Positions 1 through 64,000 of a stretch of 64,000 bases of DNA are shown here, piece by piece. This stretch comes from a virus (taxonomy: Duplodnaviria > Caudoviricetes), in IMG/VR virus record IMGVR_UViG_3300042291_000844, positions 32,001 through 96,000 of that record; one strand, written 5' to 3'. Both the position numbers and the translations under genes were made by a program. Below the pieces are notes generated by a model. It had not been told where the DNA came from. It worked only from the letters and a program-made list of their open reading frames with translations, and did not search any database. Position 1 is the stretch's first letter. Each line of letters opens with the position of its first letter.

Positions 1-8
1 CTATTTTA

Positions 9-2618
9 TTATGTTAATATATATGTTATACTACTTCCTGCACCACCTGCATTTAAAAGAGTTGTTCTATAAACTTTATATTGTCCAACTGTTGTTAATG
101 TAAATTGTCCTAATACCGCGAAACCACTTGTTGAGATACCTGTTAAGTTTGCTCTAGCTGAATCAAATACTATATAAAGATATTTATCACCACTCCAACT
201 AATTGTTAGGGTTTGCCCACTCGCAGTTGTTGTTCCTTTTACAATCGTTCCTATTGCACCACCCAATGTAGTATCCCACAATGCTAGTGTTTCCAATTCT
301 CCCGCCGTAAATGATGTTGCTGCACTTGCACCATGTCTTAAACTTCTAATCTTACTATAAGTATTAGTAGTAGTCGATGTTGTTGTTAAATCAGAACTAT
401 TATCACCTGACGGAGATGCGTAATTTGCAGTTGCGGTTATACTAATTGAAGTAGAACCCGTTGCAGAACCAGTTACATAATAAGGTGATGCCACATCGGT
501 TGTTACACTTGTCAAATTCCAACTATTAGAAGGATTTGCAGATGATGATGTAAATGTAATACTACCTGTTGCACCTTGTTCAATTTGATTTGAACTATAT
601 CCTAACTGAACCGATGGAGTTGAACTCAATGTCGGATTAGCAGGATTTGATTTAGATAAAGTTCCCGTTGTTGTAGTCGATGTTTTATATAATGAACCAT
701 CCAATGGAGAACTTGCAGTATATTGTAAAGTATAGGTATGTGAACCTGATGTTGTTGTACTATATGTTAAAGATGTTCCACTACCAACTTGTGTTAATAG
801 AGTTGCCCCTTCAAATAAAGATGCACTTACTATTGTATATCCTTGATTATTCCAAGCCCCATTAACTGAATACGCATCGGTTACTTTATTGAACCTATCA
901 GTTGCGAATCCACTTAAAGATGCTGCTACTGATGTTGGTGCGGTTGGTGTTCCAAAAATAAATTTAAGAACTCCGTTTGTAAATGTTACTGCGGTATTAT
1001 TATCAAAATCAGCTACTTCAATTCCTGTCAATTGTTCAACACTATTAGTTACATAGTTGATATAACCACTACTTTGAGATAATGTTTCTAATGTAGTTGC
1101 TATTGATGAACTAAATGTGGTTAAATCAGCATCAGTTGCAAAAATATTATCTAAAGATGATGTTATTTGGTCAGAACTACTTATAATTCCGCTTGGAAGG
1201 TTATTTAATTCAGTAAATGAAATTTGAGATGAACCGGATATCACTCCATCACTTCCAGCTAATAATATGTATTCTTCACTATCTTTAGGACCTGCTATCC
1301 ATCTATCATTAATTGAATCCCATAATAAAGAACCAGTTACTAAATTTGGGTCATCTAAATCTTTTACTAATAACCCACCATATTGTAAACCCCTACCATT
1401 TAATTCAATTATATTATCACCTAATTGAATTGTAGTTGAGTTAATTGTAGTGGTTGTTCCTTTAACTGTTAAATTACCATTAATTGTTACATTCGTACCA
1501 CTTGCAGTAATTGCTGCATTAAGTGATTGTGTAAACGAATTAAATGAACTTGATAAAAGGAATCCTGCGTTTTGAATTTGGGTAGACCCACTTATTGTAC
1601 CAGAAGGAACACCTGAGGATGCTAATGAATCTACATCTTGTCTAAGTCCTACAATTGATGCGGACATTAGAGATGATGATATCGTTAATTCAGCTACTGA
1701 TTGACTTGTAGCGTAACTTCCACTTACAAATCCTAATGCAGTTATTTGTGCTGATGAACTTATTAAATCTGATGGTAGGATTACGTTTTGGACACTACCA
1801 CTTAGAGTATATCTACTATCGTATGATGATGTAAGTTGTGATGAACCACTAATAGTACCATTTGGTACTGAATCTGATGAACTTACAAATCCTAATGCAG
1901 TTATTTGTGCAGAAGAACTGATTGTTCCAGCCGGTATGGTTGTTCCGCCTCCAAAACTACCTGATTGAGTAGCAAGAGTATCAAATTTTTGATTTATTGA
2001 TGAAGTAAACGCATTTAATGCAGATATATCAGTTGAAGAACTGACAAATCCCAATGAAGTTATTTGTGCAGAAGAACTAATTGTTCCAGTAGGTACTGAA
2101 GCAGATGAACTAACAAATCCTAATGCGGTAATTTGTGAACTACCACTTATAATACCATTCGGTACGTTTATAAGTTGAGTATAATCATCCGTACCACCTC
2201 CTCCACCCCCTACTACATATCCTAACGCACTGATTTGTGCAGATGAACTAATAATTCCTCTACCCTTTGTTTCGTAAGATGAAGTTGCTTGGGTTAAGTT
2301 TGAAAGTTGTGAATTAACCGATGCAGTATAAGTAGCAAGAGTTAAATCCTTAGTATTTTGTGAACCACTAAAAGTATTTAAATCCGTTAAGATGCCAATT
2401 ATTTGAGATGACCCACTAACTAATGTTGGTGCGTTAACAATACTACCAAAATTGATATTAGTTAATCCTGCACCATTACCCGTAAAGGTATTGGCCCTTA
2501 TATTACCAGATGCGGTTATATCCGTAGCAACTAAAGACCCACTTACTGTGAATATTCCTTCAACTACTGAAGCGGTTACAACCCCCTGTATTTGTTTACT
2601 TTTAATAAGTGTAGCCAT
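9..2618 (-). CDS. Ser/Thr/Gly-rich virion structural (fibre-like) protein with internal repeats
   Basis: 869-aa ORF; about 10 copies of G(I/T)IS(S/G)S(A/S)QIT(A/S)LGF-type motif; beta-rich C-terminus; downstream of neck genes. Confidence 0.65.
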   Translation of the reverse strand: MATLIKSKQIQGVVTASVVEGIFTVSGSLVATDITASGNIRANTFTGNGAGLTNINFGSIVNAPTLVSGSSQIIGILTDLNTFSGSQNTKDLTLATYTASVNSQLSNLTQATSSYETKGRGIISSSAQISALGYVVGGGGGGTDDYTQLINVPNGIISGSSQITALGFVSSSASVPTGTISSSAQITSLGFVSSSTDISALNAFTSSINQKFDTLATQSGSFGGGTTIPAGTISSSAQITALGFVSSSDSVPNGTISGSSQLTSSYDSRYTLSGSVQNVILPSDLISSSAQITALGFVSGSYATSQSVAELTISSSLMSASIVGLRQDVDSLASSGVPSGTISGSTQIQNAGFLLSSSFNSFTQSLNAAITASGTNVTINGNLTVKGTTTTINSTTIQLGDNIIELNGRGLQYGGLLVKDLDDPNLVTGSLLWDSINDRWIAGPKDSEEYILLAGSDGVISGSSQISFTELNNLPSGIISSSDQITSSLDNIFATDADLTTFSSSIATTLETLSQSSGYINYVTNSVEQLTGIEVADFDNNTAVTFTNGVLKFIFGTPTAPTSVAASLSGFATDRFNKVTDAYSVNGAWNNQGYTIVSASLFEGATLLTQVGSGTSLTYSTTTSGSHTYTLQYTASSPLDGSLYKTSTTTTGTLSKSNPANPTLSSTPSVQLGYSSNQIEQGATGSITFTSSSANPSNSWNLTSVTTDVASPYYVTGSATGSTSISITATANYASPSGDNSSDLTTTSTTTNTYSKIRSLRHGASAATSFTAGELETLALWDTTLGGAIGTIVKGTTTASGQTLTISWSGDKYLYIVFDSARANLTGISTSGFAVLGQFTLTTVGQYKVYRTTLLNAGGAGSSITYILT

Positions 2619-2623
2619 AATTC

Positions 2624-3010
2624 TTAAATATCCACTAGTTTTCCTTTAACCATAAATTCACTTATAAGAATCTCACTTGGAGTATAAGCTATTGCTTGAT
2701 TAAATGTTATTATTATATTATTACCACTGGTCGTAACATCATATAAAGTTGGTTCTTGTAATATACCTTGTAGATATACATCTACATAATCTTTGGTATT
2801 ATTAAATTTTAATTCTTCAAATTCAAATTTTTTATTAGTTAAAGTTAATGTAAATAGTGTATCAGTAAGTTCATCTAACTCCATATCATCAGTACCACCT
2901 ATTAATTGGTATGAACGTCTAAATGTATCATCAAATACTTCATATATTAATTCCTTTACACGAGTTCTATCGTTAAAAGGAATTTTTTTTATTTTTGGTG
3001 CTACTTTCAT
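2624..3010 (-). CDS. Hypothetical structural protein
   Basis: 128-aa ORF, ATGA overlap with upstream gene; resembles the C-terminal domain of the 381-aa protein (VYxxG..., I.FN/FD). Confidence 0.6.
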   Translation of the reverse strand: MKVAPKIKKIPFNDRTRVKELIYEVFDDTFRRSYQLIGGTDDMELDELTDTLFTLTLTNKKFEFEELKFNNTKDYVDVYLQGILQEPTLYDVTTSGNNIIITFNQAIAYTPSEILISEFMVKGKLVDI

Positions 3011-3339
3011 AGTATTTCAAAATCTCCCTTCATTACAATATTATCGTTTGTAGTAATATCATATGCGTTTACAAAATTAGCTTTTTTAAATTTAACTAAA
3101 ATATCTGCATTATACCCTTCCATCACATAATCTTTTTCGGATATGTATTGCCCGTTAATAAATATATCAAAACGTGCGTGTTCGCTTCGTAAAGGTCTAA
3201 GAAAGGATTCTAAATCTTTAAGTTTAGTATTTTTTGCACCCCATACCCAATATAGTGGGTGATTCATATCCATTGGTATCAATGAATACTCATTTTGGTC
3301 TTCAATTTGTTTTAATATTTTATTTAAATCATATATCAT
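3007..3339 (-). CDS. Hypothetical structural protein
   Basis: 110-aa ORF coupled by ATGA overlaps on both sides; FDIFINGQYI motif like its neighbours. Confidence 0.6.
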   Translation of the reverse strand: MIYDLNKILKQIEDQNEYSLIPMDMNHPLYWVWGAKNTKLKDLESFLRPLRSEHARFDIFINGQYISEKDYVMEGYNADILVKFKKANFVNAYDITTNDNIVMKGDFEIL

Positions 3340-4481
3340 AATTCAATAAATTTTCCAGTTACTGCTATTTCATCAGTAGTTTCTATTGGGTATCCTAATT
3401 CATCCTCATTTGGATTTTCTATAATTTCTGCACCATCAAAAACAAATTGAATTTCATTTGTAGTAGCATCATATGAATAAGTGTATTTTCTAAATGGGAT
3501 TAATACTCCATTTATATAAACCTTAAACCATTCTCCTGCAGCAACATATGTATTTCTCAATTCTGGCGGGCATATAGGTAATTTTACATTGGTTAACTTA
3601 ATAGTAGATGAGTTGATAAAGATTGGTGCAAATGAACTTCCCAATACACCACCTTGTGCCCCTCTAATAGTAATAAAATCAATTAGGTCTGAATATTCAT
3701 TATACATTTGTTGTCTTGTATAATTTACATTACCACCAGATAAATCAGTTTCTATACCCCATACTACTTTTTTAGGAGATAATGATTTTTTAGTAGTCGG
3801 TTGATTATCAAATTTTTCAGGTAATAAATACGCATTGACTGTCATTGTAAATGTAGTTCTTACAATTCTTTGTGCACCGTCTCCTACTTCCTGTTGATTC
3901 TCAAATGAATCTATTTTTGTACGAAATTTAAACCCAGATTGGTCTCCCCAATATTCATCCGTTGCATATTGAAATGCTTCAACGATTTTATTCATATGTT
4001 CGGTAAAATCTGTCCATATAATAACATCATAAGTTACACTAACATAATCCGGCATTGTTATATTATATTGTTCAACCGGTCTTTTAGTATCCGTCATTAG
4101 GCTAAACTTATCATACTTATGTTTTTTAGAATACATAGATATGGTAGGATATGATACATGACGATTCATTGTATTAGCCAATGATTCATCTCTAGCAATT
4201 GAATTTCGTTTGAATACAACTATTGGGGTTTGAACTTGTCCGTTTTTATCTCTTAAAAATCCATCTCTTCTTATAGCTTTCCATCTTTCTGGATTACCAT
4301 ATATTACAGGTACTTTTATTGATTCACCTAAAATTTCTAAACTAGGAACGACAGTATCTACCATATGTTCAGCAATTGCTAAATCAACATCATATAACTT
4401 CACTCCTTTAAACTGATTTTTGGGTTCAGTTTTAAGTTGTTCTGCTCTATTTAGTGGTTTTTTTAGTGGGTCTACTGCCAT
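3336..4481 (-). CDS. Tail completion / sheath stabiliser (T4 gp15-like) with C-terminal extension
   Basis: VPVIYGNPERW, PDYVSVTYDVIIWT, R..FTMTVNAYL motifs; position after neck genes. Confidence 0.6.
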   Translation of the reverse strand: MAVDPLKKPLNRAEQLKTEPKNQFKGVKLYDVDLAIAEHMVDTVVPSLEILGESIKVPVIYGNPERWKAIRRDGFLRDKNGQVQTPIVVFKRNSIARDESLANTMNRHVSYPTISMYSKKHKYDKFSLMTDTKRPVEQYNITMPDYVSVTYDVIIWTDFTEHMNKIVEAFQYATDEYWGDQSGFKFRTKIDSFENQQEVGDGAQRIVRTTFTMTVNAYLLPEKFDNQPTTKKSLSPKKVVWGIETDLSGGNVNYTRQQMYNEYSDLIDFITIRGAQGGVLGSSFAPIFINSSTIKLTNVKLPICPPELRNTYVAAGEWFKVYINGVLIPFRKYTYSYDATTNEIQFVFDGAEIIENPNEDELGYPIETTDEIAVTGKFIEL

Positions 4482-5035
4482 TAGTATGTTCTCTCCTCAA
4501 TTTGAACTTGTGAACGTTTTACCATCATACCAGTAGCAACAAGTTGCATACTTGCATCTGAGAATGTGTTTGTAGATTGGTCATATATTTTTGATGAACC
4601 ACCTATTAACATAGTATCCATAACATTATTTATTTCATAATAAAATTCATCAAACAAAATAATATCTCCGATTTCAGGATATCCATATTGTGTATTTTGT
4701 ATTGCATCTGCAGGGATTTCGTTACCATTGATATCTCGTATCTTTGGTATCTCATGCGTTCTTAATCTTTCTTTATTAAAACGGAATTCTACATTTTGTT
4801 GTGTATCCGGTCCAAATTCATCATAATTTGAAGTAGTATTCTCTCTATCAACAATACACATCAAATTAGCGGGTGCATGGTATATTTTACCCAATGATTC
4901 ACCATATAAATTAGTTTTTGATTCGCCAACTGATATTTTGAATAGGGTAATAGTTGTTTCCACTACATAATCCACCACTTCTTCAGCGATAGTTTTTATG
5001 AACTCCAAATCTCTACTATGAAAAAACTTTGGCAT
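4481..5035 (-). CDS. Neck / head-closure protein (T4 gp14-like)
   Basis: NLYGE, DEFG, PEIGDII motifs; synteny gp13-gp14-gp15. Confidence 0.6.
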   Translation of the reverse strand: MPKFFHSRDLEFIKTIAEEVVDYVVETTITLFKISVGESKTNLYGESLGKIYHAPANLMCIVDRENTTSNYDEFGPDTQQNVEFRFNKERLRTHEIPKIRDINGNEIPADAIQNTQYGYPEIGDIILFDEFYYEINNVMDTMLIGGSSKIYDQSTNTFSDASMQLVATGMMVKRSQVQIEERTY

Positions 5036-5041
5036 ATGTTA

Positions 5042-6193
5042 TTATCCTATGTATATTGCTAATGGAACTGATTTAATTATTTTTTGTTGTTGTTCAACCA
5101 TATTGGATTCATTTTCCATTCTGGTCTTTTTACTAACCTCTTCTAAGTTTTCTCTCAATTGAGTTACTAATGATTCCTTTTCAGTTTGTGCTTCTGCCCT
5201 TAGTGCTGCACCATCCAATGAAACATCCGAACCAGGAATTGGTATAGTAGAATATTTTTCTCTAATTGCACCTAATAATTCTTTAGCAAGTGCAAGAGTA
5301 TATTTTCTAATCCATTGTTTACCAACATCATTGATTTTTGAATAATCTTGAAACTGATATCCAACATTTGAATAATCACTTACAACATTAGGGGTTATTA
5401 TAGTATTTCCTTCTCTAAAATCTTTCTTAACCATATACTCAAACCACAACCTTTCAGCTTTAGTTGGTATTGGGAATATTTGTATTTTATTATTTACAAT
5501 ATTGAATGTAAATGCAGATTTACGGAATTGGTCATTAAATTCAATTGCTTGAATTCTTAACATATCCTCATACATTGGCATTAGAATGAATTGTGCTGCG
5601 GGTGAGAACGAACCAAAGCCAAATTCATCAATTAAGTTCAAAGTACCTTGTCCACTTACTGAATACGGGTCAAAGAAACGTGATATTGCAGGTGTTGCTT
5701 CATGATATACTCTTGTTATATCAATTCGTTCACCACTTTCACTTACATCACCCCATAGTTCTTGTAAATCATAATTTTGATTACCAGCTTGAACTACGAT
5801 ATTTCCTTTTTTAATATCAATTCTACCACCAACATTTGCTTGAGTACCATAACTTTCTGCAATAGTAATTACATTGTTTAATTCGCTACCTAATACTGAT
5901 TTGTTAGTAAAATTTGAACTTGTGGGTTGACCTTCAAGGGCACCCATATTGTTTCGTATGTTAAATTGATTAACTTGTGCAGAATATTCACTCACCGCCT
6001 CTTCAAACACCGCAAAGAAACTACTTGATATCAATTCTACATCTACAATTGGATAACCTAACCTTTGTGCACACCACGATGCAACTTTAGGGGCATCTAA
6101 TTGAAAGTTTGAATCATTATCATATAATCCGAATGGGGTAGATGAACCAGTAACGAAAGTTGCCGTACCTGTCCATACTCTTGATTGCGACAT
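5042..6193 (-). CDS. Neck / head-tail adaptor protein (T4 gp13-like)
   Basis: LGYPIVDVEL N-terminal motif and WIRKYTLALAKELLG..R.KY..IP.PG..V.LDG C-terminal motif; start moved to ATG 6193, which has AAGGAG 7 nt upstream. Confidence 0.75.
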   Translation of the reverse strand: MSQSRVWTGTATFVTGSSTPFGLYDNDSNFQLDAPKVASWCAQRLGYPIVDVELISSSFFAVFEEAVSEYSAQVNQFNIRNNMGALEGQPTSSNFTNKSVLGSELNNVITIAESYGTQANVGGRIDIKKGNIVVQAGNQNYDLQELWGDVSESGERIDITRVYHEATPAISRFFDPYSVSGQGTLNLIDEFGFGSFSPAAQFILMPMYEDMLRIQAIEFNDQFRKSAFTFNIVNNKIQIFPIPTKAERLWFEYMVKKDFREGNTIITPNVVSDYSNVGYQFQDYSKINDVGKQWIRKYTLALAKELLGAIREKYSTIPIPGSDVSLDGAALRAEAQTEKESLVTQLRENLEEVSKKTRMENESNMVEQQQKIIKSVPLAIYIG

Positions 6194-6223
6194 ATTTATT
6201 CTCCTTAATACATTTATTCTTAT

Positions 6224-6231
6224 ATAAATAT
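6224..6231 (-). promoter_or_regulatory. Putative phage late promoter ATATTTAT
   Basis: Motif about 30 nt upstream of neck operon start; recurs in most intergenic gaps. Confidence 0.5.
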
Positions 6232-6239
6232 AAAATAAC

Positions 6240-6271
6240 AAAAAAGGGAGTGAATAAATCCACTCCCTTTC
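6240..6271 (-). terminator. Rho-independent terminator
   Basis: AAAAGGGAGTG-loop-CACTCCCTTTT hairpin followed by a T-run on the minus strand. Confidence 0.85.
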
Positions 6272-6292
6272 AAATCTTATGTTTTATATCTA

Positions 6293-6664
6293 TTATCCTA
6301 AGTTAATTAGTTTATATTTTGTTGAGTATAATAGTTTAGCAATATTATCTAATTCATTCTGAATCCAACTTACCTTTAATTTATCTTGTTGTCTTTCATT
6401 TTCTAAAAATTTAATCAGTTTATCGAAATAAGCAATTATGTTTTCTTTTGATGAATCGGTATCTATTCCGTTTACTTGTTTGTAAGTTATCAAACCATAT
6501 TTACCTTGATACGCCTCAATTAAACCATCTAATAGGGGTATAAGTTCCGTATAGTAAGTTTCTAATGCTAAATGTAATGCAAGAGAACCCGGTCCATTAA
6601 CTCCTGTGTGGAATTGATGTGTTTGTGTTCTACTATGAAAAAAAATCGAAGCTAATTGTTCCAT
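6293..6664 (-). CDS. Ferritin-like four-helix protein (DUF5856-like)
   Basis: HQFH...HLALETYY...D.LIE.YQG and NELDNI..L...T.YKL pattern. Confidence 0.55.
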   Translation of the reverse strand: MEQLASIFFHSRTQTHQFHTGVNGPGSLALHLALETYYTELIPLLDGLIEAYQGKYGLITYKQVNGIDTDSSKENIIAYFDKLIKFLENERQQDKLKVSWIQNELDNIAKLLYSTKYKLINLG

Positions 6665-6705
6665 CTAATATATCCCTTTGGTAATAAGTATATAAAAAGG
6701 TTAAT

Positions 6706-7470
6706 TTAAATAATTTTTGAATTTATTTTTTGTTTTGAAAACGGATAGTATGCACACAATTCTTGTGTATCTGGTAATTCGGATTCCCATATTTTTGCTA
6801 TACTTAGCATATTATCATCATAATATTCTGATAAATGTTCTTTTACAAAATTGTGATGACACATTATGGTAGGATGCCCATCTAATTCGTATGGAATTTT
6901 AGTATCTTTAAAACCATATGATTGTGGGTTAGTTTTTGAAGAATATGATTGTAAACTTTCATTAATGTAGACATCCTTTTTGTAATCATTAAGAAGTAAA
7001 TTTACATTATCATCAGTTTTTAATGTAATACCCATATCAGTTTGTAATAAATCAAATGCTTGAAGAATTTTATACTTACATCCAATCCCATCTAATAAGG
7101 CTTTAATAGTTTTAACCATAAACCAAGTGTTATATATTGAATGTTCATCACTCCACACTTCTCTTACAAATTTTTCCCCAAAAATATCTTCTGAGTTGTA
7201 AATATTTCCATTTAATATAAAAGCTTTATACTTTGGGTTATATATATCTAATCTATTAAAACTACTTAACATTATTAAAACCACATCGTTTTTAGTTATG
7301 TTTGCTTTTAAATGCATTTCGTATAATTTTTCAGCAGCATAATAATTACCTGCCCCTTGTTGTGCACAATTATAATGTTCTTTAAAATTTGTTGCTATTA
7401 TGTTAGCCCAGGTGGGCCACATATATTTTGTGTAACTACATCCAAATGTAAATAATCTATTTTTTGTCAT
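6706..7470 (-). CDS. SGNH-like hypothetical protein of phage glycan islands
   Basis: FTFGCSYT, NCAQQGAGN, DGHPT motifs; likely start ATG 7470. Confidence 0.5.
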   Translation of the reverse strand: MTKNRLFTFGCSYTKYMWPTWANIIATNFKEHYNCAQQGAGNYYAAEKLYEMHLKANITKNDVVLIMLSSFNRLDIYNPKYKAFILNGNIYNSEDIFGEKFVREVWSDEHSIYNTWFMVKTIKALLDGIGCKYKILQAFDLLQTDMGITLKTDDNVNLLLNDYKKDVYINESLQSYSSKTNPQSYGFKDTKIPYELDGHPTIMCHHNFVKEHLSEYYDDNMLSIAKIWESELPDTQELCAYYPFSKQKINSKII

Positions 7471-7489
7471 TATTATAAATATTATATAC

Positions 7490-7514
7490 AAAAAAAAGGG
7501 AGAATCCTCCCTTT
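7490..7514 (-). terminator. Rho-independent terminator
   Basis: AAAGGGAG-GATT-CTCCCTTT plus T-run, after the small-gene cassette. Confidence 0.85.
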
Positions 7515-7545
7515 AACAAATGAACAAACAAACAAAACTAATATC

Positions 7546-7812
7546 TTAATACTCAATCATTGAGACCGGTACGTTGTATGAAGCAAATCCACCTTTTACT
7601 CTCAAATTGGCTTTAGTTCGGTTGATTTTAACAACCTCTAACTCTCTACCCATTAATTTGGGGTGATTTACTTTAACCGTCATACCTACTTGCAATGACA
7701 ATTTCTTTTCTAACGATTCTATGGTACGTTTTTGCTTAATCAGTTCAATAACCATTTGGTTAACATTACGCAATTCTGCTACTGATAATTTTGATAATTC
7801 TGAATAATTCAT
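7546..7812 (-). CDS. Small hypothetical protein, helix plus SH3/KOW-like domain
   Basis: 88 aa; LQVGMTVKV..G..EVVKINRTKA pattern. Confidence 0.55.
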   Translation of the reverse strand: MNYSELSKLSVAELRNVNQMVIELIKQKRTIESLEKKLSLQVGMTVKVNHPKLMGRELEVVKINRTKANLRVKGGFASYNVPVSMIEY

Positions 7813-7835
7813 GTCTTTTATGTTTTAAATTTTAA

Positions 7836-8048
7836 TTAATCTATTTCGCCAAATACTCTAATCCATTCCTCATTGGTAATCCCCGTCATAAGGAACTCCC
7901 TTTCGTCCATTGTTAAGTTTGGAACGATGTTTTGTATCAATTCCGTTGAATTGCGACGATTCTCTATTCTTAATAACTCATCTTGAGTAACATTGATATT
8001 CAATGTATGTTCAATACCGGTTAAACTGCTGATTTTTGTAATATTCAT
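7836..8048 (-). CDS. Conserved small phage hypothetical protein
   Basis: 70 aa; LIQ..PNL..DEREFLMTGIT.EEW motif recognised from other phages. Confidence 0.6.
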   Translation of the reverse strand: MNITKISSLTGIEHTLNINVTQDELLRIENRRNSTELIQNIVPNLTMDEREFLMTGITNEEWIRVFGEID

Positions 8049-8066
8049 ATTTTTATATTTTAAGGG

Positions 8067-8309
8067 TTACCAACACAACATATCTCCTGCCTTATCCCAA
8101 CTTCTAGCACCACTTTCGGTTGCTTTGTGAAGTGTATTGTAATCCACATCTAAGTTGGAATTACCGAACTGGCGTTTAAGTTCTGATTTGAATTCCGTAA
8201 GGTTCTTAGCCCAAACATCGTTGAACCCACCACTTACCCAATTGAATTGGTATCGGTATTCACCTTTTGAATTCTTTAACAATCTTTCATACTTTGCTCT
8301 ATGTTTCAT
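8067..8309 (-). CDS. Small hypothetical protein
   Basis: 80-aa ORF with A-rich leader, directly downstream of the repeated promoter. Confidence 0.55.
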   Translation of the reverse strand: MKHRAKYERLLKNSKGEYRYQFNWVSGGFNDVWAKNLTEFKSELKRQFGNSNLDVDYNTLHKATESGARSWDKAGDMLCW

Positions 8310-8337
8310 AATTTTATATTTTATATTTTATAGTTTA

Positions 8338-8390
8338 TTATCTCTCAATCTTATAAAGCTAATCTACAACTTTTTTTCCACATTTCCTAA
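8338..8390 (-). promoter_or_regulatory. Early-type promoter/leader repeat, copy 1
   Basis: TTAG-N20-TAGATTAG resembles Bacteroidota -33/-7; 45/53 nt identical to 8980-9032. Confidence 0.6.
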
Positions 8391-8407
8391 TATTTTAGGA
8401 CTTATTT

Positions 8408-8716
8408 TTATAAATAAGTTGGGCCATAATGAGACCATTTAGCTGTCCCCTCAAATATGTTTCCTCTACTATGTTTAGCCGGGGCTCTCCAACTGGCAGG
8501 TTTCATTAAATCACCTTTCTTAACCGGAACTCCCATATGGTAACCATCAAACATTGAAACGAACGCCCATACGTGGTTACTATCCATAATTTTCATAAAC
8601 TTAGAACCCTTTTTAACCTTTAACGGGGTATAATCACTATAATACTCACCCGATTCGTGTCTTTTTTTACGGTCTGCATCAACCTTTGCTAACCAAATTT
8701 CAAATTGCGTTTTCAT
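8408..8716 (-). CDS. Conserved T4-like phage hypothetical protein
   Basis: 102 aa; KGDL.KPASW.APAK..RGNI motif typical of T4-like phage small genes. Confidence 0.6.
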   Translation of the reverse strand: MKTQFEIWLAKVDADRKKRHESGEYYSDYTPLKVKKGSKFMKIMDSNHVWAFVSMFDGYHMGVPVKKGDLMKPASWRAPAKHSRGNIFEGTAKWSHYGPTYL

Positions 8717-8728
8717 ATATCTTATATT

Positions 8729-8959
8729 TTATTTTAACCATAAATTGTAAACATAATCATACTTTACATTCAAAGTCTCTGCAAGTTTCTCAAACAATCT
8801 CTCTCTGATTACACTATCGGTAACACCAATGTATCGGTAAACATCCTCACCAACAATCAGTTTATTTAATAGACCGGGAAATGTGGGGGTTTCATTCAAT
8901 TCTAATCCCAAATCATCGGTTGGGAAGTTCTCTACATAATACTCTTTAATTGTGCTCAT
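8729..8959 (-). CDS. Small hypothetical protein
   Basis: 76 aa; D.Y..IGV.DS.IRERLF..LA..L...YDYVY.LWL; first gene after promoter copy 2. Confidence 0.6.
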   Translation of the reverse strand: MSTIKEYYVENFPTDDLGLELNETPTFPGLLNKLIVGEDVYRYIGVTDSVIRERLFEKLAETLNVKYDYVYNLWLK

Positions 8960-8979
8960 ATTTTTTATATTTTATTTGT

Positions 8980-9032
8980 TTATCTCCTAATCTTATAAAG
9001 CTAAACTACACATTATTTTCCACAATTCCAAA
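8980..9032 (-). promoter_or_regulatory. Early-type promoter/leader repeat, copy 2
   Basis: TTTG-N20-TAGTTTAG; near-identical to 8338-8390. Confidence 0.6.
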
Positions 9033-9070
9033 TTATTTCCCATTTATTTTCACTTTTTTTGTAAAATTTT

Positions 9071-9119
9071 TCATTGATTATCAATGAGTTATGGGAGGTT
9101 GACTATCAATGAGTTATGG
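9071..9119. repeat. Palindrome-containing 21-bp direct repeat pair
   Basis: TTGA(T/C)TATCAATGAGTTATGG at 9074-9094 and 9099-9119; TCATTGA-TTA-TCAATGA perfect inverted repeat at 9071-9087. Confidence 0.8.
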
Positions 9120-9123
9120 ACAT

Positions 9124-9154
9124 AAAAAAAGGGAGAATATTTCTATTCCCCCTT
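9124..9154 (-). terminator. Rho-independent terminator of the major capsid gene
   Basis: 11-bp stem with GAAA loop followed by T7 on the minus strand. Confidence 0.85.
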
Positions 9155-9207
9155 CTTTATTATCGAATCGTTAGTTTGATTCAGTTATCGATTGTTCTTT
9201 ATCTAAA

Positions 9208-10836
9208 TTAGATAGAAGCCAAATCTTTAACATAAATCTTACCATAGAATTCTGGACGGACCATCTTCTTAGCGTAACGAGTCATAACACCACGACGAGG
9301 CGTGAAGTTAGATGGGTCGTACACTAATGGAGTCATAATCAATGGTACATATGGAGCATAAACCGCACCAGTCTCAAGGAAGTTACTTCCTTTGAATCCT
9401 AATAAGATTTCGTTAGAAGTCATATAAGGGTTCTTGTAAACTGTGTAACGAGATGCCAAAGAACCTACTTGAGATACACCAGCTGCGAAAGATGTAGCAT
9501 CTTTATCAGCGTTAACTGTAAATCCAGGAATTGATTCTAAGATAGTACAAACATCTGGAGATGCAACGATGAAGTTAGCACCACCACGTAATGTTAATTG
9601 GTGAATCTTGTTAGAAACTTTGTTCAATTTAACACCTAATGTTTGGAACCATGTATTTTTTTGGTATGCCAATGAATTGTTACCTGCTGACCAAGTACCT
9701 GCTGCTGCATTGTACTCTTCACCGATTGAAGCAGACCAGTAATCAACTGTCAAAGCATTTGATTTTAACATATCTAAGATTTCTAAGTCAATCTCTAAAG
9801 AGATATATTCAGATAACATAGAAGTTAATTCAGCTTCAGCATCGATTGAGTGATATGCATTCAAATCTTGTGCCAATTCTGGAGTCCACACTGCTTTTAA
9901 CTTACGAGTCTTAGCAACGATTGCCTCAGAACGTAATTCTAAGTCAACTTCTGGAATACCTAAATCAGTTGCTGGTTCAGTTGGGTTACCATCTTCGAAA
10001 TCACCACGAGTGTTTGAAGTTGGAGCCTGTGCATATTTAACAGTGATTTGTGTGTGAGCACCAGCTGTGTATTTAGCATAGAATACGATATTATCACCAT
10101 CAACTTTAGTAAATTGAGGATAGAACGCATCAGCAGCAGAGAATGCTGAAGATGAGAAGTAGAATGAACGTACACCATCTAAATCTGGTCTTGATAATTC
10201 TGATTTAGGGAATACAACTTTTCTTAATCCGCCTGTTGCAGTACCTAAAGCTACTGATGCAGATAAAGATGAATCGAATCCAACTTCTGCCCATGTTGCA
10301 GAACCAGTACTGATTACATCAGCAGATGCTACTAATGAACTAGATTCGTTAACTGTATAACCATAACGACCTTCACCATAAAGACCGTTTACTGCAGATT
10401 TAGTTCTACCGAAATCACCATCAAATGTTGAAGTACCTGCACCACCGAATAAAGATTTTCCAGAAAATGCTGGATTACCTGGAACTGCAGTACCATATTT
10501 GAAGTCTAGATAGAATATAAGACCTGAAGGTAAGTTCATTGGTTGAACTGAAACGAATTCTTTCGCTGCAATTTCACCAAAGATTCTTCTTACTAATGGT
10601 AAAGCGACGCCAGACCATTCTTCAGAACCTGCTGAAGTACCAGTTGCGGTAGCTTCATCCAATAATTGTTTCGCTTGGTTCTCTAATAGAACTGCGATTT
10701 GAGATTGCTCTCTTTCTTTTAAACCTTCTAAAAGACCAGTTGCTTCCCATTTGCTTTTCAATTGACGTGTTTCAGCCAACATTACCGCTTGTGGGTTCTT
10801 GCCTTCCATAAGTTTAGATAAATTAAAATTTGCCAT
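9208..10836 (-). CDS. gp23: Major capsid protein (T4 gp23 family)
   Basis: VSVQPMNLPSGLIFYL, KTRKLKA.WT.ELAQDL.A.H.IDAEAEL..MLS..I..EID.EI, Y.PYVPL, TRY motifs; AAGGAG SD. Confidence 0.97.
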   Translation of the reverse strand: MANFNLSKLMEGKNPQAVMLAETRQLKSKWEATGLLEGLKEREQSQIAVLLENQAKQLLDEATATGTSAGSEEWSGVALPLVRRIFGEIAAKEFVSVQPMNLPSGLIFYLDFKYGTAVPGNPAFSGKSLFGGAGTSTFDGDFGRTKSAVNGLYGEGRYGYTVNESSSLVASADVISTGSATWAEVGFDSSLSASVALGTATGGLRKVVFPKSELSRPDLDGVRSFYFSSSAFSAADAFYPQFTKVDGDNIVFYAKYTAGAHTQITVKYAQAPTSNTRGDFEDGNPTEPATDLGIPEVDLELRSEAIVAKTRKLKAVWTPELAQDLNAYHSIDAEAELTSMLSEYISLEIDLEILDMLKSNALTVDYWSASIGEEYNAAAGTWSAGNNSLAYQKNTWFQTLGVKLNKVSNKIHQLTLRGGANFIVASPDVCTILESIPGFTVNADKDATSFAAGVSQVGSLASRYTVYKNPYMTSNEILLGFKGSNFLETGAVYAPYVPLIMTPLVYDPSNFTPRRGVMTRYAKKMVRPEFYGKIYVKDLASI

Positions 10837-10871
10837 TTTATTTTTTCTCCTTTGGGGTTGTTTTTTTTTGT

Positions 10872-11987
10872 TTATTTAATATTTGCTAATTTCTTGAAAC
10901 GTTCTGCCATAGAATTGCTTTCTGCTATAATTGTTTTTGGAGCAGTTGAAGCAACTTTTTTCGATGCGAATGATTCATTCATTTTAGTTTGTTGTTTTAC
11001 CTTCTTAGCAGTTCCACCAATTTTCATTGATTCAGCTAATGTAGAGAAAACTAATTTTACTTCTCTAACGTTTTGAGTTCTATCTAAAGTTTCAACAACT
11101 TTATGTTTTTGCTCATTAGTTAAATCGTAAGAACGGAATAATTTGTTAGTATACAATAATTTTGCATTTAACAAGTTTACTTCGTTGATTGTAGATTTCA
11201 AAGATTTGATAACTTTGTATGCTTCTTCTAAATCAGCTTGTAATTCAGCTTTTTCTTCATCAGCACCTTCTTTCATTTCCTCTTCTTCACCTTCCATTTT
11301 TTCGTCATCACCATAACCCATTTCACGTAAGATTTCGTCTAAGTCGATTTCTTCGTCTTCTTCGGATACTGGTTCTGCTTTTTCGTCACCTTCTGCAAAA
11401 GCTTCTGGTTTTTCTTCCTCTTCAACATACTCAGGTTTTTCAGTTTCGAATTTTACTTCGCCTTTTTCATCACCTTCTTCTGTCATTGGGTCGTTTTTAC
11501 CATCTAACTCTTGTTCTAGTTCTCTGATAATTTCTTCTAAATCGAAATCATCTTCATCCATAGGTTCAGGTTTTTCTTCTTCAGAAATTGCTCCAGTTGG
11601 GTCGTCGTTAACACCATCACCATTTTCATCTTCATCAGATTCTGCGATTGTGTTGTTTTCGTCTTCTTTACCTGGTGTTGCTGTTTCTTTGTCAGTATCA
11701 CCTAATTCTGTGTGTGCATCAGTTGAGATACCCTGTGGGTCTTTGTTCTCAACATCGCCAAATTTTGTGCTGTCTGCATCCGATGTGTCATCTGCACCAT
11801 ACTCTTCAGTTACATCTGCTGTCTCATCTTCTTCACCTTCCATTTCGGCTGTGATTTTCTTAGATAAGATAGATTGTAAACGTGGAGTAAAAGCTTCCTC
11901 TAATGCGATTTTAGCATTAGCGATTGCAGTTTCACGTACGGCTTTAGCATCAGCAATTGCATCTTTCAACAATTTTGAATTTGCCAT
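10872..11987 (-). CDS. Prohead core scaffolding protein (gp22-like)
   Basis: Highly acidic middle, EVNLLNAKLLY.NKLF C-terminal coil; immediately upstream of the capsid gene. Confidence 0.8.
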   Translation of the reverse strand: MANSKLLKDAIADAKAVRETAIANAKIALEEAFTPRLQSILSKKITAEMEGEEDETADVTEEYGADDTSDADSTKFGDVENKDPQGISTDAHTELGDTDKETATPGKEDENNTIAESDEDENGDGVNDDPTGAISEEEKPEPMDEDDFDLEEIIRELEQELDGKNDPMTEEGDEKGEVKFETEKPEYVEEEEKPEAFAEGDEKAEPVSEEDEEIDLDEILREMGYGDDEKMEGEEEEMKEGADEEKAELQADLEEAYKVIKSLKSTINEVNLLNAKLLYTNKLFRSYDLTNEQKHKVVETLDRTQNVREVKLVFSTLAESMKIGGTAKKVKQQTKMNESFASKKVASTAPKTIIAESNSMAERFKKLANIK

Positions 11988-12137
11988 TTGTTTTCTTCCT
12001 TTACTTTTTTTTCTGAAAATATTGAGTGATTTTCAATCGAATTGATTAAGTTAGTTGTTCGGTGACCTCACATAAGGGTGGGTATTCATTAACCAACGGG
12101 ATAAAATTAAACCTACATTAAGTAGGTTATTATAGAA

Positions 12138-12145
12138 ATAAATAT
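12138..12145 (-). promoter_or_regulatory. Putative late promoter ATATTTAT of the scaffold-capsid operon
   Basis: Motif 150 nt upstream of scaffold ATG, followed by a hairpin-rich leader. Confidence 0.5.
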
Positions 12146-12185
12146 ATAAATGTTTACGAAACCGCAAAATTTATGTAAAATATTT

Positions 12186-12488
12186 TTAATCTCTTGAGGT
12201 GTCTTTATCTGATTGAGGTGTTTTTTTACTAACTTTCTTTTTCTTTTTAGTAAAAAACCTAATCGTTCTATCACCATCTGCAATCTTACCGAGAGCAACT
12301 CTTTTTTGCTCTTCTCTGATTGCCTTTTGTTTTTGTAATCGTCTTTTTGTAGTAGGTTTAACGTATTCCTTTCTTTCTCTTAGTTCTAAGAGGTGTCCAG
12401 ATTCCATAACCTTTTTTTTGAATTTCTTTAAAGCCTTTGCAATGTCTCCATTACGAACTTCGACTGTAACTCTTGATAATCCGCTCAT
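12186..12488 (-). CDS. rpsU: Phage-encoded ribosomal protein bS21 with Lys-rich C-terminal extension
   Basis: V.VRNGDI.KALKKFKKKV..SG.L.ELRER..Y.KPTTKRR..K.KAI aligns with the bS21 family. Confidence 0.92.
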   Translation of the reverse strand: MSGLSRVTVEVRNGDIAKALKKFKKKVMESGHLLELRERKEYVKPTTKRRLQKQKAIREEQKRVALGKIADGDRTIRFFTKKKKKVSKKTPQSDKDTSRD

Positions 12489-12525
12489 TAATTGTATTTA
12501 AATTGTGTTTGTAACTTATTTGGTA

Positions 12526-12533
12526 ATAAATAT
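12526..12533 (-). promoter_or_regulatory. Putative late promoter ATATTTAT upstream of bS21
   Basis: Motif about 38 nt upstream of bS21 ATG in a short intergenic gap. Confidence 0.5.
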
Positions 12534-12545
12534 GTCTTTTATAGA

Positions 12546-13619
12546 TTATTTGCTTAAAAGGAACAATGCTTCTTCAGCTTCTTGTTGATTTTTAATCTTT
12601 GGGTCTTTATACATATCTACTTTATATCCTCTTAACGCATTTGATAAGAATATCATATACTTAGGATGTCCTAATTTTTCTTCTAACGTAGAAAGTGAAT
12701 CATAGAACGATTGCTCGTTTCCTTTATTCATTTTTTCTGCTGCTTTGAATTCTTCTTTATGTTTATCAATATATGATGCAGTTGAATCTTTATATCCGTA
12801 TTGTGCTTCGTTTACTTTACCACAATCAACACAATTAGTTTTAGATTCTTCTAATGGCCATTGTTTCAACCACTTTAACCACTCTTTAGTATTCCAATCG
12901 TTTCTTTGTCTTGCATCTACTTTATAGTATTTTGCAAATACATCTTTTAATTCTGATTTGTAATTAGCAAAACCGGGTATTTTAGATGTAACGTTTACAA
13001 ATTCATTTGCACTAGCGTAATGTTCCATTGAGTTAGATAACATATCTACTAATGCTAACATTGCTTTATCATTACCTAACGCTTCGTTTACTGATTCATT
13101 CTTTGGAACACAATTAGGAACTTGAGCACCACCTTTACCTGGTTTCATTCCTATCATCTCATATCCTTTCCAACATGGGTCTTTCTCCCCACCTTGTAAT
13201 TTACCATCTTCTCTCAATCCCAAACGTTCTCTCATTTGTTCTTCAGAAATTTCACCAATTTTATAGTAACGAGATAGGATATGTCCCATATCTTCGTATA
13301 ATCCATGTAATCTTTGGTCTAAGTTCTTTGCTTCTATTGCAACTTGGTCGAATGATTTACCTAATTTAGTTAATTCATTCATATTACGTTTAACAGTATG
13401 TGCATCAAACCAATCATCTGCTTCGTTTACCGCCAATTCTCTAGCTGCATCGGTAATACCACCTAAAGTTTCTGCAACTTCAGTAATATCTGATTTTCTA
13501 TCCATCATTTCTTGATACTTGTTGTATGTAGAAACGATTTCTAAGAAATGTTTTTTTACTTCGTTAGAAAATCTTTTTGGTTCTTCACCTTCTTTAACTA
13601 TCTTTGATAAACGTATCAT
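12546..13619 (-). CDS. Modular prohead core / internal head protein
   Basis: Helical N-terminal domain, PCWKGY...VPNCVP motif, NE/ESVNE-delimited modules; AGGAG SD. Confidence 0.6.
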   Translation of the reverse strand: MIRLSKIVKEGEEPKRFSNEVKKHFLEIVSTYNKYQEMMDRKSDITEVAETLGGITDAARELAVNEADDWFDAHTVKRNMNELTKLGKSFDQVAIEAKNLDQRLHGLYEDMGHILSRYYKIGEISEEQMRERLGLREDGKLQGGEKDPCWKGYEMIGMKPGKGGAQVPNCVPKNESVNEALGNDKAMLALVDMLSNSMEHYASANEFVNVTSKIPGFANYKSELKDVFAKYYKVDARQRNDWNTKEWLKWLKQWPLEESKTNCVDCGKVNEAQYGYKDSTASYIDKHKEEFKAAEKMNKGNEQSFYDSLSTLEEKLGHPKYMIFLSNALRGYKVDMYKDPKIKNQQEAEEALFLLSK

Positions 13620-13629
13620 TTATTATCTC

Positions 13630-14988
13630 CTATTTTACTAATTTTGCTAATTTTATTGATTCTGATTTAAATGGATTAAATAATCCTCTATTATTTACTT
13701 CCTTTTCAGTAGATGGTGCAACTTTTGCATTTTGTTGGTGTTTGTTCTTTATTGGATTATATTTTTCCAATTCATCAACATTAACATTACCATCTGCATC
13801 GGTTTTAACCTCGCCCGATTTATCATCACCCATTCTTACAATACCAACTGTCTTTGTTCTTGTATTATATACTAAATCATCTTTTTTGAATTTACCTTCA
13901 TTTGTAGTATCTTTTGTTTTAAGTACGTCTGCAAATGTATTTTCAATTTCATCCATCATATTGAATTCATTTAATTCATCCCAATCAAATGATGTTTTTA
14001 ATTTAGTCCAATTTATTTTTTCGTTTTTAGGTGCACCCGATACAATTGTCCAAATCAAGTCATTACATACTTTTATTTTAGCATCTTTATCTTGTGAATA
14101 TTTAGGATTATCTAATGCTTTTATAGTAGTATCATATACTGCTTTAACATTGTTGTATGCTAACTCTTTTCTAGTATAATGTATATCAGCTAATTTTTTA
14201 GCTGCAGCTTCTCTTTTTTTCTTAAAGTATGGAATTATATCTAATATGTCTTCATTTACCATTTTTGATAACGAAAGTCTACCTTCATTCTTCATATATG
14301 GTTTATTATCAAATACTGATTGAATTAAATCCGCTTCTTTATGAAATCCATTCATCCTTAATGTAAATGCTATACCATCTGCTGCATCAACTCCATCCCA
14401 TCCTGATGCTTGTGATACATCCGTACCATAATCATCAATCTCACCAGTTCCGTTCATATAAACCGAACCATCTGCCGAATTCTTACGAATATCAGCCATT
14501 TTCTCTTTATACTTAGGGTCTTTGATTGACGGATATTCAGGTTTCTTTGCAAATTCAGGTTTTCCCTCAATCGCTGCTACTAATTCTCTTGCCTCACTAT
14601 GGAAGTTTGAATCAGTTAGTGCAGAAACTGCTGCTTGAAACATTGCTTCTTTATATTTTTCATTACCCAACTTTTGTGGAGTAATTCCTGATTTCTCAGC
14701 TAATTTCTTAGCATCTTTATTTACCGATGGATTACCTGGTCTTTTCTTTTTAGGTTCTGATGTTGGTTCATCCTTCTTAGGTTCTGCTGCAGGAGTATTA
14801 AATATATTTGCGGTTGGTGTAGATGCCTTTTTAGAAACATCGCCCCCTTTACCATCTGCTTTTGAGTGAGTTCCTGCTTTGATTGCAGAATCTCTACTAT
14901 CCTTTGATTTGAACACCGATGTTTTACCGGTCTTCTTATTAGTAGCAGTAAACGTTTCTTCGTTAAGTAAATTATTTAATTTAATCAT
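13630..14988 (-). CDS. Modular Lys/Glu-rich internal head protein
   Basis: 452 aa; repeated (L/V/K/T)NE linkers; lies between protease and scaffold genes. Confidence 0.55.
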   Translation of the reverse strand: MIKLNNLLNEETFTATNKKTGKTSVFKSKDSRDSAIKAGTHSKADGKGGDVSKKASTPTANIFNTPAAEPKKDEPTSEPKKKRPGNPSVNKDAKKLAEKSGITPQKLGNEKYKEAMFQAAVSALTDSNFHSEARELVAAIEGKPEFAKKPEYPSIKDPKYKEKMADIRKNSADGSVYMNGTGEIDDYGTDVSQASGWDGVDAADGIAFTLRMNGFHKEADLIQSVFDNKPYMKNEGRLSLSKMVNEDILDIIPYFKKKREAAAKKLADIHYTRKELAYNNVKAVYDTTIKALDNPKYSQDKDAKIKVCNDLIWTIVSGAPKNEKINWTKLKTSFDWDELNEFNMMDEIENTFADVLKTKDTTNEGKFKKDDLVYNTRTKTVGIVRMGDDKSGEVKTDADGNVNVDELEKYNPIKNKHQQNAKVAPSTEKEVNNRGLFNPFKSESIKLAKLVK

Positions 14989-15007
14989 TAGTTGATGTTC
15001 CTATATT

Positions 15008-15448
15008 TTAAAATCCTATTGAGACCGTTTTATTATCAAATTCTATCCAACGTATTTTTAATGCAATTAAATCTTTTAAATCTGATGGGTCTAATCTCCA
15101 ATTTTTTTCTGCCATTTCAATATCAGCGATATTACCATGAATACCATCCCAAATTGTAATAACTTTACCATTAAAGAATTTTAAGAATTGTTGTACTTGT
15201 TTTTGTTTGTTAGAATCTAATTCTTTTAATTCAATTTCTGATGCCTCTTTAATTACCCTTTTAGTTTCAGTTAATACAGTTTTATGTGTATAAAGGTCTA
15301 ACTTACCATCGGCTTTAATCTTAACCTCATAGTTAGTCTTACGAATATCGTTATGACCACCCTTAAAAGGTGTATCACCAACTTCTTTCTTAATACTACC
15401 CATTTCTATTTTGTTATCTCTTAGATAATCTTGTATTGAAAATGCCAT
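15008..15448 (-). CDS. Hypothetical head-module protein
   Basis: 146 aa; LTE/IKE linker; AAGGA SD. Confidence 0.55.
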   Translation of the reverse strand: MAFSIQDYLRDNKIEMGSIKKEVGDTPFKGGHNDIRKTNYEVKIKADGKLDLYTHKTVLTETKRVIKEASEIELKELDSNKQKQVQQFLKFFNGKVITIWDGIHGNIADIEMAEKNWRLDPSDLKDLIALKIRWIEFDNKTVSIGF

Positions 15449-15458
15449 ATTGTATCCT

Positions 15459-16058
15459 TTATGCTAATTCAGTAATGATTTCTCTCATAAGGTCTTGTGC
15501 CTTACAATACTCACCACAAACTATAGCTTGTTCTTTTAATTGTCTATTTACTGATTCATTCATCGTAACCGGTGTCATAAATGCACCATGTGTAGATGGG
15601 TTAGAAACAAAATCCCAACCAATCAGTTCAAAATCATCACCCACTTTTACTTTACCTTCGCCAATGTTAACTACCGAACCCATACCACGAGAGGAAATAC
15701 CCAAAAGGATACCTGCTCTTAATAATTCTTTTAAGATGTTACCTGATGGGGTTGGTAGAATTTCTACTGTGCCACAAAGGTCATCACCTTCCCAATGAAT
15801 TTCTTTTACGTTATGTGAAACATTCTTTAAGTTGATAATACCAGAATCTGGATGGTCTAACTCTCCTAATGCACGTCTTTCTTTAATAAGAACTTCGTAT
15901 TTCTTTGCTTCACGCATTAAGATTTCTTTAGGGTATATACGACCATTTTGGTTTTCTGCAACCGCTCTTTGAAGAATACCTTTAACTAAGGTTCTACCAT
16001 TTGAATCTTCATTCAATTTTCCTTCAAATAATGTTGTTTCTATTAATAAATTTTTCAT
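15459..16058 (-). CDS. gp21: Prohead core protease (T4 gp21 family)
   Basis: NQNGR.YP, GELDHP, GISSRG.GS, WD.VSNPST motifs; ATG 16058 coupled by TAATG to the upstream ORF. Confidence 0.95.
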   Translation of the reverse strand: MKNLLIETTLFEGKLNEDSNGRTLVKGILQRAVAENQNGRIYPKEILMREAKKYEVLIKERRALGELDHPDSGIINLKNVSHNVKEIHWEGDDLCGTVEILPTPSGNILKELLRAGILLGISSRGMGSVVNIGEGKVKVGDDFELIGWDFVSNPSTHGAFMTPVTMNESVNRQLKEQAIVCGEYCKAQDLMREIITELA

Positions 16059-16234
16059 TATGCTCCCCACGTTTTTCTCTTTTTAAAGAGGTCAAAAAAT
16101 ATTGCAGATACTTCTCTACGAATAATATCACGAATAAGTTTTTCATCCTCAGTTGTGATTTCTTCTTTGACGATACCCCATTTTACTTTGGTTATCTCTT
16201 CGTTAATAATATCTAACAATCTTTTTCGTGTCAT
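16058..16234 (-). CDS. 58-aa hypothetical protein missing from the ORF track
   Basis: MTRKRLLDIINEEI...IRDIIRREVSAIFFDLFKKRKTWGA*; fills the gap exactly and its stop overlaps the gp21 start. Confidence 0.75.
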   Translation of the reverse strand: MTRKRLLDIINEEITKVKWGIVKEEITTEDEKLIRDIIRREVSAIFFDLFKKRKTWGA

Positions 16235-16236
16235 TG

Positions 16237-16719
16237 TTATTTTTTCTTTACTAATTCGTTTACACCTTCTACTAAATGTAGAACAAAATCACCATTACCA
16301 TTTGATTTTACTACTTTATATTCTTTTTTCTTACCACCGGAATTGATAGTTATTTTTTCACCAACTTTAAATGCGTTTTTATCACCAGTTTTTAATACAG
16401 CAGGTCCATCGTAATCTTCGTTTACTGATTCGTTTGCTTTTTTACCAGCTCTTAAATCTGCTAAATCATCACTACCGATATCACCATCTTTATCAACATC
16501 TAATTTCTTTTGGCCACCAACTAATTCTTCATTCTTCTCGCCCTTACCATTCCATGCTGCATCAATTTTATCAAAGAATGCTTTCTTTTCTTCATCTGAC
16601 ATAGATGGAATTGATTTTCCAGCTTTATCTAATGCTTTTTGAAAGAATGCCTGATATTCATTTTCTTCAGTCATTACTCCTTTGATGATTTCTTTTAATC
16701 GTGTACGTGATATTTTCAT
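16237..16719 (-). CDS. Modular hypothetical head protein
   Basis: YQAFFQKAL.K.GK....MS.EEKK.FF..ID..W domain, LDVDKDGDIGSDDL EF-hand-like segment, ESVNE linker. Confidence 0.6.
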   Translation of the reverse strand: MKISRTRLKEIIKGVMTEENEYQAFFQKALDKAGKSIPSMSDEEKKAFFDKIDAAWNGKGEKNEELVGGQKKLDVDKDGDIGSDDLADLRAGKKANESVNEDYDGPAVLKTGDKNAFKVGEKITINSGGKKKEYKVVKSNGNGDFVLHLVEGVNELVKKK

Positions 16720-18095
16720 TATTTTTCTATCTCCTGTATTGTTTTCGCTATGTTGATTAATCGTTCCTTTATCTTATAAATATGTCCATGCGTTCTTTTC
16801 CAAAATGTATCGGAACTCAATTCATTCATAGTCTTAATTTGATTATACCAACGGAAAAAAGTTTCAACTTCTTTTAATTGATATTTTAATTCTCTCAAAC
16901 CAGTTGCTAACTTCTTATTAGCATGCATTGATTCATCGTTTTTTAATTCTAACCAACGATTTACCGGTCTTTGAATTTTCTTTCCCTCTGATAAACTCTC
17001 ATCCATATGTTCTAAACCATATTTCATAATAGTTTTATCATCTAACATCTTACCATTAAGAGTAAACATACGTTTACCTTTATAATAAACTGACCAATTA
17101 CCTTGTGGGGTTGCATCGACAGTAATATTTTTTAAATCCTTTATACTTCTATCATTAACTTGAATAGCATCTAAGAATTTTTCTGCTTTAGGGTCTAATG
17201 CTTCGTTTACCGATTCATTTGTTGATACAAATAATCTTACTGAAAGAATTACATCTTTATCTATATTTAAACTTCTTACTTTATTTTTTTCTAAATCGTA
17301 AGCCGGATTGATTGTATTTGCTTTTGCAATTACACCATCTTTAACAAAGTGTGGTTGTAATCCAGAATAGTTATCATCTCTAAACATAAAAACATCTTTA
17401 GGAGAATCCTTAGATATTTTAATTATTTTCTTTAAACCTTCCTTACCGATAAAACATCCACCTTCACATTTACTTCCACCATAAGTTTTACCTTTTTGTA
17501 ATGATGCTTCGTTTACCGATTCACCTAATCTATCAAGCATTCCACTTACAACTTTATTAGTTATTTTATGGTTATTATCATTAAAAGCTTTTAAAATTGC
17601 GTGATATACATTTGTACCACCTTTAACATTTTTTTTCTCTATTTTTAGTTTTTTACCATTTTTTAATGTTACTAAAATATAGTGTGGGTTTACAAATTCA
17701 TCCCAATCTTTGTAGATGGGTGCATCTTCGTTTACTGATTCGTATTTAATCATATCGGGGTCAAACTTGTCAAAATTCTTCTTTGCCCATTTAACGGCAT
17801 CTTCATAAGAATTAAATTTAATCCTATCTTGTTTGAATCCCTTTTTCTTATTTAGAAAATCAATATAAACTTTGTCTTCATTTATGGATTCATCAATATT
17901 ATTAATATCATTATTTACTAATGTATAACCGAATTGTGTTGCAGTTTTTTTTCTTTTTTTATCAGAATTTTTACCAGAAAAGGCATGAGGAGTATCGTAA
18001 CCATCAACATTACCTGTCACATTGGCTTCATCTAATTCATCTTCGACTTCCTTAATAAGTTCGTCTATAAAAGATTTAATATTTTTTTCTGACAT
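16719..18095 (-). CDS. Modular head protein with four ESxNE-delimited inserts
   Basis: GYDTPHAF N-terminal motif, FWKRT C-terminal domain, ESINE/ESVNE x4 plus ESLSE. Confidence 0.65.
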   Translation of the reverse strand: MSEKNIKSFIDELIKEVEDELDEANVTGNVDGYDTPHAFSGKNSDKKRKKTATQFGYTLVNNDINNIDESINEDKVYIDFLNKKKGFKQDRIKFNSYEDAVKWAKKNFDKFDPDMIKYESVNEDAPIYKDWDEFVNPHYILVTLKNGKKLKIEKKNVKGGTNVYHAILKAFNDNNHKITNKVVSGMLDRLGESVNEASLQKGKTYGGSKCEGGCFIGKEGLKKIIKISKDSPKDVFMFRDDNYSGLQPHFVKDGVIAKANTINPAYDLEKNKVRSLNIDKDVILSVRLFVSTNESVNEALDPKAEKFLDAIQVNDRSIKDLKNITVDATPQGNWSVYYKGKRMFTLNGKMLDDKTIMKYGLEHMDESLSEGKKIQRPVNRWLELKNDESMHANKKLATGLRELKYQLKEVETFFRWYNQIKTMNELSSDTFWKRTHGHIYKIKERLINIAKTIQEIEK

Positions 18096-18945
18096 TGGTT
18101 ATTTCCTTTATTAATTCGTATGATATCATCAACGCTGAAACCTGTTCATCCGTAATTTTCTTTCCTATCTTTTGTGTTTTCAAAACATTGATAGTTTCTT
18201 TTAATTTAATTTTTGTGATTTTATCATTAACTTCGGAATGTAATTTGTGAAGTTCAGTTACTACTTTCTTTAATTGTGAATCGTAGTATTCACCGAATTT
18301 AGATGTATTATTAACATTATTAATAAATTCTCTTAAAAGACCTTTTTGGTCGTCGTTTAAGTTAGTGTATTTGGTATTAAATGTTTCAACTAGTATTTTA
18401 TATGTCAACAATCTCAAATCTTTTTCTTGATTCTTATATGTTTCCATTAATTTATCTTCAATCTTCTTAATAGATACTGTGGTTGTAGATACGTGTTCTA
18501 CTAATGTAATCTTAGCATCAAATACATCCTTAACATTAGTTACATCTTGTATCTTTGCTTCAAAAATCTTATGAACCGATGCTAATACTCTATAATTAGA
18601 AACAGGAGAAGCAACAAATTCTTCAATATCGAAATTTTCTTTAATAGCTTTTACTAAGTTATACTTTTCTCTTAATAATTTAGTTTCATCTAATTTAGTA
18701 CGAGTTTCGATAATAGCATCAATAAATTTTTCTGCTTTACTTTCTGAATTATATTTTTCAGTTGTAAGTAAATTGAATAAACGCAATTCCTTTGCTAATT
18801 CGGTTTTACCACCAAAAAATTCTTGTACTATTTTTTTAGCCTTCTCAACTGGAGCATTATTTAAAATCTCCAATGTGATTTGACGAGTTAAGAGTTCAAA
18901 TAAAAACCCTGTATTTTTAAATTTCGAATGTTTAATTTTTTTCAT
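18076..18945 (-). CDS. Conserved head-module helical protein
   Basis: KIKHSKFKNTGFLFELL.RQIT N-terminus; immediately downstream of portal. Confidence 0.6.
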   Translation of the reverse strand: MKKIKHSKFKNTGFLFELLTRQITLEILNNAPVEKAKKIVQEFFGGKTELAKELRLFNLLTTEKYNSESKAEKFIDAIIETRTKLDETKLLREKYNLVKAIKENFDIEEFVASPVSNYRVLASVHKIFEAKIQDVTNVKDVFDAKITLVEHVSTTTVSIKKIEDKLMETYKNQEKDLRLLTYKILVETFNTKYTNLNDDQKGLLREFINNVNNTSKFGEYYDSQLKKVVTELHKLHSEVNDKITKIKLKETINVLKTQKIGKKITDEQVSALMISYELIKEITNVRKKY

Positions 18946-19013
18946 TGTATTTTAAATCCTTATTTTGATAGACTCAAATTTCTATATATAAATATAAAAA
19001 ATTCTAAGTTAGA

Positions 19014-20744
19014 TTAATTTTCCGTATCATCGATAATATTAGTTTCATCTAACATATCTTTAGTTTCGTGTAAATATTTCTTTTTTGATGAAATCCCATT
19101 GATGTAATTCATTGCTTTTGTTTCAGATGTTCTACTTCTCTTTGAAGTTCTCTCATCATCACCTAATGGGTCTCTTCCATAAGGATGTTTGTCTTTACCA
19201 TAAGTATTACCTTCGCGGGGTCTACCACCTTTATCCTTCAATTCTGTTTTAAGATTTTCTAAACTTTCTTCAACATCATTTTGTTTTGGAGGGTTTGCAG
19301 GGTCATTACCATCGTTTTCTATTGAGTTATAACGGAATGTATCTTTTAAATCCTCAACCACTTTACCTCTTTGTTCAGTTTGTTCTGTTTCTGATAATTT
19401 AAATATATTTTCATATATCCAATCTTTAGATAACATCTTTAAACTTTGCATATCAGTTGCTAAACGGATTTTCTCACTCCATAAGTTTACTTTCTCTTGT
19501 TCGTAGATTGTAGATGGGTTAACTAATCCAATTTCAAAATTAGTCATTTCAGAATCTTGAATACCATTACCATATAAGTGGATAACTGCTATTTTAGATA
19601 ATTCTGAAGTAATTGTTCGTTGGATTCTTTCGATTGTTCTTGCAAAACGTACATCTTCTGCTGCTAGGGTTGCTTTACCATTTACATTTTCATCATATCC
19701 CAAATATGCTTTAGGAATTTTTAATGCAGCAAATAATTTAGCTTTTAAGTAATCAATATCTTCAATTGAAGCGTATTCTAATCCTGCTAAGTTTTCAATA
19801 GCAGTTCCACTATCACCACCTCTTACCGGTAGATAAAAATCTTCCGTAAGGTTTTGCATATTATACTTTAAATTGTAATCACCACTTGTCTTATCTAAGA
19901 ATGGAACTTTTTTCATCTTATTGATAATCTTTTGCATGTAGTTATCAACTTCCGTTGGTGGAATATTACCAATATCAATTTTGAACACTCTTTTTTCAGG
20001 TGCTCTCATAATACGATGGATTAACATCGCATCTTCCATTAGGGATAATTGTTTCCATAACCTTCTACCATTCTCAATCATTGATTTACCATAAGGTAAC
20101 CAGTTGGTATCTGATAATAAACGGAAATGTGCCATTTCAAAGTTATCATACTCTACTTTACCGATTGGGTCTTCTTGTACTTTGAATTTAACAAGTGAAG
20201 TATTCTCAGGGTCATGTCCTTCTATTCTTTCAGTATTGTATTGTGAGTGTGGAGTAACGTTTACTATACCTTTACCTTCAGCAATCTCAAGTCCTAAAAA
20301 GAAATCACCATATTTACACATATTACGTGTCCACGGCCATAAGTTAAATTCAACATTAAGAATATCATAGAAAAGATTTTCTAATAATTCTTGTACTCTT
20401 TGATTATCTGAACGTATTGTTAGAATATCACCAAATTCATTTTTAAGTGTAGATTCATCAGCGTAAATATCTAATGCAGATGCTATAATTGGGTCTTGGT
20501 CCATTGCATCAAAATCTCTAAATACTTCTCTACGAACTTGAGCGTATGCCATTGATTGTGCACCACCTGCTTGTTCATAAAAAGATTTTTGTATTTTTGT
20601 GTACCTATCTTTTAATGAAGATAGGTTTGTTTGTTGTTTTTCATCCGCATCAAAAACTTTTCGTTTTCCACTAGCATCGACAGTAACAATTGCCTTTGTA
20701 GAGAAAAGTTTTTTTAACCGATTGAAAAATGTAGTATCTGCCAT
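19014..20744 (-). CDS. gp20: Portal protein (T4 gp20 family)
   Basis: EDAMLIHRI.RAPEKRVF.ID.GN.P, ED.YLP.RGG, L.IP, E..RF.R motifs. Confidence 0.96.
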   Translation of the reverse strand: MADTTFFNRLKKLFSTKAIVTVDASGKRKVFDADEKQQTNLSSLKDRYTKIQKSFYEQAGGAQSMAYAQVRREVFRDFDAMDQDPIIASALDIYADESTLKNEFGDILTIRSDNQRVQELLENLFYDILNVEFNLWPWTRNMCKYGDFFLGLEIAEGKGIVNVTPHSQYNTERIEGHDPENTSLVKFKVQEDPIGKVEYDNFEMAHFRLLSDTNWLPYGKSMIENGRRLWKQLSLMEDAMLIHRIMRAPEKRVFKIDIGNIPPTEVDNYMQKIINKMKKVPFLDKTSGDYNLKYNMQNLTEDFYLPVRGGDSGTAIENLAGLEYASIEDIDYLKAKLFAALKIPKAYLGYDENVNGKATLAAEDVRFARTIERIQRTITSELSKIAVIHLYGNGIQDSEMTNFEIGLVNPSTIYEQEKVNLWSEKIRLATDMQSLKMLSKDWIYENIFKLSETEQTEQRGKVVEDLKDTFRYNSIENDGNDPANPPKQNDVEESLENLKTELKDKGGRPREGNTYGKDKHPYGRDPLGDDERTSKRSRTSETKAMNYINGISSKKKYLHETKDMLDETNIIDDTEN

Positions 20745-20817
20745 ATTTTATTTTTTATATTAAAATTATATTATTTAATAGTGCATCTTATTATACACTA
20801 TAAATATGTTGAATTTT

Positions 20818-22401
20818 TTATTTAATCAACCAAGTCAAATCTTCGTCTTGATTACCCACTCTCATTGACCACGGATTATCATCCATTGAACTACCACCAT
20901 AGAAACCAGATTCTTGTATTTGTTGTTGAATTCCACCCAATGATTTAATAGTTAAATCGATTCCTTCCTGTCTTAATCTCAATGCGGTATCTCTAACCCA
21001 TAGAGCAATCGATAACGCCATCACTAAGTCATCATTGTATCCCCTCATTGCTTCTGCACGATTGTTGTTCCATATAAAGGTAAAAAGCTCCTCTATCAAC
21101 CTATTAGAACGTATGGTGATAGATTTCTCTCTGAAGTAATCATCTAACTTTGAAATAATCAAAGGTCGTGTCTTAGATGTAGTTGAAAAACCTGCAACCA
21201 TACCTCTTTCTTCTGCCCTAAACTTATTATGCATCTGATGTTCAACATCCACATACTTTAAATCCTTACTCATATAGAATAAGTTTTTATATCCCCTATC
21301 GATTACCTGTTGGATAACTGCCCAACCAATATTTGCGTTCTCTATTACTAAAAGTGCTTCGTTATAATCAGTTGCTAAGGAAACTAAGAAATTTCCAAAA
21401 TCTTTTGTATCTAATTTTCCTTTGTATTCTGCTACTTGTACCGAATTAACAATATCAATCACTTGTGCGGCGGAGTAATCCGTAGAATCTCCACGGGCAA
21501 CGTCCGCAACAACCATATATGATTTTTGATAATCGGGATATTCCCATTTCCAAAGATTCCCATCAAAGCCAGTTTTTTCTAATGGTTCTTGTACAAAAGA
21601 TTCTTTATAAAACATTAGAAGTTGTGGGTCTATGACACTATCACCGGATGATACGAAATCACAATCGCATTCCTGTGCTGCACCCTTTGCTCCTAAAAGT
21701 ATTTGTTGTTCATCTCTCCATTCTTGATTTCTTTCGGGGTGAACCGTCCAATGTAAACGGACTGTATTGAATCCATTAGTTCCATCCTCTGCACCAACCC
21801 AAGTCCTATGAAAGAAATTACCCACACCATTAGGAGTAGAAAGAATAATTGCATTACCACCCGTTGATAGAGTAGATTGTGCAGATATCCAAATTTCTTC
21901 AATGTTATCAATGAATGCTGCCTCATCAAATACTAATAGGGATAGTGCTTCAGAACGACCAGCATCACCTGCTGCAGAAGTTGCTTTTGCCTGTGAACCA
22001 TTTGAGTATCGTAATGAAAGTTTATTATCTTCAACTGTTGTTTGTTTTAACCAACTAGGTAAATATTGATTCATTACCCTAATTTTAGTAATAAGGTTTT
22101 TAGCAACTTCTTGTTTAGTTGCAATTACCAATACGTTAAAATCTTGATTAAATAACATCTTCCACAATGCAAATCCCGCAGTTAAGGTAGATATACCAGT
22201 TTGACGAGATTTTAGAATGATGTTATATCGATGGTCTTTGAATTGTGTTAGTGTATTTTCTTGAAATGGATATAAATGAAATGGTATTTTACCGCGGACA
22301 GGGTGTTGAATCATACAATACTTTTTCATAAAGTATATAGGGTCACCAGCACATCGTTGGTATTCTAATTTTATTATATCTTTTAAAGAAGTTCCTGCCA
22401 T
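20818..22401 (-). CDS. gp17: Terminase large subunit (T4 gp17 family)
   Basis: Walker A LKSRQTGIST, Walker B LLVFDEAAF, STPNG, RNase H-like ADVARG/DYSA and DDLVMA; no intein. Confidence 0.96.
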   Translation of the reverse strand: MAGTSLKDIIKLEYQRCAGDPIYFMKKYCMIQHPVRGKIPFHLYPFQENTLTQFKDHRYNIILKSRQTGISTLTAGFALWKMLFNQDFNVLVIATKQEVAKNLITKIRVMNQYLPSWLKQTTVEDNKLSLRYSNGSQAKATSAAGDAGRSEALSLLVFDEAAFIDNIEEIWISAQSTLSTGGNAIILSTPNGVGNFFHRTWVGAEDGTNGFNTVRLHWTVHPERNQEWRDEQQILLGAKGAAQECDCDFVSSGDSVIDPQLLMFYKESFVQEPLEKTGFDGNLWKWEYPDYQKSYMVVADVARGDSTDYSAAQVIDIVNSVQVAEYKGKLDTKDFGNFLVSLATDYNEALLVIENANIGWAVIQQVIDRGYKNLFYMSKDLKYVDVEHQMHNKFRAEERGMVAGFSTTSKTRPLIISKLDDYFREKSITIRSNRLIEELFTFIWNNNRAEAMRGYNDDLVMALSIALWVRDTALRLRQEGIDLTIKSLGGIQQQIQESGFYGGSSMDDNPWSMRVGNQDEDLTWLIK

Positions 22402-22413
22402 TATTGTTTTGTA

Positions 22414-23073
22414 TTAAACGTAATGTTCACAATTATGTTCTTTTAAAATTTCAAATGCTTTATTACGGAACTCTTCTACTTTTTGTAACTCTGCTTTACC
22501 ATTTGTAATAATTTCCATTATTTCAGCACGAGTATTTTCTACTGAATTTGGTAATTCCCATTTTTCCGTAGTTCCATCCTCATTAATATATTCATAATAA
22601 GGTTTCACATCATCGTGTGCCTGTTGGAGTTCTTCTAATTTTATTTTACCATCAATTATCATACGAGTGTATATTTTATAATCCTCATATTGTTCCCATA
22701 CTCCGGCAACTCGTACTTTATGTTCTCTTTCCGCTAAACAATTGATACAATATCCAGTTTTTTTAATAACCTTCTTGTGATTACTATTAATCTTTATTGT
22801 AGTGCAATCTGGATTAGAGCATCTTTCCAATTCTGCTATATATTTTCTGATTTCATCAAATGCTTCAGAGTTTTTAGAAGTTTTCATTGTGAATCCTTCT
22901 TTTTTCTCATATCTATGATGCTCATCTTCCCAAACATCACCAACCTTTCGTTCTACGTTAGCGGTTTCCCATCCAACTGTGGTGTTTTTAGCATATTCAC
23001 CACCCGTCATAACCATATCCACCAACTTCCTACGAGTTGGATGCATAAACTTTTTGTTAAATTCCTTTGCCAT
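22414..23073 (-). CDS. Conserved hypothetical protein with Cys cluster, upstream of terminase
   Basis: R..GDVWED motif; C-x4-C and CINC. Confidence 0.55.
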   Translation of the reverse strand: MAKEFNKKFMHPTRRKLVDMVMTGGEYAKNTTVGWETANVERKVGDVWEDEHHRYEKKEGFTMKTSKNSEAFDEIRKYIAELERCSNPDCTTIKINSNHKKVIKKTGYCINCLAEREHKVRVAGVWEQYEDYKIYTRMIIDGKIKLEELQQAHDDVKPYYEYINEDGTTEKWELPNSVENTRAEIMEIITNGKAELQKVEEFRNKAFEILKEHNCEHYV

Positions 23074-23126
23074 TATTCTATATTAGGTTTTTATTTTAAT
23101 ACATATATAAGTATATATAAAATAAA

Positions 23127-26100
23127 TTATGCGTAAAAAATACCTAATAATTGATTGAGAGAAGCGAACGCTCCTGTTAATTTGAATGTCTGTCCGTTAT
23201 ATACAAATACAATTCCTTCGATTGGTACGATTCTTTTAGCACCACCAATTGCATTTAATCTTTTAAGTTCTAATTTTAGTTTATCTATCTTTTTAGGGTC
23301 TCCACTTGCCTGAACATCCTTTATAGTTTGTTCTAAACGTTTCTTCATATCCCTTAGAGCGGAATCTGGATTAACTGTTAATACCGATGCGGTAAATTCT
23401 AATACATCTGCACCAACTCCTAAGAAAATATCTTCAAATTTCATTAAGTTATCTTTTGAAATACCCTTATGGTCTTCTTTATCTATCTTAGTAGCCCATG
23501 CAAGAGTTTTTTCATCCTTAATTGAATTCTTATCAATACGGAATCCCTTTTCGTTAAACGCCCATCTCTTAACTAACCCCATTTTAGTGGCGTTATCTAA
23601 TGTAGTTGGTGTTTTCTTATCTACAAAGTTCTCCCACCATGCTTGATGGTAATCGGCAACACCTGCAGTATCTCCTAATCCAAATTCTTTTTGCAATTTA
23701 GATATCATAGTAAGATACTTACCTTTCTTAGATGATAGGTCTTGTGATTTTGGTAACTTTAATACCGGTGGCCCTTGTAGTGTATACTTTGATTGAACAT
23801 CTGCGTTTACTTGTTTAAGCATTCCACCCAATACTCTACCTGCTTCTGCTGATTCCCCTATTGCATCACCATTCTCATCGTACTCCATTGTTCCGTGAAA
23901 TACTAATAGTGGTTGTCCGTAAGGAATGACGTTGACTGAGGTAGGATATATCACCTCTATGTTCATAAAACACGAACCATTCTTAAATACCTTATCTTTT
24001 TGTGATTGGGATAATGATTTTATAGCATTAGATAGGTCTTTCATCGCAAAATTGTAGGCATCAGTTAATTCACCTCTACCCGCAAACTTATCTGCTACTC
24101 CGTTGATATCTAACGCCCCTGCACCTTTGTTTTTCAAATGTGATTTGTTTCTTGCTGCTACTAATCTACCATCTATCCAACTAATTGCTAATGCTTGACC
24201 ATCGGTTTTCTCTCTAGCAAATTCTAAATTACCATCTAATGCACGATTTACGATATCTTTAAGTTGACCAAAGGTTAAATTGATTTCAGTATCAAATGGA
24301 TGATTCATATGTCCATATGCACCACCTTCCATTAGTAGGGATTCATTTATTGATTCCGTATTTAAAGATAATAAATCCCAATCTAATTCTTTACTATCAA
24401 AATCAATGCCATTACTATAAACATCTTTTACTATTACACCTACTTGTTTCATTTGGTTTGCTAAATCCTTAACAACATTTGGTTTCATATTAATAAGACT
24501 TACCGAACCTGCACCATTATATTCATACCCACTTCCCTCATATTTACGGAAACCTCTTACACTAGTACTATATGATTCTACTTTTTTTATACGATTCTTT
24601 TTAAAAATAGCATTTATTTCTTTTTTTACAATATTTCTTTCAGCTTCATTTATAGATTCGGTTGTAAATACAGGAGTAGATGATTTAAAATCAGCTTTTC
24701 TCATTATCGTCTTAGCAATCAATCTATCAGCCACTTTAATAAATGCTATATTGATATTTGATACTCTATCTTTAACTACAAACTCTTTATATTGTTTTAG
24801 AAACTCTAAAAATTTCTTTTTGTTTCTAGCCAATCTTTTAAATAATCCTGTTAATTCTGCAGGAGATATTTCTTTACCATTTCGTGGGTCGTTTAACCTT
24901 TGAAAGAAATGGTCAGTTTCCCTTCCTAAATCAACATCAGTTGGACTCATTTGTGAATCAGCATATTTTTCAACCGAATCCATATCAGTCTTAGCCATTT
25001 CAACTTTAACTTTTTCTCTTAATATTGCACTTTGAGATGAATAAAAGTATCTATCAATTAATTTATTTTCTACTTTTTTAAATCCTGCACTTTTATGACA
25101 ATTATGGAATGGGTTTTGTTGTTTCACCAAAAGTATTTGATGTGTTATCTCATGTAATATTGCCCTTTCTATATCAGTAACCTTACTCAAATCAAAGGTA
25201 ATGTATTCTGGTATAAATGTGTTAGAATCGTATGTAGTTGCAGCACCTGCACGACCAACTGAACCGAATTTAACTGCGATAGGTTTTATATTTAAATCTT
25301 TACAAATTGCTTTGTAGTAATTTACAACACTTTCTTTTTTAACTTCGGTGATAATACTCTCTTCAACTTTTTTTAATTTAGTATAATAGTTTTCATCCTC
25401 CCAAATATGGTCTTTTGCTATTTCAGTTGCAAACCGAATATCTGATGTGTGTTCCATTTCTACTTTAGCACCATCTTTGATTTTTTGTTTTATTACATCA
25501 ATTGTGGTGTTATATTTTGTAGCAAAATCATCTAATGTTTTATCAGTTGATAATCCACCGGGTATAACATCCGTTTGAACTGCTATTTCTTCCAAATCAT
25601 CTTCAAAATCTGGTTGACCCGAATCTTTTACTTTAAAATTAGCTTTTTTATTATCGTATTTTCTCGGATGTGTTCTTGCCCAATCTGCGTAATTATTAAC
25701 TGTTCCATCATAGTAATAATTTTCTTTAATATCACCCTTTTCATCTTTGTTAGAATTAAATGATTCTATTGCAGAAGCCATTACTTCATTTGGTATTTTT
25801 GCATTTTCTAATTTTTTACTTATGATAGCTATAAATTTTAACATATCCGCATCTGGTTCTTCCTCTCCTGCAAATAAGGCTGCTTTACCTGCCCCTACTG
25901 CAAGAGTTTCAACAACTACATGTGGAATAAATTCCATCATTACGTGTTTACCAAAAGCAACAGCTCCATGTGCCAATCCACCTCCCGCTGCACCAAATGC
26001 TGCTGCTAATGCAACTTTTTTTGCAACATTAATTAGGGCTTTCTTTTCTTCTTTTGATACCTCTTTACCACTAAAAAAGTTTTTAACGCCACTACCGGCT

Positions 26101-28670
26101 TCTTTAAACAAATGAACTTCGTGTTTGGCACCATATTTAATTGCTTCTATTGCACCTTTAGCTTTGTCTTTAACTGATTTAGCAAAACTTCTTCGTTCCG
26201 GTGATTCTCCTTTATGCACTTTTTGTATGAAAAATTGTTTTTCATCTAAACTCCAATTCTTCACACCATCTTTAATTTTTTGGAGAGCCATTGGAGCATT
26301 TTTATTTATATCCACCTTTGGACTAAGAGAATTAGGTACATTTTTATCTGTCTTTGGAGTATCTTGTGTATCTTTCTTTTTGTTTCGTTGTCTACGCAAA
26401 TCAACATGCGAATTACCAACGGGTGCAATTACTGTATATCCAGCATCTTCAGCCTCTTTGATTTTTCTATCTAATTCTTTTTGACGGAATCCATTGTATG
26501 CTTCTTGGGCTTTAAATATTTCAGTTTCACCATACCCATCATCATCTCTATAATTTAATTCGTAAAGGTCTTTTTGTTGTGCATCAGTTAGGTTATTCCA
26601 ATCAACCTCACCATCGAATTCTGAACTTCCACCTTTTTTTGCTTGGTCTATTAACCATTCTTTTCCTTCATCATCTAAATAATCATCAGGTGACATATTT
26701 TCATCAGGACCATCTTGTCCATACATATTTGACCACAATGCAGCTTTTGCTTTTGATTTACTACCACCTACCGATTTTGCTACTTCATCAAATACAGGCG
26801 ATTTATCATCCAATACATCTGCGTTTTCATCCCAACTACTTTCTTCCGCATTATCAAAATGTCCTTTTACTGCATTTCTAAATTCATTTTGTTCTCCACC
26901 AAATTCAATATTACCATTCTTATCTTTACTCATACCACCCTCACCCACAAACATTACTTTTGTATCTTTAGGTAAAGTTTTTATTTGTTCTATTGTTTCT
27001 TTATTACTTTTCTTTCTTTTTCCGTGTTCAACTCCAATAATCAATGAACCATTTGGTGTTACATCAATATCTAATTCTTCACCATTTTTTGTTTTTCTAT
27101 TCTTTAATTTATTTGCTACTTCAGCAGTATCAGATGATGATTTTGTAGGTTCTTGTTTTGGTTCTTCTTTAGGTTGTTTAACACTTTTATCGTGTTTAAA
27201 CATATCCGCCCCTTGTACTGCTTGACCAGTTGGTTTAGCTTCACCACCCTTATCATCTCCCCCAATAGGACTATATTTTCCACTATCATCTTTTTTAAAT
27301 AGTGGTGCACCTTCTACATCTTTTTTACTTTTTTCTTTGTATTTACCATATCCAACATGCACGTATTTATCATCTTCACCATCACTTTCAAATAGTGAAT
27401 CTAATAAATCAGAATAATCAGATATTAATTCTGAAATGGAGTCTTTTTGTTTTGCTTTCTTTTTCAATCTCTTTTCTGCCTTTTCAATTTTTTCAACTTC
27501 GTGAGTGACATCAACATCATCAAACCCAAGTGGATATGTAGTTGGTTTATTCAAATTTCTAGCGTTGTTTTTTGTTTTAATTTTAAAGGTTATTTGGTTT
27601 TCATCATCTGATGCATATATTGCATCTGCTTTTGGAAAATCAGTTTGGGTATATCCTCCTCTAACAAACCAATCATCACTACTATTAACTCCATCATCAC
27701 CACCCAATACTCTTGCCTTACCTTTTGGTAGATATCCACCATCGGGTTGTGAATCATCACCGCCAGAGACAGTTGCTGCCTCTTTAAAAATATTTTGTTT
27801 TGGTAGAATTCTAAATGTAGCCACTTTTTTACCATTAATCGTTGGCATTCCATGTTCATCTTTACCAATTGTTTTAACTACTGTTTTTTTATTTTTAAAT
27901 TTACCCATTAATATAGTATCACCTATATTAACATCCAATTTAATTTCTTCGTTTACTTCATCTTCATCATCTAACTTCTTACGCATCTTTTTCACATCTT
28001 CAGGTTTCGGTGCACCATTAATCGTACCATTTGGTAATGATATTCCGATACCCGTTCCACCTGGCATTCCTTCACTCATAGTTTTAAGTTTAAGAGTAAT
28101 CAGTTTGAATATTTTTTCATCAAACTTTGGATATGCTTTTAAGAATCCAGCCTTTTGTTGTTCTTCATCGCCCTTACTTAACCAATTTCGTACATTAGTA
28201 CCTGATATTGGGTTTGATTGTGATGGGGATACATACACATAACCCCTTTCTTTATATCCTTGTTCTATTTTACCTTTATATTTCTCAAAATACTTTCCAC
28301 CCAATCTCATCTCATCTTTTTCACCAACAACACTTATATAACCAGTTGTAGTTTCATCAAAGTTTTTTAAGATTTCAGTAGGTGCATAAGGATTTTTAAT
28401 CTCAACTATTTTGTTTGGTGGAATACCAAACATTTTAGTCATTATTATTTTCTTTTCCTTAAAATTAAATGGAGATTGTCTATTATCGGTTTTATTAGAT
28501 GTACCAATAAACACTTTATCCTTACCAAACTTTTTACAAAGATTCTGATAAGTTGCGTAGTGGCCCTTATGAAAAGGTTGGAATCTACCTGAATATACTA
28601 CAACAAAGTTGTGTAATTCGGTATCTTCTAATAAAATTTGATTGACAAGATATTGACTTAGTTCATTCAT
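23127..28670 (-). CDS. 1847-aa mosaic protein: N-terminal HIGH-type cytidylyl/adenylyltransferase, inserted modules, C-terminal KxDG nucleotidyltransferase-like domain
   Basis: YSGRFQPFHKGH; DUF5661-like EMEHT..A.EIAKDH..ED..YY.KL; HEITH zinc motif; EGGAYGH..HPFD...EKTDG. Confidence 0.7.
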   Translation of the reverse strand: MNELSQYLVNQILLEDTELHNFVVVYSGRFQPFHKGHYATYQNLCKKFGKDKVFIGTSNKTDNRQSPFNFKEKKIIMTKMFGIPPNKIVEIKNPYAPTEILKNFDETTTGYISVVGEKDEMRLGGKYFEKYKGKIEQGYKERGYVYVSPSQSNPISGTNVRNWLSKGDEEQQKAGFLKAYPKFDEKIFKLITLKLKTMSEGMPGGTGIGISLPNGTINGAPKPEDVKKMRKKLDDEDEVNEEIKLDVNIGDTILMGKFKNKKTVVKTIGKDEHGMPTINGKKVATFRILPKQNIFKEAATVSGGDDSQPDGGYLPKGKARVLGGDDGVNSSDDWFVRGGYTQTDFPKADAIYASDDENQITFKIKTKNNARNLNKPTTYPLGFDDVDVTHEVEKIEKAEKRLKKKAKQKDSISELISDYSDLLDSLFESDGEDDKYVHVGYGKYKEKSKKDVEGAPLFKKDDSGKYSPIGGDDKGGEAKPTGQAVQGADMFKHDKSVKQPKEEPKQEPTKSSSDTAEVANKLKNRKTKNGEELDIDVTPNGSLIIGVEHGKRKKSNKETIEQIKTLPKDTKVMFVGEGGMSKDKNGNIEFGGEQNEFRNAVKGHFDNAEESSWDENADVLDDKSPVFDEVAKSVGGSKSKAKAALWSNMYGQDGPDENMSPDDYLDDEGKEWLIDQAKKGGSSEFDGEVDWNNLTDAQQKDLYELNYRDDDGYGETEIFKAQEAYNGFRQKELDRKIKEAEDAGYTVIAPVGNSHVDLRRQRNKKKDTQDTPKTDKNVPNSLSPKVDINKNAPMALQKIKDGVKNWSLDEKQFFIQKVHKGESPERRSFAKSVKDKAKGAIEAIKYGAKHEVHLFKEAGSGVKNFFSGKEVSKEEKKALINVAKKVALAAAFGAAGGGLAHGAVAFGKHVMMEFIPHVVVETLAVGAGKAALFAGEEEPDADMLKFIAIISKKLENAKIPNEVMASAIESFNSNKDEKGDIKENYYYDGTVNNYADWARTHPRKYDNKKANFKVKDSGQPDFEDDLEEIAVQTDVIPGGLSTDKTLDDFATKYNTTIDVIKQKIKDGAKVEMEHTSDIRFATEIAKDHIWEDENYYTKLKKVEESIITEVKKESVVNYYKAICKDLNIKPIAVKFGSVGRAGAATTYDSNTFIPEYITFDLSKVTDIERAILHEITHQILLVKQQNPFHNCHKSAGFKKVENKLIDRYFYSSQSAILREKVKVEMAKTDMDSVEKYADSQMSPTDVDLGRETDHFFQRLNDPRNGKEISPAELTGLFKRLARNKKKFLEFLKQYKEFVVKDRVSNINIAFIKVADRLIAKTIMRKADFKSSTPVFTTESINEAERNIVKKEINAIFKKNRIKKVESYSTSVRGFRKYEGSGYEYNGAGSVSLINMKPNVVKDLANQMKQVGVIVKDVYSNGIDFDSKELDWDLLSLNTESINESLLMEGGAYGHMNHPFDTEINLTFGQLKDIVNRALDGNLEFAREKTDGQALAISWIDGRLVAARNKSHLKNKGAGALDINGVADKFAGRGELTDAYNFAMKDLSNAIKSLSQSQKDKVFKNGSCFMNIEVIYPTSVNVIPYGQPLLVFHGTMEYDENGDAIGESAEAGRVLGGMLKQVNADVQSKYTLQGPPVLKLPKSQDLSSKKGKYLTMISKLQKEFGLGDTAGVADYHQAWWENFVDKKTPTTLDNATKMGLVKRWAFNEKGFRIDKNSIKDEKTLAWATKIDKEDHKGISKDNLMKFEDIFLGVGADVLEFTASVLTVNPDSALRDMKKRLEQTIKDVQASGDPKKIDKLKLELKRLNAIGGAKRIVPIEGIVFVYNGQTFKLTGAFASLNQLLGIFYA

Positions 28671-28714
28671 TTGTGTAGTACTCTATTAGTGTATAAATAT
28701 GAATGAGTTAAGAA

Positions 28715-28843
28715 TTAATGATTTTTATAAACGAATGGGTCTCTTTTACGGAGTTCTTCTAACTTTTTTTTATATAATTCTGCTTGTTTCTTTTTATTTC
28801 TTTTTTTGTTAAAGAAATCTAATATTTTTTTAAATAGTTTCAT
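28715..28843 (-). CDS. 42-aa basic protein missing from the ORF track
   Basis: MKLFKKILDFF...KKLEELRKRDPFVYKNH*; fills the gap; RKRDPF.Y motif recalled from other phage small proteins. Confidence 0.6.
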   Translation of the reverse strand: MKLFKKILDFFNKKRNKKKQAELYKKKLEELRKRDPFVYKNH

Positions 28844-28849
28844 ATTTTT

Positions 28850-29560
28850 TTAATTTTGAGTTTTAGTTTCTTTCCAATATGTTCTAAATACATGTCTATT
28901 CCAATTTTTAATTTCAGTAACCGAATGTTGTATACCCATTTTATTAAAATACGAATCAAATACAATTAATTGATTTTTTTTGGGTCTATGTGTATAAATT
29001 ATATTATTTTTAATAACCTCTGGACTTTCGGATTCGGTTACATCACTATAAAATACAATTTCACCACCCTCATCCTCATCTTTCATTTCATTTAAATACA
29101 ATGTAGTTGTACAAATTCGTGGATTGGATTCTGGACTAGTATCAGAATGGATATTCATTATATGACCAGGTAGATATGTGAGTACATCTTGATGTTCTGC
29201 TTTTAAATTATTAATATGTTCTGTATATATACTTTCTAAATAAACACTTATGTGTTTGTTAGTAGTATTCAATAAAGTACGGTCACATGGACTTTCAATA
29301 TCTTTTCTATTAATTCGTTTACTACCAATATTTTTAAAATTATTCCATATATATGCTTCATCTTCATTTAAATTGGTAATCAATTTATTAAATGACATAT
29401 TATTGTTTGGATTTTCATAATCATGCAATCCAAATCGTGCAACAAAATTTTTTTCTTCAATATGTTTTTGACAATCTTCTAATAACAAATCTAAGATTGA
29501 TTCATCTAATGCGTTTTCGAATATAAAAACTTTATTATTTATATTTTTGATAAGTTTCAT
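28850..29560 (-). CDS. 2OG-Fe(II) oxygenase (prolyl-hydroxylase-like fold)
   Basis: HSD...T.LYLNE..EGGE..F...P....L.VF...HSV...R facial triad pattern. Confidence 0.85.
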   Translation of the reverse strand: MKLIKNINNKVFIFENALDESILDLLLEDCQKHIEEKNFVARFGLHDYENPNNNMSFNKLITNLNEDEAYIWNNFKNIGSKRINRKDIESPCDRTLLNTTNKHISVYLESIYTEHINNLKAEHQDVLTYLPGHIMNIHSDTSPESNPRICTTTLYLNEMKDEDEGGEIVFYSDVTESESPEVIKNNIIYTHRPKKNQLIVFDSYFNKMGIQHSVTEIKNWNRHVFRTYWKETKTQN

Positions 29561-31006
29561 TTAAAGTAAATCTACTAATTCTCCATTTATTATTTTATTT
29601 AAATTCTTTACATATATATCTGGAACCAATTTATCATTAAATTTCATTAAATGTGTTCTATTATGTTCTAATATATATGCCATTTTTGAAATCATAATAT
29701 CCCATTCTTCATTTGATACTAAAATTAATTTTTTTATAATTTCGTATACAGCTATAATTCTATCACTATTGTTTTCTATATCATCATAACTTTCATCCCA
29801 AAAATCAGAGAAAGTTTTAAATCCCAGTTTTTTTAATTTTTTTAAAATATGGGGTCTTCCCAACATAACAAATGGATGTAAATGTGCTATTGGTTTTAAG
29901 GTTTTTTCGGATATATAATTTCCTGCTTCATAGAAAAGAGTTTCGGGTACAATACTGAAATAGGTTTCTTCATATGGTTTTTTAGTTTCAAATGCAAATC
30001 CCCATACTGATTCAATATCATCATAATCAACTATTTGTTTTTTTATTTTAGTTAATCCGTGAAACCCAGTACTCATTTTTACACGAGTTTGGTAATCAGT
30101 TAAATATGGTTTATCATCATACCCACCACCACTTACTAAATCCAATCCAGCATCTTGTGTGTACAATAATTTCATATCAAACGATGATAATGTACTATCT
30201 AATAATTTATCATTTTGTAATAGGGAAAGAATGATTAATCGGTGTGGTCTAAGTCTCCTATTTAGCATCAAACACTTCTTTTTTCTATTCTTTATTTTAA
30301 AATAATCCGTTGTTTTACTAATTGAATTTTTATTAGTACTACCATTAAATGATAGTTCAGTATTTCCTCTCATTAAATCAACTGTTTCTTTTCCTTTTGC
30401 AAAGAATGGCCAGGGATAACAAGTCGTTTTTAATTTGAATTTTGGATTTTTATCTTTTACATAATATTCAGTATACAATTCAGTTGTATTAACTGCCGAA
30501 GTAATAAAAATTACTTTAGATGGACATATATTATGGGTTTCGCACGCAGTATGTATGTTGTAAAAAATATCTGGTTTTATATCACCCTCACTACTATAAT
30601 CAAAAATTAAATAAAAATTCTTAGCTTTTAAATATTGTTTAGCTCTTTCAGATATAAAATCAAAAACATGCTGATTCTGATGATATGTAAAATCTTGACC
30701 CGTAGCAACTAATACATTTCCGAATGGAGTAATAGTGTAAAAATAATTATCAGTTGGATTGCCAACTATATTAGTTTCTTCATCATATCTTAAATCAAAA
30801 ATATGAATATCAGTAATATTAAAAGGGCCGATGTTTAGATTACAATCATATACTGCTATTTGTAAATATTTTTTATTAAATTCATCAATAAAAATATTAT
30901 CAATATAAAAATTACAATCCCACATATCGGATGTGTATTTATAATTTACACCATTTGGTATAAACCCACTTGGTCCAATAAAATCAAAAACTCTATTAAT
31001 TTGCAT
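29561..31006 (-). CDS. Glycosyltransferase-like protein, paralog A
   Basis: C..LNRR.RPHR and ET...ISEKTLKP...HPF...GFKTFSDFWDESYD domain shared with paralogs B-D. Confidence 0.5.
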   Translation of the reverse strand: MQINRVFDFIGPSGFIPNGVNYKYTSDMWDCNFYIDNIFIDEFNKKYLQIAVYDCNLNIGPFNITDIHIFDLRYDEETNIVGNPTDNYFYTITPFGNVLVATGQDFTYHQNQHVFDFISERAKQYLKAKNFYLIFDYSSEGDIKPDIFYNIHTACETHNICPSKVIFITSAVNTTELYTEYYVKDKNPKFKLKTTCYPWPFFAKGKETVDLMRGNTELSFNGSTNKNSISKTTDYFKIKNRKKKCLMLNRRLRPHRLIILSLLQNDKLLDSTLSSFDMKLLYTQDAGLDLVSGGGYDDKPYLTDYQTRVKMSTGFHGLTKIKKQIVDYDDIESVWGFAFETKKPYEETYFSIVPETLFYEAGNYISEKTLKPIAHLHPFVMLGRPHILKKLKKLGFKTFSDFWDESYDDIENNSDRIIAVYEIIKKLILVSNEEWDIMISKMAYILEHNRTHLMKFNDKLVPDIYVKNLNKIINGELVDLL

Positions 31007-31544
31007 AGTATAACTCTGGATATTCTGCTAACACATGAATACCAATATTTTCAGTTGCGTATTTATAAGATAATTCAACATCTTGCCAAGTCTTTAAATC
31101 ATGAAATTCTATATTAGGACACATTGATTTAAATTCATCTATATAATTTCCTTTATGTTGATGACCAGGGTCTAATGGTTTATCTGAGCCCTTGCCTACT
31201 CTAATTAGGATATGTGGATTCCATTGACCATTAGACATTTTTTTAATTTTATCTAAATGATTTACCAATTGGTTTCCTGCACATATTACAAAATCCCAAC
31301 GTGGATAAAATGAAACTACTTTATGTCCCGTCATTGCCAATCCCAAACTCATTCCCATTTGAGTTTCTTCCATAACAGGAACTTCAATCATTCGTTCTTT
31401 TGGTAACCCATCAATCGTTTTTGACATTGGATTTCCATAATAAACAATTTGTTGACCAATTAGGATTGTGCTTTCATCATCCATTAATGTTTTCATTGCA
31501 GTTGTTAATGCATCAACATATGGTGTAAACTGAGGTGTACTCAT
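30996..31544 (-). CDS. TPP-dependent dehydrogenase E1-beta / transketolase pyrimidine-binding domain (short)
   Basis: E.PV.EETQMG...GLAM.G, G..H.G motifs; lacks the usual C-terminal domain. Confidence 0.8.
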   Translation of the reverse strand: MSTPQFTPYVDALTTAMKTLMDDESTILIGQQIVYYGNPMSKTIDGLPKERMIEVPVMEETQMGMSLGLAMTGHKVVSFYPRWDFVICAGNQLVNHLDKIKKMSNGQWNPHILIRVGKGSDKPLDPGHQHKGNYIDEFKSMCPNIEFHDLKTWQDVELSYKYATENIGIHVLAEYPELYYAN

Positions 31545-32536
31545 TATGGTTTTGAATTTGGATTAAATTGATTTTTATTTTCTTTATACCATTTAAGAGC
31601 ATCAGTCAATCCACTTTTCAAATCATACTTTGGTTTCCAACCCAATGATTTTAATTTAGTGTTATCAAGTAATCTAACGGGTATCATTGGTGCTTTATTA
31701 TTTACATACTCAATTGGGTTAATATTACCTTCAATCTCTTTAATCGTATCTAAAACTTCATTTACAGTATATCCCTCACCATATGATACATTGTATACAT
31801 CATAAGTGTGAACGTTTTCTGCTACACATATAAATCCACTAACCATATCGTCCACATGAATTACATCTCTAACTTCACTACCATCACCCCATACTGGTAT
31901 TGGGTTTAGGTTATCCGCCACCTTTCTAATATTTGCGGGGGTAACGTGACATTTTTCATAATCAAATTTATCATTTGGGCCGAATGCATTTGAAGGTCTG
32001 ATAACAATACATTGCATTGGATTGTGAATTTGGTTTGAAAAGAAATCACAAAGAGTTTCACAATAACGTTTCATCCAACCAACTGCTTTATATACCGGTA
32101 CAATTGATGGAGTTTGAATTTCCATGTCTTCCGTACAAGGTACATCTCCCATATCAGGATATGTTGTGTTTGATGATATAAAGATAAATTTCTTTACTGA
32201 ATTAATCCAAGCCTGTTCCATCAGATTGACGTTCATTTCAATATTTGGAGTAACGTGTAATAGTGGATTAAACTTAGTATCTAATGCGTTTGATGTATTC
32301 GCTGCACAATGGAATATTACATCAACTCCAATTGTAAGGGTTTTACACATACCATCATTTCGTAAATTTGCTTTGACAAATTCTATATTTTCAGAACCTT
32401 CGAAATCATTTCTTAATGGTCTAGTGTTTGCGGTTGCTCTTAAATTTGTGTAACCTTGTTCATATAAACTTTTTAATAATCTAGAACCAATAAATCCACT
32501 TGCACCAGTTACTAAAATTTTGTCTGTTTTTTTCAT
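31544..32536 (-). CDS. NAD-dependent sugar epimerase/reductase (GDP-L-fucose synthase-like)
   Basis: GASGFIGS, YxxxK (YKAVGWMK), RP.N.FGP.D, WGDGS..RD.IHVDD. Confidence 0.88.
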   Translation of the reverse strand: MKKTDKILVTGASGFIGSRLLKSLYEQGYTNLRATANTRPLRNDFEGSENIEFVKANLRNDGMCKTLTIGVDVIFHCAANTSNALDTKFNPLLHVTPNIEMNVNLMEQAWINSVKKFIFISSNTTYPDMGDVPCTEDMEIQTPSIVPVYKAVGWMKRYCETLCDFFSNQIHNPMQCIVIRPSNAFGPNDKFDYEKCHVTPANIRKVADNLNPIPVWGDGSEVRDVIHVDDMVSGFICVAENVHTYDVYNVSYGEGYTVNEVLDTIKEIEGNINPIEYVNNKAPMIPVRLLDNTKLKSLGWKPKYDLKSGLTDALKWYKENKNQFNPNSKP

Positions 32537-32540
32537 ATTT

Positions 32541-33506
32541 CTATTTTTTGTATTCGTTTAAATAATAATCAATCGTATGTCTTAATCCTGTCTTTAAGGA
32601 TATTTTTTGTTTAATTCCAAAAGATTCTGCTCTTTCGGTACTCATCAATCTTTTCTCATCACCATTTGGTTTTGTTGGGTCCCAATTTATTTCAACTTTT
32701 TCACCATACATCTCTTCGTATATTTCTACAAGAGTTTCTGCAAGTTCTTTGATTGTCACACCCGTTCCACTACCTAAATTTATTGGTTGTGTTAGTTTTT
32801 GTTCGTAGGCCTGAATAATTCCATCGGCAACATCTCCTGCATAGATAAAATCTCTAATTGGAGACCCATCTCCCCAACATACTAATGGATGTTCTTTTTC
32901 ACCAAATAATCTTTTGATTAGGGATGCGATGACGGTAGATTCTGGACTAAAGTTATCGTGTCTACCATAAATGTTTGCTGGTCTTACAATTGATACTTTA
33001 TTCCAATCGTATGATACTGAATATACTTCTGCTTGAAGTTCTCCAAGTCTCTTAGCCCATCCTGCGTATTTATCTTTTTCTGATGGGAACGTTTTCCAAA
33101 CATCATCTTCATAAAATACTTCCGCCGGTTGATATACTCCAACTGTCGATGTGTAAACATACCATTCTACATTTTCTAAACGTGCAGCTTCCATCATATT
33201 AGTGTTAAACTGCAACATTGGTACAAAATAATCTGCGGGTTGTTCTGCTGCTCGTTTTGGTGAACCCTTCACACCTGCTATATGGAAAATTATATCCTGT
33301 CCTTCAACTACTCTTTTACAATTTTTGAATTCACGCAAATCAGCTTTAATAAACTGATAGTTATCCACATTGTATTTTTCTAATTGATTTTCAGGAGTGT
33401 TAATATCCACTGCGGTTACAAATGCTCCTCTTTGAATACATTTATCAACCATGTAATTACCAACTAATCCGTTGGCACCTGTAATTAAAACCTTTTTACC
33501 ATTCAT
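32541..33506 (-). CDS. NAD-dependent sugar epimerase/reductase (GDP-L-fucose synthase-like)
   Basis: GANGLVG, YAGWAK, RPANIYG..DNF, WGDGSP.RDF.Y..D, NLGSG. Confidence 0.88.
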   Translation of the reverse strand: MNGKKVLITGANGLVGNYMVDKCIQRGAFVTAVDINTPENQLEKYNVDNYQFIKADLREFKNCKRVVEGQDIIFHIAGVKGSPKRAAEQPADYFVPMLQFNTNMMEAARLENVEWYVYTSTVGVYQPAEVFYEDDVWKTFPSEKDKYAGWAKRLGELQAEVYSVSYDWNKVSIVRPANIYGRHDNFSPESTVIASLIKRLFGEKEHPLVCWGDGSPIRDFIYAGDVADGIIQAYEQKLTQPINLGSGTGVTIKELAETLVEIYEEMYGEKVEINWDPTKPNGDEKRLMSTERAESFGIKQKISLKTGLRHTIDYYLNEYKK

Positions 33507-34653
33507 TTTCTATGTTTTTTAATATTTTATCTAAACTATTGATTTCTAATTTGTTCCAAATTTCTCTATTATATATACATATATCTTTTAAATTTTTGTA
33601 TAATTCATTTAACTCAATAATACTCTTTTCATTCAATTTTCTAACTAATTGTAATAATGTAAAAAATCTTTCTTGTGAATTTTCTATATCATCATAACTT
33701 TCATCCCAAAAATCAGAGAAAGTTTTAAAACCATAGGTTTTTAAATGTTTTAAATACCCATATCCGGCAAAAACTATGAATGGTTGATAATTTAATATTG
33801 GTTTTAATATTTTTTCGGAAACAAATAATTCATTTTGTTCAAATGATGATTCGGTTACCAAATTTATACATGAATCTAAAAATAATTCTTTTTTAAAGGT
33901 GTCATTTACTCTAAAATTGCATTTATCTAATATTTTATGGGTATCCAACTCTATTGGTAATTTACTATTAAAAAAATCAATATCTATTTGTTCTTTTTTA
34001 TCATTATCATGCTCAGTACCATAAATTCTAGCATAACCTTCGGTTTTTAATAAAAAAGTAAAATACGAATCAGAATAATTTCCAGTAAGATATTCATTTA
34101 ATAAAGATATTCTATGTTCTTTGTCTAATGCCCTATTAAAACAAATAAATTTTTTATGTCTATATGTTTCTAATTCATTTAATTGTATTTCTTTACTTAT
34201 ATATCCTAAATCATTATTAGCATCTCTAAAATATTGATTCCTATTCCATGTAGACTCTTCTAAAAAGAAATCAAATGATAAGATACCTTCCAATCGTCTA
34301 TTACTATCAATTAAATGGTATTTATTACTTGGTAATTTTGTTTTTATATATTCAAATCCTTCGATGAAACTGCTTATATTGCATGGGTCGGGTATCGAAG
34401 TAAATAATAATTTTACATCATTGTTTTTTATAAAATCATATACACTATCTGGTATGTTTAATAGGGTTTGAAATTTTTGAGTGCCCTCAATCAATAGTAT
34501 ATTTCTATAACCTATCTTTAATTCAGAATTTATAGTGTAAGAATAATTTTTACTTTGAGTATAATTAAAAATTGGGCCTTGCATTGCATAACTTTCATCT
34601 CCATTATACTCATAGGTATTCTTTAAGAATACAAAATTTAAAATACTACCCAT
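33496..34653 (-). CDS. Glycosyltransferase-like protein, paralog B
   Basis: FIC.NR...HR, VTES..FVSEKILKPI...PF...GFKTFSDFWDESYD. Confidence 0.5.
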   Translation of the reverse strand: MGSILNFVFLKNTYEYNGDESYAMQGPIFNYTQSKNYSYTINSELKIGYRNILLIEGTQKFQTLLNIPDSVYDFIKNNDVKLLFTSIPDPCNISSFIEGFEYIKTKLPSNKYHLIDSNRRLEGILSFDFFLEESTWNRNQYFRDANNDLGYISKEIQLNELETYRHKKFICFNRALDKEHRISLLNEYLTGNYSDSYFTFLLKTEGYARIYGTEHDNDKKEQIDIDFFNSKLPIELDTHKILDKCNFRVNDTFKKELFLDSCINLVTESSFEQNELFVSEKILKPILNYQPFIVFAGYGYLKHLKTYGFKTFSDFWDESYDDIENSQERFFTLLQLVRKLNEKSIIELNELYKNLKDICIYNREIWNKLEINSLDKILKNIENEW

Positions 34654-35276
34654 TTTCCTGTTCCATAATGTGGATATTTTGATTTATATTTATAATAGAT
34701 AACATCTTCTGGTATTTCTCTCTGAATTTCCCCCCAAGTGTGTGATGTCGGTGTATTTGTAGAAACTTCATTATCTTCAACTACAAAATAAAGAGGTAAG
34801 TTGTGATTTCTAGCGTATTTATGTACCTCATAAAAAATTCCAGTCTCAAAAGTCATATCACCAATGAAACACCACACCTTTTTATCTTCACCTTTTAGTT
34901 TAATTGATTTAGCAACACCCAATGCAATAGGTAAAATCCCCGTTACAATGGCTGAAGAGTAAAAATTACACTTTTTATTTACAATTGTTATACTTCGACC
35001 ATCTAAAATCTCATCTTTTAACCAAGATTCATCAATCCCATGCAAAAGTGCATGATAATGAGACCGCCAAGTAGAAAATACCCAATCATCTATACCTACT
35101 TTTTTGAATATTTCTATTAACTCATCCTCATTTCCATTTGATAAATGTATTGGGCCGTGGATATCTCCTGCTTCCCAATGTTTAATGATATCGTCTTCAA
35201 ATCCAATGAGTTGTTCTTTTGTAAGATTACCATCAAGCCAACGGTCTTCGTGATAATTCAAATTTTTAATTTCCAT
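34638..35276 (-). CDS. TPP-dependent dehydrogenase E1-alpha (short)
   Basis: G.IHLSNGNE, ST.RSHYH, TPP motif variant GDM...EDN; 212 aa. Confidence 0.82.
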   Translation of the reverse strand: MEIKNLNYHEDRWLDGNLTKEQLIGFEDDIIKHWEAGDIHGPIHLSNGNEDELIEIFKKVGIDDWVFSTWRSHYHALLHGIDESWLKDEILDGRSITIVNKKCNFYSSAIVTGILPIALGVAKSIKLKGEDKKVWCFIGDMTFETGIFYEVHKYARNHNLPLYFVVEDNEVSTNTPTSHTWGEIQREIPEDVIYYKYKSKYPHYGTGKWVVF

Positions 35277-35850
35277 TTTTATCTCTATTTGAAAGTATTG
35301 GTTGTGCTACGGGCCATTCAACATTAAATCGTTTATCGTTAAACACTATTGTTTTTTGTTTATTCTCATCGTTATATTCACCTTCATATGCCATTTTGTA
35401 AAAAAAGATAGAATTATCCTCCATCACATAATGACCATTAGCAAACATTGGTGGAATTAGAACTTGAGTACCAGTTTCCGGTGAAATTATAAAAGATTCC
35501 CATTTACCATAAGTTGGTGAGTTTGGTCTAACATCCATTACAACCAAATATATACGACCATGCAGACAACTTACTAATTTCCAAGTCTTTTCATCATAGT
35601 GCATTCCTCTCAATACACCTACCTTTGATTTTGAGAACCTATCATGCTTAAATTCTAACCCATTGTTGCGTTCAGCGGCGGGCAACAAACGGTCATAATA
35701 CTCTGAGTGATAAGTTGTAGAGATTGAACCTCTATATTCGTAATACGTGGATGGTTGTACGATTTTTATCTCTGGTAATACCAATCCATTGTAATAGTGA
35801 AAATCATTCCACTCTCGTTCCTTATAAAATATACTACGTCCTGTTGCCAT
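35266..35850 (-). CDS. rfbC: dTDP-4-dehydrorhamnose 3,5-epimerase family
   Basis: S.S..GVLRGMHY, KLV.C..G.I..V..D.R..SPTYG.W, .IPP.FANG. Confidence 0.9.
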   Translation of the reverse strand: MATGRSIFYKEREWNDFHYYNGLVLPEIKIVQPSTYYEYRGSISTTYHSEYYDRLLPAAERNNGLEFKHDRFSKSKVGVLRGMHYDEKTWKLVSCLHGRIYLVVMDVRPNSPTYGKWESFIISPETGTQVLIPPMFANGHYVMEDNSIFFYKMAYEGEYNDENKQKTIVFNDKRFNVEWPVAQPILSNRDKNGN

Positions 35851-36805
35851 AACTTAAAGGGAATCCATTTCTATATTTTGAAGATAAGTCTTGGATTAAA
35901 ATTTTATATGTTTTTATTAATTCTATGATTCCATCATCTAAACTATATTGGGGAGTCCAACCTAATGATTCTAATTTAGCATTGGAAACAATATAATCTC
36001 TTTTATCGGGGTCTTCATAATAATCCGAATATGTGATTGCAAAATCAGGTACATATTCTTTGATTTTTTCTACTAATTGTTGTTTTGATAAATTAGCGTT
36101 TGAAAGGCCCACATTAAATACGTCTCCTTTTAATTTTTCATAATTTTCTATCATATACACAAATGTATTTGCAACATCTCTGATATGAATGTAGTTTCTT
36201 ATGAAATTTTTCTCAAAAATGGTGATGTACTTATCAGTTAATGCTTTGTAAACAAATTCATTAACAAGTAAGTCCATTCTCATACGTGGTGATGAACCAA
36301 AGACGGTGGCAAGTCTAATTGAAATACCACCATAGTTTAATACTTCTCTCTCAGCATTAACTTTGGTTACACCATAATGAGAAATGGGGTTTAGTGGACT
36401 CTCTTCAGTACACTCACCATTCTCTCCTATCCCATACCCACTATTTGTGTTGGGGTATATAATCTTTTTATTAGAATCTTTTATTCTATCACATATAAAT
36501 TGTACATGAGTATAATTTACTGCAGTAGCAAGGTCTTTATCTCTATCACAAGCCGGAAATCCTACGATTGCTGCTAGAGGAATTATTACATCTGCCTCAT
36601 CAACATATTTTGAAAGTTTTTCCTGGTCTCTAACATCACCATAAATGAATTCAAAGTTCTTTCTCCAACTATAATGTATTAATGATGTTTGGTTATACAT
36701 TAAATTATCATAAACTGTAAGTTTAGTAATTCCACCATTATTAAATAACCTCTCAATTAATACCGAACCTAAATAGCCTGCACCACCTGTAATTAAAACA
36801 TTCAT
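35834..36805 (-). CDS. NAD-dependent sugar epimerase/dehydratase
   Basis: GGAGYLGS, LAAIVG.PAC, YGVTK, RLATVFG.SPRMR.DLLVN. Confidence 0.9.
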   Translation of the reverse strand: MNVLITGGAGYLGSVLIERLFNNGGITKLTVYDNLMYNQTSLIHYSWRKNFEFIYGDVRDQEKLSKYVDEADVIIPLAAIVGFPACDRDKDLATAVNYTHVQFICDRIKDSNKKIIYPNTNSGYGIGENGECTEESPLNPISHYGVTKVNAEREVLNYGGISIRLATVFGSSPRMRMDLLVNEFVYKALTDKYITIFEKNFIRNYIHIRDVANTFVYMIENYEKLKGDVFNVGLSNANLSKQQLVEKIKEYVPDFAITYSDYYEDPDKRDYIVSNAKLESLGWTPQYSLDDGIIELIKTYKILIQDLSSKYRNGFPLSYGNRT

Positions 36806-38229
36806 ATTAAATCTATTAAATTGTTTCTAAACATATTTTCATTTCTATTATTATTATAAAAAGAATGTAATAATTTTTTGTTAAAAATTAATATATCTTC
36901 CATATTTTTAATCATTTCAATCATTTCTTCTTGTGATTTATTACAAAGTTTTTTAACTTCGTTTATAATCATATCACATCTTAATTTAAAATTAGTTTCA
37001 TTATCATAACTTTCATCCCAAAAATTAGAAAAAGTTTTAAAACCTAAATCTTGTAAATATTTTAAACTATATGGTGAACCTACAATGAAAAATGGATGTA
37101 AATTCATAATTGGTTTTGTAGTCTTTTCGGTTATAAACAAATAACTTTTTTCAGCATTAGTTTCACCAATAATTGAAAAAAATGTTTCTTCATATTCTTT
37201 TTTTCTACTTAAATAATTATGAAACCAAGCAATTGTATCACCATCTTCTTCATCAATTGTTAGTGGATAATATTGTTTGTATGTTTCTTTTAAATCATTA
37301 AAATCCGATTTAGTTAAATCTAATTCTGGAACTGATTCATCTATTTTTTTAATATATTCTTCAAATTCTTCATTTTTAATTAAAGAAATATATCCATCAT
37401 CTAATAAATTATTTTCAAATAACAATTTTACAAACCAGGGGCGATGTAATCTTGATGTATTTCTATTATACATTAAAAACCGCTTGGGTTTTGGTTCTAA
37501 TTTTAATTCTGATTGTAAAGAATAGATATATTCCTTTGAAACAATTTCTTTATTTTTAGTTGCTCTTAATTCTGAGATAAATTTACCAGATTCATTTATA
37601 TAACTATCATTACAAAATGTACTGATTCTTTTAATGCCGTTTGGGTTTAATGTACTATTATTAACGTTTTCAATTAATCCATTGACCGTACTTATAATAA
37701 CTTTGTTTATATGCGATATTGAATTTCTATCTAAAAATTCATTTATTTTTTTAAAAAATTCAATATTATGCTCATATGAACCTTCCCATATATCAACAAA
37801 CATTATTTTAAAATTTGGATACTTCTTAACTAAATTTAATAATTTTGAAGATATCATATTTTCAATTTTATTATTTTCATTTCCATAATACTCAAATAAA
37901 ACTTGAGTTGAAAATGATTCAAAACATAATAAATAAATTTCATCTTCATTTATTGTTTCATCGTTTAAATCATTAACTAATATATGGTTTAAATGTCTGC
38001 CTCTTTCATATAATTTAATTGGATAACTACTATTTCTTTTATGATACGTTGCAGGGTCGTTTGATGAATTAACTATAATTACATAATCCTCATCTCTAAG
38101 TGTTTCTATACTATCAAGGGCATTAATTGGAAATGTATATTTGTTATAACCCAATGGTAAAAATCCATTTGGAGTTTTAAACTCATACACAAAATTAATA
38201 TTTGTTTTTATTAATTGCTGTCCATCCAT
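36802..38229 (-). CDS. Glycosyltransferase-like protein, paralog C
   Basis: FLMYNR...HR, IGET..FITEKTTKP...HPF...GFKTFSNFWDESYD. Confidence 0.5.
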   Translation of the reverse strand: MDGQQLIKTNINFVYEFKTPNGFLPLGYNKYTFPINALDSIETLRDEDYVIIVNSSNDPATYHKRNSSYPIKLYERGRHLNHILVNDLNDETINEDEIYLLCFESFSTQVLFEYYGNENNKIENMISSKLLNLVKKYPNFKIMFVDIWEGSYEHNIEFFKKINEFLDRNSISHINKVIISTVNGLIENVNNSTLNPNGIKRISTFCNDSYINESGKFISELRATKNKEIVSKEYIYSLQSELKLEPKPKRFLMYNRNTSRLHRPWFVKLLFENNLLDDGYISLIKNEEFEEYIKKIDESVPELDLTKSDFNDLKETYKQYYPLTIDEEDGDTIAWFHNYLSRKKEYEETFFSIIGETNAEKSYLFITEKTTKPIMNLHPFFIVGSPYSLKYLQDLGFKTFSNFWDESYDNETNFKLRCDMIINEVKKLCNKSQEEMIEMIKNMEDILIFNKKLLHSFYNNNRNENMFRNNLIDLI

Positions 38230-38933
38230 TCTTTATCGTATTTATTTAAATTATTACCATTATTGGTAATATCTAAAATTTTGTATGGAGTTGTTTCATT
38301 AAAATCATAATAAGCAACAGGTTTGTGTTCTGGTATTATTATCTTAGCAAAAGCATCTTTAATTTCATAATCTGTTAAATATTTTTGATATACTCCAATT
38401 AATTTATATTCACCAAAAAAATGATGTCTATGTTCTATTGATGAATTTTCTAATGGGTTTGCACATCCAATCCATAACCAAGATGAATTATAATCTATTA
38501 ATTTATTTGGAACATCAATTATTTTTTTACGGTCGTTTACAATTAATTGTAATTTTTGATTAATAATATCATATGAAAAAACTAAATTAATATATTCATC
38601 ACTAATATCAGGTGTATTTATAACATCATTCAATGGTATAACAATTTGACATATACCTTTTTCTTCTGGTGTTTCTGTTTCAACCCAAACTGCACCTTTA
38701 ACAATTCTAAAATTATCACCGGTTTTAGCAACTGATATACCTAAATGTTTTCCATTTTTTATCATTACTGCGGCTTCTTGTGTATTTGAGTTTTCTTGCA
38801 ATTTACTCCAATCTACCTTTATTTGACATAAAAATGTAAAATCACTATTAGTAAGATGTCTTGATGATACCTTACTTAATCCATATCTACTTGTAGGTGG
38901 GACGAACCAAACTGAATCTCCATTTATAATCAT
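38211..38933 (-). CDS. Stand-alone LamG / concanavalin A-like domain protein
   Basis: WIGC.N...F.GE......Y...L...EI, .AYYDFNE pattern shared with the GT7 inserts. Confidence 0.65.
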   Translation of the reverse strand: MIINGDSVWFVPPTSRYGLSKVSSRHLTNSDFTFLCQIKVDWSKLQENSNTQEAAVMIKNGKHLGISVAKTGDNFRIVKGAVWVETETPEEKGICQIVIPLNDVINTPDISDEYINLVFSYDIINQKLQLIVNDRKKIIDVPNKLIDYNSSWLWIGCANPLENSSIEHRHHFFGEYKLIGVYQKYLTDYEIKDAFAKIIIPEHKPVAYYDFNETTPYKILDITNNGNNLNKYDKEWMDSN

Positions 38934-40375
38934 AATTTAATTGTTTTAGTAAATTCATAAAAATCAGCTAATTCTGGAAATATTTTTTTAAAATCTGTTC
39001 CTCTACGTTTATCGTGCTCTTCAAAATATTTTCCAAAATTATATCGTTGTTCAAATAATTTTTTATCATCAATTGGTGCAATCATCCAATCATATGTTCT
39101 TTTAATTTTTTGAATTTCTATATCAGAATATCCAATATATTTGTTTTCAAATAAAGGTACTGATAAAAAATCTGCTCGTTGTGCTTGTTTAAAAATTAAA
39201 TCAGCAAAATCATACGGAAGAACTTGAATTGTTTGATGGGTTGGATATCTTAAATAAGATGTATCTAAAAATACAGCAGATTGCCAATATCTATCAGCCG
39301 AACCATAATTCTTTTTTAAATCATATACCCCATCAATTAATTTATGGTAGTTTGGAACTGATAACGCGTTATACGTTGTCATAAATGTAAGATTTACTCT
39401 TGGACACTTTGTTAATATTTTATTTACATTATCCCAAAATCTATTAAATTCTAATCCATGTCTAATATATTCAGCTTGTTCTCCCCAACTATCACATGAT
39501 GTAAAAATAATAAATTCTCTAACTCTATTTTCATCACAAATTTTATTTACCTTGTCAATAAATTTATCTATTAATTTATCAGGTACGCCTAAATTTGAAT
39601 TAATTGCAAGTTGTAAATTTCTATTTGGGTCTGAGTGGTCTATTATATAATCTAATACATCCCACGTATCTTTTGACATTAAGGGTTCACCTCCGGTAAT
39701 TCTGAATGTATGCAAATCCTTATACAAATCAGGCCACCATTTCCAAAACGCATCAACATAGGGATTTAATTCACTATGTTTTATTGGCATTTTGTTTTCT
39801 GATTTGTTATATTCTAATGAATTAAATCCGTCAGTTGTTGGATAAGCTCCAAACTCTTCAATTTCTTCCATCCATTTTGATGAAAATGCAGGTGCACAAT
39901 ATGAACACTTAAAATTACAAGCGTTTGAAAATGCTACTTCTACATATTTTGGATTATAATCATCTCTCCAATCAGAATTTTTAATTTCATCCATAAATGG
40001 ATAAGACCAACTTTCTGCAGATTTAAATGTTCTATCGGAAAATCTATCTGAGTTATCCTCTACTCCCCAACAATAATCACACTCCGAAGGACGTTGCCCC
40101 TCTAACATCTCTTTTCTTCGTCTTTTCTTATATTGGGTATTATGTAATGCAGATGGGTTTCGTGCAATTTCTTTTGTAGGAATTGGGTGTGTACGGGGGT
40201 GATGACATGAATGAGTATGACCCAATTGTAAGTGTAATGTAGTTTGTGTCCATTTAGCCAAACACATACCATTTCCCGTTTCGTTTAATTTCTCTCTAAC
40301 CCCTAAATAAAATGGGTTTTCGCCAGTTAATGAATTTTTAAGTTCCGTTGATTTTATATTTTCTTCTTCTGCCAT
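38930..40375 (-). CDS. Radical SAM protein with N-terminal twitch-like Cys cluster
   Basis: CNFKCSYC, ITGGEPL; N-terminal C.AKW..SCHH and C.YCW. Confidence 0.9.
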   Translation of the reverse strand: MAEEENIKSTELKNSLTGENPFYLGVREKLNETGNGMCLAKWTQTTLHLQLGHTHSCHHPRTHPIPTKEIARNPSALHNTQYKKRRRKEMLEGQRPSECDYCWGVEDNSDRFSDRTFKSAESWSYPFMDEIKNSDWRDDYNPKYVEVAFSNACNFKCSYCAPAFSSKWMEEIEEFGAYPTTDGFNSLEYNKSENKMPIKHSELNPYVDAFWKWWPDLYKDLHTFRITGGEPLMSKDTWDVLDYIIDHSDPNRNLQLAINSNLGVPDKLIDKFIDKVNKICDENRVREFIIFTSCDSWGEQAEYIRHGLEFNRFWDNVNKILTKCPRVNLTFMTTYNALSVPNYHKLIDGVYDLKKNYGSADRYWQSAVFLDTSYLRYPTHQTIQVLPYDFADLIFKQAQRADFLSVPLFENKYIGYSDIEIQKIKRTYDWMIAPIDDKKLFEQRYNFGKYFEEHDKRRGTDFKKIFPELADFYEFTKTIKL

Positions 40376-40401
40376 AACTTCGTTTTGTATATTTATATAT
40401 A

Positions 40402-41859
40402 TTACAATTTTACATTTACTAACTTTGCTTTGGGGGATATTTCATCGATACTCACCAACTCATATTTTAATTGAGCAATACCATCTGATTTATAATCCCA
40501 AATACCTTGTTGCATTTGTAAAACATATCTTTTTTCGTTTCGTGCAGTTGTTTCTCCCTTTGCCCATTTATCAACTCCACCTACTTTAATCAATCCTTCA
40601 TCTTGATGTGGTAAACAACGTAATCTACCTTGTCTTCTAAATGGAATAATTGTATATGGGATTTTAATTTGGTCTGATTTAAGTTCGCATCGTTTTATTT
40701 CGCCATTTATATTATTTCCAGATAAATCAGTTGCAATTCTAGCATCAATTTCATTATTAAAATCATAATGTAATACTAATCCATTTTTTGGTAATTCATT
40801 TTGTAAATTTTCAACTTCTTCTTTTTCTAATTTACGATTCCACATCATAATCTTTGCTATATCACCTTTAAACCATTTGTTGGGTTCGTTTCTACCAACT
40901 GAAGTAGTTGTTCCAATATAGTAATCATCTAAACCATAACTCTTTAAACGATTATCATAATGAAGTGGTGATGTTGTACCAGTTCCATGTCTTGCATCTG
41001 ATTCTTTTCCATTTAAATAGAAATGAATATTTTGATTTACGGAATCAACTGATAGGGTTACCCAACTCCATTGATTTTCATAACGTTTTATCCATTGATA
41101 TAAGTGATTTTGCTCACTATCCCATAATTGTGCAGTATATGCTCTACTATTATTATAAGAAATTCCATAATCAAACCCTGGTCTTCTTATAATTGGATAT
41201 TCGCAGAATCTTCTATCATCATCACCTATTAACCAAATGGGAACTTTTTCTTCTTGTTGATTTGCTCTAACTAAAACTGATATTGTATGAGAACGTGATG
41301 TTAAATTTCGAAGTGTATTATTTTTTTCAATTTTAATATAAGATGCTTTACCATTAAAATGTAAATAATTTTGAATAGTAGTATTATAATTCATATATGA
41401 ATCATTAGCATATCCTTCTAATACACATCTCCAAAAAAGGTCATCATCTTCCATTCCCCAATCCCAATAATCATTTGAATACCCATTGGTTTTCTCTACT
41501 TGTTCTTTTGAAAAAATGACTGCACCCCCAAAGTACTCTTCATACTTTAGTTTATAATCCATTTGAGATATATTAGTAGCAATGTGAATTGGGGTTTCAC
41601 TTGGAAATGAGTAATCACATCCTTCTTCGGGTATCATATCAATATCATGCCAAACTATATAATCACACCCATCTTCAAACGCGTATTTAGCTGCAACATT
41701 TTTCATTGCACCTCTATTAAACAGCTTATCATCAACTTGATGTCCAAAGTAAATACAATAATCAATACCTTGTTCTTCAAGATACTTTCCTATTGCTGGA
41801 ATAAACTCTTTTAAATGAGTTTCTCTATTTCGATATGGTACACATACTCCTAATTTCAT
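40402..41859 (-). CDS. GT7 (beta-1,4-galactosyltransferase-like) with inserted LamG domain
   Basis: VPYRNR, FNRG..KN, HDIDM, YFGG, NGYSN.YW.WG.EDDDL; LamG insert; DG...L.Y C-terminal remainder. Confidence 0.85.
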   Translation of the reverse strand: MKLGVCVPYRNRETHLKEFIPAIGKYLEEQGIDYCIYFGHQVDDKLFNRGAMKNVAAKYAFEDGCDYIVWHDIDMIPEEGCDYSFPSETPIHIATNISQMDYKLKYEEYFGGAVIFSKEQVEKTNGYSNDYWDWGMEDDDLFWRCVLEGYANDSYMNYNTTIQNYLHFNGKASYIKIEKNNTLRNLTSRSHTISVLVRANQQEEKVPIWLIGDDDRRFCEYPIIRRPGFDYGISYNNSRAYTAQLWDSEQNHLYQWIKRYENQWSWVTLSVDSVNQNIHFYLNGKESDARHGTGTTSPLHYDNRLKSYGLDDYYIGTTTSVGRNEPNKWFKGDIAKIMMWNRKLEKEEVENLQNELPKNGLVLHYDFNNEIDARIATDLSGNNINGEIKRCELKSDQIKIPYTIIPFRRQGRLRCLPHQDEGLIKVGGVDKWAKGETTARNEKRYVLQMQQGIWDYKSDGIAQLKYELVSIDEISPKAKLVNVKL

Positions 41860-43292
41860 TAAATACCAACAGTTATAATTTGTATATTTTTATCTATCTT
41901 TCTTTTATTGTGTTCTACAAAATTTAAATCAGATAAACCATCAGTTTTTGTTAATTCTGGGTTTTCCATTACTTCGTTAACCAATCGAAGTTGATTCCAA
42001 CGTGTGTTATCTGTTTTCCAGCGATTCCCATTAAATCCATTATTTTCATGTTTAATAGATTTAAATTTAGAATATCTTCTATGTGGTATATTAAAATCTA
42101 CATCATTGATAGCACCACTTTCGCTGATTTCACAATTTATTATATTACCTAAATTATTATGAGGTGATAAATCAATTAATTTATAATCTCTTATAAATGT
42201 AGTATCATAATATGTTTTTAAATAATCAGATGAGGCATATTTACCAAAATCTTTGTTTAATAAATGTTCAGTATTATTTGTAATTTCAATAATTTCATCT
42301 TGACTTAATTTACTATCATAATATGCAAAATATTCAAATGAACCATTAAACCAATTTGGTATTATTTCTCTATTTGGATTACCAACTCCTATATAAAAAT
42401 ATTTTTCATTTTTATAATTTTTATTGAATTTTACAATTTCTTCGCTTTCACCTACAAAATTCCCATCTTGATACATTTTTATTTTTTTAGAAATAAAATC
42501 ATATACTAATGTAATATTAGTTTTATATGCAGGTTTTATTTCGGTATTTAAATAAATGGCTTTTAAACTACTATCAAATAAACAAAAATTATATCTATTA
42601 AATGATGTGTATGATATTGCAAAATCATATCCTGGTATACTGAAAATAGTAAACTCATCCGATTGTTTAGTATGGTCTAATTTTAACTTTGCAGGTTCAA
42701 AACAAATTGTTATAGAAAAATCTCTATGTGTAGTTATTATATTATTTGATTGGATATACGAATTAATACCATTAAATTTTAAAATTTGAGTATTTTTACT
42801 TACATTTTTTATTTTTATAGTATCTAAATCTAATTCATTAATTTTGCATCTATAAAGTAAATCATCATCTTCAAACCCCCAACCCCAATACTTGTTTGAG
42901 TATCCATTTATTTTTTCAAAATCTTCAATTGGAAACATTGTTACTCCACCAAAATACGAATCAAATAGTTTTCTTGCTGGTTCATCATCATCTGGTATGA
43001 TATCTGTTGCTAAGTGAACCGGATATTCACTAAGTGAATAATCAACATCAATAGGTAACATATCTATATCATGAAATACTAAATAATCACAACGTAATTT
43101 TTTAGCATATCGGTATCCAATATTAAGGAGCATTCCTCTATTGAATAGTTTAGCATCATCTTGCTCTACAATTATAATTTTATAATTAATATCTTTATCT
43201 GCCAGATATTCAACTATGTGTTTTGTAAAGGTATCAAGCTGAGTATATCTATTTCGATAGGGAATAATTATACCTAATTTTTCTAAGGACAT
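41859..43292 (-). CDS. GT7 with inserted LamG domain, tandem paralog
   Basis: IPYRNR, FNRG.LLN.G, FHDIDMLP, YFGGV, NGYSN.YWGWGFEDDDL; LamG insert. Confidence 0.85.
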   Translation of the reverse strand: MSLEKLGIIIPYRNRYTQLDTFTKHIVEYLADKDINYKIIIVEQDDAKLFNRGMLLNIGYRYAKKLRCDYLVFHDIDMLPIDVDYSLSEYPVHLATDIIPDDDEPARKLFDSYFGGVTMFPIEDFEKINGYSNKYWGWGFEDDDLLYRCKINELDLDTIKIKNVSKNTQILKFNGINSYIQSNNIITTHRDFSITICFEPAKLKLDHTKQSDEFTIFSIPGYDFAISYTSFNRYNFCLFDSSLKAIYLNTEIKPAYKTNITLVYDFISKKIKMYQDGNFVGESEEIVKFNKNYKNEKYFYIGVGNPNREIIPNWFNGSFEYFAYYDSKLSQDEIIEITNNTEHLLNKDFGKYASSDYLKTYYDTTFIRDYKLIDLSPHNNLGNIINCEISESGAINDVDFNIPHRRYSKFKSIKHENNGFNGNRWKTDNTRWNQLRLVNEVMENPELTKTDGLSDLNFVEHNKRKIDKNIQIITVGI

Positions 43293-43295
43293 TTT

Positions 43296-43535
43296 TTATT
43301 TTTCAGTCTTCTTTGAATCGATATCAGTCTTTGTTGGCTCAATTTTATTTTTATACCATTCGTATAAATAATGTTCAATTCTTGGGCCCCATGCATCCTT
43401 ATCAATTTCTTCAAACCATATGGTAAGTGCATCTAATGAATTAGCTATTTTTTCTAACGCTTTTAATTTACGTTCTTCTAAACTTGGAGAAGCATTTGTT
43501 ACTCCATCTGTTCCTTTAATCAATTGTTTTGACAT
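43296..43535 (-). CDS. Small hypothetical protein (79 aa)
   Basis: Start moved to ATG 43535 downstream of an ATATTTAT motif; avoids overlap with the upstream gene. Confidence 0.6.
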   Translation of the reverse strand: MSKQLIKGTDGVTNASPSLEERKLKALEKIANSLDALTIWFEEIDKDAWGPRIEHYLYEWYKNKIEPTKTDIDSKKTEK

Positions 43536-43575
43536 AACTTTTTGTTTTGTTTGTGTATATATAAATATATTTTTT

Positions 43576-44436
43576 TTATATTTTTGTAATTTGTTTTGAT
43601 AATCTATTCCATTTAGAATAATCACTAAAATCTGATATTTGGTTTGTCATTTTCTCAATTGAAAATTTGTCATTATTAATATCAATTTTAAAATTATTCC
43701 ATTGGATTGCATTATACATCAATTCATATTCAGTTGAAAATGCATATTCTTTTTTAATATCAGCAACTGCTTTAATTCTATCTACGCAAGTACTATCCCA
43801 TTTAAAATGATGTACTTGAATTAATCCTTCACCTCTTCCAATTGGATATCGTTTTGGATGTTTTGTACCCCAGCTATTTGTACCATCTTTAAACTCTGCA
43901 TAATGTTGACCAGATGATATTTTAATAAACCCTTTCATTATACAAACTTTATTTGGACAAGCCCCACTCATTGGATATCTAAAAAATCCAGCAAGTGGGA
44001 ATTGTGTCCAAATATTTGTATGTTCATTTATCTGAGGAAACTCTCCATTTTCTCCTATCCTGTCAATAAACCCACCTGTAACGAATTCCCAATCATTTTC
44101 TTCGCAATCAGAAATTAATTCTCTAATTGGTTTTGGATAAATGTGAAATTCATCGTCATCTGAAACTACCCACCAATCATTGGGGTGTAATAATTTTGTT
44201 TCGTTATATAATTGAGTAACATATTCCCAATTAAATTTTTCTTTTATTTCTCGTCTAACAATTTTTGCTTTAGGAAATTCTTTCACAATCTGATAAACAA
44301 TATCATATGTGCTGAATCCATCCCACTCATATACAACAACATATATTTCATCTACCAAATCATTATAGTGATTTAACATATGATGTAGAGTATTTGTTCT
44401 ACTTCCGGTTACTGTAACTAATCTAATTTTTTGCAT
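43576..44436 (-). CDS. GT2-like glycosyltransferase (Glyco_tranf_2_4-like)
   Basis: HY...VD, W.VVSDDDEF, GGFIDR, KV.I, H..V.HFK. Confidence 0.7.
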   Translation of the reverse strand: MQKIRLVTVTGSRTNTLHHMLNHYNDLVDEIYVVVYEWDGFSTYDIVYQIVKEFPKAKIVRREIKEKFNWEYVTQLYNETKLLHPNDWWVVSDDDEFHIYPKPIRELISDCEENDWEFVTGGFIDRIGENGEFPQINEHTNIWTQFPLAGFFRYPMSGACPNKVCIMKGFIKISSGQHYAEFKDGTNSWGTKHPKRYPIGRGEGLIQVHHFKWDSTCVDRIKAVADIKKEYAFSTEYELMYNAIQWNNFKIDINNDKFSIEKMTNQISDFSDYSKWNRLSKQITKI

Positions 44437-45209
44437 CGTTGGATGAATGTTAAACCAGTAGATGTTGGTTTATTTCGTAGTATACCATTATTAAAAAAAT
44501 TAAATATTTCCCAATTACCCGTTTCTTTTAATTCTTTTATTAATTTAGATGGGCCTGATGAGAATTCATGAAAATCATTTTTATTTTTTATATCATTGGT
44601 AACAATTAATTCTTTTTCGAATGATGAATCGGTATCATGAATTGATATTATACCATAAGGTGAAAGAATTTGTGAATATAATTCAAAATCATTTTTCACA
44701 TCTTCATATGAATGACCTGCATCTATATGTAGATAATCAATTTTAATGTCCTCTTTAACAAAATAATTATAAAAGGCATTTTCGGTAGTATCTATAATAA
44801 ATCTGCAAGGAAAATTGGTTCTAAAAAAAGATTCATCATCTTCCCAATCAGTATTACCACCTATACCATTTGATGCATCTACTAAAATTGTAGTACCACA
44901 ATCGCCCCATTCCATAGCTTTGATTCCTCCAAATATTTGTTGGTCGTGCAAATCAATTCTAGCTTGTGACATTATTCTCGGAATAAATCCACCACCACTT
45001 CCTAAACACACACATGTTTTTGCTCTAATGTATTGGATTGTGGCATAAATTAATAATCCATCTCCAATATGATAATCTGTAGCTCCATGTGACCATCTAT
45101 ATGCAACTGGTTGATATTCAGAATACTCATTACCATTAGTATCTATTTTTTTAGTTCTATTGTTGGTAAAGAAATCTTTTAAAATATTATAATCGATGAT
45201 ATTGCCCAT
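44418..45209 (-). CDS. Class I SAM-dependent methyltransferase (Methyltransf_24-like)
   Basis: CLGSGGG motif I variant; IDYLHIDAGHSYE.V..D, G.I..HDT. Confidence 0.8.
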   Translation of the reverse strand: MGNIIDYNILKDFFTNNRTKKIDTNGNEYSEYQPVAYRWSHGATDYHIGDGLLIYATIQYIRAKTCVCLGSGGGFIPRIMSQARIDLHDQQIFGGIKAMEWGDCGTTILVDASNGIGGNTDWEDDESFFRTNFPCRFIIDTTENAFYNYFVKEDIKIDYLHIDAGHSYEDVKNDFELYSQILSPYGIISIHDTDSSFEKELIVTNDIKNKNDFHEFSSGPSKLIKELKETGNWEIFNFFNNGILRNKPTSTGLTFIQRCKKLD

Positions 45210-45390
45210 ACATTGAATAATGTTAATGAAATGCTAGAAATATGCTATTAGCTTAATAATAATATAAGTTAATTAAGATAGTATAAGTGATAGTGTAATA
45301 GCTTAGTAGCTTATCCCCCTACCCCCTTTAGTATATAAATATATAAAAATATACCAAACGATAAAAAAACTGAAAAATAAATATTTGGAA

Positions 45391-46428
45391 TTATCCCAAA
45401 ATTGCTGTACGGACTTTATCAATCCATACGTCTTTATTATCAAATTTTATCATATATTCTTTAAGATTTTTTACGTTTTTAACCCTCTCTTCATGTGAGT
45501 CGGTAAGGATTTGTTTAACACATTCATCAAATTCATTTTTGGTTGAAACTCTATATTTGTAATCAACCTCCGGTGCCCAATCTTTATTTATTATTGGTAA
45601 TTTACCATAATCTACTGCTTGAAATATTGAATATCCAAATGGTTCTTTAAAATACGCGGCGTGAAATATACCAAAATTTTTCATCATAAAAAAATGATGA
45701 TGGTTAACATCCCATTGAAAAACTTCCATGCCTTTTAATGAATATGTACTACTATCTTTAAGATTTTGTAAATCAAACTGATTTGTTAGAATATATCCCT
45801 TATGGTCGTTTAACCAATGCACACATTTTCTCGATTCAATACGAGAAGCAAATCCAATTTTACCATTATCAACATGAGTGGTAAGTGGTAGGTTATTTTT
45901 AAACTCGTAAAAATTTGGAACATTATAAGTATAGTTTGGATGTTCATCAATCATACTCGTAGTATTATTACCCACCCAAATCCTACGATTAAATGTTGCT
46001 AAATACTCATCATAAAATTCAGAATCAACTCCTGTATTATATTGTAATCTTTTTAGTTCCGGGATAGCAGAAATTGCTGCATCCATCTCTCTAGCATATG
46101 CATGAACAAAGACGGTTTTAAATTTATCTTCAAAATGCCAAATATGTGGTCTTAAATGATAATGTGGATGTAATACGTGGATTTCCTCACACTCATCTAA
46201 CCACGCTCTAGTCTTTTCAGGGTCATCGTAGTGAAAATGATGAACCAATCCCTTCGGTAAGTATTTTGATTCGAATGAAGCGGGTCTCTTGGAATCAATT
46301 ATCAATCTCCAATCCCTTTTGACAGGAAGTGTTGGCCAAACTAATTCTAAAAAATAATTAGTCCATATATCGGCACCGCCCATAACAGTATTACCACATC
46401 CAGTTGTAACTAAAACCTTTATACTCAT
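45391..46428 (-). CDS. GT-B fold (GT4-like) glycosyltransferase
   Basis: GGAD.W N-terminal loop, GFASR...K, EPFG..IFQA...G..PI. Confidence 0.7.
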   Translation of the reverse strand: MSIKVLVTTGCGNTVMGGADIWTNYFLELVWPTLPVKRDWRLIIDSKRPASFESKYLPKGLVHHFHYDDPEKTRAWLDECEEIHVLHPHYHLRPHIWHFEDKFKTVFVHAYAREMDAAISAIPELKRLQYNTGVDSEFYDEYLATFNRRIWVGNNTTSMIDEHPNYTYNVPNFYEFKNNLPLTTHVDNGKIGFASRIESRKCVHWLNDHKGYILTNQFDLQNLKDSSTYSLKGMEVFQWDVNHHHFFMMKNFGIFHAAYFKEPFGYSIFQAVDYGKLPIINKDWAPEVDYKYRVSTKNEFDECVKQILTDSHEERVKNVKNLKEYMIKFDNKDVWIDKVRTAILG

Positions 46429-46449
46429 ATTATATATAAATATATAAAT

Positions 46450-47235
46450 TTATAAAAAATCGAAAAAATTTATATCATAGTACTCATTAACTTTTTTAGT
46501 ATATTCATCATTTAGTTTTGATTTAAATCGCTCACTACAATCAGTAAGAAAGATTTCGGCATGGTCATCTTGCTTTCGATTACTTCTATCATATAAATGA
46601 TATATTGGCGTATGTTTATAGTTAAGAATTGAATAACCCATACCAATACTTCGATAAGTTGGGTCAATCTCATCATATCTCCAACATAAAAATTTATCAT
46701 ATCCAACTTTTTCTAACCACTCAATTGTAGTAAAATGATATCCTCCTGCAATAGTTGATTTACAATAATCTTCACCATTATTATTTGGTTTCATTACAAA
46801 TGGATATCCACCTATTTTTTCTCTATTCCAATCATTTGCATGATGTGCTTTATTTTCTTCAAATTTACCATATAATGGATATGCAGGAGGATATGCCGAT
46901 AAAATGGAGTTTGGTAATAATGCATTAATTAATATGGTATCCCAATTTTTATCAAATCTCATATGACTATCAATTGATAAAAAATATTTAAATTCAGGTT
47001 CTATAAAATATTTAGCAAGGGAACGTATCCAACAAAGATTTGAAAATTTTCTATAATCAACATTTATTAAAGTAACTTGAGATGGAAATAAATCTTGAAA
47101 AAACATATCTGATTGTCTATCTTGATTAAACACAATAATTTTAATATTATTTGGATTTTCTGCTTTATTTATCAAATCAAAACAAGTAGGAATTACTTCT
47201 TTATCTAATCTGCAAGGTATATAAACGTATATCAT
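46450..47235 (-). CDS. Skp1-hydroxyproline GlcNAc-transferase-like protein (GT60-like)
   Basis: IDSHMRF...WD..LI, ILSAYPP.Y, AGG..F, .EI..T.R, YHLY; ATG 47235 overlaps upstream stop (ATGA). Confidence 0.75.
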   Translation of the reverse strand: MIYVYIPCRLDKEVIPTCFDLINKAENPNNIKIIVFNQDRQSDMFFQDLFPSQVTLINVDYRKFSNLCWIRSLAKYFIEPEFKYFLSIDSHMRFDKNWDTILINALLPNSILSAYPPAYPLYGKFEENKAHHANDWNREKIGGYPFVMKPNNNGEDYCKSTIAGGYHFTTIEWLEKVGYDKFLCWRYDEIDPTYRSIGMGYSILNYKHTPIYHLYDRSNRKQDDHAEIFLTDCSERFKSKLNDEYTKKVNEYYDINFFDFL

Positions 47236-48062
47236 CGGATAAACCAATCTTTTATTAAATTATAAAAATCGTTATTTGGGAATTCTGCTATATTATGATT
47301 TGGGAATGTTGATTTTTTAAATATTGGGTCACATGAATAATGTGCAAAATAATGTTTTTCTTTATCAAATTCATTTATGTTTGGAAAATATGTATTATCT
47401 TGTCCTATACATTTTATTCGATTATTATGACAAGCAATTTGAAATGACCACATTTGTTGCCACCAACCAAATGGAGAATTTAAATGATTTCTAGCAATAT
47501 CAATACCGATTTCAATAACCTCATCTATTATTCGTTTTAAAGTTTTAACTTTTATAATAATAGGAACAAACCCACCATCCATATATTCGTGGGTGTCGTG
47601 TTTTAAATATGGTTCGACTATTTTATAATTTTCCTTATCAGGTCGACTACATTTCATATGCCAATTTTCATATTTATCACAAGTTACAACTTCATCGTCA
47701 TTAGGTAATATTCCATCATATTTTTTAAATGGAATTACATCACAATCAATTATACAAACATATTCATTATTATCTAAATCATTTAATATTTGTTTAATTG
47801 CAAAAAATAAATTTCCTGCTGAAAAATATGGATGTTCATCTGATAGGGGTAATATTGTATGAACTCCATCTACAATTTTGTATGGTATACTTAAATTCCA
47901 ATCAACATCCTTAATTATTTTACCATGAGAATTTCTATCTGCAATTAATACAATAGAATTCCAAAATGCTAGATTCCCATATACATTTTTTTGTGCATAT
48001 TGAAATAAACTACTTTGCCATTTAAATAAGTTATTTGATACTGCTACGGGTATTGTTATCAT
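47232..48062 (-). CDS. Hydroxyproline O-arabinosyltransferase-like (GT95/GT96-like) glycosyltransferase
   Basis: KWQ..L.Y, IIDCD DxD, GG.VPIII, FGWWQQMWSF, HY motifs collinear with recalled plant HPAT motifs. Confidence 0.6.
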   Translation of the reverse strand: MITIPVAVSNNLFKWQSSLFQYAQKNVYGNLAFWNSIVLIADRNSHGKIIKDVDWNLSIPYKIVDGVHTILPLSDEHPYFSAGNLFFAIKQILNDLDNNEYVCIIDCDVIPFKKYDGILPNDDEVVTCDKYENWHMKCSRPDKENYKIVEPYLKHDTHEYMDGGFVPIIIKVKTLKRIIDEVIEIGIDIARNHLNSPFGWWQQMWSFQIACHNNRIKCIGQDNTYFPNINEFDKEKHYFAHYSCDPIFKKSTFPNHNIAEFPNNDFYNLIKDWFIR

Positions 48063-48681
48063 ATTTTTTTAATAATTCGTATATTTTGTTTGCAATTATT
48101 TTATAACCTAAATAATTTGGATGGGTATCACCACCATCAGTATTTTGCCAACTATATGGATATCTAAAATTATATTCCCAAACAGAAATATTTTTTTGTT
48201 TTTCATAATCTATTAATAAACTACTCATAGTTAATTCTTTATCAATAAATCTACTTAAATTAATATTAGTTGTATCTAAATTTAATTCAGTCATAAAAGT
48301 TTTTGCAAATGAATTAAATAGAAAATAATTATATTCTGATAATAAAGTTGTTATAGATTTTACATCATCAATAGGGTTACCATTATCTCTATATGGATAA
48401 CTTAGCATAATAATAATAATATCATCTTTATGTAAATATTCTATATTTTTTTTTATTTCTTCAACAATATTTTTATTACTAAAATTACACCATCCACAAT
48501 TCACAAATGGTAAATCTAATAATGTAGCTAAATGTCTTGGCCATCCATTTGAATTTCTTAATTTATTAGTAAATTCATTTGGTGAGATAACTTCTTTATA
48601 ATGAATATCCAATTCAACCCCATGTCCTTGTGTCCAGGAATCACCAAATGTAATTAATCGTGTATTAGACGTTACTTTCAT
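48031..48681 (-). CDS. SGNH/GDSL-fold protein
   Basis: FGDSWT block I, G..N, DTHPN..GY block V. Confidence 0.75.
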   Translation of the reverse strand: MKVTSNTRLITFGDSWTQGHGVELDIHYKEVISPNEFTNKLRNSNGWPRHLATLLDLPFVNCGWCNFSNKNIVEEIKKNIEYLHKDDIIIIMLSYPYRDNGNPIDDVKSITTLLSEYNYFLFNSFAKTFMTELNLDTTNINLSRFIDKELTMSSLLIDYEKQKNISVWEYNFRYPYSWQNTDGGDTHPNYLGYKIIANKIYELLKKYDNNTRSSIK

Positions 48682-49864
48682 ATTCCCAATTTTTTAATTT
48701 ATAATGAATATACATATTTCTATAATATTCACCTTCAAATTCATCTTTTCTTCCGTGTAAACAAACGGCAGATTCGTACAATAATACATCTCCTATTTCC
48801 ATATAAATAGTATGGAGGTTTCCATTATGGTCTTCTATTTGTAACCCCCAATCATTTCCATCGCCTAAATTTTTATCTATCATAATAATAGATGATATAT
48901 GATGAGTTTCAAGTCTATCGTAATGTGATACTAATTTAGCACCTTTATTATAACTTCGGATACCATAGATATATGTAGGTTCGATTTCTTCACCACACCA
49001 ATTACTATGTATTGATTGTAACTTTTTATGTAAATTATTTTTTAATTCTGGAATCGTATCTAATGGTAATATATCAGATGTATTATTATTACCTAATATA
49101 ATACTTTTTTTATGTTCAAATAATTCTTCTGTTTTATTATTTTTAACTGATTCGTACATTGTATTTACTAATTCTAAATCTTCAACTGACAATTTGGTTA
49201 GTAAAAACCCAGTTTCACTTAGTTTTGGTAACCCATCTTTTGTAGAAAATTTATTTTTTAATGATTTTATTTTTGGATATTTTGCATCGTATAATTTTAA
49301 ATCTAACGTTGAATTCCACGGCTTTTCTCTAACCCATATTGTTATAATATATTTAGAACCATCTATTACATCACACCCCTCATGTAACGAATCGGTTGTC
49401 GGTATACCATCAACCATATTTTGCCACGCAATCGCAGTTCCAATTTTTGGAGTAAACGTTAAATCTAAATTATGAAATTTAGTTTCACCACCCACAACGT
49501 CCTCATTTAAATAAATCATAACCGTCCAACATCTATTACCTGAATGTAAACAATGTTGTTCATATGAATGTTCATTAAACCAATCGTGATGTTGTCTAAA
49601 AAATTGTCCTTTTTTATATACTTGTCCTTGAACACTTTCTATATGATTAGCAGGTAATCCTACTTCTTTTGTAACTTTTTGTTTTATTTTTTGCGTAATA
49701 AATTGTCCTTCTTTAATATTAGAAGTTGAACTTGTTCTAGCATCATGTAATACACCAACATAATTACCGACCACAGTACTTGGTTGATTATTTGCATCAA
49801 TTTGTTTTATTAAATCAATACATTCATCGTTAGATAAAAAATTATCAATTTGTCGTATTATCAT
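48665..49864 (-). CDS. Prolyl 4-hydroxylase with a second 2OG-Fe(II) domain
   Basis: Domain 1: RTSS, Q...Y..GQ.F..HHDWF, R..T..IYLN....GGET.F, H....V..G.K...T.W.R; domain 2: SHYD...HG. Confidence 0.88.
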   Translation of the reverse strand: MIIRQIDNFLSNDECIDLIKQIDANNQPSTVVGNYVGVLHDARTSSTSNIKEGQFITQKIKQKVTKEVGLPANHIESVQGQVYKKGQFFRQHHDWFNEHSYEQHCLHSGNRCWTVMIYLNEDVVGGETKFHNLDLTFTPKIGTAIAWQNMVDGIPTTDSLHEGCDVIDGSKYIITIWVREKPWNSTLDLKLYDAKYPKIKSLKNKFSTKDGLPKLSETGFLLTKLSVEDLELVNTMYESVKNNKTEELFEHKKSIILGNNNTSDILPLDTIPELKNNLHKKLQSIHSNWCGEEIEPTYIYGIRSYNKGAKLVSHYDRLETHHISSIIMIDKNLGDGNDWGLQIEDHNGNLHTIYMEIGDVLLYESAVCLHGRKDEFEGEYYRNMYIHYKLKNWEYESNV

Positions 49865-49870
49865 ATTTTA

Positions 49871-51520
49871 TTAGTCTTGTGCTTTTATTTCTGCTCTATT
49901 GTGTACTAATATTCCATTACCAAAATAAACATCATCTTCTTCAATTCCAAGTGATACTGTATTTAAACTTTCATTTATTATATCGATGGTTTCAATTAAT
50001 ATAAATTCATCATTATTATTTAATAATAAATCACCTTCTATTAAATTTTTAACCTGTAAGAATATTACTTCATTATTTCTTTTAACTAAAATTGGATGTT
50101 CGTATGTTACTCTTAATAATCCATTATTTATGGAATAATACCAACTATATGAACCGTGAATTAATCTATTAACTACCGAAGTTGATTTTGTATATTGTAA
50201 ATCGTTAGTTGCAAATATTTCCCAATTTTCTTCTATATTTTTATCTAATCCTGTTATAGAAAGACTCATTACCACATCTCCCATTTCTAAATTTTCAATT
50301 AATTTAGTAGAACCATCACTCATTAAAATTTCACTTCCATATGATAAACAAGGAGCACAACCTGAATTCTGACATTCTTGTAAACTTGTGTATATACCAA
50401 ATACATTATCAATTTCACATACCCCATTATTACAACTATATAAATCCCCAACCGGTGGGAAATAAGTAGGTACAGTTGGTATAGTTGGAGCTACATAAGT
50501 AGGAGTTACATCCGGAGCCGGAGTTACTTGTGGTGTTACATTTGGAGCAGCGTCACAATTTATATTTCTAACTTCAACCACCGATATATTATACGAACTA
50601 TCGTACACCGCAACATAATAATTTCCATTTGCTAATTGATATGCACTTTGATTTAAATTATATGCGTTAGGGTCATTAAAATTAATTGCTTGATTACCAA
50701 TGTGATAAACATAATTTCCAGAACCACCACTTACGGTCACTATATCAATATATCCATTACCTGCATAACCAAAACAACCTACATTAAGTGTCATTGATAA
50801 GAAATACGCAGCAGGAGTAACATTTGGAGCTGGAGTTACTTGTGGTGTAACATTTGGAGCTGGAGTTACTTGTGGTGTAACATTTGGAGCTGGAGTTACT
50901 TGTGGCGTTACGTTTGGAGCCGGAGTTACTTGTGGTGTTATGGCTGGTGATGGAGTAAATCCACAAGCCAATGCACATGTGTTATATCGAGTAGTCTTTA
51001 ATAAAACTGCAATACCTGGAGATGCTTGGTCAAGAATTTTATAATTATAAGTCAACTCATTATCAGCAGTTCTATAAAATCTATTTAATAAAACAGTTGT
51101 ATCAATTGGAAATGCAACAAGTACTTCAGATTGTGAAACTGTACCACAATTACTACACACATATTCATCTGCTAAATAAAAATCATATGGGTAATATGCA
51201 GGTGTAACATTTGGAGCAGGAGTTACCTGTGGTGTAACATTTGGAGCTGGAGTTACTTGTGGTGTTACATTAGGAGCAGGTGTTACGTTTGGAGCCGGAG
51301 TTACTTGTGGTGTTACGTTTGGAGCCGGAGTTACTTGTGGTGTAACATTTGGACTTGGTGAACCGCTACCCCTACCATAAAACTCATCCATCCCATGCGG
51401 TTTTGTAGGAATTCCATAAGCAATCGCAGCAGTATCTAAATCTATTTGAGTACCAGATGGGACAGCCCTATCGGTATTCATATTATCCATTGAAATTTGT
51501 CCTGATGCTGGTAACGCCAT
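49871..51520 (-). CDS. Pro/Thr-repeat virion (tail-fibre-associated) protein with C-terminal Hint domain
   Basis: MALP.SG.IS...FYG N-terminus; 21 VTP units; Cys-rich spacers; CL..GS.I.M.DG, TYEHP, VHN Hint blocks. Confidence 0.8.
   Translation of the reverse strand: MALPASGQISMDNMNTDRAVPSGTQIDLDTAAIAYGIPTKPHGMDEFYGRGSGSPSPNVTPQVTPAPNVTPQVTPAPNVTPAPNVTPQVTPAPNVTPQVTPAPNVTPAYYPYDFYLADEYVCSNCGTVSQSEVLVAFPIDTTVLLNRFYRTADNELTYNYKILDQASPGIAVLLKTTRYNTCALACGFTPSPAITPQVTPAPNVTPQVTPAPNVTPQVTPAPNVTPQVTPAPNVTPAAYFLSMTLNVGCFGYAGNGYIDIVTVSGGSGNYVYHIGNQAINFNDPNAYNLNQSAYQLANGNYYVAVYDSSYNISVVEVRNINCDAAPNVTPQVTPAPDVTPTYVAPTIPTVPTYFPPVGDLYSCNNGVCEIDNVFGIYTSLQECQNSGCAPCLSYGSEILMSDGSTKLIENLEMGDVVMSLSITGLDKNIEENWEIFATNDLQYTKSTSVVNRLIHGSYSWYYSINNGLLRVTYEHPILVKRNNEVIFLQVKNLIEGDLLLNNNDEFILIETIDIINESLNTVSLGIEEDDVYFGNGILVHNRAEIKAQD
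50500..51356 (-). repeat. Three blocks of 30-bp tandem repeats encoding PNVTPQVTPA
   Basis: TGGAGTTACTTGTGGTGTAACATTTGGAGC-type units at about 51198-51356, 50808-50946 and 50500-50552. Confidence 0.95.
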
Positions 51521-54500
51521 TACTTATTCTCTTTTAACTCGTTAATTTCTTTTTTTAATTCCTTAATACATTCAACTAATAAAGGTACGATTTTTTCGTA
51601 TTTTATAGCAAGATATCCATCATCTCTTATTGCAACAACTTCAGGTAGAATTCCTTGTACTTGTTGAGCAATTAAACCCACATCGTGTTTTCTAAAAAAA
51701 TAATCATCTTCACCCTTACCATTACTTTCTCTTTGGATATATTCATCTGTCCAATCAAATTCTACTCCATCTAATTTTTCTATTTTATCAAGTGCGTTAT
51801 CTATTGGTATAATATTTTCTTTTAATCTTTTATCTGATGATGCAAATGCAGTTATGTTTCCTGTTGCAGTAATACCACCTCCGACTTCTACAAAAGTATC
51901 TTGAACTGTTCTTGCAACTTTAATATACCTAAGATTACTTGCTACGACTTGAAACCCACCGGGAACTAATTCTACTCTATTATCATCCTTCGATAATGTT
52001 ATTGAATTAATTTTAGGAGTATTGAATGATACATATAATGAAAATGTAGATACCGAACCAAAATAATCACGAGATACAGTTGAAAACGCAGTACTAATAT
52101 ATGGTACAAAATAATATGTTGTTGAAGCAGCAGCAGTAAAGTTTCCCTGAAACGTCCTTGAAGTACCCGTACCATCTGACCCATATACACCAACTGATTT
52201 AGAATAAGAAGTAGTATCCTCAAAGTCATCAATTCCACCAAAAGTTGTTCCAAAATTTGCAACTTCAGTACCAGTGGTACTACCTGCTCTAACCGATACA
52301 CCTGCAGTGATTTGAGTGTTTGCAAAATTTATTTTTGATTGCTGACCTCCGAAGTAGTATTGGTAAGGATTGTAAGGGTCATAAGCTTGTGTAATGTATG
52401 CAGTTACTGCCGCTAATTGTGCTTGACTTATTACGATATCCAGATTATATATTCCCGCATTAGTTATAGTTACAGCAGGAGCAGAGGTTAAACTATAAAG
52501 TCCCCCAGCTAGTATGTTGACACTAAGATAAGTACTACTAGCATTATTTGCTGTTTGAACATCATTAAGAGTGGCGGTATGGGGGATACCAGAGGTTGTT
52601 ATCCCTGAACCACCTGTTCCAAAATTGGTCAATGAAGCCTGATTACTTACTAATACTCTTAAAGTGTTAGATGTATCATAAATTTCTAAACCAGGAGTTG
52701 TTGCTGATGGATTTAATTTTATACTATTAGAATTAGATGAGAGGGTTGTTTGGTTAATTGTCCACCCACCGATAACCCCAGCACCTGCAGTAATAGTAGC
52801 ACCGGTAATCGTACCACCGGTAATACTACCACCGGTAATACTACCACCATTAATACTAGTTCCAGTTATAGTACTAGCAGCAAGTGTTCCACTAATTGTT
52901 GCACCCGCGGCATTTAGTACGCCGGCCGCAGTTACACTAAATGGTGCAGAATTAAATGCGGAATTTCCTAACCAAATTCCAGTTGTATCTGCTTTAAAAA
53001 TACTAGTTCCACTTCCGATTGAAATTGTACCTCCACTAAGTTCACCTGTAAATGTACCCGCACCATTAATAGTTAAAGATGAACCATCCCATTTTAATGA
53101 ATTAGTAGCAGATTTTAAAGATAATCTATATACGGGTGCGTTACTAACATTAACTACCCCCATAAAAATACCATTTACATCGTATCCTTGTGAACCAGCA
53201 GTTGCACTTTGACCGATAGATATATACGGATATGCACTACCACCTGCTAAAGTAATATTTGCTGCTGCCATTGCACCATTCGAATTCGTACCAATGTTTA
53301 AAGTTTTTTGAACAAACGAATCTTCAAATATACCTATTTTAGCTGCTACAAAGAAATCCTGTGCACCTAACGATATCCAACCCGTTTGTGCTGCTTGATG
53401 TGGTGCACCATTTATTACATTTCCTGTTGCTGAAAGATGTTGTCTAGTTGTTGCGTAATATGTATTATAAGGAGCATTTCCATCCGAACTCCATAAGACA
53501 GTATCTCTTCTACCAGTCCCCGTTGTTAACCCATCTGAAAATTGATATGTTCTACCACTCACCCAAACTCCGGTATGAACCACACCAGGACCGGTCTGAC
53601 CATTGGCACCCGGTGAACCATCATCTCCATCAGTTCCATTCGTTCCATTCGTTCCATTTACTACTTTTGTAAATCTAACAACAATAGTTTGAGAACCACT
53701 CGTTCCTTCACTATCGGTATAACTAACTACGATAGTAGCAGAAGCCTCTGCCGCATTCATTACAGCTGTGGAAGTATTTAATATATTATTATTTCCACCT
53801 ATGTTTGGATTTGTTGAAAACCCACTATATGTCGCAGTCATTGAATCAAATCTACTAGTAGTTCCTTCTAATGCAGAAATTGTAACATTTGTTAAAGTTC
53901 CTGTTTGAGTACCTGCAGAATTTGCTAATACTGATTGTGCTTGCGGTGTTGCAGTTACTATAATATTTGGAACTGCTTTTTTAACTTTTGATAAACTTAA
54001 CGTATCAGTTAAAGTCCTACTCGTTCCTTCCGAATCAGTTACTACTGCAGTTATTGTAATCGTAGATGAAGCTACCCCACTTGGTAATGTTCGTAAACCA
54101 AGAACTGGGTCTGAAACTAATCGTATCAACCCACTTGCGGCAGTTGTTGCTATTGATGCAATATCCGAAGATGTTGCAGTCAATGACGTTATTGTTTTAT
54201 TTGTTGTAGACCCATTATAAGTTTCTTTTACAATTACACTTACATCTACAAAGGGGTCTAATTGAACTCCTGTTGACTTTGCAGTTACACTTTGGTCTTT
54301 TGGTGTTGATGATATAGCTAAAACCGGTGCAGCCTTTTTAATTTTTGTTAATGAAACACCTCCAAATACATTTCTACTAGTTCCTTCGGAATCCGTTACC
54401 GAGCCCGTTATAGAAAGTTCAACCGAATCCGTTCCGGTTACCATATTTGGATATGCTAAATTTGTAGTTGTTTTTGTTATAGGTGTAAATGCTGAACTAC

Positions 54501-57333
54501 TATTAATTGTTGGTGCATTTGCTAAAGTTAGGGTTGAGGTAACCCCATTATATTGTTCTTTTACTGATAAACTAGAATTAGCAAATGCAGTAATTTGTGT
54601 ACCTATTGATGTTGAATCAGTTGATTGATTATTATTTCCAATTACAAATTCTAATACAGGTGCAGCTTTTTTAACTTTTGAATAAGTTATTTCTTTTGAA
54701 GAACTAATTATAGTTCCACCGCCATCCTGATATTTTACTAATAAAGTCAAAGAACCACTATCTTGACTTAAAGCATTTATTGAATAATTTGTTCCGTTAA
54801 ATGTATTAGCAGTTAAACCTGAAGTTGTTAAAATACTTGCACTAAATGAATTATTAGTAATAGGAGATGCATAACTTATAACTTCATTACCAACTTTAAC
54901 TGTTATAGAACCGCTACTTGCAACAAACCCGCCTATTACCGAACCAACCGAATTAGCAGGAAAAGATGTATTCTCATTACTTGTTGCAACTGAAAACCCA
55001 TCTAATATTTTTATGGGAGTTATTTTAATTGCATCTGAAAATTTATTTCCAAATTGGTCAGAACCAGTTATTGAATAAACCGCTTCTCCAATTCTATAAT
55101 CAAAATTAGTTCCGTTTATAATATATGTATCTACTCCATTTGTTGGATTAGCCACCCCAACTTGTGTTAATAATGGTGCAGGATATAAAACCGAAGATGA
55201 TACTATATTTACCTCTAATGGAGTTGAAGCAGATGCTAAATTTTTTCTTTTAGCTTCTATTGTTATTATTTGACCACTTGGATTTAGGGATAAATCAGTT
55301 GCTTTATAAATAAATTGATTTGTATTTGCAGTTACAAATACACCAGGTGCGTTATCACCATCTTCAAATCTATAAATGGTTTCAAACTCATTTAATCCAT
55401 CACATGATGCAGTATAAGTTATAGAACCAACTAATACCGATGCAACACTACCACTAAAATTAGCAATAGTTAAACTTGCACCACCCTCTCCTGCGTTTGT
55501 TAAAAGACCAGGATATGTTCCCGCATAACTAGCAGGAACTATATAATTACCATTTGAATCAAACGCAGCTGATGCGTAAGTAACTGAACCTGTTAAATTT
55601 TGTTTTGTTACTTTAAATCCAATTTGTTGAAAAGCAGGATTACCAAATGAACCACTGCTAAAACGAAATGCAGTTCTATCTGATTCAAATGTTAAGATTT
55701 TTGATGTGGTTGTAAAACTATTACCACCATTAAATGTTTTTGAAGTTTTTACATCAACGGGAATATAGTTGTTATTTATATCGTAAAATTCAAATTTGAA
55801 ATCATATGTCTCACTTGCAAGTTTACGAGGAATATCTTGTATTAAAGTAAATTCATCAGGTGAAAATGAAGTTTCTTGTGCGTTTTGTAAACTTACATTT
55901 GCCAAATACCAATCATCCCCCGCAAACTCAAATACTAATTTAGCATCTCCGGTCTTAGTGGCCTTTACATTTTGAGTTACGTTTTGTTTTGTAGTATATA
56001 TCGCCGAATTAGTGACATTTACAATAGTTTGTTGCGGATACGCCGAACCACTAAAATAAGCTTTTAAAGTTTTAGTTGAATCATTTGAACCACTTAGGAG
56101 TGTTTTAAATGAAAGGGTATACTCTACGCCCTCAGTCAGAGACAGGGATTGGGATGTGATTAAAAGGGCGGTATTATCATAATTTGTACCACTATAATCT
56201 ACGTGAACCGATGCGTTTAATTTATCAACATTTATTGTCATTGGATGTGTATTCGAACCACTTACCCAATAATTTTTTATATTTGTATCCGTAAACTGAC
56301 CGTAAGATAATTCCGTAGTAGCAGTTGTAGTTACATCTTTTAGTATTTCTGATGATTCTAATTTAGTATCTTGTATGAACTGATAATCACCAACTTCGTT
56401 TCTAGATTTTCTATAAACCTTTACTCTTGCTACATCACCAACAAATGTTTTTAAATCTGATAATTGAATTTTAGCAAAAGAACCCGTCAATGCTGATGTT
56501 TCAAATGTTTGTCCTTCAATGTGGTCAAATGTAGTTGTATATGCCGTAGCAGGAAAATTTGAAACGGAGGATGATATTAGATACGGAACATCTACAAATA
56601 CCTCTTTATTATTTAGGACTTCTCTTACAGTTGCGGAATACCCTAGTGATGGTATTTCTATCGTATTTTCATCAACTGATGATGTCCAATTTGAACCATC
56701 AGTAATTTTCAATTTATATAAAGTTCCGGCTGTCCAATTTCTAATATCAGTACCATACACCGGTTGTTGTGGTATACCCTCAACCAATCCCGTTTGAGTA
56801 ATTGATGGGGTTGTTATGTTAAAAATGGGCTTGTTTATCTCATCAATTGTAATTTTAGGTCTTTGGTAAAACCTAACAATAGTTTCATTAGCAAGATTTT
56901 TATTTACATTAAACGTTCTTTCCCACTTAATATTATAGATACCACGCCACTCTTCAGGAACATCCCTAACTACTCCATTCTCGTCAATATAGGTCTTTAA
57001 TTCACCTAATACAGTAATTTTTCCTAAACCAATAGGAGTATCCTCATAGACGTGAACTGATACAATTTTTGAAATTCCTTCGTAATATTCTGGTATACCA
57101 TTACCCGGCTCGTAATAAATCGGTGTTCCGGTTACGTCCAATATCTCAATCTTAATTTCAGTTGTTTCCTTTAAATGCTCAGAACCCTCTATAAGAAACC
57201 CATTCTTACCACCGGTGAGGGTATCTTTGAATTCGGTTATTCTAAAATATTCAGACGTTCTAACTTGGTCATTTATAAATGTACCAAAGTTTGATAAGTT
57301 TTGATACGAAGCGAACGATTTAATTATTGCCAT
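51520..57333 (-). CDS. Long tail fibre / tail-tip protein with C-terminal peptidase S74 chaperone
   Basis: 1937 aa; repeated (S/T)K(V/I)KKA(A/V)P and TDSEGTS units, short G-X-Y run, SDKRLKENI...GLIAQ.V....PEVV...Y.K.VPLL.E.IKEL. Confidence 0.88.
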   Translation of the reverse strand: MAIIKSFASYQNLSNFGTFINDQVRTSEYFRITEFKDTLTGGKNGFLIEGSEHLKETTEIKIEILDVTGTPIYYEPGNGIPEYYEGISKIVSVHVYEDTPIGLGKITVLGELKTYIDENGVVRDVPEEWRGIYNIKWERTFNVNKNLANETIVRFYQRPKITIDEINKPIFNITTPSITQTGLVEGIPQQPVYGTDIRNWTAGTLYKLKITDGSNWTSSVDENTIEIPSLGYSATVREVLNNKEVFVDVPYLISSSVSNFPATAYTTTFDHIEGQTFETSALTGSFAKIQLSDLKTFVGDVARVKVYRKSRNEVGDYQFIQDTKLESSEILKDVTTTATTELSYGQFTDTNIKNYWVSGSNTHPMTINVDKLNASVHVDYSGTNYDNTALLITSQSLSLTEGVEYTLSFKTLLSGSNDSTKTLKAYFSGSAYPQQTIVNVTNSAIYTTKQNVTQNVKATKTGDAKLVFEFAGDDWYLANVSLQNAQETSFSPDEFTLIQDIPRKLASETYDFKFEFYDINNNYIPVDVKTSKTFNGGNSFTTTSKILTFESDRTAFRFSSGSFGNPAFQQIGFKVTKQNLTGSVTYASAAFDSNGNYIVPASYAGTYPGLLTNAGEGGASLTIANFSGSVASVLVGSITYTASCDGLNEFETIYRFEDGDNAPGVFVTANTNQFIYKATDLSLNPSGQIITIEAKRKNLASASTPLEVNIVSSSVLYPAPLLTQVGVANPTNGVDTYIINGTNFDYRIGEAVYSITGSDQFGNKFSDAIKITPIKILDGFSVATSNENTSFPANSVGSVIGGFVASSGSITVKVGNEVISYASPITNNSFSASILTTSGLTANTFNGTNYSINALSQDSGSLTLLVKYQDGGGTIISSSKEITYSKVKKAAPVLEFVIGNNNQSTDSTSIGTQITAFANSSLSVKEQYNGVTSTLTLANAPTINSSSAFTPITKTTTNLAYPNMVTGTDSVELSITGSVTDSEGTSRNVFGGVSLTKIKKAAPVLAISSTPKDQSVTAKSTGVQLDPFVDVSVIVKETYNGSTTNKTITSLTATSSDIASIATTAASGLIRLVSDPVLGLRTLPSGVASSTITITAVVTDSEGTSRTLTDTLSLSKVKKAVPNIIVTATPQAQSVLANSAGTQTGTLTNVTISALEGTTSRFDSMTATYSGFSTNPNIGGNNNILNTSTAVMNAAEASATIVVSYTDSEGTSGSQTIVVRFTKVVNGTNGTNGTDGDDGSPGANGQTGPGVVHTGVWVSGRTYQFSDGLTTGTGRRDTVLWSSDGNAPYNTYYATTRQHLSATGNVINGAPHQAAQTGWISLGAQDFFVAAKIGIFEDSFVQKTLNIGTNSNGAMAAANITLAGGSAYPYISIGQSATAGSQGYDVNGIFMGVVNVSNAPVYRLSLKSATNSLKWDGSSLTINGAGTFTGELSGGTISIGSGTSIFKADTTGIWLGNSAFNSAPFSVTAAGVLNAAGATISGTLAASTITGTSINGGSITGGSITGGTITGATITAGAGVIGGWTINQTTLSSNSNSIKLNPSATTPGLEIYDTSNTLRVLVSNQASLTNFGTGGSGITTSGIPHTATLNDVQTANNASSTYLSVNILAGGLYSLTSAPAVTITNAGIYNLDIVISQAQLAAVTAYITQAYDPYNPYQYYFGGQQSKINFANTQITAGVSVRAGSTTGTEVANFGTTFGGIDDFEDTTSYSKSVGVYGSDGTGTSRTFQGNFTAAASTTYYFVPYISTAFSTVSRDYFGSVSTFSLYVSFNTPKINSITLSKDDNRVELVPGGFQVVASNLRYIKVARTVQDTFVEVGGGITATGNITAFASSDKRLKENIIPIDNALDKIEKLDGVEFDWTDEYIQRESNGKGEDDYFFRKHDVGLIAQQVQGILPEVVAIRDDGYLAIKYEKIVPLLVECIKELKKEINELKENK

Positions 57334-57353
57334 TGGAATCCTTTGTTATAGCA

Positions 57354-57388
57354 ATAAATATAAGTAAAAAAGATTGTATTATATTTAT
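57354..57388. promoter_or_regulatory. Divergent pair of ATATTTAT motifs
   Basis: Minus-strand copy 57354-57361 before tail fibre; plus-strand copy 57381-57388 before RHH gene. Confidence 0.5.
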
Positions 57389-57417
57389 TCTATGGAAACC
57401 CATAGAAACCAATAGAA

Positions 57418-57588
57418 ATGAACAAATATACGACAATTCAAATAAAAAAAGATACCCATGCACTTCTACAAGAATATTGTAGAGAACACGGGTATACGTT
57501 AAGTGGGTTGGTAGACTCGTTAATTAAACAAAGAATTAACAAACCTAAACCAACCAATATATTAGCGGTTAAAACTTTACATAGCTAA
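57418..57588 (+). CDS. Ribbon-helix-helix DNA-binding protein (56 aa), missing from the ORF track
   Basis: MNKYTTIQIKKDTHALLQEYCREHGYTLSGLVDSLIKQ: alternating beta strand, helix, G turn, helix. Confidence 0.7.
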   Translation: MNKYTTIQIKKDTHALLQEYCREHGYTLSGLVDSLIKQRINKPKPTNILAVKTLHS

Positions 57589-60500
57589 ATCCATTTGTTT
57601 TTTTAATTTCTATTAAACCATCCACCACATCTCTCATTGAGTCGATATGGGATATAATCATTACAAAATCAAATTGTGTCTTCAAATAAGTGAATAACAT
57701 GAATAGGGATTGTAGGTTCTCACTATCTAATGTTCCGAACCCTTCATCTATAACTAGGAAGTTAGGACGAGGAAGGTTACATACATTGATTAAAGCCACC
57801 CTAATTGCAAGTCCAGAGATAAACCTCTCCATACCACTACACATCTCCAAAGACCACTTATTATCCCCGTATACGAGGTAAGCGTTGATGTTTTTACCAT
57901 CCATCTCTAATTGCATTCCAAACTCAACAATTTGTGCCAAAATGTTATTAACCTCACCCTCAATCATTGGTAAAGATTTTTCAATCAATTCATATGATAC
58001 CCCATCTTTATTTAGGGCGTTAAGATAATATTCGTATAATTTCGATTGTTCCTCTAAATCCTTAACCTCTTTGATTTTATCCTCTAAGGTATCTCTTTGC
58101 GATTGTAAGGATGAAACTCTACCATTTAATTCTAATAACTTTTTATTTGTTTTTGTAAATAAAATTTTATTAGCATCTAAGGTTTCTCTTACAATTTTGA
58201 TTTCTTCTCTGATTTCGCCATTCTTTTTGATTTGTTCTTCGTTCTTATAATACTCATCAATTAGTTTAATTTGTTCGGCGATTTGTGTTTGAACCCTAAT
58301 TTCTTCAGTTTCAGATGTTGATAACTTGTTAATAAGTGAAGAAATTTCCCTATCAATTTTAACTTCTTTCTCCTTTGTATCGTTTAAATTAGTCCAATCC
58401 GTCTCATATTGGGCCAATGATGCAATCTTCAACTCTAACGCCTCCTTTGTATTATTTGCAGTAACAATGAATCCATTTACTTCAATTAATGTTTTTTCTA
58501 CATCATCTTTACTTTGTAGGATTGTTTCCGAATTTTCCATACAAATATTACAATCTGGGTTATATTTGTGTAAATCCAAATGTTCTTTTTTATCAACTAA
58601 CGATGTATGCCAAATCCCTAATTTATCTAATTCGTGTTTAGTATTACCTAAATCCGTTTTAGCAACTCCTAGTTCCTTTATCTTTGTTTCTAACTCATCT
58701 TCATTAAAACCATCAATTATTTCTTCTAATTGTAATTGTAAAGCCTCTAACTTACCAATACGGTCTTGCGTAGCATTTTTAGTATCTAATACCTCAGTCT
58801 CCTTATCAGTAAGAATTTTCTTTCTTTTTTCTAATTCCTCTATTCCAATATTATCTGAGTTTAATTTTACAATTTTACCATTCAAACGAATTAAATCTTT
58901 ATTTAAGGATTCCTCTTCCGTTTTAATTCCACCCAATTCAATATCAACTAATTTGTATTCATTTGTTGATTCGGTCAATTGAGTTTTGATATCGGCTAAC
59001 TTAGAAGTAAAATCATCAGATTTGAATTTTTTGATTAAAGTAGCATTATCTCTATTCTCATCTGCGGCAACTGTATATAATTTATCAAAAATATCTACGC
59101 CAATAAATTGAGAAAGTATCTCTTTTCTTTCTGATTGTGATTTATCGATGAATAGTGCGTTATTACCTTGTAGGGAAAGGGATGTTAGAACAAAATCCTC
59201 AAATTTACCTAAATATCTTTCAATATTTTTATTAGTATCCCTTCGTTGTTCACCATTTAATGATGTAGTAACTCCGACATCTTCTTTCCAAAAGTTTACG
59301 TTTACTGAAAGGTTTGTTCCCTTACGAGTCCACCTTGCACTACGTTCAATGAAGTAATCCACTCCATCAATTTCAAAATTAAATTTACAATAGAAATTAT
59401 CTTTTTGATTATTTAGGATATTTTTTGATGATGAACTTCTTGATGTTTTATCAAAGATACAAAATGAAAGGGCATCAAAAAGAGATGATTTACCACTTGC
59501 GTTTGGTGCAAATATACCAATCACTCCTTGAGCGTTTTCAAATCTAACTTTGTTACCTTCACCATATGAGAACATATTTGAGAACTCCAATGTCTTGGGC
59601 ACCCAAAGTATATTTTCAGCCAATTCAGAATCATCAATTCGGTGATTTATCTCTTTATTGATTTCAGAAATTTTATCTAAATCGTCATCTTCTAATAGGA
59701 ATTGTCTTTCTAAATAATCTCTAATCAATTGATTTTGAAAAGTTTCATCTTTTACGTTACCAACAATATTTTTGTTTAATTTTGAATTTGTCTTTAATTG
59801 ACCAATGGTATCCGTTCTTGTTACCGTCACCTCTGCTACATTAAATAATTCTTTAAGTTCAGTAATACGCAATTTCATTTCTGATGCTTCGGTACTCGTA
59901 AACCTTAATCTTAAACGTGGGTTCTTAGGTAATTTTGTATCAATCTCATCATATACCCATTGTGGTATCTGTCCGTTGACTACATCGATTGTAAGAAATC
60001 CATAATCATTATGAAGATGGTGTTCCGTAAATGTACGAGTTGGAACATCCCATAATAAATACCCGTGATTCTCCAACATCTCTCCGTGATTTTGTTGAAC
60101 CATTGAACCTGCATATGCTACGTGTTCCCAACCTTCACCAAATGTTTGACGTTTGTGGATATCACCTAACATTGCCATATCAAATCCTTCAAACATATCG
60201 ACGGTGAAAGAATTTGATGATACTACATACCCAATATCAGTTTGTGCTTTATTTACCGGCCCGTGAAAAAGACAGATTTTGTTTTCACCCTCAATATCCT
60301 TAGCCAACGGCCAATTTTCTTTTTTATCCAATATGGAATAAACAACAAAAGTAATATTGTTATAATTGTAAACACCAGTATCGCGTAGATAATGGATGTG
60401 AGGATTGTTAAGATTATCGATAATGGGCGTAAGAACATCTAATCTATGGTTATTGTTTAAGTTACAATCGTGGTTACCTGTTATTAAGAAAGTTTCTCTT

Positions 60501-60724
60501 AGTTTTGAACATTCAGTTAAAAACCAACTAATCTCTCTAATAAGTTCAGGAGACATTTCAGTTTTAGCATGAGCAATATCTCCTGCTAAATAAATAATAG
60601 AATCTTCAATTTTATCGTCTTCTACTTGTTTTAAAAACTTTTTGAATACCTCTTTGTATTCCTTGTGTCTTTGCAAATTTCTAATGTGTAAATCTGCTAA
60701 GTGATATATTTTGTTAATAATCAT
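57569..60724 (-). CDS. Fused Mre11-Rad50 (SbcD-SbcC, gp47-gp46-like) nuclease-ATPase
   Basis: DLH, GD, GNHD, GDIH phosphoesterase motifs; Walker A variant APNASGKSS; CNIC zinc hook; SGMER signature; IDEGFGTLD. Confidence 0.92.
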   Translation of the reverse strand: MIINKIYHLADLHIRNLQRHKEYKEVFKKFLKQVEDDKIEDSIIYLAGDIAHAKTEMSPELIREISWFLTECSKLRETFLITGNHDCNLNNNHRLDVLTPIIDNLNNPHIHYLRDTGVYNYNNITFVVYSILDKKENWPLAKDIEGENKICLFHGPVNKAQTDIGYVVSSNSFTVDMFEGFDMAMLGDIHKRQTFGEGWEHVAYAGSMVQQNHGEMLENHGYLLWDVPTRTFTEHHLHNDYGFLTIDVVNGQIPQWVYDEIDTKLPKNPRLRLRFTSTEASEMKLRITELKELFNVAEVTVTRTDTIGQLKTNSKLNKNIVGNVKDETFQNQLIRDYLERQFLLEDDDLDKISEINKEINHRIDDSELAENILWVPKTLEFSNMFSYGEGNKVRFENAQGVIGIFAPNASGKSSLFDALSFCIFDKTSRSSSSKNILNNQKDNFYCKFNFEIDGVDYFIERSARWTRKGTNLSVNVNFWKEDVGVTTSLNGEQRRDTNKNIERYLGKFEDFVLTSLSLQGNNALFIDKSQSERKEILSQFIGVDIFDKLYTVAADENRDNATLIKKFKSDDFTSKLADIKTQLTESTNEYKLVDIELGGIKTEEESLNKDLIRLNGKIVKLNSDNIGIEELEKRKKILTDKETEVLDTKNATQDRIGKLEALQLQLEEIIDGFNEDELETKIKELGVAKTDLGNTKHELDKLGIWHTSLVDKKEHLDLHKYNPDCNICMENSETILQSKDDVEKTLIEVNGFIVTANNTKEALELKIASLAQYETDWTNLNDTKEKEVKIDREISSLINKLSTSETEEIRVQTQIAEQIKLIDEYYKNEEQIKKNGEIREEIKIVRETLDANKILFTKTNKKLLELNGRVSSLQSQRDTLEDKIKEVKDLEEQSKLYEYYLNALNKDGVSYELIEKSLPMIEGEVNNILAQIVEFGMQLEMDGKNINAYLVYGDNKWSLEMCSGMERFISGLAIRVALINVCNLPRPNFLVIDEGFGTLDSENLQSLFMLFTYLKTQFDFVMIISHIDSMRDVVDGLIEIKKTNGFSYVKF

Positions 60725-60737
60725 AAATTAATTTAAG

Positions 60738-61877
60738 TTATAGTAACTTAGTTTTTGTTGGTTTTAGATAATTATCTAATTTAAATTCAAATTTTATAGT
60801 TTGTATTTTACTAAAATTTCGTTCAATTCCCGCCTGATTTTTTACATAGTATGAATGAATATCTTCATATGACATCTTATGTATAATATCTAAATTTCTT
60901 TTGTATTGGTTAATAATTGCAGGAACACTATCTTGTGGAGTTATATCAAATAAATCCTCTGCCAACCAAAATCCTAAATCTTTAAGATATTGAGTTAGGT
61001 ACTTATTACCTAAAATTAGGGGTATATTTTTTGATATAAATGGATTCCATGATTTTTCACTCAAATGTATAATATCTTCTGCTACCACCATTGTTTCCAA
61101 AATACAACTGATATATGATGTCATAGTAATCGGTAATGGTGGAATTTCAACATTTACCGAACCTTGCATACTTCGTTCCATCGGAGTATCCAATATTACA
61201 GGTAATTTCTTTTTTTTAAATTCTAATAATTTAGCACTAATATCAGTATCATCATAATCACATGTAAAAGCACTATATCCCAACCACGAATCGGAATCTA
61301 AACCAATATTATACACATATTTAAAAACTTCTAATCTTTCTTTTTTATCTACTCCAATTATCATATTCATTTTTTTCTGACGAATATTTAAATCAAATAT
61401 TTTAATAATATACTCTAAGTGGGGGAAATATTCTTGTAATGCAGAACGATATCTATAATAATTACAATTACGTTCATAATAATGAAGTGTAGTAATATCT
61501 CTTACTAAAAATTTATTTGAAAAAAATGTGTATTGTTCCGTATCAGTATACTCAACCGAATTGTCATCATCAAATAAAACAAATTTACAATCATTATATT
61601 TTTTAGATAATTCTATTAAATAATTCTCTAGTGCAGTTTGACCCCGATGCGAATCAACATATCTACAATCAAAAATAACAACATCTCCAAATTGTGGATT
61701 AATTATATCTAATTTTTTAATTAATTTATCAGTATAAGGTGGTTCACCTATTAATTTTCGTTCAATCTCATCCGTATCATCAAATGAATGAAATATATGT
61801 TCATCTTTAATATTAAGTAATTTATACCATGCAGTATAAGAACCCTTTGAAATATGTTGTGGAATTACGTGAATCAT
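60738..61877 (-). CDS. Glycosyltransferase-like protein, distant paralog D
   Basis: ILET...LSEKSW.PF...PLILG...YLK.LGF. Confidence 0.45.
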   Translation of the reverse strand: MIHVIPQHISKGSYTAWYKLLNIKDEHIFHSFDDTDEIERKLIGEPPYTDKLIKKLDIINPQFGDVVIFDCRYVDSHRGQTALENYLIELSKKYNDCKFVLFDDDNSVEYTDTEQYTFFSNKFLVRDITTLHYYERNCNYYRYRSALQEYFPHLEYIIKIFDLNIRQKKMNMIIGVDKKERLEVFKYVYNIGLDSDSWLGYSAFTCDYDDTDISAKLLEFKKKKLPVILDTPMERSMQGSVNVEIPPLPITMTSYISCILETMVVAEDIIHLSEKSWNPFISKNIPLILGNKYLTQYLKDLGFWLAEDLFDITPQDSVPAIINQYKRNLDIIHKMSYEDIHSYYVKNQAGIERNFSKIQTIKFEFKLDNYLKPTKTKLL

Positions 61878-62812
61878 AATTGTTTTAATTTCTGAAGAAT
61901 AACATCTTCATAATTTGTTTCTGTTTTATTTTTAATAATATTATTGATTTCAGTAAATCCAATATCTGCAGCATCCTTGCCAGATGGGATAATATTTTTT
62001 ATTTGGAATCCTTGTTTTTGAAAATACATTGTATAGTATAAGGCTTGGTCTTGTGCATCAGTATCTAATAAAATGTTTAGATTACGCACCCCTCTTTCAT
62101 ATATACTATCCATTAATTTTTTAGGAATAAATTTTCCTAATATTGGAATAGCATTTCTCCTAACCGCCAACGCATCAAATGCACCTTCACAAATAGTAAT
62201 GGGTTCGTTCCAATTAATTTGGTTTTCAAACATAATTACATTCTTTGAAACAGGCGGGTTTTTATATTTGTATGGTTCATCATCAAAAACGGAACGGGCG
62301 ATAAAGTAATTTAATTTATTATTTATATCATATGATGGTATAATAATTCTACCTGAGTATAACCCACCATCACAATATCCAATATTATATTTAATAATAT
62401 CTGAATTTCGTATTCCTCTTAATGTGGCGTAGTGTTTTACCTTTTTATATATGGGTTTAAAACCAGTTGGGACTTCCATTAACGATTTAAATTCTTTTGG
62501 TAATCGTAATTCAATTTGGTCTTCCTCTATTTGAGATGATACGATATAATCATCACCATATATCTCATACACCTTACGAAGTTTGGAAACATCTACTTGT
62601 AATTTTTTAAGTAATCCTTGTATCCTCTTACCCTTAGAATCACACACCCAACAATGCCATTGTTGTGTATCTAAATTCACTTGGAGTTTCTTTTTATGAT
62701 GATGACAGAATGGACAATAATGAGCCTGTTCATTTCCTTTTAAGGATGAACCCGGTCCTAAGACATCATCTAAAATACTAACGATTGTTAATTTATCTGT
62801 ATTTGATACCAT
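61874..62812 (-). CDS. DNA primase (DnaG-type)
   Basis: CPFC..H...HCWVC zinc finger; R..IIP, AR, KY.N; TOPRIM CEG.FDA and DxD. Confidence 0.92.
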   Translation of the reverse strand: MVSNTDKLTIVSILDDVLGPGSSLKGNEQAHYCPFCHHHKKKLQVNLDTQQWHCWVCDSKGKRIQGLLKKLQVDVSKLRKVYEIYGDDYIVSSQIEEDQIELRLPKEFKSLMEVPTGFKPIYKKVKHYATLRGIRNSDIIKYNIGYCDGGLYSGRIIIPSYDINNKLNYFIARSVFDDEPYKYKNPPVSKNVIMFENQINWNEPITICEGAFDALAVRRNAIPILGKFIPKKLMDSIYERGVRNLNILLDTDAQDQALYYTMYFQKQGFQIKNIIPSGKDAADIGFTEINNIIKNKTETNYEDVILQKLKQL

Positions 62813-62835
62813 ATATTATAACGCTACTAATATAG

Positions 62836-62867
62836 TAAAGATACGAAATAAATCTGATATTTCCAAA
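62836..62867 (-). promoter_or_regulatory. Bacteroidota sigma-A-type promoter (proximal)
   Basis: TTTG-N20-TATCTTTA, 23 nt upstream of the primase ATG. Confidence 0.7.
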
Positions 62868-62902
62868 TTTATGTACGTTTATTATATTTGCATTAAGTCT
62901 AA

Positions 62903-62934
62903 CAAAGATACAACAAATTTATGAGATTTCCAAA
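62903..62934 (-). promoter_or_regulatory. Bacteroidota sigma-A-type promoter (distal)
   Basis: Exact TTTG-N20-TATCTTTG consensus. Confidence 0.75.
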
Positions 62935-63323
62935 TCTCTTTTGAAGAATTTTCCCATTAAGTTTTCATTTAGGGATTTTTCATCTGCTAATACGTTGTTT
63001 GCAAATTGTTCTTGTAATTCGTAATATGTGAGGGCTTTCTTTGATTGACAAAATCGTAGGATTTCTTTCGTAATTGGTTCATTTGCCCATGTTTTAACAA
63101 CCTCATTTGATGAACAATAATCTTGCCATTTCATTTCTTTGACAACTTTACGATTTCGTTTATAACCCTTTAATGGGGCTAGAGTTCTATGTGAGTATAA
63201 ACTCTTTTTACCAATATAATATTGGCCGGTTATGTTGTGGGTTATTCTATAAATAAAACCAATTGTACCTTCAGGCATTTCAGATATTTCTGATATAACC
63301 TTTTCTTTATATATCCAATTCAT
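62919..63323 (-). CDS. GIY-YIG nuclease (T4 endonuclease II-like)
   Basis: GFIY.I......YYIGKK, Y.SS, EIL..C....YYE..EQ; likely start ATG 63323. Confidence 0.8.
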   Translation of the reverse strand: MNWIYKEKVISEISEMPEGTIGFIYRITHNITGQYYIGKKSLYSHRTLAPLKGYKRNRKVVKEMKWQDYCSSNEVVKTWANEPITKEILRFCQSKKALTYYELQEQFANNVLADEKSLNENLMGKFFKRDLEIS

Positions 63324-63879
63324 AATTAAAATTTTGAAAATCATCTTTATATTTAGTTCTAACCCAATCCTTTATCCAATCTTCTTTGTATAAAGATTTA
63401 TAATATTTTTGTTGATTTAAAGTTGGATGTCTTTCGTATATAGAGTTTCTATTAAGATGGGGTATTCTAGGAGTAGGATGACCTAATTTTTTAAACAAGA
63501 AACTTATATCGTTTGAGTAATTTTCATACCGACCTATAAAACTAATGTTTCGTTTTTCAGTTCTATTATTATTTAAAAAAAATGTTTGAGGATAATATAA
63601 AAAATTATGTTCAAAAATGGTTTTAATAAAATTACCAAAGGTTTTATCACATCCCATTCTTAATTCATGATGATACCACGATGCTAATCGCGTAAATGGG
63701 TTTCTTACAAATGTAAAAATAAAATAATCTTCAATATTACCAAATGCCGATAAATCGTCATGAGTGGTTACAAATTCTGTTCCTTTAATTCTTAATAGAA
63801 TTTCACTAAGGGAATTTCCACCAGTTTTAGGTATATGAAGAAACGCCCACTTTTCGGAATGGTTTATTAATAAAGCCAA
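63307..63879 (-). CDS. Sulfotransferase family 2 protein
   Basis: FLHIPKTGGNS 5'-PSB and FVRNPF.RL.S.Y 3'-PB motifs, IGRYEN; TTG start. Confidence 0.85.
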   Translation of the reverse strand: MALLINHSEKWAFLHIPKTGGNSLSEILLRIKGTEFVTTHDDLSAFGNIEDYFIFTFVRNPFTRLASWYHHELRMGCDKTFGNFIKTIFEHNFLYYPQTFFLNNNRTEKRNISFIGRYENYSNDISFLFKKLGHPTPRIPHLNRNSIYERHPTLNQQKYYKSLYKEDWIKDWVRTKYKDDFQNFNYELDI

Positions 63880-63889
63880 ACAAATTTAT

Positions 63890-64000
63890 TTAAGGTTTAA
63901 CAGTAGTAGAATACTTTGTATCCTTTAATTTACCACCTCTAGATTTTGCAAGTTTTGTTTCATCTATATTTGCGTTATAAGATTTATCTGCAGAAAGAGG
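63890..64000 (-). CDS. 3' end of a gene truncated by the window edge
   Basis: Open frame PLSADKSYNANIDETKLAKSRGGKLKDTKYSTTVKP* from the edge. Confidence 0.5.
   Translation of the reverse strand, partial: PLSADKSYNANIDETKLAKSRGGKLKDTKYSTTVKP

Follow-up and report, generated by a model that had tools for sequence, protein, structure and literature searches.

Phage-encoded bS21 is the commonest viral ribosomal protein. To our knowledge, nobody knows how it helps the phage. The question takes a definite form in a T4-like jumbo phage from lake water in which a bS21 ORF sits in the head module: does such a protein alter the choice of messages by the ribosomes of the host? The window examined here, i.e., the whole stretch of viral DNA that was analysed, is 64,000 nucleotides long (IMGVR_UViG_3300042291_000844:32001-96000). 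It has a GC content of 30.8% and all of its genes are phage genes. Phage bS21 and its substitution into ribosomes are already known as ideas, and the bS21-dependent masking of the anti-Shine-Dalgarno (anti-SD) sequence is established. The signature residue of anti-SD-sequestering bS21 is Tyr54, which stacks on A1534 of the 16S rRNA, and the C-terminus of Bacteroidetes bS21 is less basic than in other phyla (Jha et al., 2021; PMC7797042).

The bS21 gene and its own signals

The gene is located on the minus strand at 12186..12488, starts with the first ATG past an in-frame TAA and codes for 100 aa, a SGHLLELRERK...KAIR core followed by a long basic tail. We assign the protein to class R, one of the kinds of phage bS21 distinguished below. 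It scores 55.9 bits against Pfam Ribosomal_S21 (PF01165; cut-off 27) and 48.1 bits against TIGR00030 (cut-off 28.95). Thus the bS21 call of a first-pass annotation, made from the sequence alone, holds, and the peptide KPTTKRRLQKQKAIREE which it quoted is found in the protein. Phage bS21 of classes R and Y shares the invariant columns A19, K24, R39, K44, P45, R50, and A56 with the Bacteroidia and Ignavibacteria types; judged by the alignment, the core that binds the 30S platform appears retained. Compared with host-type bS21 the N-terminus has a net gain of four residues (the N-terminal loop is one residue shorter, and five are added ahead of the first strand). The AF2 model (mean pLDDT 84) has helices at 16-30, 32-38 and 45-71, the last preceded by K44-P45, and this predicted pattern is that of the bS21 architecture with its KP hinge before the C-terminal helix. 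The best matches in a structure search are bS21 chains, at Z scores of 4-4.5 only, as expected because bS21 is an extended helical protein; these scores are of no use at residue level.

The neighbours are head genes, all on the minus strand. The bS21 gene lies between the S77 prohead protease (15459-16070) and the genes of an acidic scaffold-like protein (10872-11987) and of a gp23-type major capsid protein (MCP; 9208-10836). Portal and terminase follow further along in the window, placed by synteny with relatives. Every gene from 9 to 16058 is on the minus strand; of the 54 further ORFs called in the window, 52 share this orientation. The nearest counterparts of the MCP in isolated phages are those of Flavobacterium phage immuto and of Microcystis phage Mel-JY01 (~52% each). 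Phage-encoded bS18 or bS6 was searched for and not found.

The gene carries signals of its own. About 37-45 nt before the ATG, at 12525..12533 (minus), is a late-type promoter motif, ATATTTATT, followed by GTTACA; its ATATTTAT part occupies 12526-12533, 38-45 nt ahead of the ATG. The motif upstream of bS21 is kept in 7 of 8 class-R sequences aligned; in most of the class-R lineages compared, as in the window, ATATTTAT(T/A) together with GTTACA precedes the bS21 start by 25-45 nt. If the coding strand is considered, the window has 24 copies of TATTTAT[AT], and 13 of them fall within the intergenic 5% of its sequence. In G003, a complete 287-kb relative collinear with the window (76-85% nucleotide identity), 38 of 72 copies of the late-type motif are intergenic. 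In the window as in G003 the intergenic copies gather ahead of other late genes, and the same motif precedes the head genes of immuto. The timing implied by the word 'late' is taken solely from promoter motif and gene position. The leader proper, AAACACAATTTAAATACAATTA (12489..12510, minus), is A/T-rich and without SD: the best pairing of positions -22..-4 with the anti-SD has +2.3 kcal/mol. Further, none of the bS21 leaders of the relatives has an SD at canonical spacing. Both signals had been described in the first-pass annotation, which spoke of an own motif and of a missing SD at bS21, and both descriptions are correct. A terminator-like hairpin, AACCTACTTAATGTAGGTT, with a T-rich run is situated 58 nt past the bS21 stop (12110..12128, minus); two such sites are present in the region versus 0.2 expected from shuffles. 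Contigs from four lake metatranscriptome studies cover bS21, and one of them also spans the whole scaffold gene at 99.5% identity; such contigs attest presence in RNA libraries, with DNA carry-over possible, and give no gene ranking, 5' ends or timing.

Arginine in the Tyr54 column and a basic tail

When the protein is aligned with cellular bS21 the signature Tyr54 of the Bacteroidia-type, anti-SD-sequestering proteins is replaced by Arg58 (codon AGA, 12315..12317, minus). A phmmer search of PDB chains aligned residues 8-65 with the 63-aa bS21 9i5v_9, a chain listed without its organism; a single gap occurs close to the N-terminus, and QKAIR58 is over QKAIY54. In a MAFFT alignment, A2, the stretch from K44-P45 through A56 is ungapped and contains three invariant columns; the residue in question is Arg in 20 of 20 class-R proteins and Tyr in five Bacteroidia-type and in class-Y phage bS21 (Phe in one phage group). 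The bS21 of Flavobacterium johnsoniae, 7JIL chain z, reads IQKAAY54IQ and aligns without gaps over 1-58 with one of the five Bacteroidia-type proteins in A2, hence its Tyr54 belongs in the Arg58 column. The first-pass annotation had given KAAY for Flavobacterium, had put Arg at the Tyr position by aligning from KP and had suggested a comparison with bS21 of the host clade; the chain, the two alignments and the comparison with Bacteroidia-type proteins agree with it on each count. The residue is positioned in the middle of the predicted helix 45-71, in a segment modelled with a pLDDT of 97 (residues 51-60).

A word-indexed homolog search gave 143 clusters at E <= 0.001, and the 120 of them that were listed were aligned with the query. 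Arg is found in this column in 120 of these 121 sequences, therefore Arg58 is no chance feature. Among the clusters listed, 62 belong to a long-tail group of RF[FY]TKKKK type, 35 to an 82-aa group ending in GKKHKK and 20 to a 71-72-aa group ending in NRY.

Past Arg58 there are 42 residues with a net charge of +7 and a run of KKKKK; host-type proteins of 63-64 aa have 10 residues past Tyr54. The 'about 35' extra residues with KKKKK counted earlier thus resolve into ~32 at the C-terminus and the net four at the N-terminus. Residues 72-100 (DGDRTIRFFTKKKKKVSKKTPQSDKDTSRD; 12189..12275, minus) are predicted to be unstructured by AF2. In the tails of long-tailed relatives the motif RF[FY]TKKKK is kept. 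A short C-terminal part, by which Bacteroidia-type bS21 is recognised, is absent from the window protein. By alignment, then, it departs twice from the host type of Jha et al., at Tyr54 and at the C-terminus.

At 61 loci in IMG/VR three kinds of phage bS21 are encountered. Class-Y proteins have 61-64 aa with KAIY54, plus one 88-aa ORF call (~63 aa from the aligned start) with Phe54. If a class-Y locus includes head genes (L057-L064, L069-L071), the bS21 gene runs antisense to them; in L065-L068 it is co-directional with its neighbours. The third type, in SD-rich loci, is probably from phages of other hosts. Class-R contigs extend up to 288-289 kb; the gene order on them is always TerL, portal, protease, bS21, scaffold, capsid, on a single strand.

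How do these classes relate to the bS21-encoding freshwater Bacteroidetes myoviruses of Chen et al. (2022), from which 61 bS21 proteins were reported (PMC9723584)? In common are large size (about 290-330 kb), low GC content, lake origin and predicted Bacteroidota hosts, a bS21 gene only a few genes away from those for TerL, portal, prohead protease and capsid, and a proposed substitution into host ribosomes late in infection (PMC9723584). There are differences, too. The published proteins have Tyr, His or Phe at position 54 in 61 of 61 cases, the window protein has Arg; the published genes are antisense to the head genes and have a convergent partner gene, class-R genes are on the same strand (PMC9723584). 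Chen-type proteins recovered here come from loci without SDs, whereas class R combines a long basic tail with SD-led head genes; SD usage was not examined by Chen et al. (PMC9723584). It is class Y, with an aromatic residue at 54 and the reverse strand, that fits the published description, hence class R is not the published class, a separation which is drawn from the text of Chen et al. and from the Tyr54-type loci recovered here. As far as the sequences go, the published rule by which Bacteroidetes-phage bS21 retains the aromatic residue without exception does not extend to class R.

A gene in the head module between internal-head-type genes and a product with a lysine-rich tail may bring to mind a role in the virion or outside the ribosome: bS21 could be packaged as a DNA-binding internal protein or be injected at the onset of infection, and packaging was raised as a possibility by Chen et al. 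(PMC9723584). Yet the bS21 core is strongly conserved, including the cellular invariants, which is unexpected for a mere basic filler, and in G003 the early genes are SD-poor, so an injected SD-enabling factor would be of no help to them. We consider a virion role decidedly unlikely.

Shine-Dalgarno leaders of the head genes

Every gene start was scored by pairing positions -22 to -4 with the anti-SD, and a value at or below -4.5 kcal/mol was taken as SD. In the head/neck module (3010..18966, minus; bS21 and a five-gene cassette not counted) 12 of 16 genes are SD-led, with starts at 3010, 4481, 6193, 6664, 10836, 11987, 13619, 15448, 16058, 16719, 18095, and 18945. Elsewhere in the window this applies to 1 of 31 genes, a tail fibre (Fisher p = 4e-7). 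The cores are AAGGAG, TAAGGAG, GAGGAG, TAGGAG, and GGGGAG, spaced 4-13 nt from the ATG. The MCP has AAGGAG at 10847..10852 (minus), 10 nt before its ATG, with -8.9 kcal/mol. By the measure used here the SDs of the window phage are moderate, about -6 to -9 kcal/mol. No SD is present in the window at bS21, portal, terminase and the nested cassette of five ORFs. These five small SD-less ORFs (7546..8959, minus) are nested in the late region, carry duplicated host-type promoter-like elements (TTG-N19-TAGCTTTA), and at 8067-8340 the window has 87% nucleotide identity to part of the early region of G003.

Genome-wide tests were carried out on G003 and not on the window phage itself. The SD-led genes of G003 cluster in the head, tail and baseplate regions. 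Between 100 and 190 kb the SD frequency is 6.7%, below the background of 18.6% at random positions. The late-type motif TATTTATA accompanies 16 of 71 SD-led genes versus 18 of 302 others (p = 8e-5); the host-type promoter accompanies 0 of 71 versus 18 of 302. Beyond the head module strongly SD-led genes are those for tail tube, baseplate wedge and endolysin. A DnaB-like helicase is also strongly SD-led and is not a late gene. The rule in G003, then, is one of mostly late and abundant genes and is not absolute.

A comparison of orthologs extends this picture to other phages. Of six long-tailed class-R lineages, most or all have retained the SDs at MCP, scaffold, g357, g160, g458, gp13, and protease, and these SDs are conserved gene by gene while the flanking bases diverge. 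The scaffold SD is weaker or missing in L036 and L037, and some other genes behave likewise in some lineages. The MCP SD is present in the six class-R lineages (as a weaker AAGGA in L037) and is weak in the short-tailed L043. At the same genes SDs are absent, and the leaders A-rich, in the class-Y loci L062 and L071 (Tyr54/Phe54) and in immuto, which has no bS21. With one locus per lineage the pooled SD frequency is 68/130 in long-tailed class R versus 3/58 in class Y (p = 4e-11). The short-tailed class-R phages (70-72 aa; L040, L041, L043) have kept Arg58, and with 12/72 their SD frequency equals background. In an MCP tree the short-tailed L043 is placed in a basal polytomy, and the long immuto branch is misplaced. 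Since the SD-rich lineages may be a single clade, the SD contrast may rest on one or two evolutionary events.

These distributions bear on what exactly in the protein might matter. A version in which Arg alone is responsible is weakened by the lack of SD enrichment in short-tailed Arg-type relatives, by an aromatic residue conserved later in the tail, and by a pocket whose bS18/bS6 side is left as it was. The same short-tailed relatives suggest that the basic tail may matter, too; going by this comparison of sequences, it may be as relevant to SD usage as the arginine.

The conserved aromatic residue deserves a separate consideration. Every class-R tail keeps one 17-21 positions past Arg58 (RF[FY]TKK, GEY, NRY), and for every phage bS21 of Chen et al. 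an aromatic residue 'near the C-terminus' is reported (PMC9723584). Conceivably the tail aromatic of class R might take over the stacking role, i.e., Phe78/Phe79 (Tyr in relatives) would fold back and stack on A1534, the anti-SD would stay sequestered as with the host protein and the purine-rich leaders of the head genes would not be functional SDs. This conflicts with true SD cores (GGAG, AGGAG, AAGGAG) at 4-13 nt spacing which are conserved while their flanks diverge. Further, the Chen-type proteins recovered here are short, have their Tyr precisely at 54 and form another class, and the AF2 tail is unstructured past the helix that ends at residue 71. We regard continued sequestration as highly improbable.

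Another possibility, in line with the model of Mizuno (2019) and Chen (2022), is that phage bS21 biases ribosomes to phage messages otherwise than by release of the anti-SD. The N-terminal helix or the tail would recognise another feature of phage mRNAs, and the late SDs would be read by ribosomes lacking bS21 or after removal of the host bS21. The N-terminal region does differ from host-type bS21 by its net four-residue extension, in F. johnsoniae some ribosomes naturally lack bS21 and do read SDs (PMC9976891), and Arg-type short-tailed phages without SD enrichment would be accommodated. Left unexplained is that SD-led head genes are confined to phages with an Arg-type, basic-tailed bS21 and are missing from all Tyr-type and bS21-less relatives; moreover, the mutation Y54A alone suffices to raise SD-led translation (PMC9976891). 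A bias of this other kind we find rather unlikely.

Host and proposed re-tuning of its ribosomes

The first-pass annotation had presupposed a Bacteroidota host, and this is what emerges. The host is very probably of the class Bacteroidia because of promoters with an exact 20-nt spacer and of a SusC-type receptor in a sister phage. In G003 there are 18 intergenic promoters of the form TTGG(A/T)A...TTTCGTAT(A/C)TTTG whose spacer measures exactly 20 nt, most of them 14-50 nt before start codons. For no other spacer length are there more than three intergenic copies, and either element seldom occurs in variant form. Two copies of this G003 element, a Bacteroidota-type early promoter, are TTGGAAAT..N20..TATCTTTG at 62903-62933 and TTGGAAATATCAGATTTATTTCGTATCTTTA at 62836-62866, both on the minus strand. 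TTG plus TAnnTTTG is the established sigma-A consensus of Bacteroidetes/Flavobacterium, reportedly going back to Bayley et al. in 2000 and Chen et al. in 2007. The class-R phage G004 codes for a 902-aa SusC-type TonB receptor (CarboxypepD_reg, Plug, barrel) with up to 73% identity in the best aligned segment, the match being to the whole protein, to Polaribacter, Robiginitalea, Flavobacteriaceae, and Cryomorphaceae. Its 80 best matches are nearly all labelled Bacteroidia, two Balneola-type MAG labels apart. A search for the SusD family in five relatives returned nothing, and matches to the T9SS C-terminal domain were all below cut-off; the host assignment makes use of neither. Receptor and promoters point to Flavobacteriales-like hosts whose own bS21 would have Tyr54.

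Might the phage protein simply mirror its host? A host which uses SDs or possesses an Arg54 bS21 of its own, as in Ignavibacteria or Chlorobia, would make everything described above quite ordinary. Indeed, at the 30 best-scoring bS21 loci in 151 GTDB Bacteroidota genomes KAIRR is found in 24 of 31 sequences examined. The nearest relatives of this KAIRR type are in MAGs mostly labelled Ignavibacteria or Chlorobi. The window protein is equidistant, with 35.3 bits versus Ignavibacteria-type and 34.2 bits versus Bacteroidia-type bS21, and if only the head module is considered, SDs are about as frequent as in phages whose hosts use SDs. However, the G004 receptor with its up to 73% identity leads to Flavobacteriales, and among its 80 best matches none is from Ignavibacteria or Chlorobi; the promoters are of the Flavobacterium TTG/TAnnTTTG form. 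Outside the late modules the SD frequency of G003 is, at 6.7%, below background, which is not the pattern of an SD-using host, and the phage is found in lake-water metatranscriptomes, a family member in a Tara dataset. We deem a mirrored host protein very unlikely.

What we propose instead is that phage bS21 enters Flavobacteria-type ribosomes, loosens the anti-SD and thereby favours SD-led late messages. A swap into host ribosomes with a late release of the anti-SD had been put forward in the first-pass annotation, and the present data support it in part. Based on the comparisons above we grant this an even chance of being right. In its wider form the proposal reads that the virus turns SD-blind Bacteroidia ribosomes into SD-reading ones, the SD being a private late signal and SD-less messages being partly shut off, to which we assign a slightly less than even chance. 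The sequence of events might be as follows. The bS21 gene would be transcribed from the phage's own late-type promoter, and because of its SD-less leader the message would be translated by ordinary SD-blind host ribosomes. The product would replace or pre-empt host bS21 on Flavobacteria-type 30S subunits. There, Arg would take the place of the Bacteroidia-specific Tyr54, which steers the anti-SD tail into the bS21/bS18/bS6 pocket, the anti-SD would be less well sequestered, and the lysine-rich tail may stabilise the SD-anti-SD helix. The ribosomes altered in this way would favour the SD-led capsid, scaffold, head, neck, tail tube, baseplate, and endolysin messages and would be somewhat worse on SD-less host and early messages. 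Such a phage circuit would run the logic of host rpsU autoregulation in reverse.

Ribosomes with phage bS21 should read SDs because the protein is predicted to bind like bS21 with Arg at the critical position and because loss of Tyr54 raises SD-led translation. The re-tuning is well motivated, since in F. johnsoniae Y54A by itself has this effect. The mutant bS21(Y54A) is viable and grows normally; in vivo rpsU'-gfp is up 3-fold and a tuf reporter with a strong SD is up by 70%, in vitro 3-fold more protein is made from an SD-led template, and SD-less reporters are unchanged (PMC9976891). In addition, 30S subunits without bS21 release the anti-SD (PMC13000457). Indirect support comes from the concentration and conservation of SDs on head/neck genes, to which the first-pass annotation did not refer, and from Tyr54-type or bS21-less relatives which lack those SDs.

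Some observations made on the cellular system also count against a re-tuning. Most of the contacts in the pocket are supplied by bS18 and bS6, which are not phage-encoded; the effects of Y54A are only 1.7-3-fold; and wild-type F. johnsoniae ribosomes respond only to very strong SDs, below -13 kcal/mol, a strength which the moderate SDs of the phage do not reach.

In the literature searched we found no paper linking a Tyr54-less phage bS21 to SD-led late genes. Close counterparts are the F. johnsoniae mutants Y54A and deltaC, in which Tyr54 or the C-terminal helix is lost, the anti-SD is free and translation shifts to SD-led messages (McNutt et al., 2023; PMC9976891; PMC13000457). For Arg58 the same consequence is predicted, in a natural viral variant as opposed to laboratory mutants. 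The sub-population of F. johnsoniae ribosomes lacking bS21 serves one gene, rpsU, whereas the phage variant would serve a set of late genes. A concrete mechanism which can be tested is suggested by the sequences, and F. johnsoniae offers genetics and structures. If true, this would be the first virus that changes the rule of mRNA selection of a ribosome by swapping one ribosomal protein, a natural, virus-driven switch to a 'specialized ribosome'. It would explain why an intact anti-SD is retained in Bacteroidia, would correct the generalisation that all Bacteroidota-phage bS21 keep an aromatic residue at 54, and would provide a natural tool to turn on SD recognition in Bacteroidota.

Outside of Bacteroidota two systems are related in part. 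The Pelagibacter phage HTVC008M is a T4-like myovirus with a bS21 for which, according to the citing paper, entry into the ribosomes of E. coli was demonstrated (Mizuno et al., 2019, cited in PMC9976891). So far as this account goes it supports the idea of viral bS21 incorporation, since a phage protein does enter ribosomes, in another host phylum where sequestration of the anti-SD is not at issue. A close sequence relation to HTVC008M bS21 was not found when the window protein was searched by tblastn against 50,697 phage records; nothing was returned at E <= 1e-3, an outcome which is uninformative for a short basic query. In Francisella tularensis bS21 paralogs exist, and an alternative bS21 in one pool of ribosomes alters the mRNAs translated; these paralogs are cellular and not viral, and the abstracts state no link to anti-SD unmasking (PMC9578407, PMC12262407).

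The host gene itself stands in an inverse relation to that of the phage: rpsU is SD-led, the phage bS21 gene is SD-less. McNutt et al. speculated that the SD-led rpsU of the host would then respond as a counter-measure (PMC9976891).

Arginine at the Tyr54 position and the class-R tail

Within GTDB Bacteroidota, MAGs that carry the label Ignavibacteria or Chlorobi have a bS21 with the motif KAIRR (L093-L122, L123-L202), whose Arg falls at the position of Tyr54 in Flavobacterium johnsoniae. This makes Tyr54-based anti-SD sequestration a trait of the class Bacteroidia rather than of the phylum.

In class-R phages, i.e., those whose bS21 has Arg58 in the Tyr54 column, the tail of the protein retains an aromatic residue 17-21 residues past Arg58, without exception in the window (tail at 12189-12275, minus strand) and its relatives. 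The contexts are RFFTKK, RFYTKK, GEY and NRY. In long tails the aromatic is followed by four or five lysines, a run which recalls the C-terminus of Bacteroidia bS22 with its four lysines (PMC13000457). Mimicry of the bS22 lysines by the long class-R tails is possible.

Shine-Dalgarno signals at bS21 genes of relatives

The class-Y phage locus L068 encodes a 64-aa bS21 with KAIY54 (9998-10192), preceded by a strong SD, TAGGAGAT (-7.3 kcal/mol). Among the genes of this locus only bS21 has a strong SD, which copies the design of host rpsU. The arrangement in class-R phages is the opposite. In a class-R subclade with a bS21 of 102-110 aa (L035-L038), GGAG is located 1-2 nt before the annotated bS21 ATG as part of AAAGGAGA or TTAGGAGA (alignment A1); this spacing is too short for a canonical SD.

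Promoters, nested small ORFs and metatranscriptome matches

In G003, the complete 287-kb relative, TTGG(A/T)AAT...TTTCGTAT(A/C)TTTG is present in 18 intergenic copies (L075-L089; e.g., at 17746, 24595, 27336, 38175 and 57388) with a spacer of exactly 20 nt. This early promoter is unusually uniform. Because its conservation is far above the minimal requirement of a sigma-A site, it suggests an added phage-specific recognition element.

Nested within the late head region of the window are five small, SD-less ORFs (7546-8959, minus strand). These ORFs are preceded by two copies of a promoter-like element (near 8996-9025 and about 8345-8400), each of about 45 nt and carrying a host-type promoter-like TTG-N19-TAGCTTTA. 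Positions 8067-8340 are 87% identical to 14590-14864 in the early region of G003.

For the head region (9000-16100), 26-50% of sampled words were present in 17 lake-water metatranscriptome runs, and metatranscriptome contigs of 99.5% identity span from the scaffold gene to bS21.

A receptor gene in a second class-R phage

Phage G004 (275,970 bp) carries a full-length SusC-type TonB-dependent receptor with CarboxypepD_reg, Plug and barrel domains (L204:1052-3757). Its identity to Flavobacteriales proteins reaches 73% in the best aligned segment. As an auxiliary gene of recent host origin, it encodes an outer-membrane importer.

Follow-up and report, generated by a model that had tools for sequence, protein, structure and literature searches.

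A candidate pathway for hydroxylating and glycosylating a proline-repeat appendage protein in a lake-water phage

In DNA from a lake-water phage, five consecutive genes behind the tail-fibre gene encode a proline-repeat protein (P0001), a two-domain oxygenase (P0002), an SGNH-like protein (P0003) and two glycosyltransferases (P0004 and P0005). We consider it probable that the five form a single late pathway, linked to the tail fibre, through which the phage modifies an appendage protein of its own inside the host cytoplasm. Hydroxylation and glycosylation of a virion appendage had been put forward in a first-pass annotation, and comparative genomics now supports this reading, although it is still a genomic inference. 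A literature search found no paper on such a pathway in phages and, if the reading is true, phage appendages can be plant-like hydroxyproline glycoproteins.

Gene coupling and the repeat protein

The window analysed is a stretch of 64,000 nucleotides (64 kb), and all features described here lie on its minus strand. The tail-fibre gene (51520..57333, 1937 aa) matches PHROG tail-fibre families at E 2.5e-30, and its product ends in a Peptidase_S74 intramolecular chaperone (56 bits). The five genes behind it had been described as consecutive and coupled, the first of them joined to the fibre gene by a TAATG; the ORF coordinates bear out the one statement and a reading of the junction the other, since the TAATG is common to the fibre stop and the P0001 start. 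P0001 (49871..51520, 549 aa), the candidate substrate, is separated by a 6-nt gap from P0002 (ORF 48665-49864, 399 aa), and the remaining junctions overlap, by 17 nt between P0002 and P0003 (48031..48681, 216 aa), 32 nt between P0003 and P0004 (47232..48062, 276 aa) and 4 nt between P0004 and P0005 (46450..47235). The ORF of P0005 spans 46450-47247, and its start is probably the ATG at 47235, judging by comparison with orthologues. The order of S74 fibre and then repeat protein is also found in two other loci (L204 and L205).

P0001 consists of a conserved 50-aa N-terminal module, three blocks of (V/A)-T-P and A-P repeats, two small globular modules containing Cys, and a C-terminal Hint domain. 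The repeat unit is PNVTPQVTPA, and the 21 VTP units reported earlier count to exactly 21, distributed over blocks at aa 52-112 (51185..51367), aa 187-239 (50804..50962) and aa 326-359 (50444..50545). All three blocks are evident in the protein sequence and the first two as tandem repeats in the DNA as well; at that level the repeats are 30 nt long with 89-95% matches, so they are not due to chance. The copy number of the second block differs from that in locus L001, and one 10-aa repeat unit is the exact difference in P0001 between near-identical phages. No other Pro-repeat ORF occurs in the window. P0108, a relative of the N-terminal module, carries pure Thr-rich tracts. The presence of P0001 in the virion is inferred, the only grounds being where its gene lies and a single PHROG hit in the Hint region.

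That region, at the end of P0001, had been overlooked in the first-pass annotation. It is a Hint or bacterial-intein-like (BIL) domain (aa 391-541, 49898..50350) that matches five Hint-clan families in Pfam, all below threshold, and PHROG 38766 (virion structural protein) at E 8e-9. Its best PDB match, at E 1e-3, is the BIL domain 2lwy, and the alignment runs through TxxH and VHN. The motifs, comprising Cys391, T472-x-x-H475 and a terminal H540-N541, are invariant in orthologues, and the HN pair is followed by Arg, so that the splicing nucleophile is absent.

The oxygenase, the SGNH protein and the transferases

The prolyl 4-hydroxylase (P4H) call for P0002 holds for its N-terminal domain (aa 1-185, 49310..49864), with 59.8 bits to 2OG-FeII_Oxy_3 and E 7e-21 to the Bacillus anthracis P4H. 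The iron and 2OG ligands H92-x-D94, H161 and K171 are invariant among 24 homologues. A fold search returned Chlamydomonas P4H-1 at Z 23.3 and PBCV-1 vCPH at Z 21.7, and Arabidopsis P4H1 is 31% identical. P0002 also has a second 2OG-Fe(II) oxygenase domain (aa 213-399, 48668..49228), likewise overlooked before. With H314-x-D316, H370 and R372 invariant it is apparently active, on an unknown substrate; its fold matches are 6n1f (Z 15.2), HalB (Z 14.7) and 2rg4 (Z 13.3), and a cyanophage S-SCSM1 oxygenase is 40% identical to it. Domains of this type stand beside HPAT-like genes without a P4H domain in the L036 cluster and in L008.

P0003, an SGNH-like hydrolase or acyltransferase, falls just below the Pfam cut-off (21.8 vs 23.6 bits), and its annotation as an SGNH protein is sustained by the G13-D14-S15 and D185-x-H187 motifs, invariant in orthologues. 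P0004 had been called HPAT (GT95)-like, and it passes the HPAT model PF23452 with 42.6 bits, where the cut-off is 23.9. The proposed fold comparison with HPATs also came out in favour of this call: when the AlphaFold model of this GT-A enzyme (pLDDT 95.5) was searched against Swiss-Prot folds, the eight best matches (E 4e-11 to 6e-10, TM 0.66-0.76) were plant hydroxyproline (Hyp) O-arabinosyltransferases and the related extensin Ser-galactosyltransferase SGT1, and the next class was GT6 (E 2e-7, TM 0.5). The P0004 family profile, run against 1.84 billion proteins, picked up an HPAT-like protein from Brassica (E 1.4e-9). The identity of P0004 to plant HPATs is only 14-20%; its D106-x-D108 motif is invariant and it has no membrane anchor. 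The Ser-acting SGT1 (GT96) matches the model on a par with the HPATs (E 5.5e-11, TM 0.69), and GT95 and GT96 are not separable as assignments for P0004. P0005 was checked against PF11397, the GT60-like family suggested for it, and scores 73 bits (cut-off 21), with D93-x-H95 invariant.

Domain searches also confirm the GT7, methyltransferase, weak GT2 and sugar-nucleotide genes among those named earlier as lying downstream. The block of candidate glycan-extending genes (40402..46428) encodes a 345-aa GT-B-like protein (45391-46428), a methyltransferase (44418-45209), a weak GT2 (43576-44436) and two GT7+LamG proteins (41859-43292 and 40402-41859). The trio of 345-aa, ~260-aa and ~285-aa proteins behind GT60 recurs in three other loci (L002, L011 and L018). 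Donors might come from the sugar-nucleotide and tailoring genes at 28850..40375, which are linked to the cassette by position only; they comprise three NAD epimerase/dehydratases, an RmlC-like epimerase, a split TPP enzyme, a radical-SAM-like protein and a further 2OG oxygenase (28850-29560).

Co-occurrence across phages

Whether P4H, HPAT-like and Pro-repeat genes travel together had been left as a check on the annotation, and we find the set recurring in many uncultured and distant phages. Our sample comprised 86 loci with relatives 34-99% identical, dereplicated to 19 clusters of phage HPAT-like genes. The two-domain oxygenase adjoins the HPAT-like gene in about 70 of the 86 loci. A P4H is adjacent in 14 of the 19 clusters, and 13 of these 14 have a (T/S/V/A)-Pro repeat protein flanking the module, against none of the five without an adjacent canonical P4H (Fisher p = 5e-4); because the loci are phylogenetically related, this test exaggerates their independence. 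The density of Pro-repeat ORFs at these loci is 8.9 per 100 kb, compared with 0.86 per 100 kb in a background of 117 random phage loci matched for GC. The repeat prolines follow T, S, V or A in 86% of cases (Thr 46%, Ser 18%), and 75% alternate as PxP. Such a non-contiguous Pro motif is what plant P4Hs hydroxylate.

Domain fusions connect the same activities. GT60 is fused to HPAT-like domains in four clusters (P0118, P0128, P0131 and P0135), SGNH to HPAT-like domains in L013 to L015 and P0112, and other natural fusions join a methyltransferase to HPAT and HPAT to a JmjC/Cupin_8 hydroxylase. In a crAss-like locus a 240-aa (A/S/T)-Pro tract is followed by P4H and then by a GT60-HPAT fusion, and a relative without HPAT keeps the order of fibre, poly-Pro protein and P4H.

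The proposed pathway, its alternatives and known systems

In the pathway that we propose, the N-terminal plant/algal-type P4H of P0002 would convert prolines in the (T/A)-Pro repeats of P0001 to hydroxyproline, and the second 2OG domain may oxidise those repeats further, in a way that is unknown. P0004 and P0005 would begin O-glycans on the hydroxylated repeats, at Hyp and/or adjacent Thr, which P0003, together with the transferases, methyltransferase and sugar-nucleotide enzymes encoded downstream, might tailor and extend. The Hint domain would probably remove itself, leaving a free ~390-aa glycoprotein, or could transfer the protein onto another molecule, and the tail fibre would end up bearing a stiff spacer or adhesin coated in glycans. 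What the sequence data demonstrate goes as far as the domain identities, the gene coupling, the co-occurrence among phages and the fused domains. The substrate, the order of steps, self-cleavage and virion location are all inferred, as is the chemistry (acceptor atom, Hyp or Thr, and sugar), for which there is no biochemical or proteomic evidence. With neither Hyp nor a glycan observed so far, Thr a possible acceptor and the identity of the sugar unknown, arabinosylation is not to be assumed.

Hyp need not be the only acceptor, given the Thr-rich repeats of P0001 and the match of SGT1 to the P0004 model. A mucin-type scheme, in which both transferases act on Thr/Ser of the T-P repeats and no sugar is placed on hydroxyproline, takes this further; the P4H would then stiffen the linker to a polyproline-II helix or make a recognition context. 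GT60 contains not only the Hyp-directed Gnt1 but also mucin-type GlcNAc-transferases that act on Ser/Thr (PMC8724618), and the SGT1 fold score, the Thr and Ser that precede so many repeat prolines, and the Thr-rich tracts of P0108 point the same way. Yet the HPAT-like gene is tied to a hydroxylase in about 16 of the 19 clusters, even by fusion to a JmjC hydroxylase, which makes independence of the transferase from hydroxylation hard to explain, and V-P and A-P repeats without Ser/Thr adjoin the module too, among them the PVPVPV tracts of L046, L049 and L069. We regard the scheme as unlikely, though a real possibility.

It is improbable, in our judgement, that the enzymes are auxiliary and act on host targets (envelope or ribosomal proteins, surface glycans) for takeover or superinfection exclusion, with the Pro-repeat protein an unmodified flexible linker. 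Cyanophages and jumbo phages commonly carry lone P4H-like/2OG oxygenases with no known targets, EF-Tu is a substrate of bacterial P4Hs (4iw3 is among the fold matches), and no Pro-repeat gene lies within 10 kb of some P4H+HPAT+GT60 clusters (L058-L062 and L004), which also weighs against our own reading. Against this stand the 13 of 14 P4H clusters with adjoining Pro-repeat genes, the ten-fold enrichment over random loci, and a repeat gene translationally coupled to the fibre gene, in an order also seen in crAss-like and jumbo contigs. Pairs of phage dioxygenases and glycosyltransferases are known in DNA modification, and NgTET1 and AlkB-type enzymes are among the P0002 fold matches (Z 12-14), so a TET/JBP-like oxidation of a base and its glycosylation might be imagined. 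This is very hard to credit, as the N-domain of P0002 is far closer to P4Hs (Z 20-23, 24-31% identity) than to nucleic-acid oxygenases, P0004 and P0005 both belong to protein-directed families, and the neighbours are tail and Pro-repeat genes rather than replication genes.

The hydroxylation and glycosylation pathway that we favour resembles that of plants and green algae, where P4H is followed by HPAT (GT95) and SGT1 (GT96) on extensins, AGPs and CLE peptides. The P4H domain of P0002 is closest to plant/algal P4Hs in sequence and fold, P0004 passes the HPAT model with a fold closest to HPATs and SGT1, and the candidate substrates carry (A/S/T/V)-Pro repeats resembling AGP/extensin glycomodules. 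The phage differs in that its P4H is fused to a second oxygenase and its donor sugar is unknown, UDP-L-arabinofuranose not being expected. In plants, HPATs sit in the Golgi as type II membrane proteins (PMC8012813), whereas the phage enzymes lack a signal peptide or type II membrane anchor and so must work in the bacterial cytoplasm.

In the Skp1 pathway of Dictyostelium, Toxoplasma and Pythium, the prolyl hydroxylase PhyA acts before Gnt1 (GT60) places GlcNAc on Hyp, and extension follows. The phage shares a cytoplasmic soluble P4H, a GT60-family enzyme (P0005, with PF11397 and D-x-H) and extending transferases. However, Skp1 has one target proline and the phage repeats have dozens, by type the phage P4H belongs with the collagen/plant enzymes and not with PHD/PhyA (Z 23 vs 15.3 for Dictyostelium PHD), and the phage has an HPAT-like enzyme too. 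In Trypanosoma cruzi and Dictyostelium, mucin-type O-glycans are initiated on Thr/Ser by polypeptide alpha-GlcNAc-transferases of GT60 (PMC8724618); these share the Pfam/CAZy family of P0005 and act on Thr/Pro-rich mucin-like repeats, but are Golgi enzymes independent of prolyl hydroxylation.

Among viruses, the chlorovirus PBCV-1 encodes an active P4H, vCPH (PDB 5c5t), of the same subfamily as the P0002 domain (30% identity), along with proline-rich repeat proteins. No Hyp-directed transferase is linked to the P4H of this eukaryotic virus, and hydroxyproline was reportedly not found in its virions (unpublished analysis, cited as reference 162 in the Chloroviruses review, PMC7019647), a point against our reading. 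Virus-encoded Mimivirus L230 (a collagen lysyl hydroxylase/glucosyltransferase) and animal LH3/ColGalT1 also couple a hydroxylase to a glycosyltransferase on a repetitive structural protein, and 6ax6 and 8zgc are among the P0002 fold matches; L230 acts on lysine rather than proline, in collagen Gly-X-Y repeats, and belongs to a giant virus of amoebae. The OGFOD1/Tpa1/Ofd1 prolyl 3- or 3,4-(di)hydroxylases have two tandem double-stranded beta-helix domains per chain, as does P0002, which matches them over its whole length (Z 14, E 1e-12); their second domain is not known to carry the iron ligands, whereas both P0002 domains retain HxD...H. The Hint domain of P0001 shares Cys1, TxxH and a terminal HN with the BIL/Hint domains of variable surface proteins, and is unlike them in forming the extreme C-terminal end of a phage appendage protein, where only 8 residues follow the HN.

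Five genes behind the tail fibre and their Pro-repeat product

The window comes from a low-GC (about 30%) tailed phage whose terminase, portal, major capsid and 1937-aa tail fibre genes all lie on the minus strand, and the fibre ends in a Peptidase_S74 chaperone. Behind the fibre are five tightly packed genes, and the bases TAATG are common to the fibre stop and the start of the first of them, which encodes the 549-aa Pro-repeat protein P0001 (49871-51520, minus strand). The other junctions lead on the same strand through a two-domain oxygenase, P0002 (48665-49864), an SGNH-like protein, P0003 (48031-48681), an HPAT-like transferase, P0004 (47232-48062), and a GT60-like transferase, P0005 (46450-47235), and they consist of a 6-nt gap followed by overlaps of 17, 32 and 4 nt. 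Near-identical DNA turns up in 24 metagenome runs from lake water or freshwater and on three contigs of IMG/VR, and no RNA data set carrying it was listed. Among 50,697 GenBank phage records, neither megablast of the 5-kb region nor tblastn of the HPAT-like protein gave a match, and thus there is no cultured phage that could be used as a model.

P0001 is the sole Pro-repeat ORF within 64 kb. The first-pass annotation had counted 21 VTP units in this protein, and we find the same number, arranged in three blocks with the unit PNVTPQVTPA and encoded by 30-nt tandem repeats. The residue preceding the 43 prolines of the blocks is T in 23 cases and A in 12, and the repeats have the clustered, non-contiguous (Ala/Ser/Thr/Val)-Pro motifs of the HRGP/AGP type. 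A near-identical phage differs from P0001 by exactly one 10-aa unit, while an 89%-related phage has APTP-type repeats instead of the PNVTPQVTPA unit and almost unchanged globular modules. Because the repeat unit is swapped and its copy number varied while the globular modules are kept, we infer that the tracts are spacers whose evolution is constrained in composition. At the N terminus, a conserved module of 50 residues heads a family of proteins whose tracts are of the PPSPTP, PPTPA, pure poly-Pro or Thr-rich kind, and genes of this family again lie directly behind S74-type fibres, with a one-base overlap. No secretory signal peptide was recognized in P0001, where the N terminus is this polar module and has no hydrophobic signal sequence. 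One relative of the N-terminal module, P0111, contains a BACON domain (PF13004), which is typical of Bacteroidota glycan-binding proteins and is a hint, among other pointers, to a Bacteroidota host.

Within the last 160 residues of P0001 lies a predicted Hint, or bacterial-intein-like (BIL), domain (49898-50350, minus strand) with Cys391, a TxxH motif and a terminal HN, which the first-pass annotation did not mention. C391, T472-Y-E-H475 and H540-N541 are invariant in the orthologues and align to the BIL domain 2lwy, and on P0001 the scores of five Hint-clan Pfam families, 13-21 bits, each stay below the respective cut-off. The residue after HN is Arg, so that self-cleavage or transfer is predicted and splicing is not; as far as sequence can tell, the domain would release the 390-aa N-terminal part by cleaving itself or pass it on by way of a thioester. 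A true intein was considered and rejected, since the residue next to HN is Arg or Ile and the chain ends just 8 residues beyond this motif.

The double oxygenase and the two transferases

Residues 1-185 of P0002 are a bona fide P4H domain, with an E-value of 7e-21 to the Bacillus anthracis P4H and, for Pfam PF13640, a score of 59.8 bits where the cut-off is 27. In fold comparison (model pLDDT 91) this domain gives Z 23.3 with Chlamydomonas P4H-1, 21.7 with PBCV-1 vCPH, 21.2 with the Bacillus enzyme and 20.6 with the human enzyme, versus 15.8 or less for non-prolyl enzymes, and the best Swiss-Prot fold matches of P0002 are Arabidopsis P4Hs. The iron triad H92, D94 and H161 and the 2-oxoglutarate-binding K171 are invariant in 24 homologues. 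That P0002 forms trans-4-hydroxyproline (Hyp) in X-Pro peptides is inferred, with no enzyme assay or mass spectrometry behind it.

The second 2OG oxygenase domain (residues 213-399; 48668-49228, minus strand) has an invariant H314-x-D316...H370 and R372, so that its catalytic residues are complete, and it matches stand-alone cyanophage oxygenases and, at Z 13-15, generic hydroxylases of small molecules or amino acids. In some phage lineages, the L036 cluster (L036 9420-10004) and L008 (8334-8939), a domain of this C-terminal type adjoins the HPAT-like gene alone; in L019 and L075 it is the N-terminal type that does so, and the two are split from each other in L013 and L014. As either domain can stand alone or split beside the HPAT-like gene, we conclude that both are part of the system. 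The second domain, which is the sole oxygenase beside the HPAT-like gene in some lineages, may itself make the acceptor, by a reaction that is unknown.

The likeness to HPATs (GT95) proposed for P0004 in the first-pass annotation holds at the level of both profile and fold. Pfam PF23452 scores 42.6 bits versus 23.9, over profile positions 71-250 of 307, and the model (pLDDT 95.5) has a GT-A fold for which ranks 1, 2 and 4-8 in Swiss-Prot are legume or Arabidopsis HPATs. The eight best matches in this list, which stand well apart from GT6 and GT8, are thus seven Hyp O-arabinosyltransferases and SGT1, and structural matches in the PDB are to generic GT-A proteins only. D106 and D108 of the DxD motif are invariant. 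When the phage HPAT-family profile was run against 1.84 billion proteins, it retrieved only 93 cluster representatives, one of which is a Brassica HPAT-like protein (E 1.4e-9); among 185,579 species genomes, a pattern scan based on a narrowed alignment found no relative, a result limited by the pattern, which missed the L206 fusion described below. Plant HPATs are Golgi type II membrane proteins (PMC8012813). No type II membrane anchor was seen in P0004, as judged from the model and the alignment without a TM predictor: the first beta-strand of its catalytic core already occupies residues 2-8, and the protein aligns to HPAT residues from about 60 on. Transfer of L-arabinofuranose to the Hyp hydroxyl is the reaction that its family would imply, with donor and acceptor both unknown.

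P0005 matches the GT60 family PF11397 at 73 bits versus 21, and all 7 homologues share D93 and H95 of its D-x-H motif. Neither P0004 nor P0005 nor the GT60 profile had a useful match in sequence searches of the PDB, and GT60 membership of P0005 consequently rests on Pfam alone. P0003 reaches 21.8 bits for the SGNH family PF00657, slightly short of the 23.6 required, over the full profile length; its GDS and D185-x-H187 are invariant, with the spacing DxH and not DxxH.

Association of the module across loci

The comparison for the HPAT-like gene drew on 80 of 125 IMG/VR loci with relatives, plus metagenome contigs, and included crAss-like contigs and contigs of 20 to 300 kb. No homologue has an informative name. 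In about 70 of 86 loci a two-domain oxygenase lies beside the HPAT-like gene, usually immediately upstream. Clustering at 70% identity reduced the set to 19 clusters, in which a protein was counted as a repeat protein if its Pro-rich repeat reached 30 residues or more. A co-occurrence of P4H, HPAT-like and Pro-repeat genes, for which the first-pass annotation had proposed a test, is borne out here: P4H is adjacent in 14 of 19 clusters, and a repeat protein flanks the module in 13 of the 14 with P4H and in 0 of the 5 without it (Fisher p = 5e-4, an upper bound on significance owing to kinship among the loci). The module is absent from 117 random GC-matched IMG/VR loci; Pro-repeat ORFs occur in 9 of these versus 65 of the 86 module loci, or at 0.86 versus 8.9 per 100 kb, and the repeats of the random loci differ in kind, being E/S/Q-Pro. 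In the repeats linked to the module, T, S, V or A precedes 86% of the prolines, 75% are in PxP and only 7% in Pro-Pro, and the proteins are modular and fibre-like, some matching PHROG "virion structural protein" families. A few loci with P4H, HPAT and GT60 (L004, L058-L062) have no Pro-repeat gene within 10 kb.

The same domains are also found fused, as GT60+HPAT (four representative clusters), methyltransferase+GT60+HPAT, SGNH+HPAT, methyltransferase+HPAT and HPAT+JmjC/Cupin_8 hydroxylase, and these predicted fusions are independent support for one system. The last of them, in L206 (8001-9995), is on a 142-kb contig with ordinary bacterial genes and has no obvious Pro-repeat neighbour; it is possibly a bacterial hydroxylation-glycosylation enzyme. 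In the crAss-like L207 (158-11798), the last 240 aa of a 1785-aa protein are an (A/S/T)-Pro tract. Behind this gene come, in turn, the two-domain P4H, a homing endonuclease of the NUMOD3 type and a fusion of GT60 with HPAT, and at a greater distance a PIG-L-type deacetylase, which hints at a GlcNAc-containing glycan. L204 (6001-8806) has, in order, a fibre, a contiguous poly-Pro (extensin-like) protein, a stand-alone P4H and a DUF6065 protein and lacks an HPAT-like gene, and thus P4H can be paired with a repeat protein in the absence of the transferase.

The five-gene set is complete in the window, where it includes GT60, SGNH and a candidate substrate tipped by a Hint domain and is accompanied by a glycan cluster of roughly 17 kb. 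Two paralogous proteins of this cluster (40402-43292, minus strand) have a GT7 domain fused to a LamG/concanavalin-like domain, a fusion that is unusual for a phage; GT7 is of the beta-1,4-galactosyltransferase type and mostly eukaryotic. A TPP-dependent enzyme that is split into E1/transketolase-like halves, and a radical-SAM-like protein (30996-31544, 34638-35276 and 38930-40375, minus strand) are surrounded by three epimerase/dehydratases and an RmlC-like epimerase, which together suggest that a branched sugar, or some other rare one, is made. The cluster also includes a GT-B-like protein, a methyltransferase, a weakly matched GT2 and, at its far end, a 236-aa stand-alone 2OG-FeII_Oxy_3 protein (28850-29560, minus strand). 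An 1847-aa protein (23127-28670, minus strand) has a cytidylyltransferase-like domain at its N terminus together with a DUF5661 module.

A possible hydroxyproline glycosylation pathway

In the pathway that we propose, the P4H domain would hydroxylate prolines of the P0001 repeats in the cytoplasm, the second oxygenase domain would oxidize them further, the two protein-directed transferases P0004 and P0005 would initiate O-glycans, the SGNH protein and the downstream cluster would tailor these, and the Hint domain would process P0001. The chemistry of the whole pathway is inferred; what the sequence data establish are the domain identities, the coupling of the genes, their co-occurrence and the fusions. 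We regard it as a serious possibility, although one that we would not yet call probable, that many uncultured aquatic phages, including crAss-like and jumbo phages, make true Hyp-linked glycoproteins in the cytoplasm by means of a dedicated double oxygenase and HPAT-like and GT60-like transferases, giving plant-HRGP-like, glycan-coated fibre spacers, and that here a Hint thioester attaches the glycoprotein covalently to the virion.

The transferases leave room for a mucin-type arrangement in which the sugars are on Thr or Ser. SGT1 (GT96, the extensin Ser-galactosyltransferase) is third in the fold list of P0004, with E-value and TM equal to those of the HPATs, and GT60 includes both the Hyp-directed Gnt1 and Ser/Thr-directed pp-alpha-GlcNAc-transferases (PMC8724618). 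Because both GT60 and the GT95/GT96 clade contain Ser/Thr-directed enzymes, Thr may be the acceptor instead of Hyp. The chlorovirus PBCV-1 has a viral P4H and Pro-rich genes, yet an unpublished analysis reportedly found no Hyp in virions (PMC7019647, its reference 162), and this precedent means that such a gene set need not yield Hyp in virions. A role in DNA modification was rejected on the basis of fold ranking and gene context.

With Hyp glycosylation retained as the working model, its enzyme and substrate set is compact and directly testable via co-expression. If true, the model would extend Hyp glycosylation chemistry to viruses of bacteria. It would also explain what the P4H-like 2OG oxygenases of phages, a long-standing puzzle, and the PT/PV "linkers" found everywhere in phage fibre proteins are for, and it would affect the protease resistance of phage appendages and their binding to host or environmental glycans. 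A practical gain would be small, soluble enzymes without a membrane anchor, with which Hyp-glycopeptides could be made in E. coli. Our literature search found no description of hydroxyproline, HPAT or GT95 in phages. Hyp O-glycosylation is regarded as a eukaryotic trait of plant and algal cell walls and protist Skp1, and the phage system would, if true, be the first outside eukaryotes. It might then be linked in evolution to the plant GT95/GT96 families, and it would bear on the origin of GT95, GT96 and GT60. The oxygenase P0002 is similar in its two-domain layout to OGFOD1/Tpa1.

Follow-up and report, generated by a model that had tools for sequence, protein, structure and literature searches.

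We found that the minus-strand gene at 47232..48062 of a 64,000-nt stretch of tailed-phage DNA (hereafter the window) encodes a 276-aa GT-A glycosyltransferase (GT) of the hydroxyproline O-arabinosyltransferase (HPAT) family (GT95/GT96-like), predicted from its sequence and AF2 model to be soluble and without a signal anchor. Because of its operon context and its linkage to hydroxylases and proline-repeat proteins, we assign it a putative function as a hydroxyproline (Hyp) GT, and we lean, with modest confidence, towards the reading that it O-glycosylates Hyp on the phage's own proline-repeat protein. Since a prolyl 4-hydroxylase (P4H) gene and a proline-repeat gene lie behind the tail-fibre gene, the phage probably covers part of its own particle with sugars in the manner of plants. 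Hydroxyproline O-glycosylation is held to be a defining trait of plant and algal cell walls and of the Skp1 switch in protists. To our knowledge, plant-like sugar-coating of Hyp has never been shown outside eukaryotes, and we found no published report of a phage hydroxyproline-type GT cassette.

The gene had been singled out by a sequence-only reading, which described a plant-type HPAT/SERGT-like enzyme on the strength of five motifs. The open reading frame is real, and its product carries all five motifs in the order claimed: KWQSSLFQY (residues 14-22, nt 47997-48023), IIDCD (residues 104-108, nt 47739..47753), GGFVPIII (residues 163-170, nt 47553-47576), FGWWQQMWSFQIA (residues 198-210, nt 47433-47471) and AHYS (residues 240-243, nt 47334-47345). 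By sequence comparison the motifs exceed chance, because their residues stay conserved across a 32-member family alignment with identity down to 25%. D108, W134, G164, W200, W201, M204, H241 and K250 are 100% conserved in this alignment, and D106 (94%), Y131, E132, H135, G163 and Y242 are conserved in at least 94% of members. A sixth strongly conserved motif, YENWH (residues 131-135), had been overlooked. In IIDCD a hydrophobic strand leads into D106-x-D108, the metal/nucleotide-sugar motif; in the model, D106-C-D108 follows the strand at residues 101-106. The N-terminus enters strand 1 directly, a start kept across the family, and no membrane anchor was found in the protein (maximum 19-residue hydropathy, 1.09). 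For locus scanning, where the 32-member alignment is too divergent, sub-alignments were used.

The family assignment rests on profile and structural comparison. The protein matched the Pfam HPAT profile (PF23452) with 42.6 bits against a gathering cutoff of 23.9 (E 6.6e-11), in a collinear alignment of residues 77-251 with profile positions 71-250 of 307; the same match is precomputed for most close homologues. No Pfam match at E ≤ 1 was obtained to any other GT family, including GT8 (PF01501) and GT6 (PF03414). The AF2 model (pLDDT 96.7) adopts a GT-A fold and superimposed on Chlorophyta clusters of the Atlas, 100% of which carry PF23452, with a TM of 0.81 over 258-259 residues (rmsd 2.8-3.0), a comparison of predicted models on both sides. 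The best solved chains, retaining GT6 and GT8 enzymes, reached a TM of only about 0.5-0.56 over 230 residues at 3.8 A. Thus, by predicted-model comparison, the protein is structurally nearer to eukaryotic members of its own family than to other GT-A families. Solved GT-A neighbours gave Z scores up to 15.1, with identities of at most 12%; the GT8-like LgtC (Z 15.1) and glycogenin (Z 14.8) share 8-10%, and GT6 appeared in Foldseek with E 5e-7 and a TM of about 0.5. Because these structural neighbours are GT6/GT8 enzymes, the model suggests a retaining mechanism.

The sequence-only reading had taken generic GT8 or nucleotide-diphospho-sugar transferases without these motifs as best structural hits to be a sign against the assignment. 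GT8 and GT6 are indeed the best PDB matches, but trivially so, PDB searches having returned no GT95/GT96-family structure; the family profile likewise gave chance matches only against PDB sequences. The central proposal, an HPAT/SGT1-family GT in a phage, is supported by the PF23452 match, the TM of 0.81 to algal models and the linkage to prolyl hydroxylases. We conclude that the protein is a GT-A enzyme of the HPAT/SGT1 (GT95/GT96) superfamily, predicted to be soluble and metal-dependent, its tie to plant HPATs being drawn from a Pfam HMM and predicted-structure comparison. Pfam does not tell GT95 (Hyp acceptor) apart from GT96 (Ser acceptor), and both PF23452 and the algal Atlas clusters may cover the Ser-directed SGT1 enzymes of GT96 as well as GT95.

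As for the term plant-type, family membership stands, whereas a plant origin is not implied: the protein lies in a separate phage/bacterial clade, equidistant from algal and bacterial members, and has no Golgi anchor. A phmmer search of 1.84 billion representatives and two word-seeded profile searches recovered this clade only and no plant or algal HPATs. An Atlas cluster of bacterial proteins with PqqD (peptide-recognition) plus HPAT domains matched the model with a TM of 0.81. The eukaryotic HPAT/SGT1 families could descend from a prokaryotic/viral pool. No relative was found among 50,697 GenBank phage records, either by megablast of the 9-kb region or by tblastn of three family members, so that no cultured phage with an HPAT-like gene is known among these records. 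In the nearest virus record, a fragment of 29% completeness, the gene is absent. All metagenomes listed as containing the phage sequence are from lake water or freshwater, and there were no RNA datasets among the listed sequencing runs. The relatives of the phage capsid hint at a host in the Bacteroidota.

The gene sits in a tightly coupled operon whose order is tail fibre, repeat protein, two-domain prolyl hydroxylase, SGNH protein, HPAT-like GT and GT60-like GT, all on the minus strand, with junctions, in that order, of TAATG, a 6-nt gap, 17- and 32-nt overlaps and ATGA. The run begins with a tail fibre or spike of 1937 aa (51520..57333) bearing a C-terminal S74 intramolecular chaperone (Pfam Peptidase_S74, 56 bits). 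Its stop overlaps, as TAATG, the start of the candidate substrate (49871..51520), a 549-aa protein with 30-nt tandem repeats in its gene. In this protein three (TPQVTPAPNV)n blocks lie between Cys-containing modules, followed by a C-terminal Hint-like domain whose Hint-family Pfam matches are weak and all under cutoffs; it also matched phrog_38766 'virion structural protein' at 8e-9. The 216-aa SGNH/GDSL-like protein (48031..48681; Pfam GDSL matches below cutoff) overlaps both its neighbours. The last gene of the core (46450..47247) encodes a GT of the 'GlcNAc' family that contains the Skp1 Hyp-GlcNAc transferase (PF11397, 73 bits, cutoff 21), with no solved homologue by sequence; its translation probably begins at the ATG at 47235, so that its start and the stop of the HPAT-like gene overlap as ATGA. 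Characterised members of both GT families use Hyp made by P4H (PMC8012813, PMC6322572, PMC6939170).

Between repeat protein and SGNH protein lies a 399-aa 2OG-Fe(II) oxygenase with two domains (48665..49864). Its N domain is, by sequence, a collagen/plant-type P4H: phmmer matched it to P4Hs of B. anthracis (7e-21), Chlamydomonas (1.7e-12), human (P4HA2, 1e-11) and PBCV-1 (2e-8), its best solved relatives are prolyl 4-hydroxylases without exception, and the Fe triad and 2OG Lys are conserved (H92-x-D94, H161, K171). The C domain (residues ~205-399) gave no Pfam or PDB sequence match and was resolved by folding only. Its model (pLDDT 95.5) is PHD/PhyA-like, with Dictyostelium PhyA, Pseudomonas PPHD and PHD2 as best folds, and H314-x-D316 and H370-G-R372 are conserved in 27/28 sequences. 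Given a collagen-type and a PhyA-type hydroxylase domain and two Hyp-type GT families, this phage may write two different glycans.

Beyond the core on the same strand, set apart by gaps of 21 and 181 nt, lie three genes (43576..46428) whose products are a 345-aa protein and, by Pfam, a member of Methyltransf_24 and a weakly GT2-like protein; they may tailor the glycan, their membership in the module being uncertain. An island of about 20 kb (28850-49864), made up of sugar-nucleotide and GT genes, has the HPAT-like gene at its edge. The SDR and RmlC genes of this island gave generic NCBIfam matches only, below every equivalog cutoff, and offer no clue to the donor; no scanned window protein matched a family of UDP-arabinopyranose or UDP-galactopyranose mutases, and nothing in the window identifies a sugar donor for the HPAT-like GT. 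A promoter and terminator scan stayed at chance level.

The association with hydroxylases is conserved across relatives, which we counted in 63 dereplicated clusters. A P4H gene directly adjoins the GT gene, at a distance of no more than 100 nt, in 24/63 and lies within 2 kb in 36/63 (binomial null about 1e-31); counting hydroxylases of any type (P4H, PHD-like, JmjC), 43 of the 63 have one within 2 kb and 20 have none. Proteins with (X-Pro)n repeats were encoded within about 3 kb in 29/39 clusters with a prolyl-hydroxylase-type gene versus 1/24 without (Fisher p = 1.8e-8), while 10 P4H-linked clusters have no proline-repeat protein nearby. In other lineages a JmjC hydroxylase adjoins the HPAT-like GT or is fused to it, six gammaproteobacterial MAGs encoding HPAT-like and JmjC/Cupin_8 domains as single polypeptides; two relatives (P0083, P0145) are GDSL-HPAT fusions of 485 aa.

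Taken together, the soluble HPAT-like GT would be the sugar-adding step of a phage protein hydroxylation and glycosylation pathway in the cytoplasm of the infected cell. The adjacent P4H would convert prolines in the (X-Pro)n repeats of the 549-aa protein to 4-hydroxyproline, the HPAT-like enzyme would then move a sugar from a nucleotide sugar onto the new hydroxyl, and the GT60-like transferase would either start a second glycan or extend the first. A virion-associated protein would thereby acquire a linker that is rich in hydroxyproline and glycosylated. We infer the acceptor residue, the substrate protein and the virion location from this arrangement.

The main competitor, which we regard as unlikely, is a Ser/Thr O-glycosyltransferase of the SGT1 (GT96) type acting on Thr before Pro/Hyp in the T-P repeats, with proline hydroxylation serving as recognition context only or serving the GT60-like enzyme. 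GT95 and GT96 are related families (PMC8012813) that Pfam leaves unseparated, and the algal ShK- or PAN-bearing clusters matched at a TM of 0.79-0.81 may be of SGT1 type. The repeat unit in the window has two Thr-Pro pairs and Thr before most prolines, so that Thr could be the acceptor, and many relatives adjoin (PT)n or (PS)n repeats. However, five P4H-linked lineages have repeats that are nearly free of Ser and Thr, namely (PV)n in L092, L133 and L096, (PA)n in L018 and (PVV)n in L042, and there Hyp would be almost the sole hydroxyl. Additionally, the fusion to a hydroxylase suggests that the hydroxylated residue is the acceptor, as in collagen LH3, whereas a GT96-type enzyme requires that the linkage to P4H be indirect. 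Both points argue for Hyp as the acceptor.

Less probable still is that the HPAT-like enzyme extends a glycan, adding a second sugar where the GT60-like enzyme initiates on Hyp or Thr. Two candidate initiating GTs adjoin in the window, joined by the ATGA overlap, and fused in four relatives (P0093, P0100, P0103, P0109), so that the HPAT-like one could be an extender; the closest solved folds also include sugar-to-sugar retaining GTs (LgtC, Skp1 AgtA and GT6). Yet among 51 clusters with full flanks a GT60-like gene stands beside the HPAT-like gene in only about 6, against 22 in which P4H abuts it, and the HPAT-like enzyme is therefore the sole GT beside the hydroxylase in most lineages (L006 and L008, for example). 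A target other than the phage's own structural protein, such as a host protein under regulatory hydroxylation (as with Skp1 or EF-Tu), a host surface polysaccharide or phage DNA, is very improbable: the gene does lie at the edge of a sugar island such as is commonly interpreted as cell-surface modification, and the PHD-like second oxygenase domain does resemble enzymes for host-type regulatory targets, but the module is translationally coupled to the tail fibre and the proline-repeat protein, such repeat proteins track hydroxylase presence across lineages (p = 2e-8), the oxygenase is P4H-like rather than TET/JBP-like, and small phage contigs carry the module by itself amid tail genes, without polysaccharide genes.

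If Hyp on the phage's own proline-repeat protein is indeed the acceptor, a soluble, operon-encoded phage version would extend hydroxyproline O-glycosylation to the prokaryotic world and define a new class of virion modification, with possible effects on how the phage recognises its host, on resistance to proteases or on the stability of the particle. Structural and mechanistic studies would gain a GT95-like enzyme of 276 aa that has no anchor, and the choice of acceptor by HPAT-like GTs would become open to genetics, the natural variety of partners (P4H, PHD-like, JmjC) and repeats (PT, PV, PA) being a ready-made specificity experiment. More tentatively, and with somewhat less confidence than for the single enzyme, we propose a full plant-style pathway for hydroxyproline-rich glycoproteins in tailed phages and some bacteria, in which P4H is followed by a GT95-like and sometimes also a GT60-like enzyme and which decorates (X-Pro)n linkers of tail-fibre-associated proteins. 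It would be the first case of Hyp O-glycosylation outside eukaryotes.

Two viral systems share parts of this logic. The chlorovirus PBCV-1 encodes a prolyl 4-hydroxylase (structure 5c5t) that is homologous to the phage N domain and reportedly acts on viral Pro-rich repeats (Eriksson et al. 1999), so that virus-encoded P4H and viral X-Pro repeat substrates are common to both. PBCV-1 is, however, a eukaryotic virus, and we know of no Hyp glycosylation or HPAT-like GT described for it. Mycobacteriophages are said to O-glycosylate their virions (Freeman et al. 2023, as cited in PMC12619734), with phage-encoded GTs decorating the phage's own virion proteins as proposed here; that system differs in having no hydroxylase step, and tblastn found no match to the HPAT-like family among the GenBank phage records.

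In the Skp1 pathway of Dictyostelium and Toxoplasma, the prolyl hydroxylase PhyA acts first and is followed by Gnt1 (GT60), a Hyp alpha-GlcNAc transferase (PMC6939170). The phage module resembles it in the soluble, cytoplasmic hydroxylase-then-GT logic, in a GT60-like neighbour of the Gnt1 family (PF11397) and in a second oxygenase domain whose best solved fold is PhyA. In contrast, the target of the Skp1 pathway is a single proline in a single regulatory protein, whereas the phage probably acts on a repeat-rich structural protein, and the phage GT studied here is GT95-like, not GT60. SGT1/SERGT1, the peptidyl-serine alpha-galactosyltransferase of GT96, belongs to a family related to GT95 and acts on Hyp-rich repeat proteins; it is large, sits in the membrane and uses Ser as its acceptor, whereas the phage protein consists of a minimal catalytic domain and the Ser/Thr-free repeats of several linked lineages favour Hyp.

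The plant and green-algal HPAT1-3 (GT95) are hydroxyproline O-arabinosyltransferases that follow P4H in modifying extensins and CLE peptides (PMC8012813, PMC6322572). Characterised members have a type II membrane anchor and a Golgi location (PMC6322572, PMC8012813); because the phage GT has no N-terminal signal anchor, it is predicted to be cytoplasmic instead, a difference that bears on localisation and not on catalysis. The phage protein also lacks roughly the last 57 profile positions at 276 aa, scores only 42.6 bits, falls into the separate phage/bacterial clade and is encoded in an operon, and a UDP-L-arabinofuranose donor is unsupported for it, as fits the caution in the sequence-only reading that the donor may differ. 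What it shares with HPAT1-3 is PF23452, the GT-A fold that is also predicted for GT95 (PMC8476585), P4H and Pro-rich repeat partners, and a DxD motif that fits the Mn contained in the plant HPAT assay (PMC6322572).

The glycosyltransferase (GT) under study is encoded on the minus strand at 47232-48062 (276 aa) and belongs to Pfam family PF23452 (HPAT), whose model matches residues 77-251 with 42.6 bits (E 6.6e-11; gathering score 23.9). The Pfam models of GT8, GT6 and GT2 gave no match at E ≤ 1, where DUF5512, below its own cutoff, was the sole other match, and PHROGs holds no family for this protein. The sequence-only reading had proposed a plant-type HPAT/SERGT-like enzyme from five ordered motifs, and we found all five in the order claimed: KWQSSLFQY (14-22), IIDCD (104-108), GGFVPIII (163-170), one at 198-210 and AHYS (240-243). 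A sixth, YENWH (131-135), had been overlooked. In an alignment of 32 sequences with identity down to 25%, D108, W134, G164, W200, W201, M204, H241 and K250 are invariant, and conservation reaches at least 94% at D106, Y131, E132, H135, G163 and Y242. This marks the motifs as functional signatures of the family, not chance strings. GT95, founded by HPAT1-3, is related to GT96 (SGT1) and has been predicted to be GT-A-like (PMC8012813, PMC8476585). Plant HPATs carry an N-terminal signal anchor and are targeted to the Golgi (PMC6322572), whereas the phage enzyme begins directly at strand 1 without such an anchor, and no hydrophobic segment was found in it (maximum KD19 1.09).

An AlphaFold2 model made from the alignment (pLDDT 96.7, pTM 0.93) predicts one Rossmann-like GT-A domain, with strand 101-106 running into D106-C-D108. 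The closest solved structures are retaining GT-A enzymes at no more than 12% identity. Foldseek placed the GT6 enzymes alpha-1,3-GalT, ABO and BoGT6a best (E 5e-7, TM 0.5-0.56), and VIA-align placed GT8 LgtC first (Z 15.1, 230 aligned, 3.8 A), ahead of glycogenin (Z 14.8), UGGT, and then Skp1 AgtA and PBCV-1 A64R. Within the ESM Atlas, the model matched its own viral cluster (TM 0.90), three Chlorophyta clusters, 100% PF23452 and bearing ShK or PAN modules (TM 0.79-0.81; 254-259 residues aligned, rmsd 2.8-3.0), and a bacterial PqqD+HPAT cluster (TM 0.81). Generic GT8 enzymes, the relatives to be expected had the plant-type assignment been wrong, are thus among the best PDB matches, but only because the PDB searches gave no GT95/GT96-family structure; once family models are included, HPAT-family proteins are clearly nearest. 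The PqqD+HPAT cluster comprises 382-aa proteins of Pseudomonadota; PqqD is a peptide-recognition element of RiPP pathways, and the architecture hints at glycosylation of ribosomal peptides.

When 1.84 billion representatives were searched exhaustively with phmmer, no more than 63 clusters (50% identity) were retrieved, most of them ~275 aa long, and word-seeded searches yielded 63-70 clusters at 90% identity, all of them unnamed metagenomic proteins. At least 134 IMG/VR loci carry the gene, and tblastn with three family members found no match in 50,697 GenBank phage records. Relatives also occur on 14 bacterial MAG contigs, some longer than 1 Mb, from Pyrinomonadaceae, Pseudohongiellaceae, other Gammaproteobacteria and Planctomycetaceae, and in structure the family stands no closer to algal than to bacterial members. 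This distribution therefore indicates a phage/bacterial clade, not a recent acquisition from plants. The window itself is rich in AT (GC content of 2-kb windows 26-38%), and almost all of its genes lie on the minus strand. Its phage is a distant T4-like myovirus with portal, terminase, Rad50-like and primase genes and a capsid protein that shares 52% identity with its counterparts in Flavobacterium phage 'immuto' and Microcystis phage Mel-JY01.

On the minus strand, the GT gene is preceded by those of a tail fibre with an S74 chaperone (51520-57333, 1937 aa), a repeat protein with three (TPQVTPAPNV)n blocks and a Hint-like C-terminus (49871-51520, 549 aa), a two-domain oxygenase (48665-49864, 399 aa) and an SGNH/GDSL-like protein (48031-48681), and is followed by that of a PF11397 'GlcNAc' family GT (46450-47247, 73 bits). 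In order from the tail fibre, successive genes are joined through TAATG, a 6-nt gap, overlaps of 17 and then 32 nt, and ATGA, and with this spacing the six genes form a single tightly coupled unit. Lake-water metagenomes of 2018-2024 contain the cassette again, almost unaltered. The C-terminus of the repeat protein (49871-50350) has weak Hom_end_hint, PT-HINT and Intein_splicing matches, all below cutoff, and its sequence suggests possible autoprocessing or ligation; phrog_38766 ('virion structural protein') matches the same protein (8e-9).

Judged by sequence, the N domain of the oxygenase is a true prolyl 4-hydroxylase (P4H). Its best solved relatives are the P4Hs of B. anthracis (7e-21) and Chlamydomonas (1.7e-12), human P4HA2 (1e-11) and PBCV-1 P4H (2e-8), and H92-x-D94, H161 and K171 are conserved. 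The C domain gave no sequence match; its H314-x-D316 and H370-G-R372 are kept in 27 of 28 relatives, and the model (pLDDT 95.5) predicts a second DSBH oxygenase, with PHD-type prolyl hydroxylases as nearest solved folds, Dictyostelium PhyA first. This PHD/PhyA-like domain, fused to the P4H domain as the C-terminal half (48665-49264), is free-standing at two loci (L085, L086) as a 194-aa gene adjoining the GT, and the PHROGs label 'ferrochelatase' on its phrog_2954 and phrog_3531 looks like a misannotation. Gnt1, the cytoplasmic enzyme that transfers alpha-GlcNAc to Hyp on Skp1 after PhyA has acted, belongs to PF11397, and GT60 includes a Thr-directed enzyme too (PMC6939170).

The most economical reading of our analysis is a module of three parts, in which a prolyl hydroxylase and a Hyp-directed GT would act on a putative (X-Pro)n substrate; the module would be soluble and operon-encoded, and its target would be the protein whose gene immediately follows that of the tail fibre. 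We gathered 145 loci carrying relatives of the GT and dereplicated them at 80% GT identity into 63 clusters. In 24 of these, a P4H-type gene is immediately next to the GT (≤100 nt); the count rises to 32 for distances up to 1.5 kb and to 36 for distances up to 2 kb, and the nearest one is farther than 2 kb in only 4; under uniform placement, 24 of 40 abutting has a probability of ~1e-31. Three more clusters have a PHD-like oxygenase alone, adjacent to or less than 400 nt from the GT. A Cupin_8/JmjC hydroxylase lies 4 nt upstream of the GT in one phage cluster (L023, L026-L029) and at a separate locus (L061), and six gammaproteobacterial MAGs (L010, L151, L154, L156, L157, L158) combine HPAT-like and Cupin_8/JmjC hydroxylase domains in one polypeptide. 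On contigs of Planctomycetaceae MAGs (L011, L152, L153), a JmjC hydroxylase gene is followed by a DUF6065 gene and then by one for a 595-797-aa protein that unites three domains, an FkbM methyltransferase, a GT60-like and an HPAT-like one. In total, a gene of protein-hydroxylase type is found no more than 2 kb from the GT in 43 of the 63 clusters; in the JmjC-linked lineages, the acceptor may be a different hydroxylated residue.

In 30 clusters, a dense X-Pro repeat protein (≥9 Pro per 30 aa) is encoded ~3 kb or less from the GT; these comprise 29 of the 39 clusters with a prolyl-hydroxylase-type gene versus 1 of the 24 without (Fisher p = 1.8e-8). For example, locus L006 encodes an 801-aa protein (15.7% Pro) with (PTPTPPS/T)n blocks, followed by P4H and GT, and L009 a 427-aa fibre-like protein with a terminal (PT)n tail; L008, of the same lineage, also has the GT-P4H arrangement. 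Thr/Ser O-glycosylation in the manner of SGT1 is a plausible alternative, as the repeat unit in the window is T-P rich and Pfam does not separate GT95 from GT96. However, Ser/Thr is nearly missing from the (PV)n, (PA)n or (PVV)n repeats of five P4H-linked lineages, where hydroxyproline would be nearly the sole available hydroxyl, and the fusions to hydroxylases likewise argue against a Thr/Ser acceptor. A glycan extender acting after a GT60-like enzyme is unlikely as a general role, since a GT60-like gene is absent from most lineages. The link with tail genes through tight coupling, together with the repeat-protein association, makes a non-virion target less likely.

With regard to the chemistry of a hydroxyproline-directed enzyme, the HPAT product is beta-linked. 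The structural neighbours of the phage GT (GT6, GT8, GT24) are retaining enzymes, which would fit the retention expected for an HPAT, whose donor is UDP-beta-L-Araf (PMC6322572). The 20-kb glycosylation island adjoining the operon contains a sugar-nucleotide cassette (30996-36805) of three SDR epimerase/dehydratases, an RmlC-like epimerase and split ThDP enzyme subunits (E1_dh, Transket_pyr), which may synthesise a branched or 6-deoxy sugar. It also contains a twitch-domain radical SAM protein (38930-40375; NF033640, 357 bits, cutoff 170) and two tandem genes (40402-43292) whose products combine beta-1,4-galactosyltransferase-like (GT7) and LamG/concanavalin-like domains, GT7 being an animal-type family unusual in phages. 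None of the island's sugar genes reached the NCBIfam equivalog threshold, and no pyranose-furanose mutase was found among the window proteins scanned. Elsewhere, the window encodes an 1847-aa protein (23127-28670) of unusual enzyme-plus-giant-protein architecture, which has a cytidylyltransferase-like domain at its N terminus and also includes a DUF5661 segment, an additional stand-alone 2OG-FeII_Oxy_3 oxygenase (28850-29560), and a SegE-like GIY-YIG homing endonuclease (62919-63344) overlapping a sulfotransferase-family gene (63307-63879).

Full-text literature searches returned no paper that connects phages with HPAT or with hydroxyproline glycosylation, and mycobacteriophage virion glycosylation is not known to involve a hydroxylase. 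From family membership, fold and genomic linkage we infer the module, in which the setting and the soluble architecture are new, and the enzyme superfamily and pathway logic are known. It would be analogous to the modification of extensins and arabinogalactan proteins by plant P4H and HPAT, and of Skp1 by PhyA and Gnt1. The fusions of HPAT-like and hydroxylase domains run parallel to collagen LH3, in which a single residue is the target of both the hydroxylase and the GT domains.
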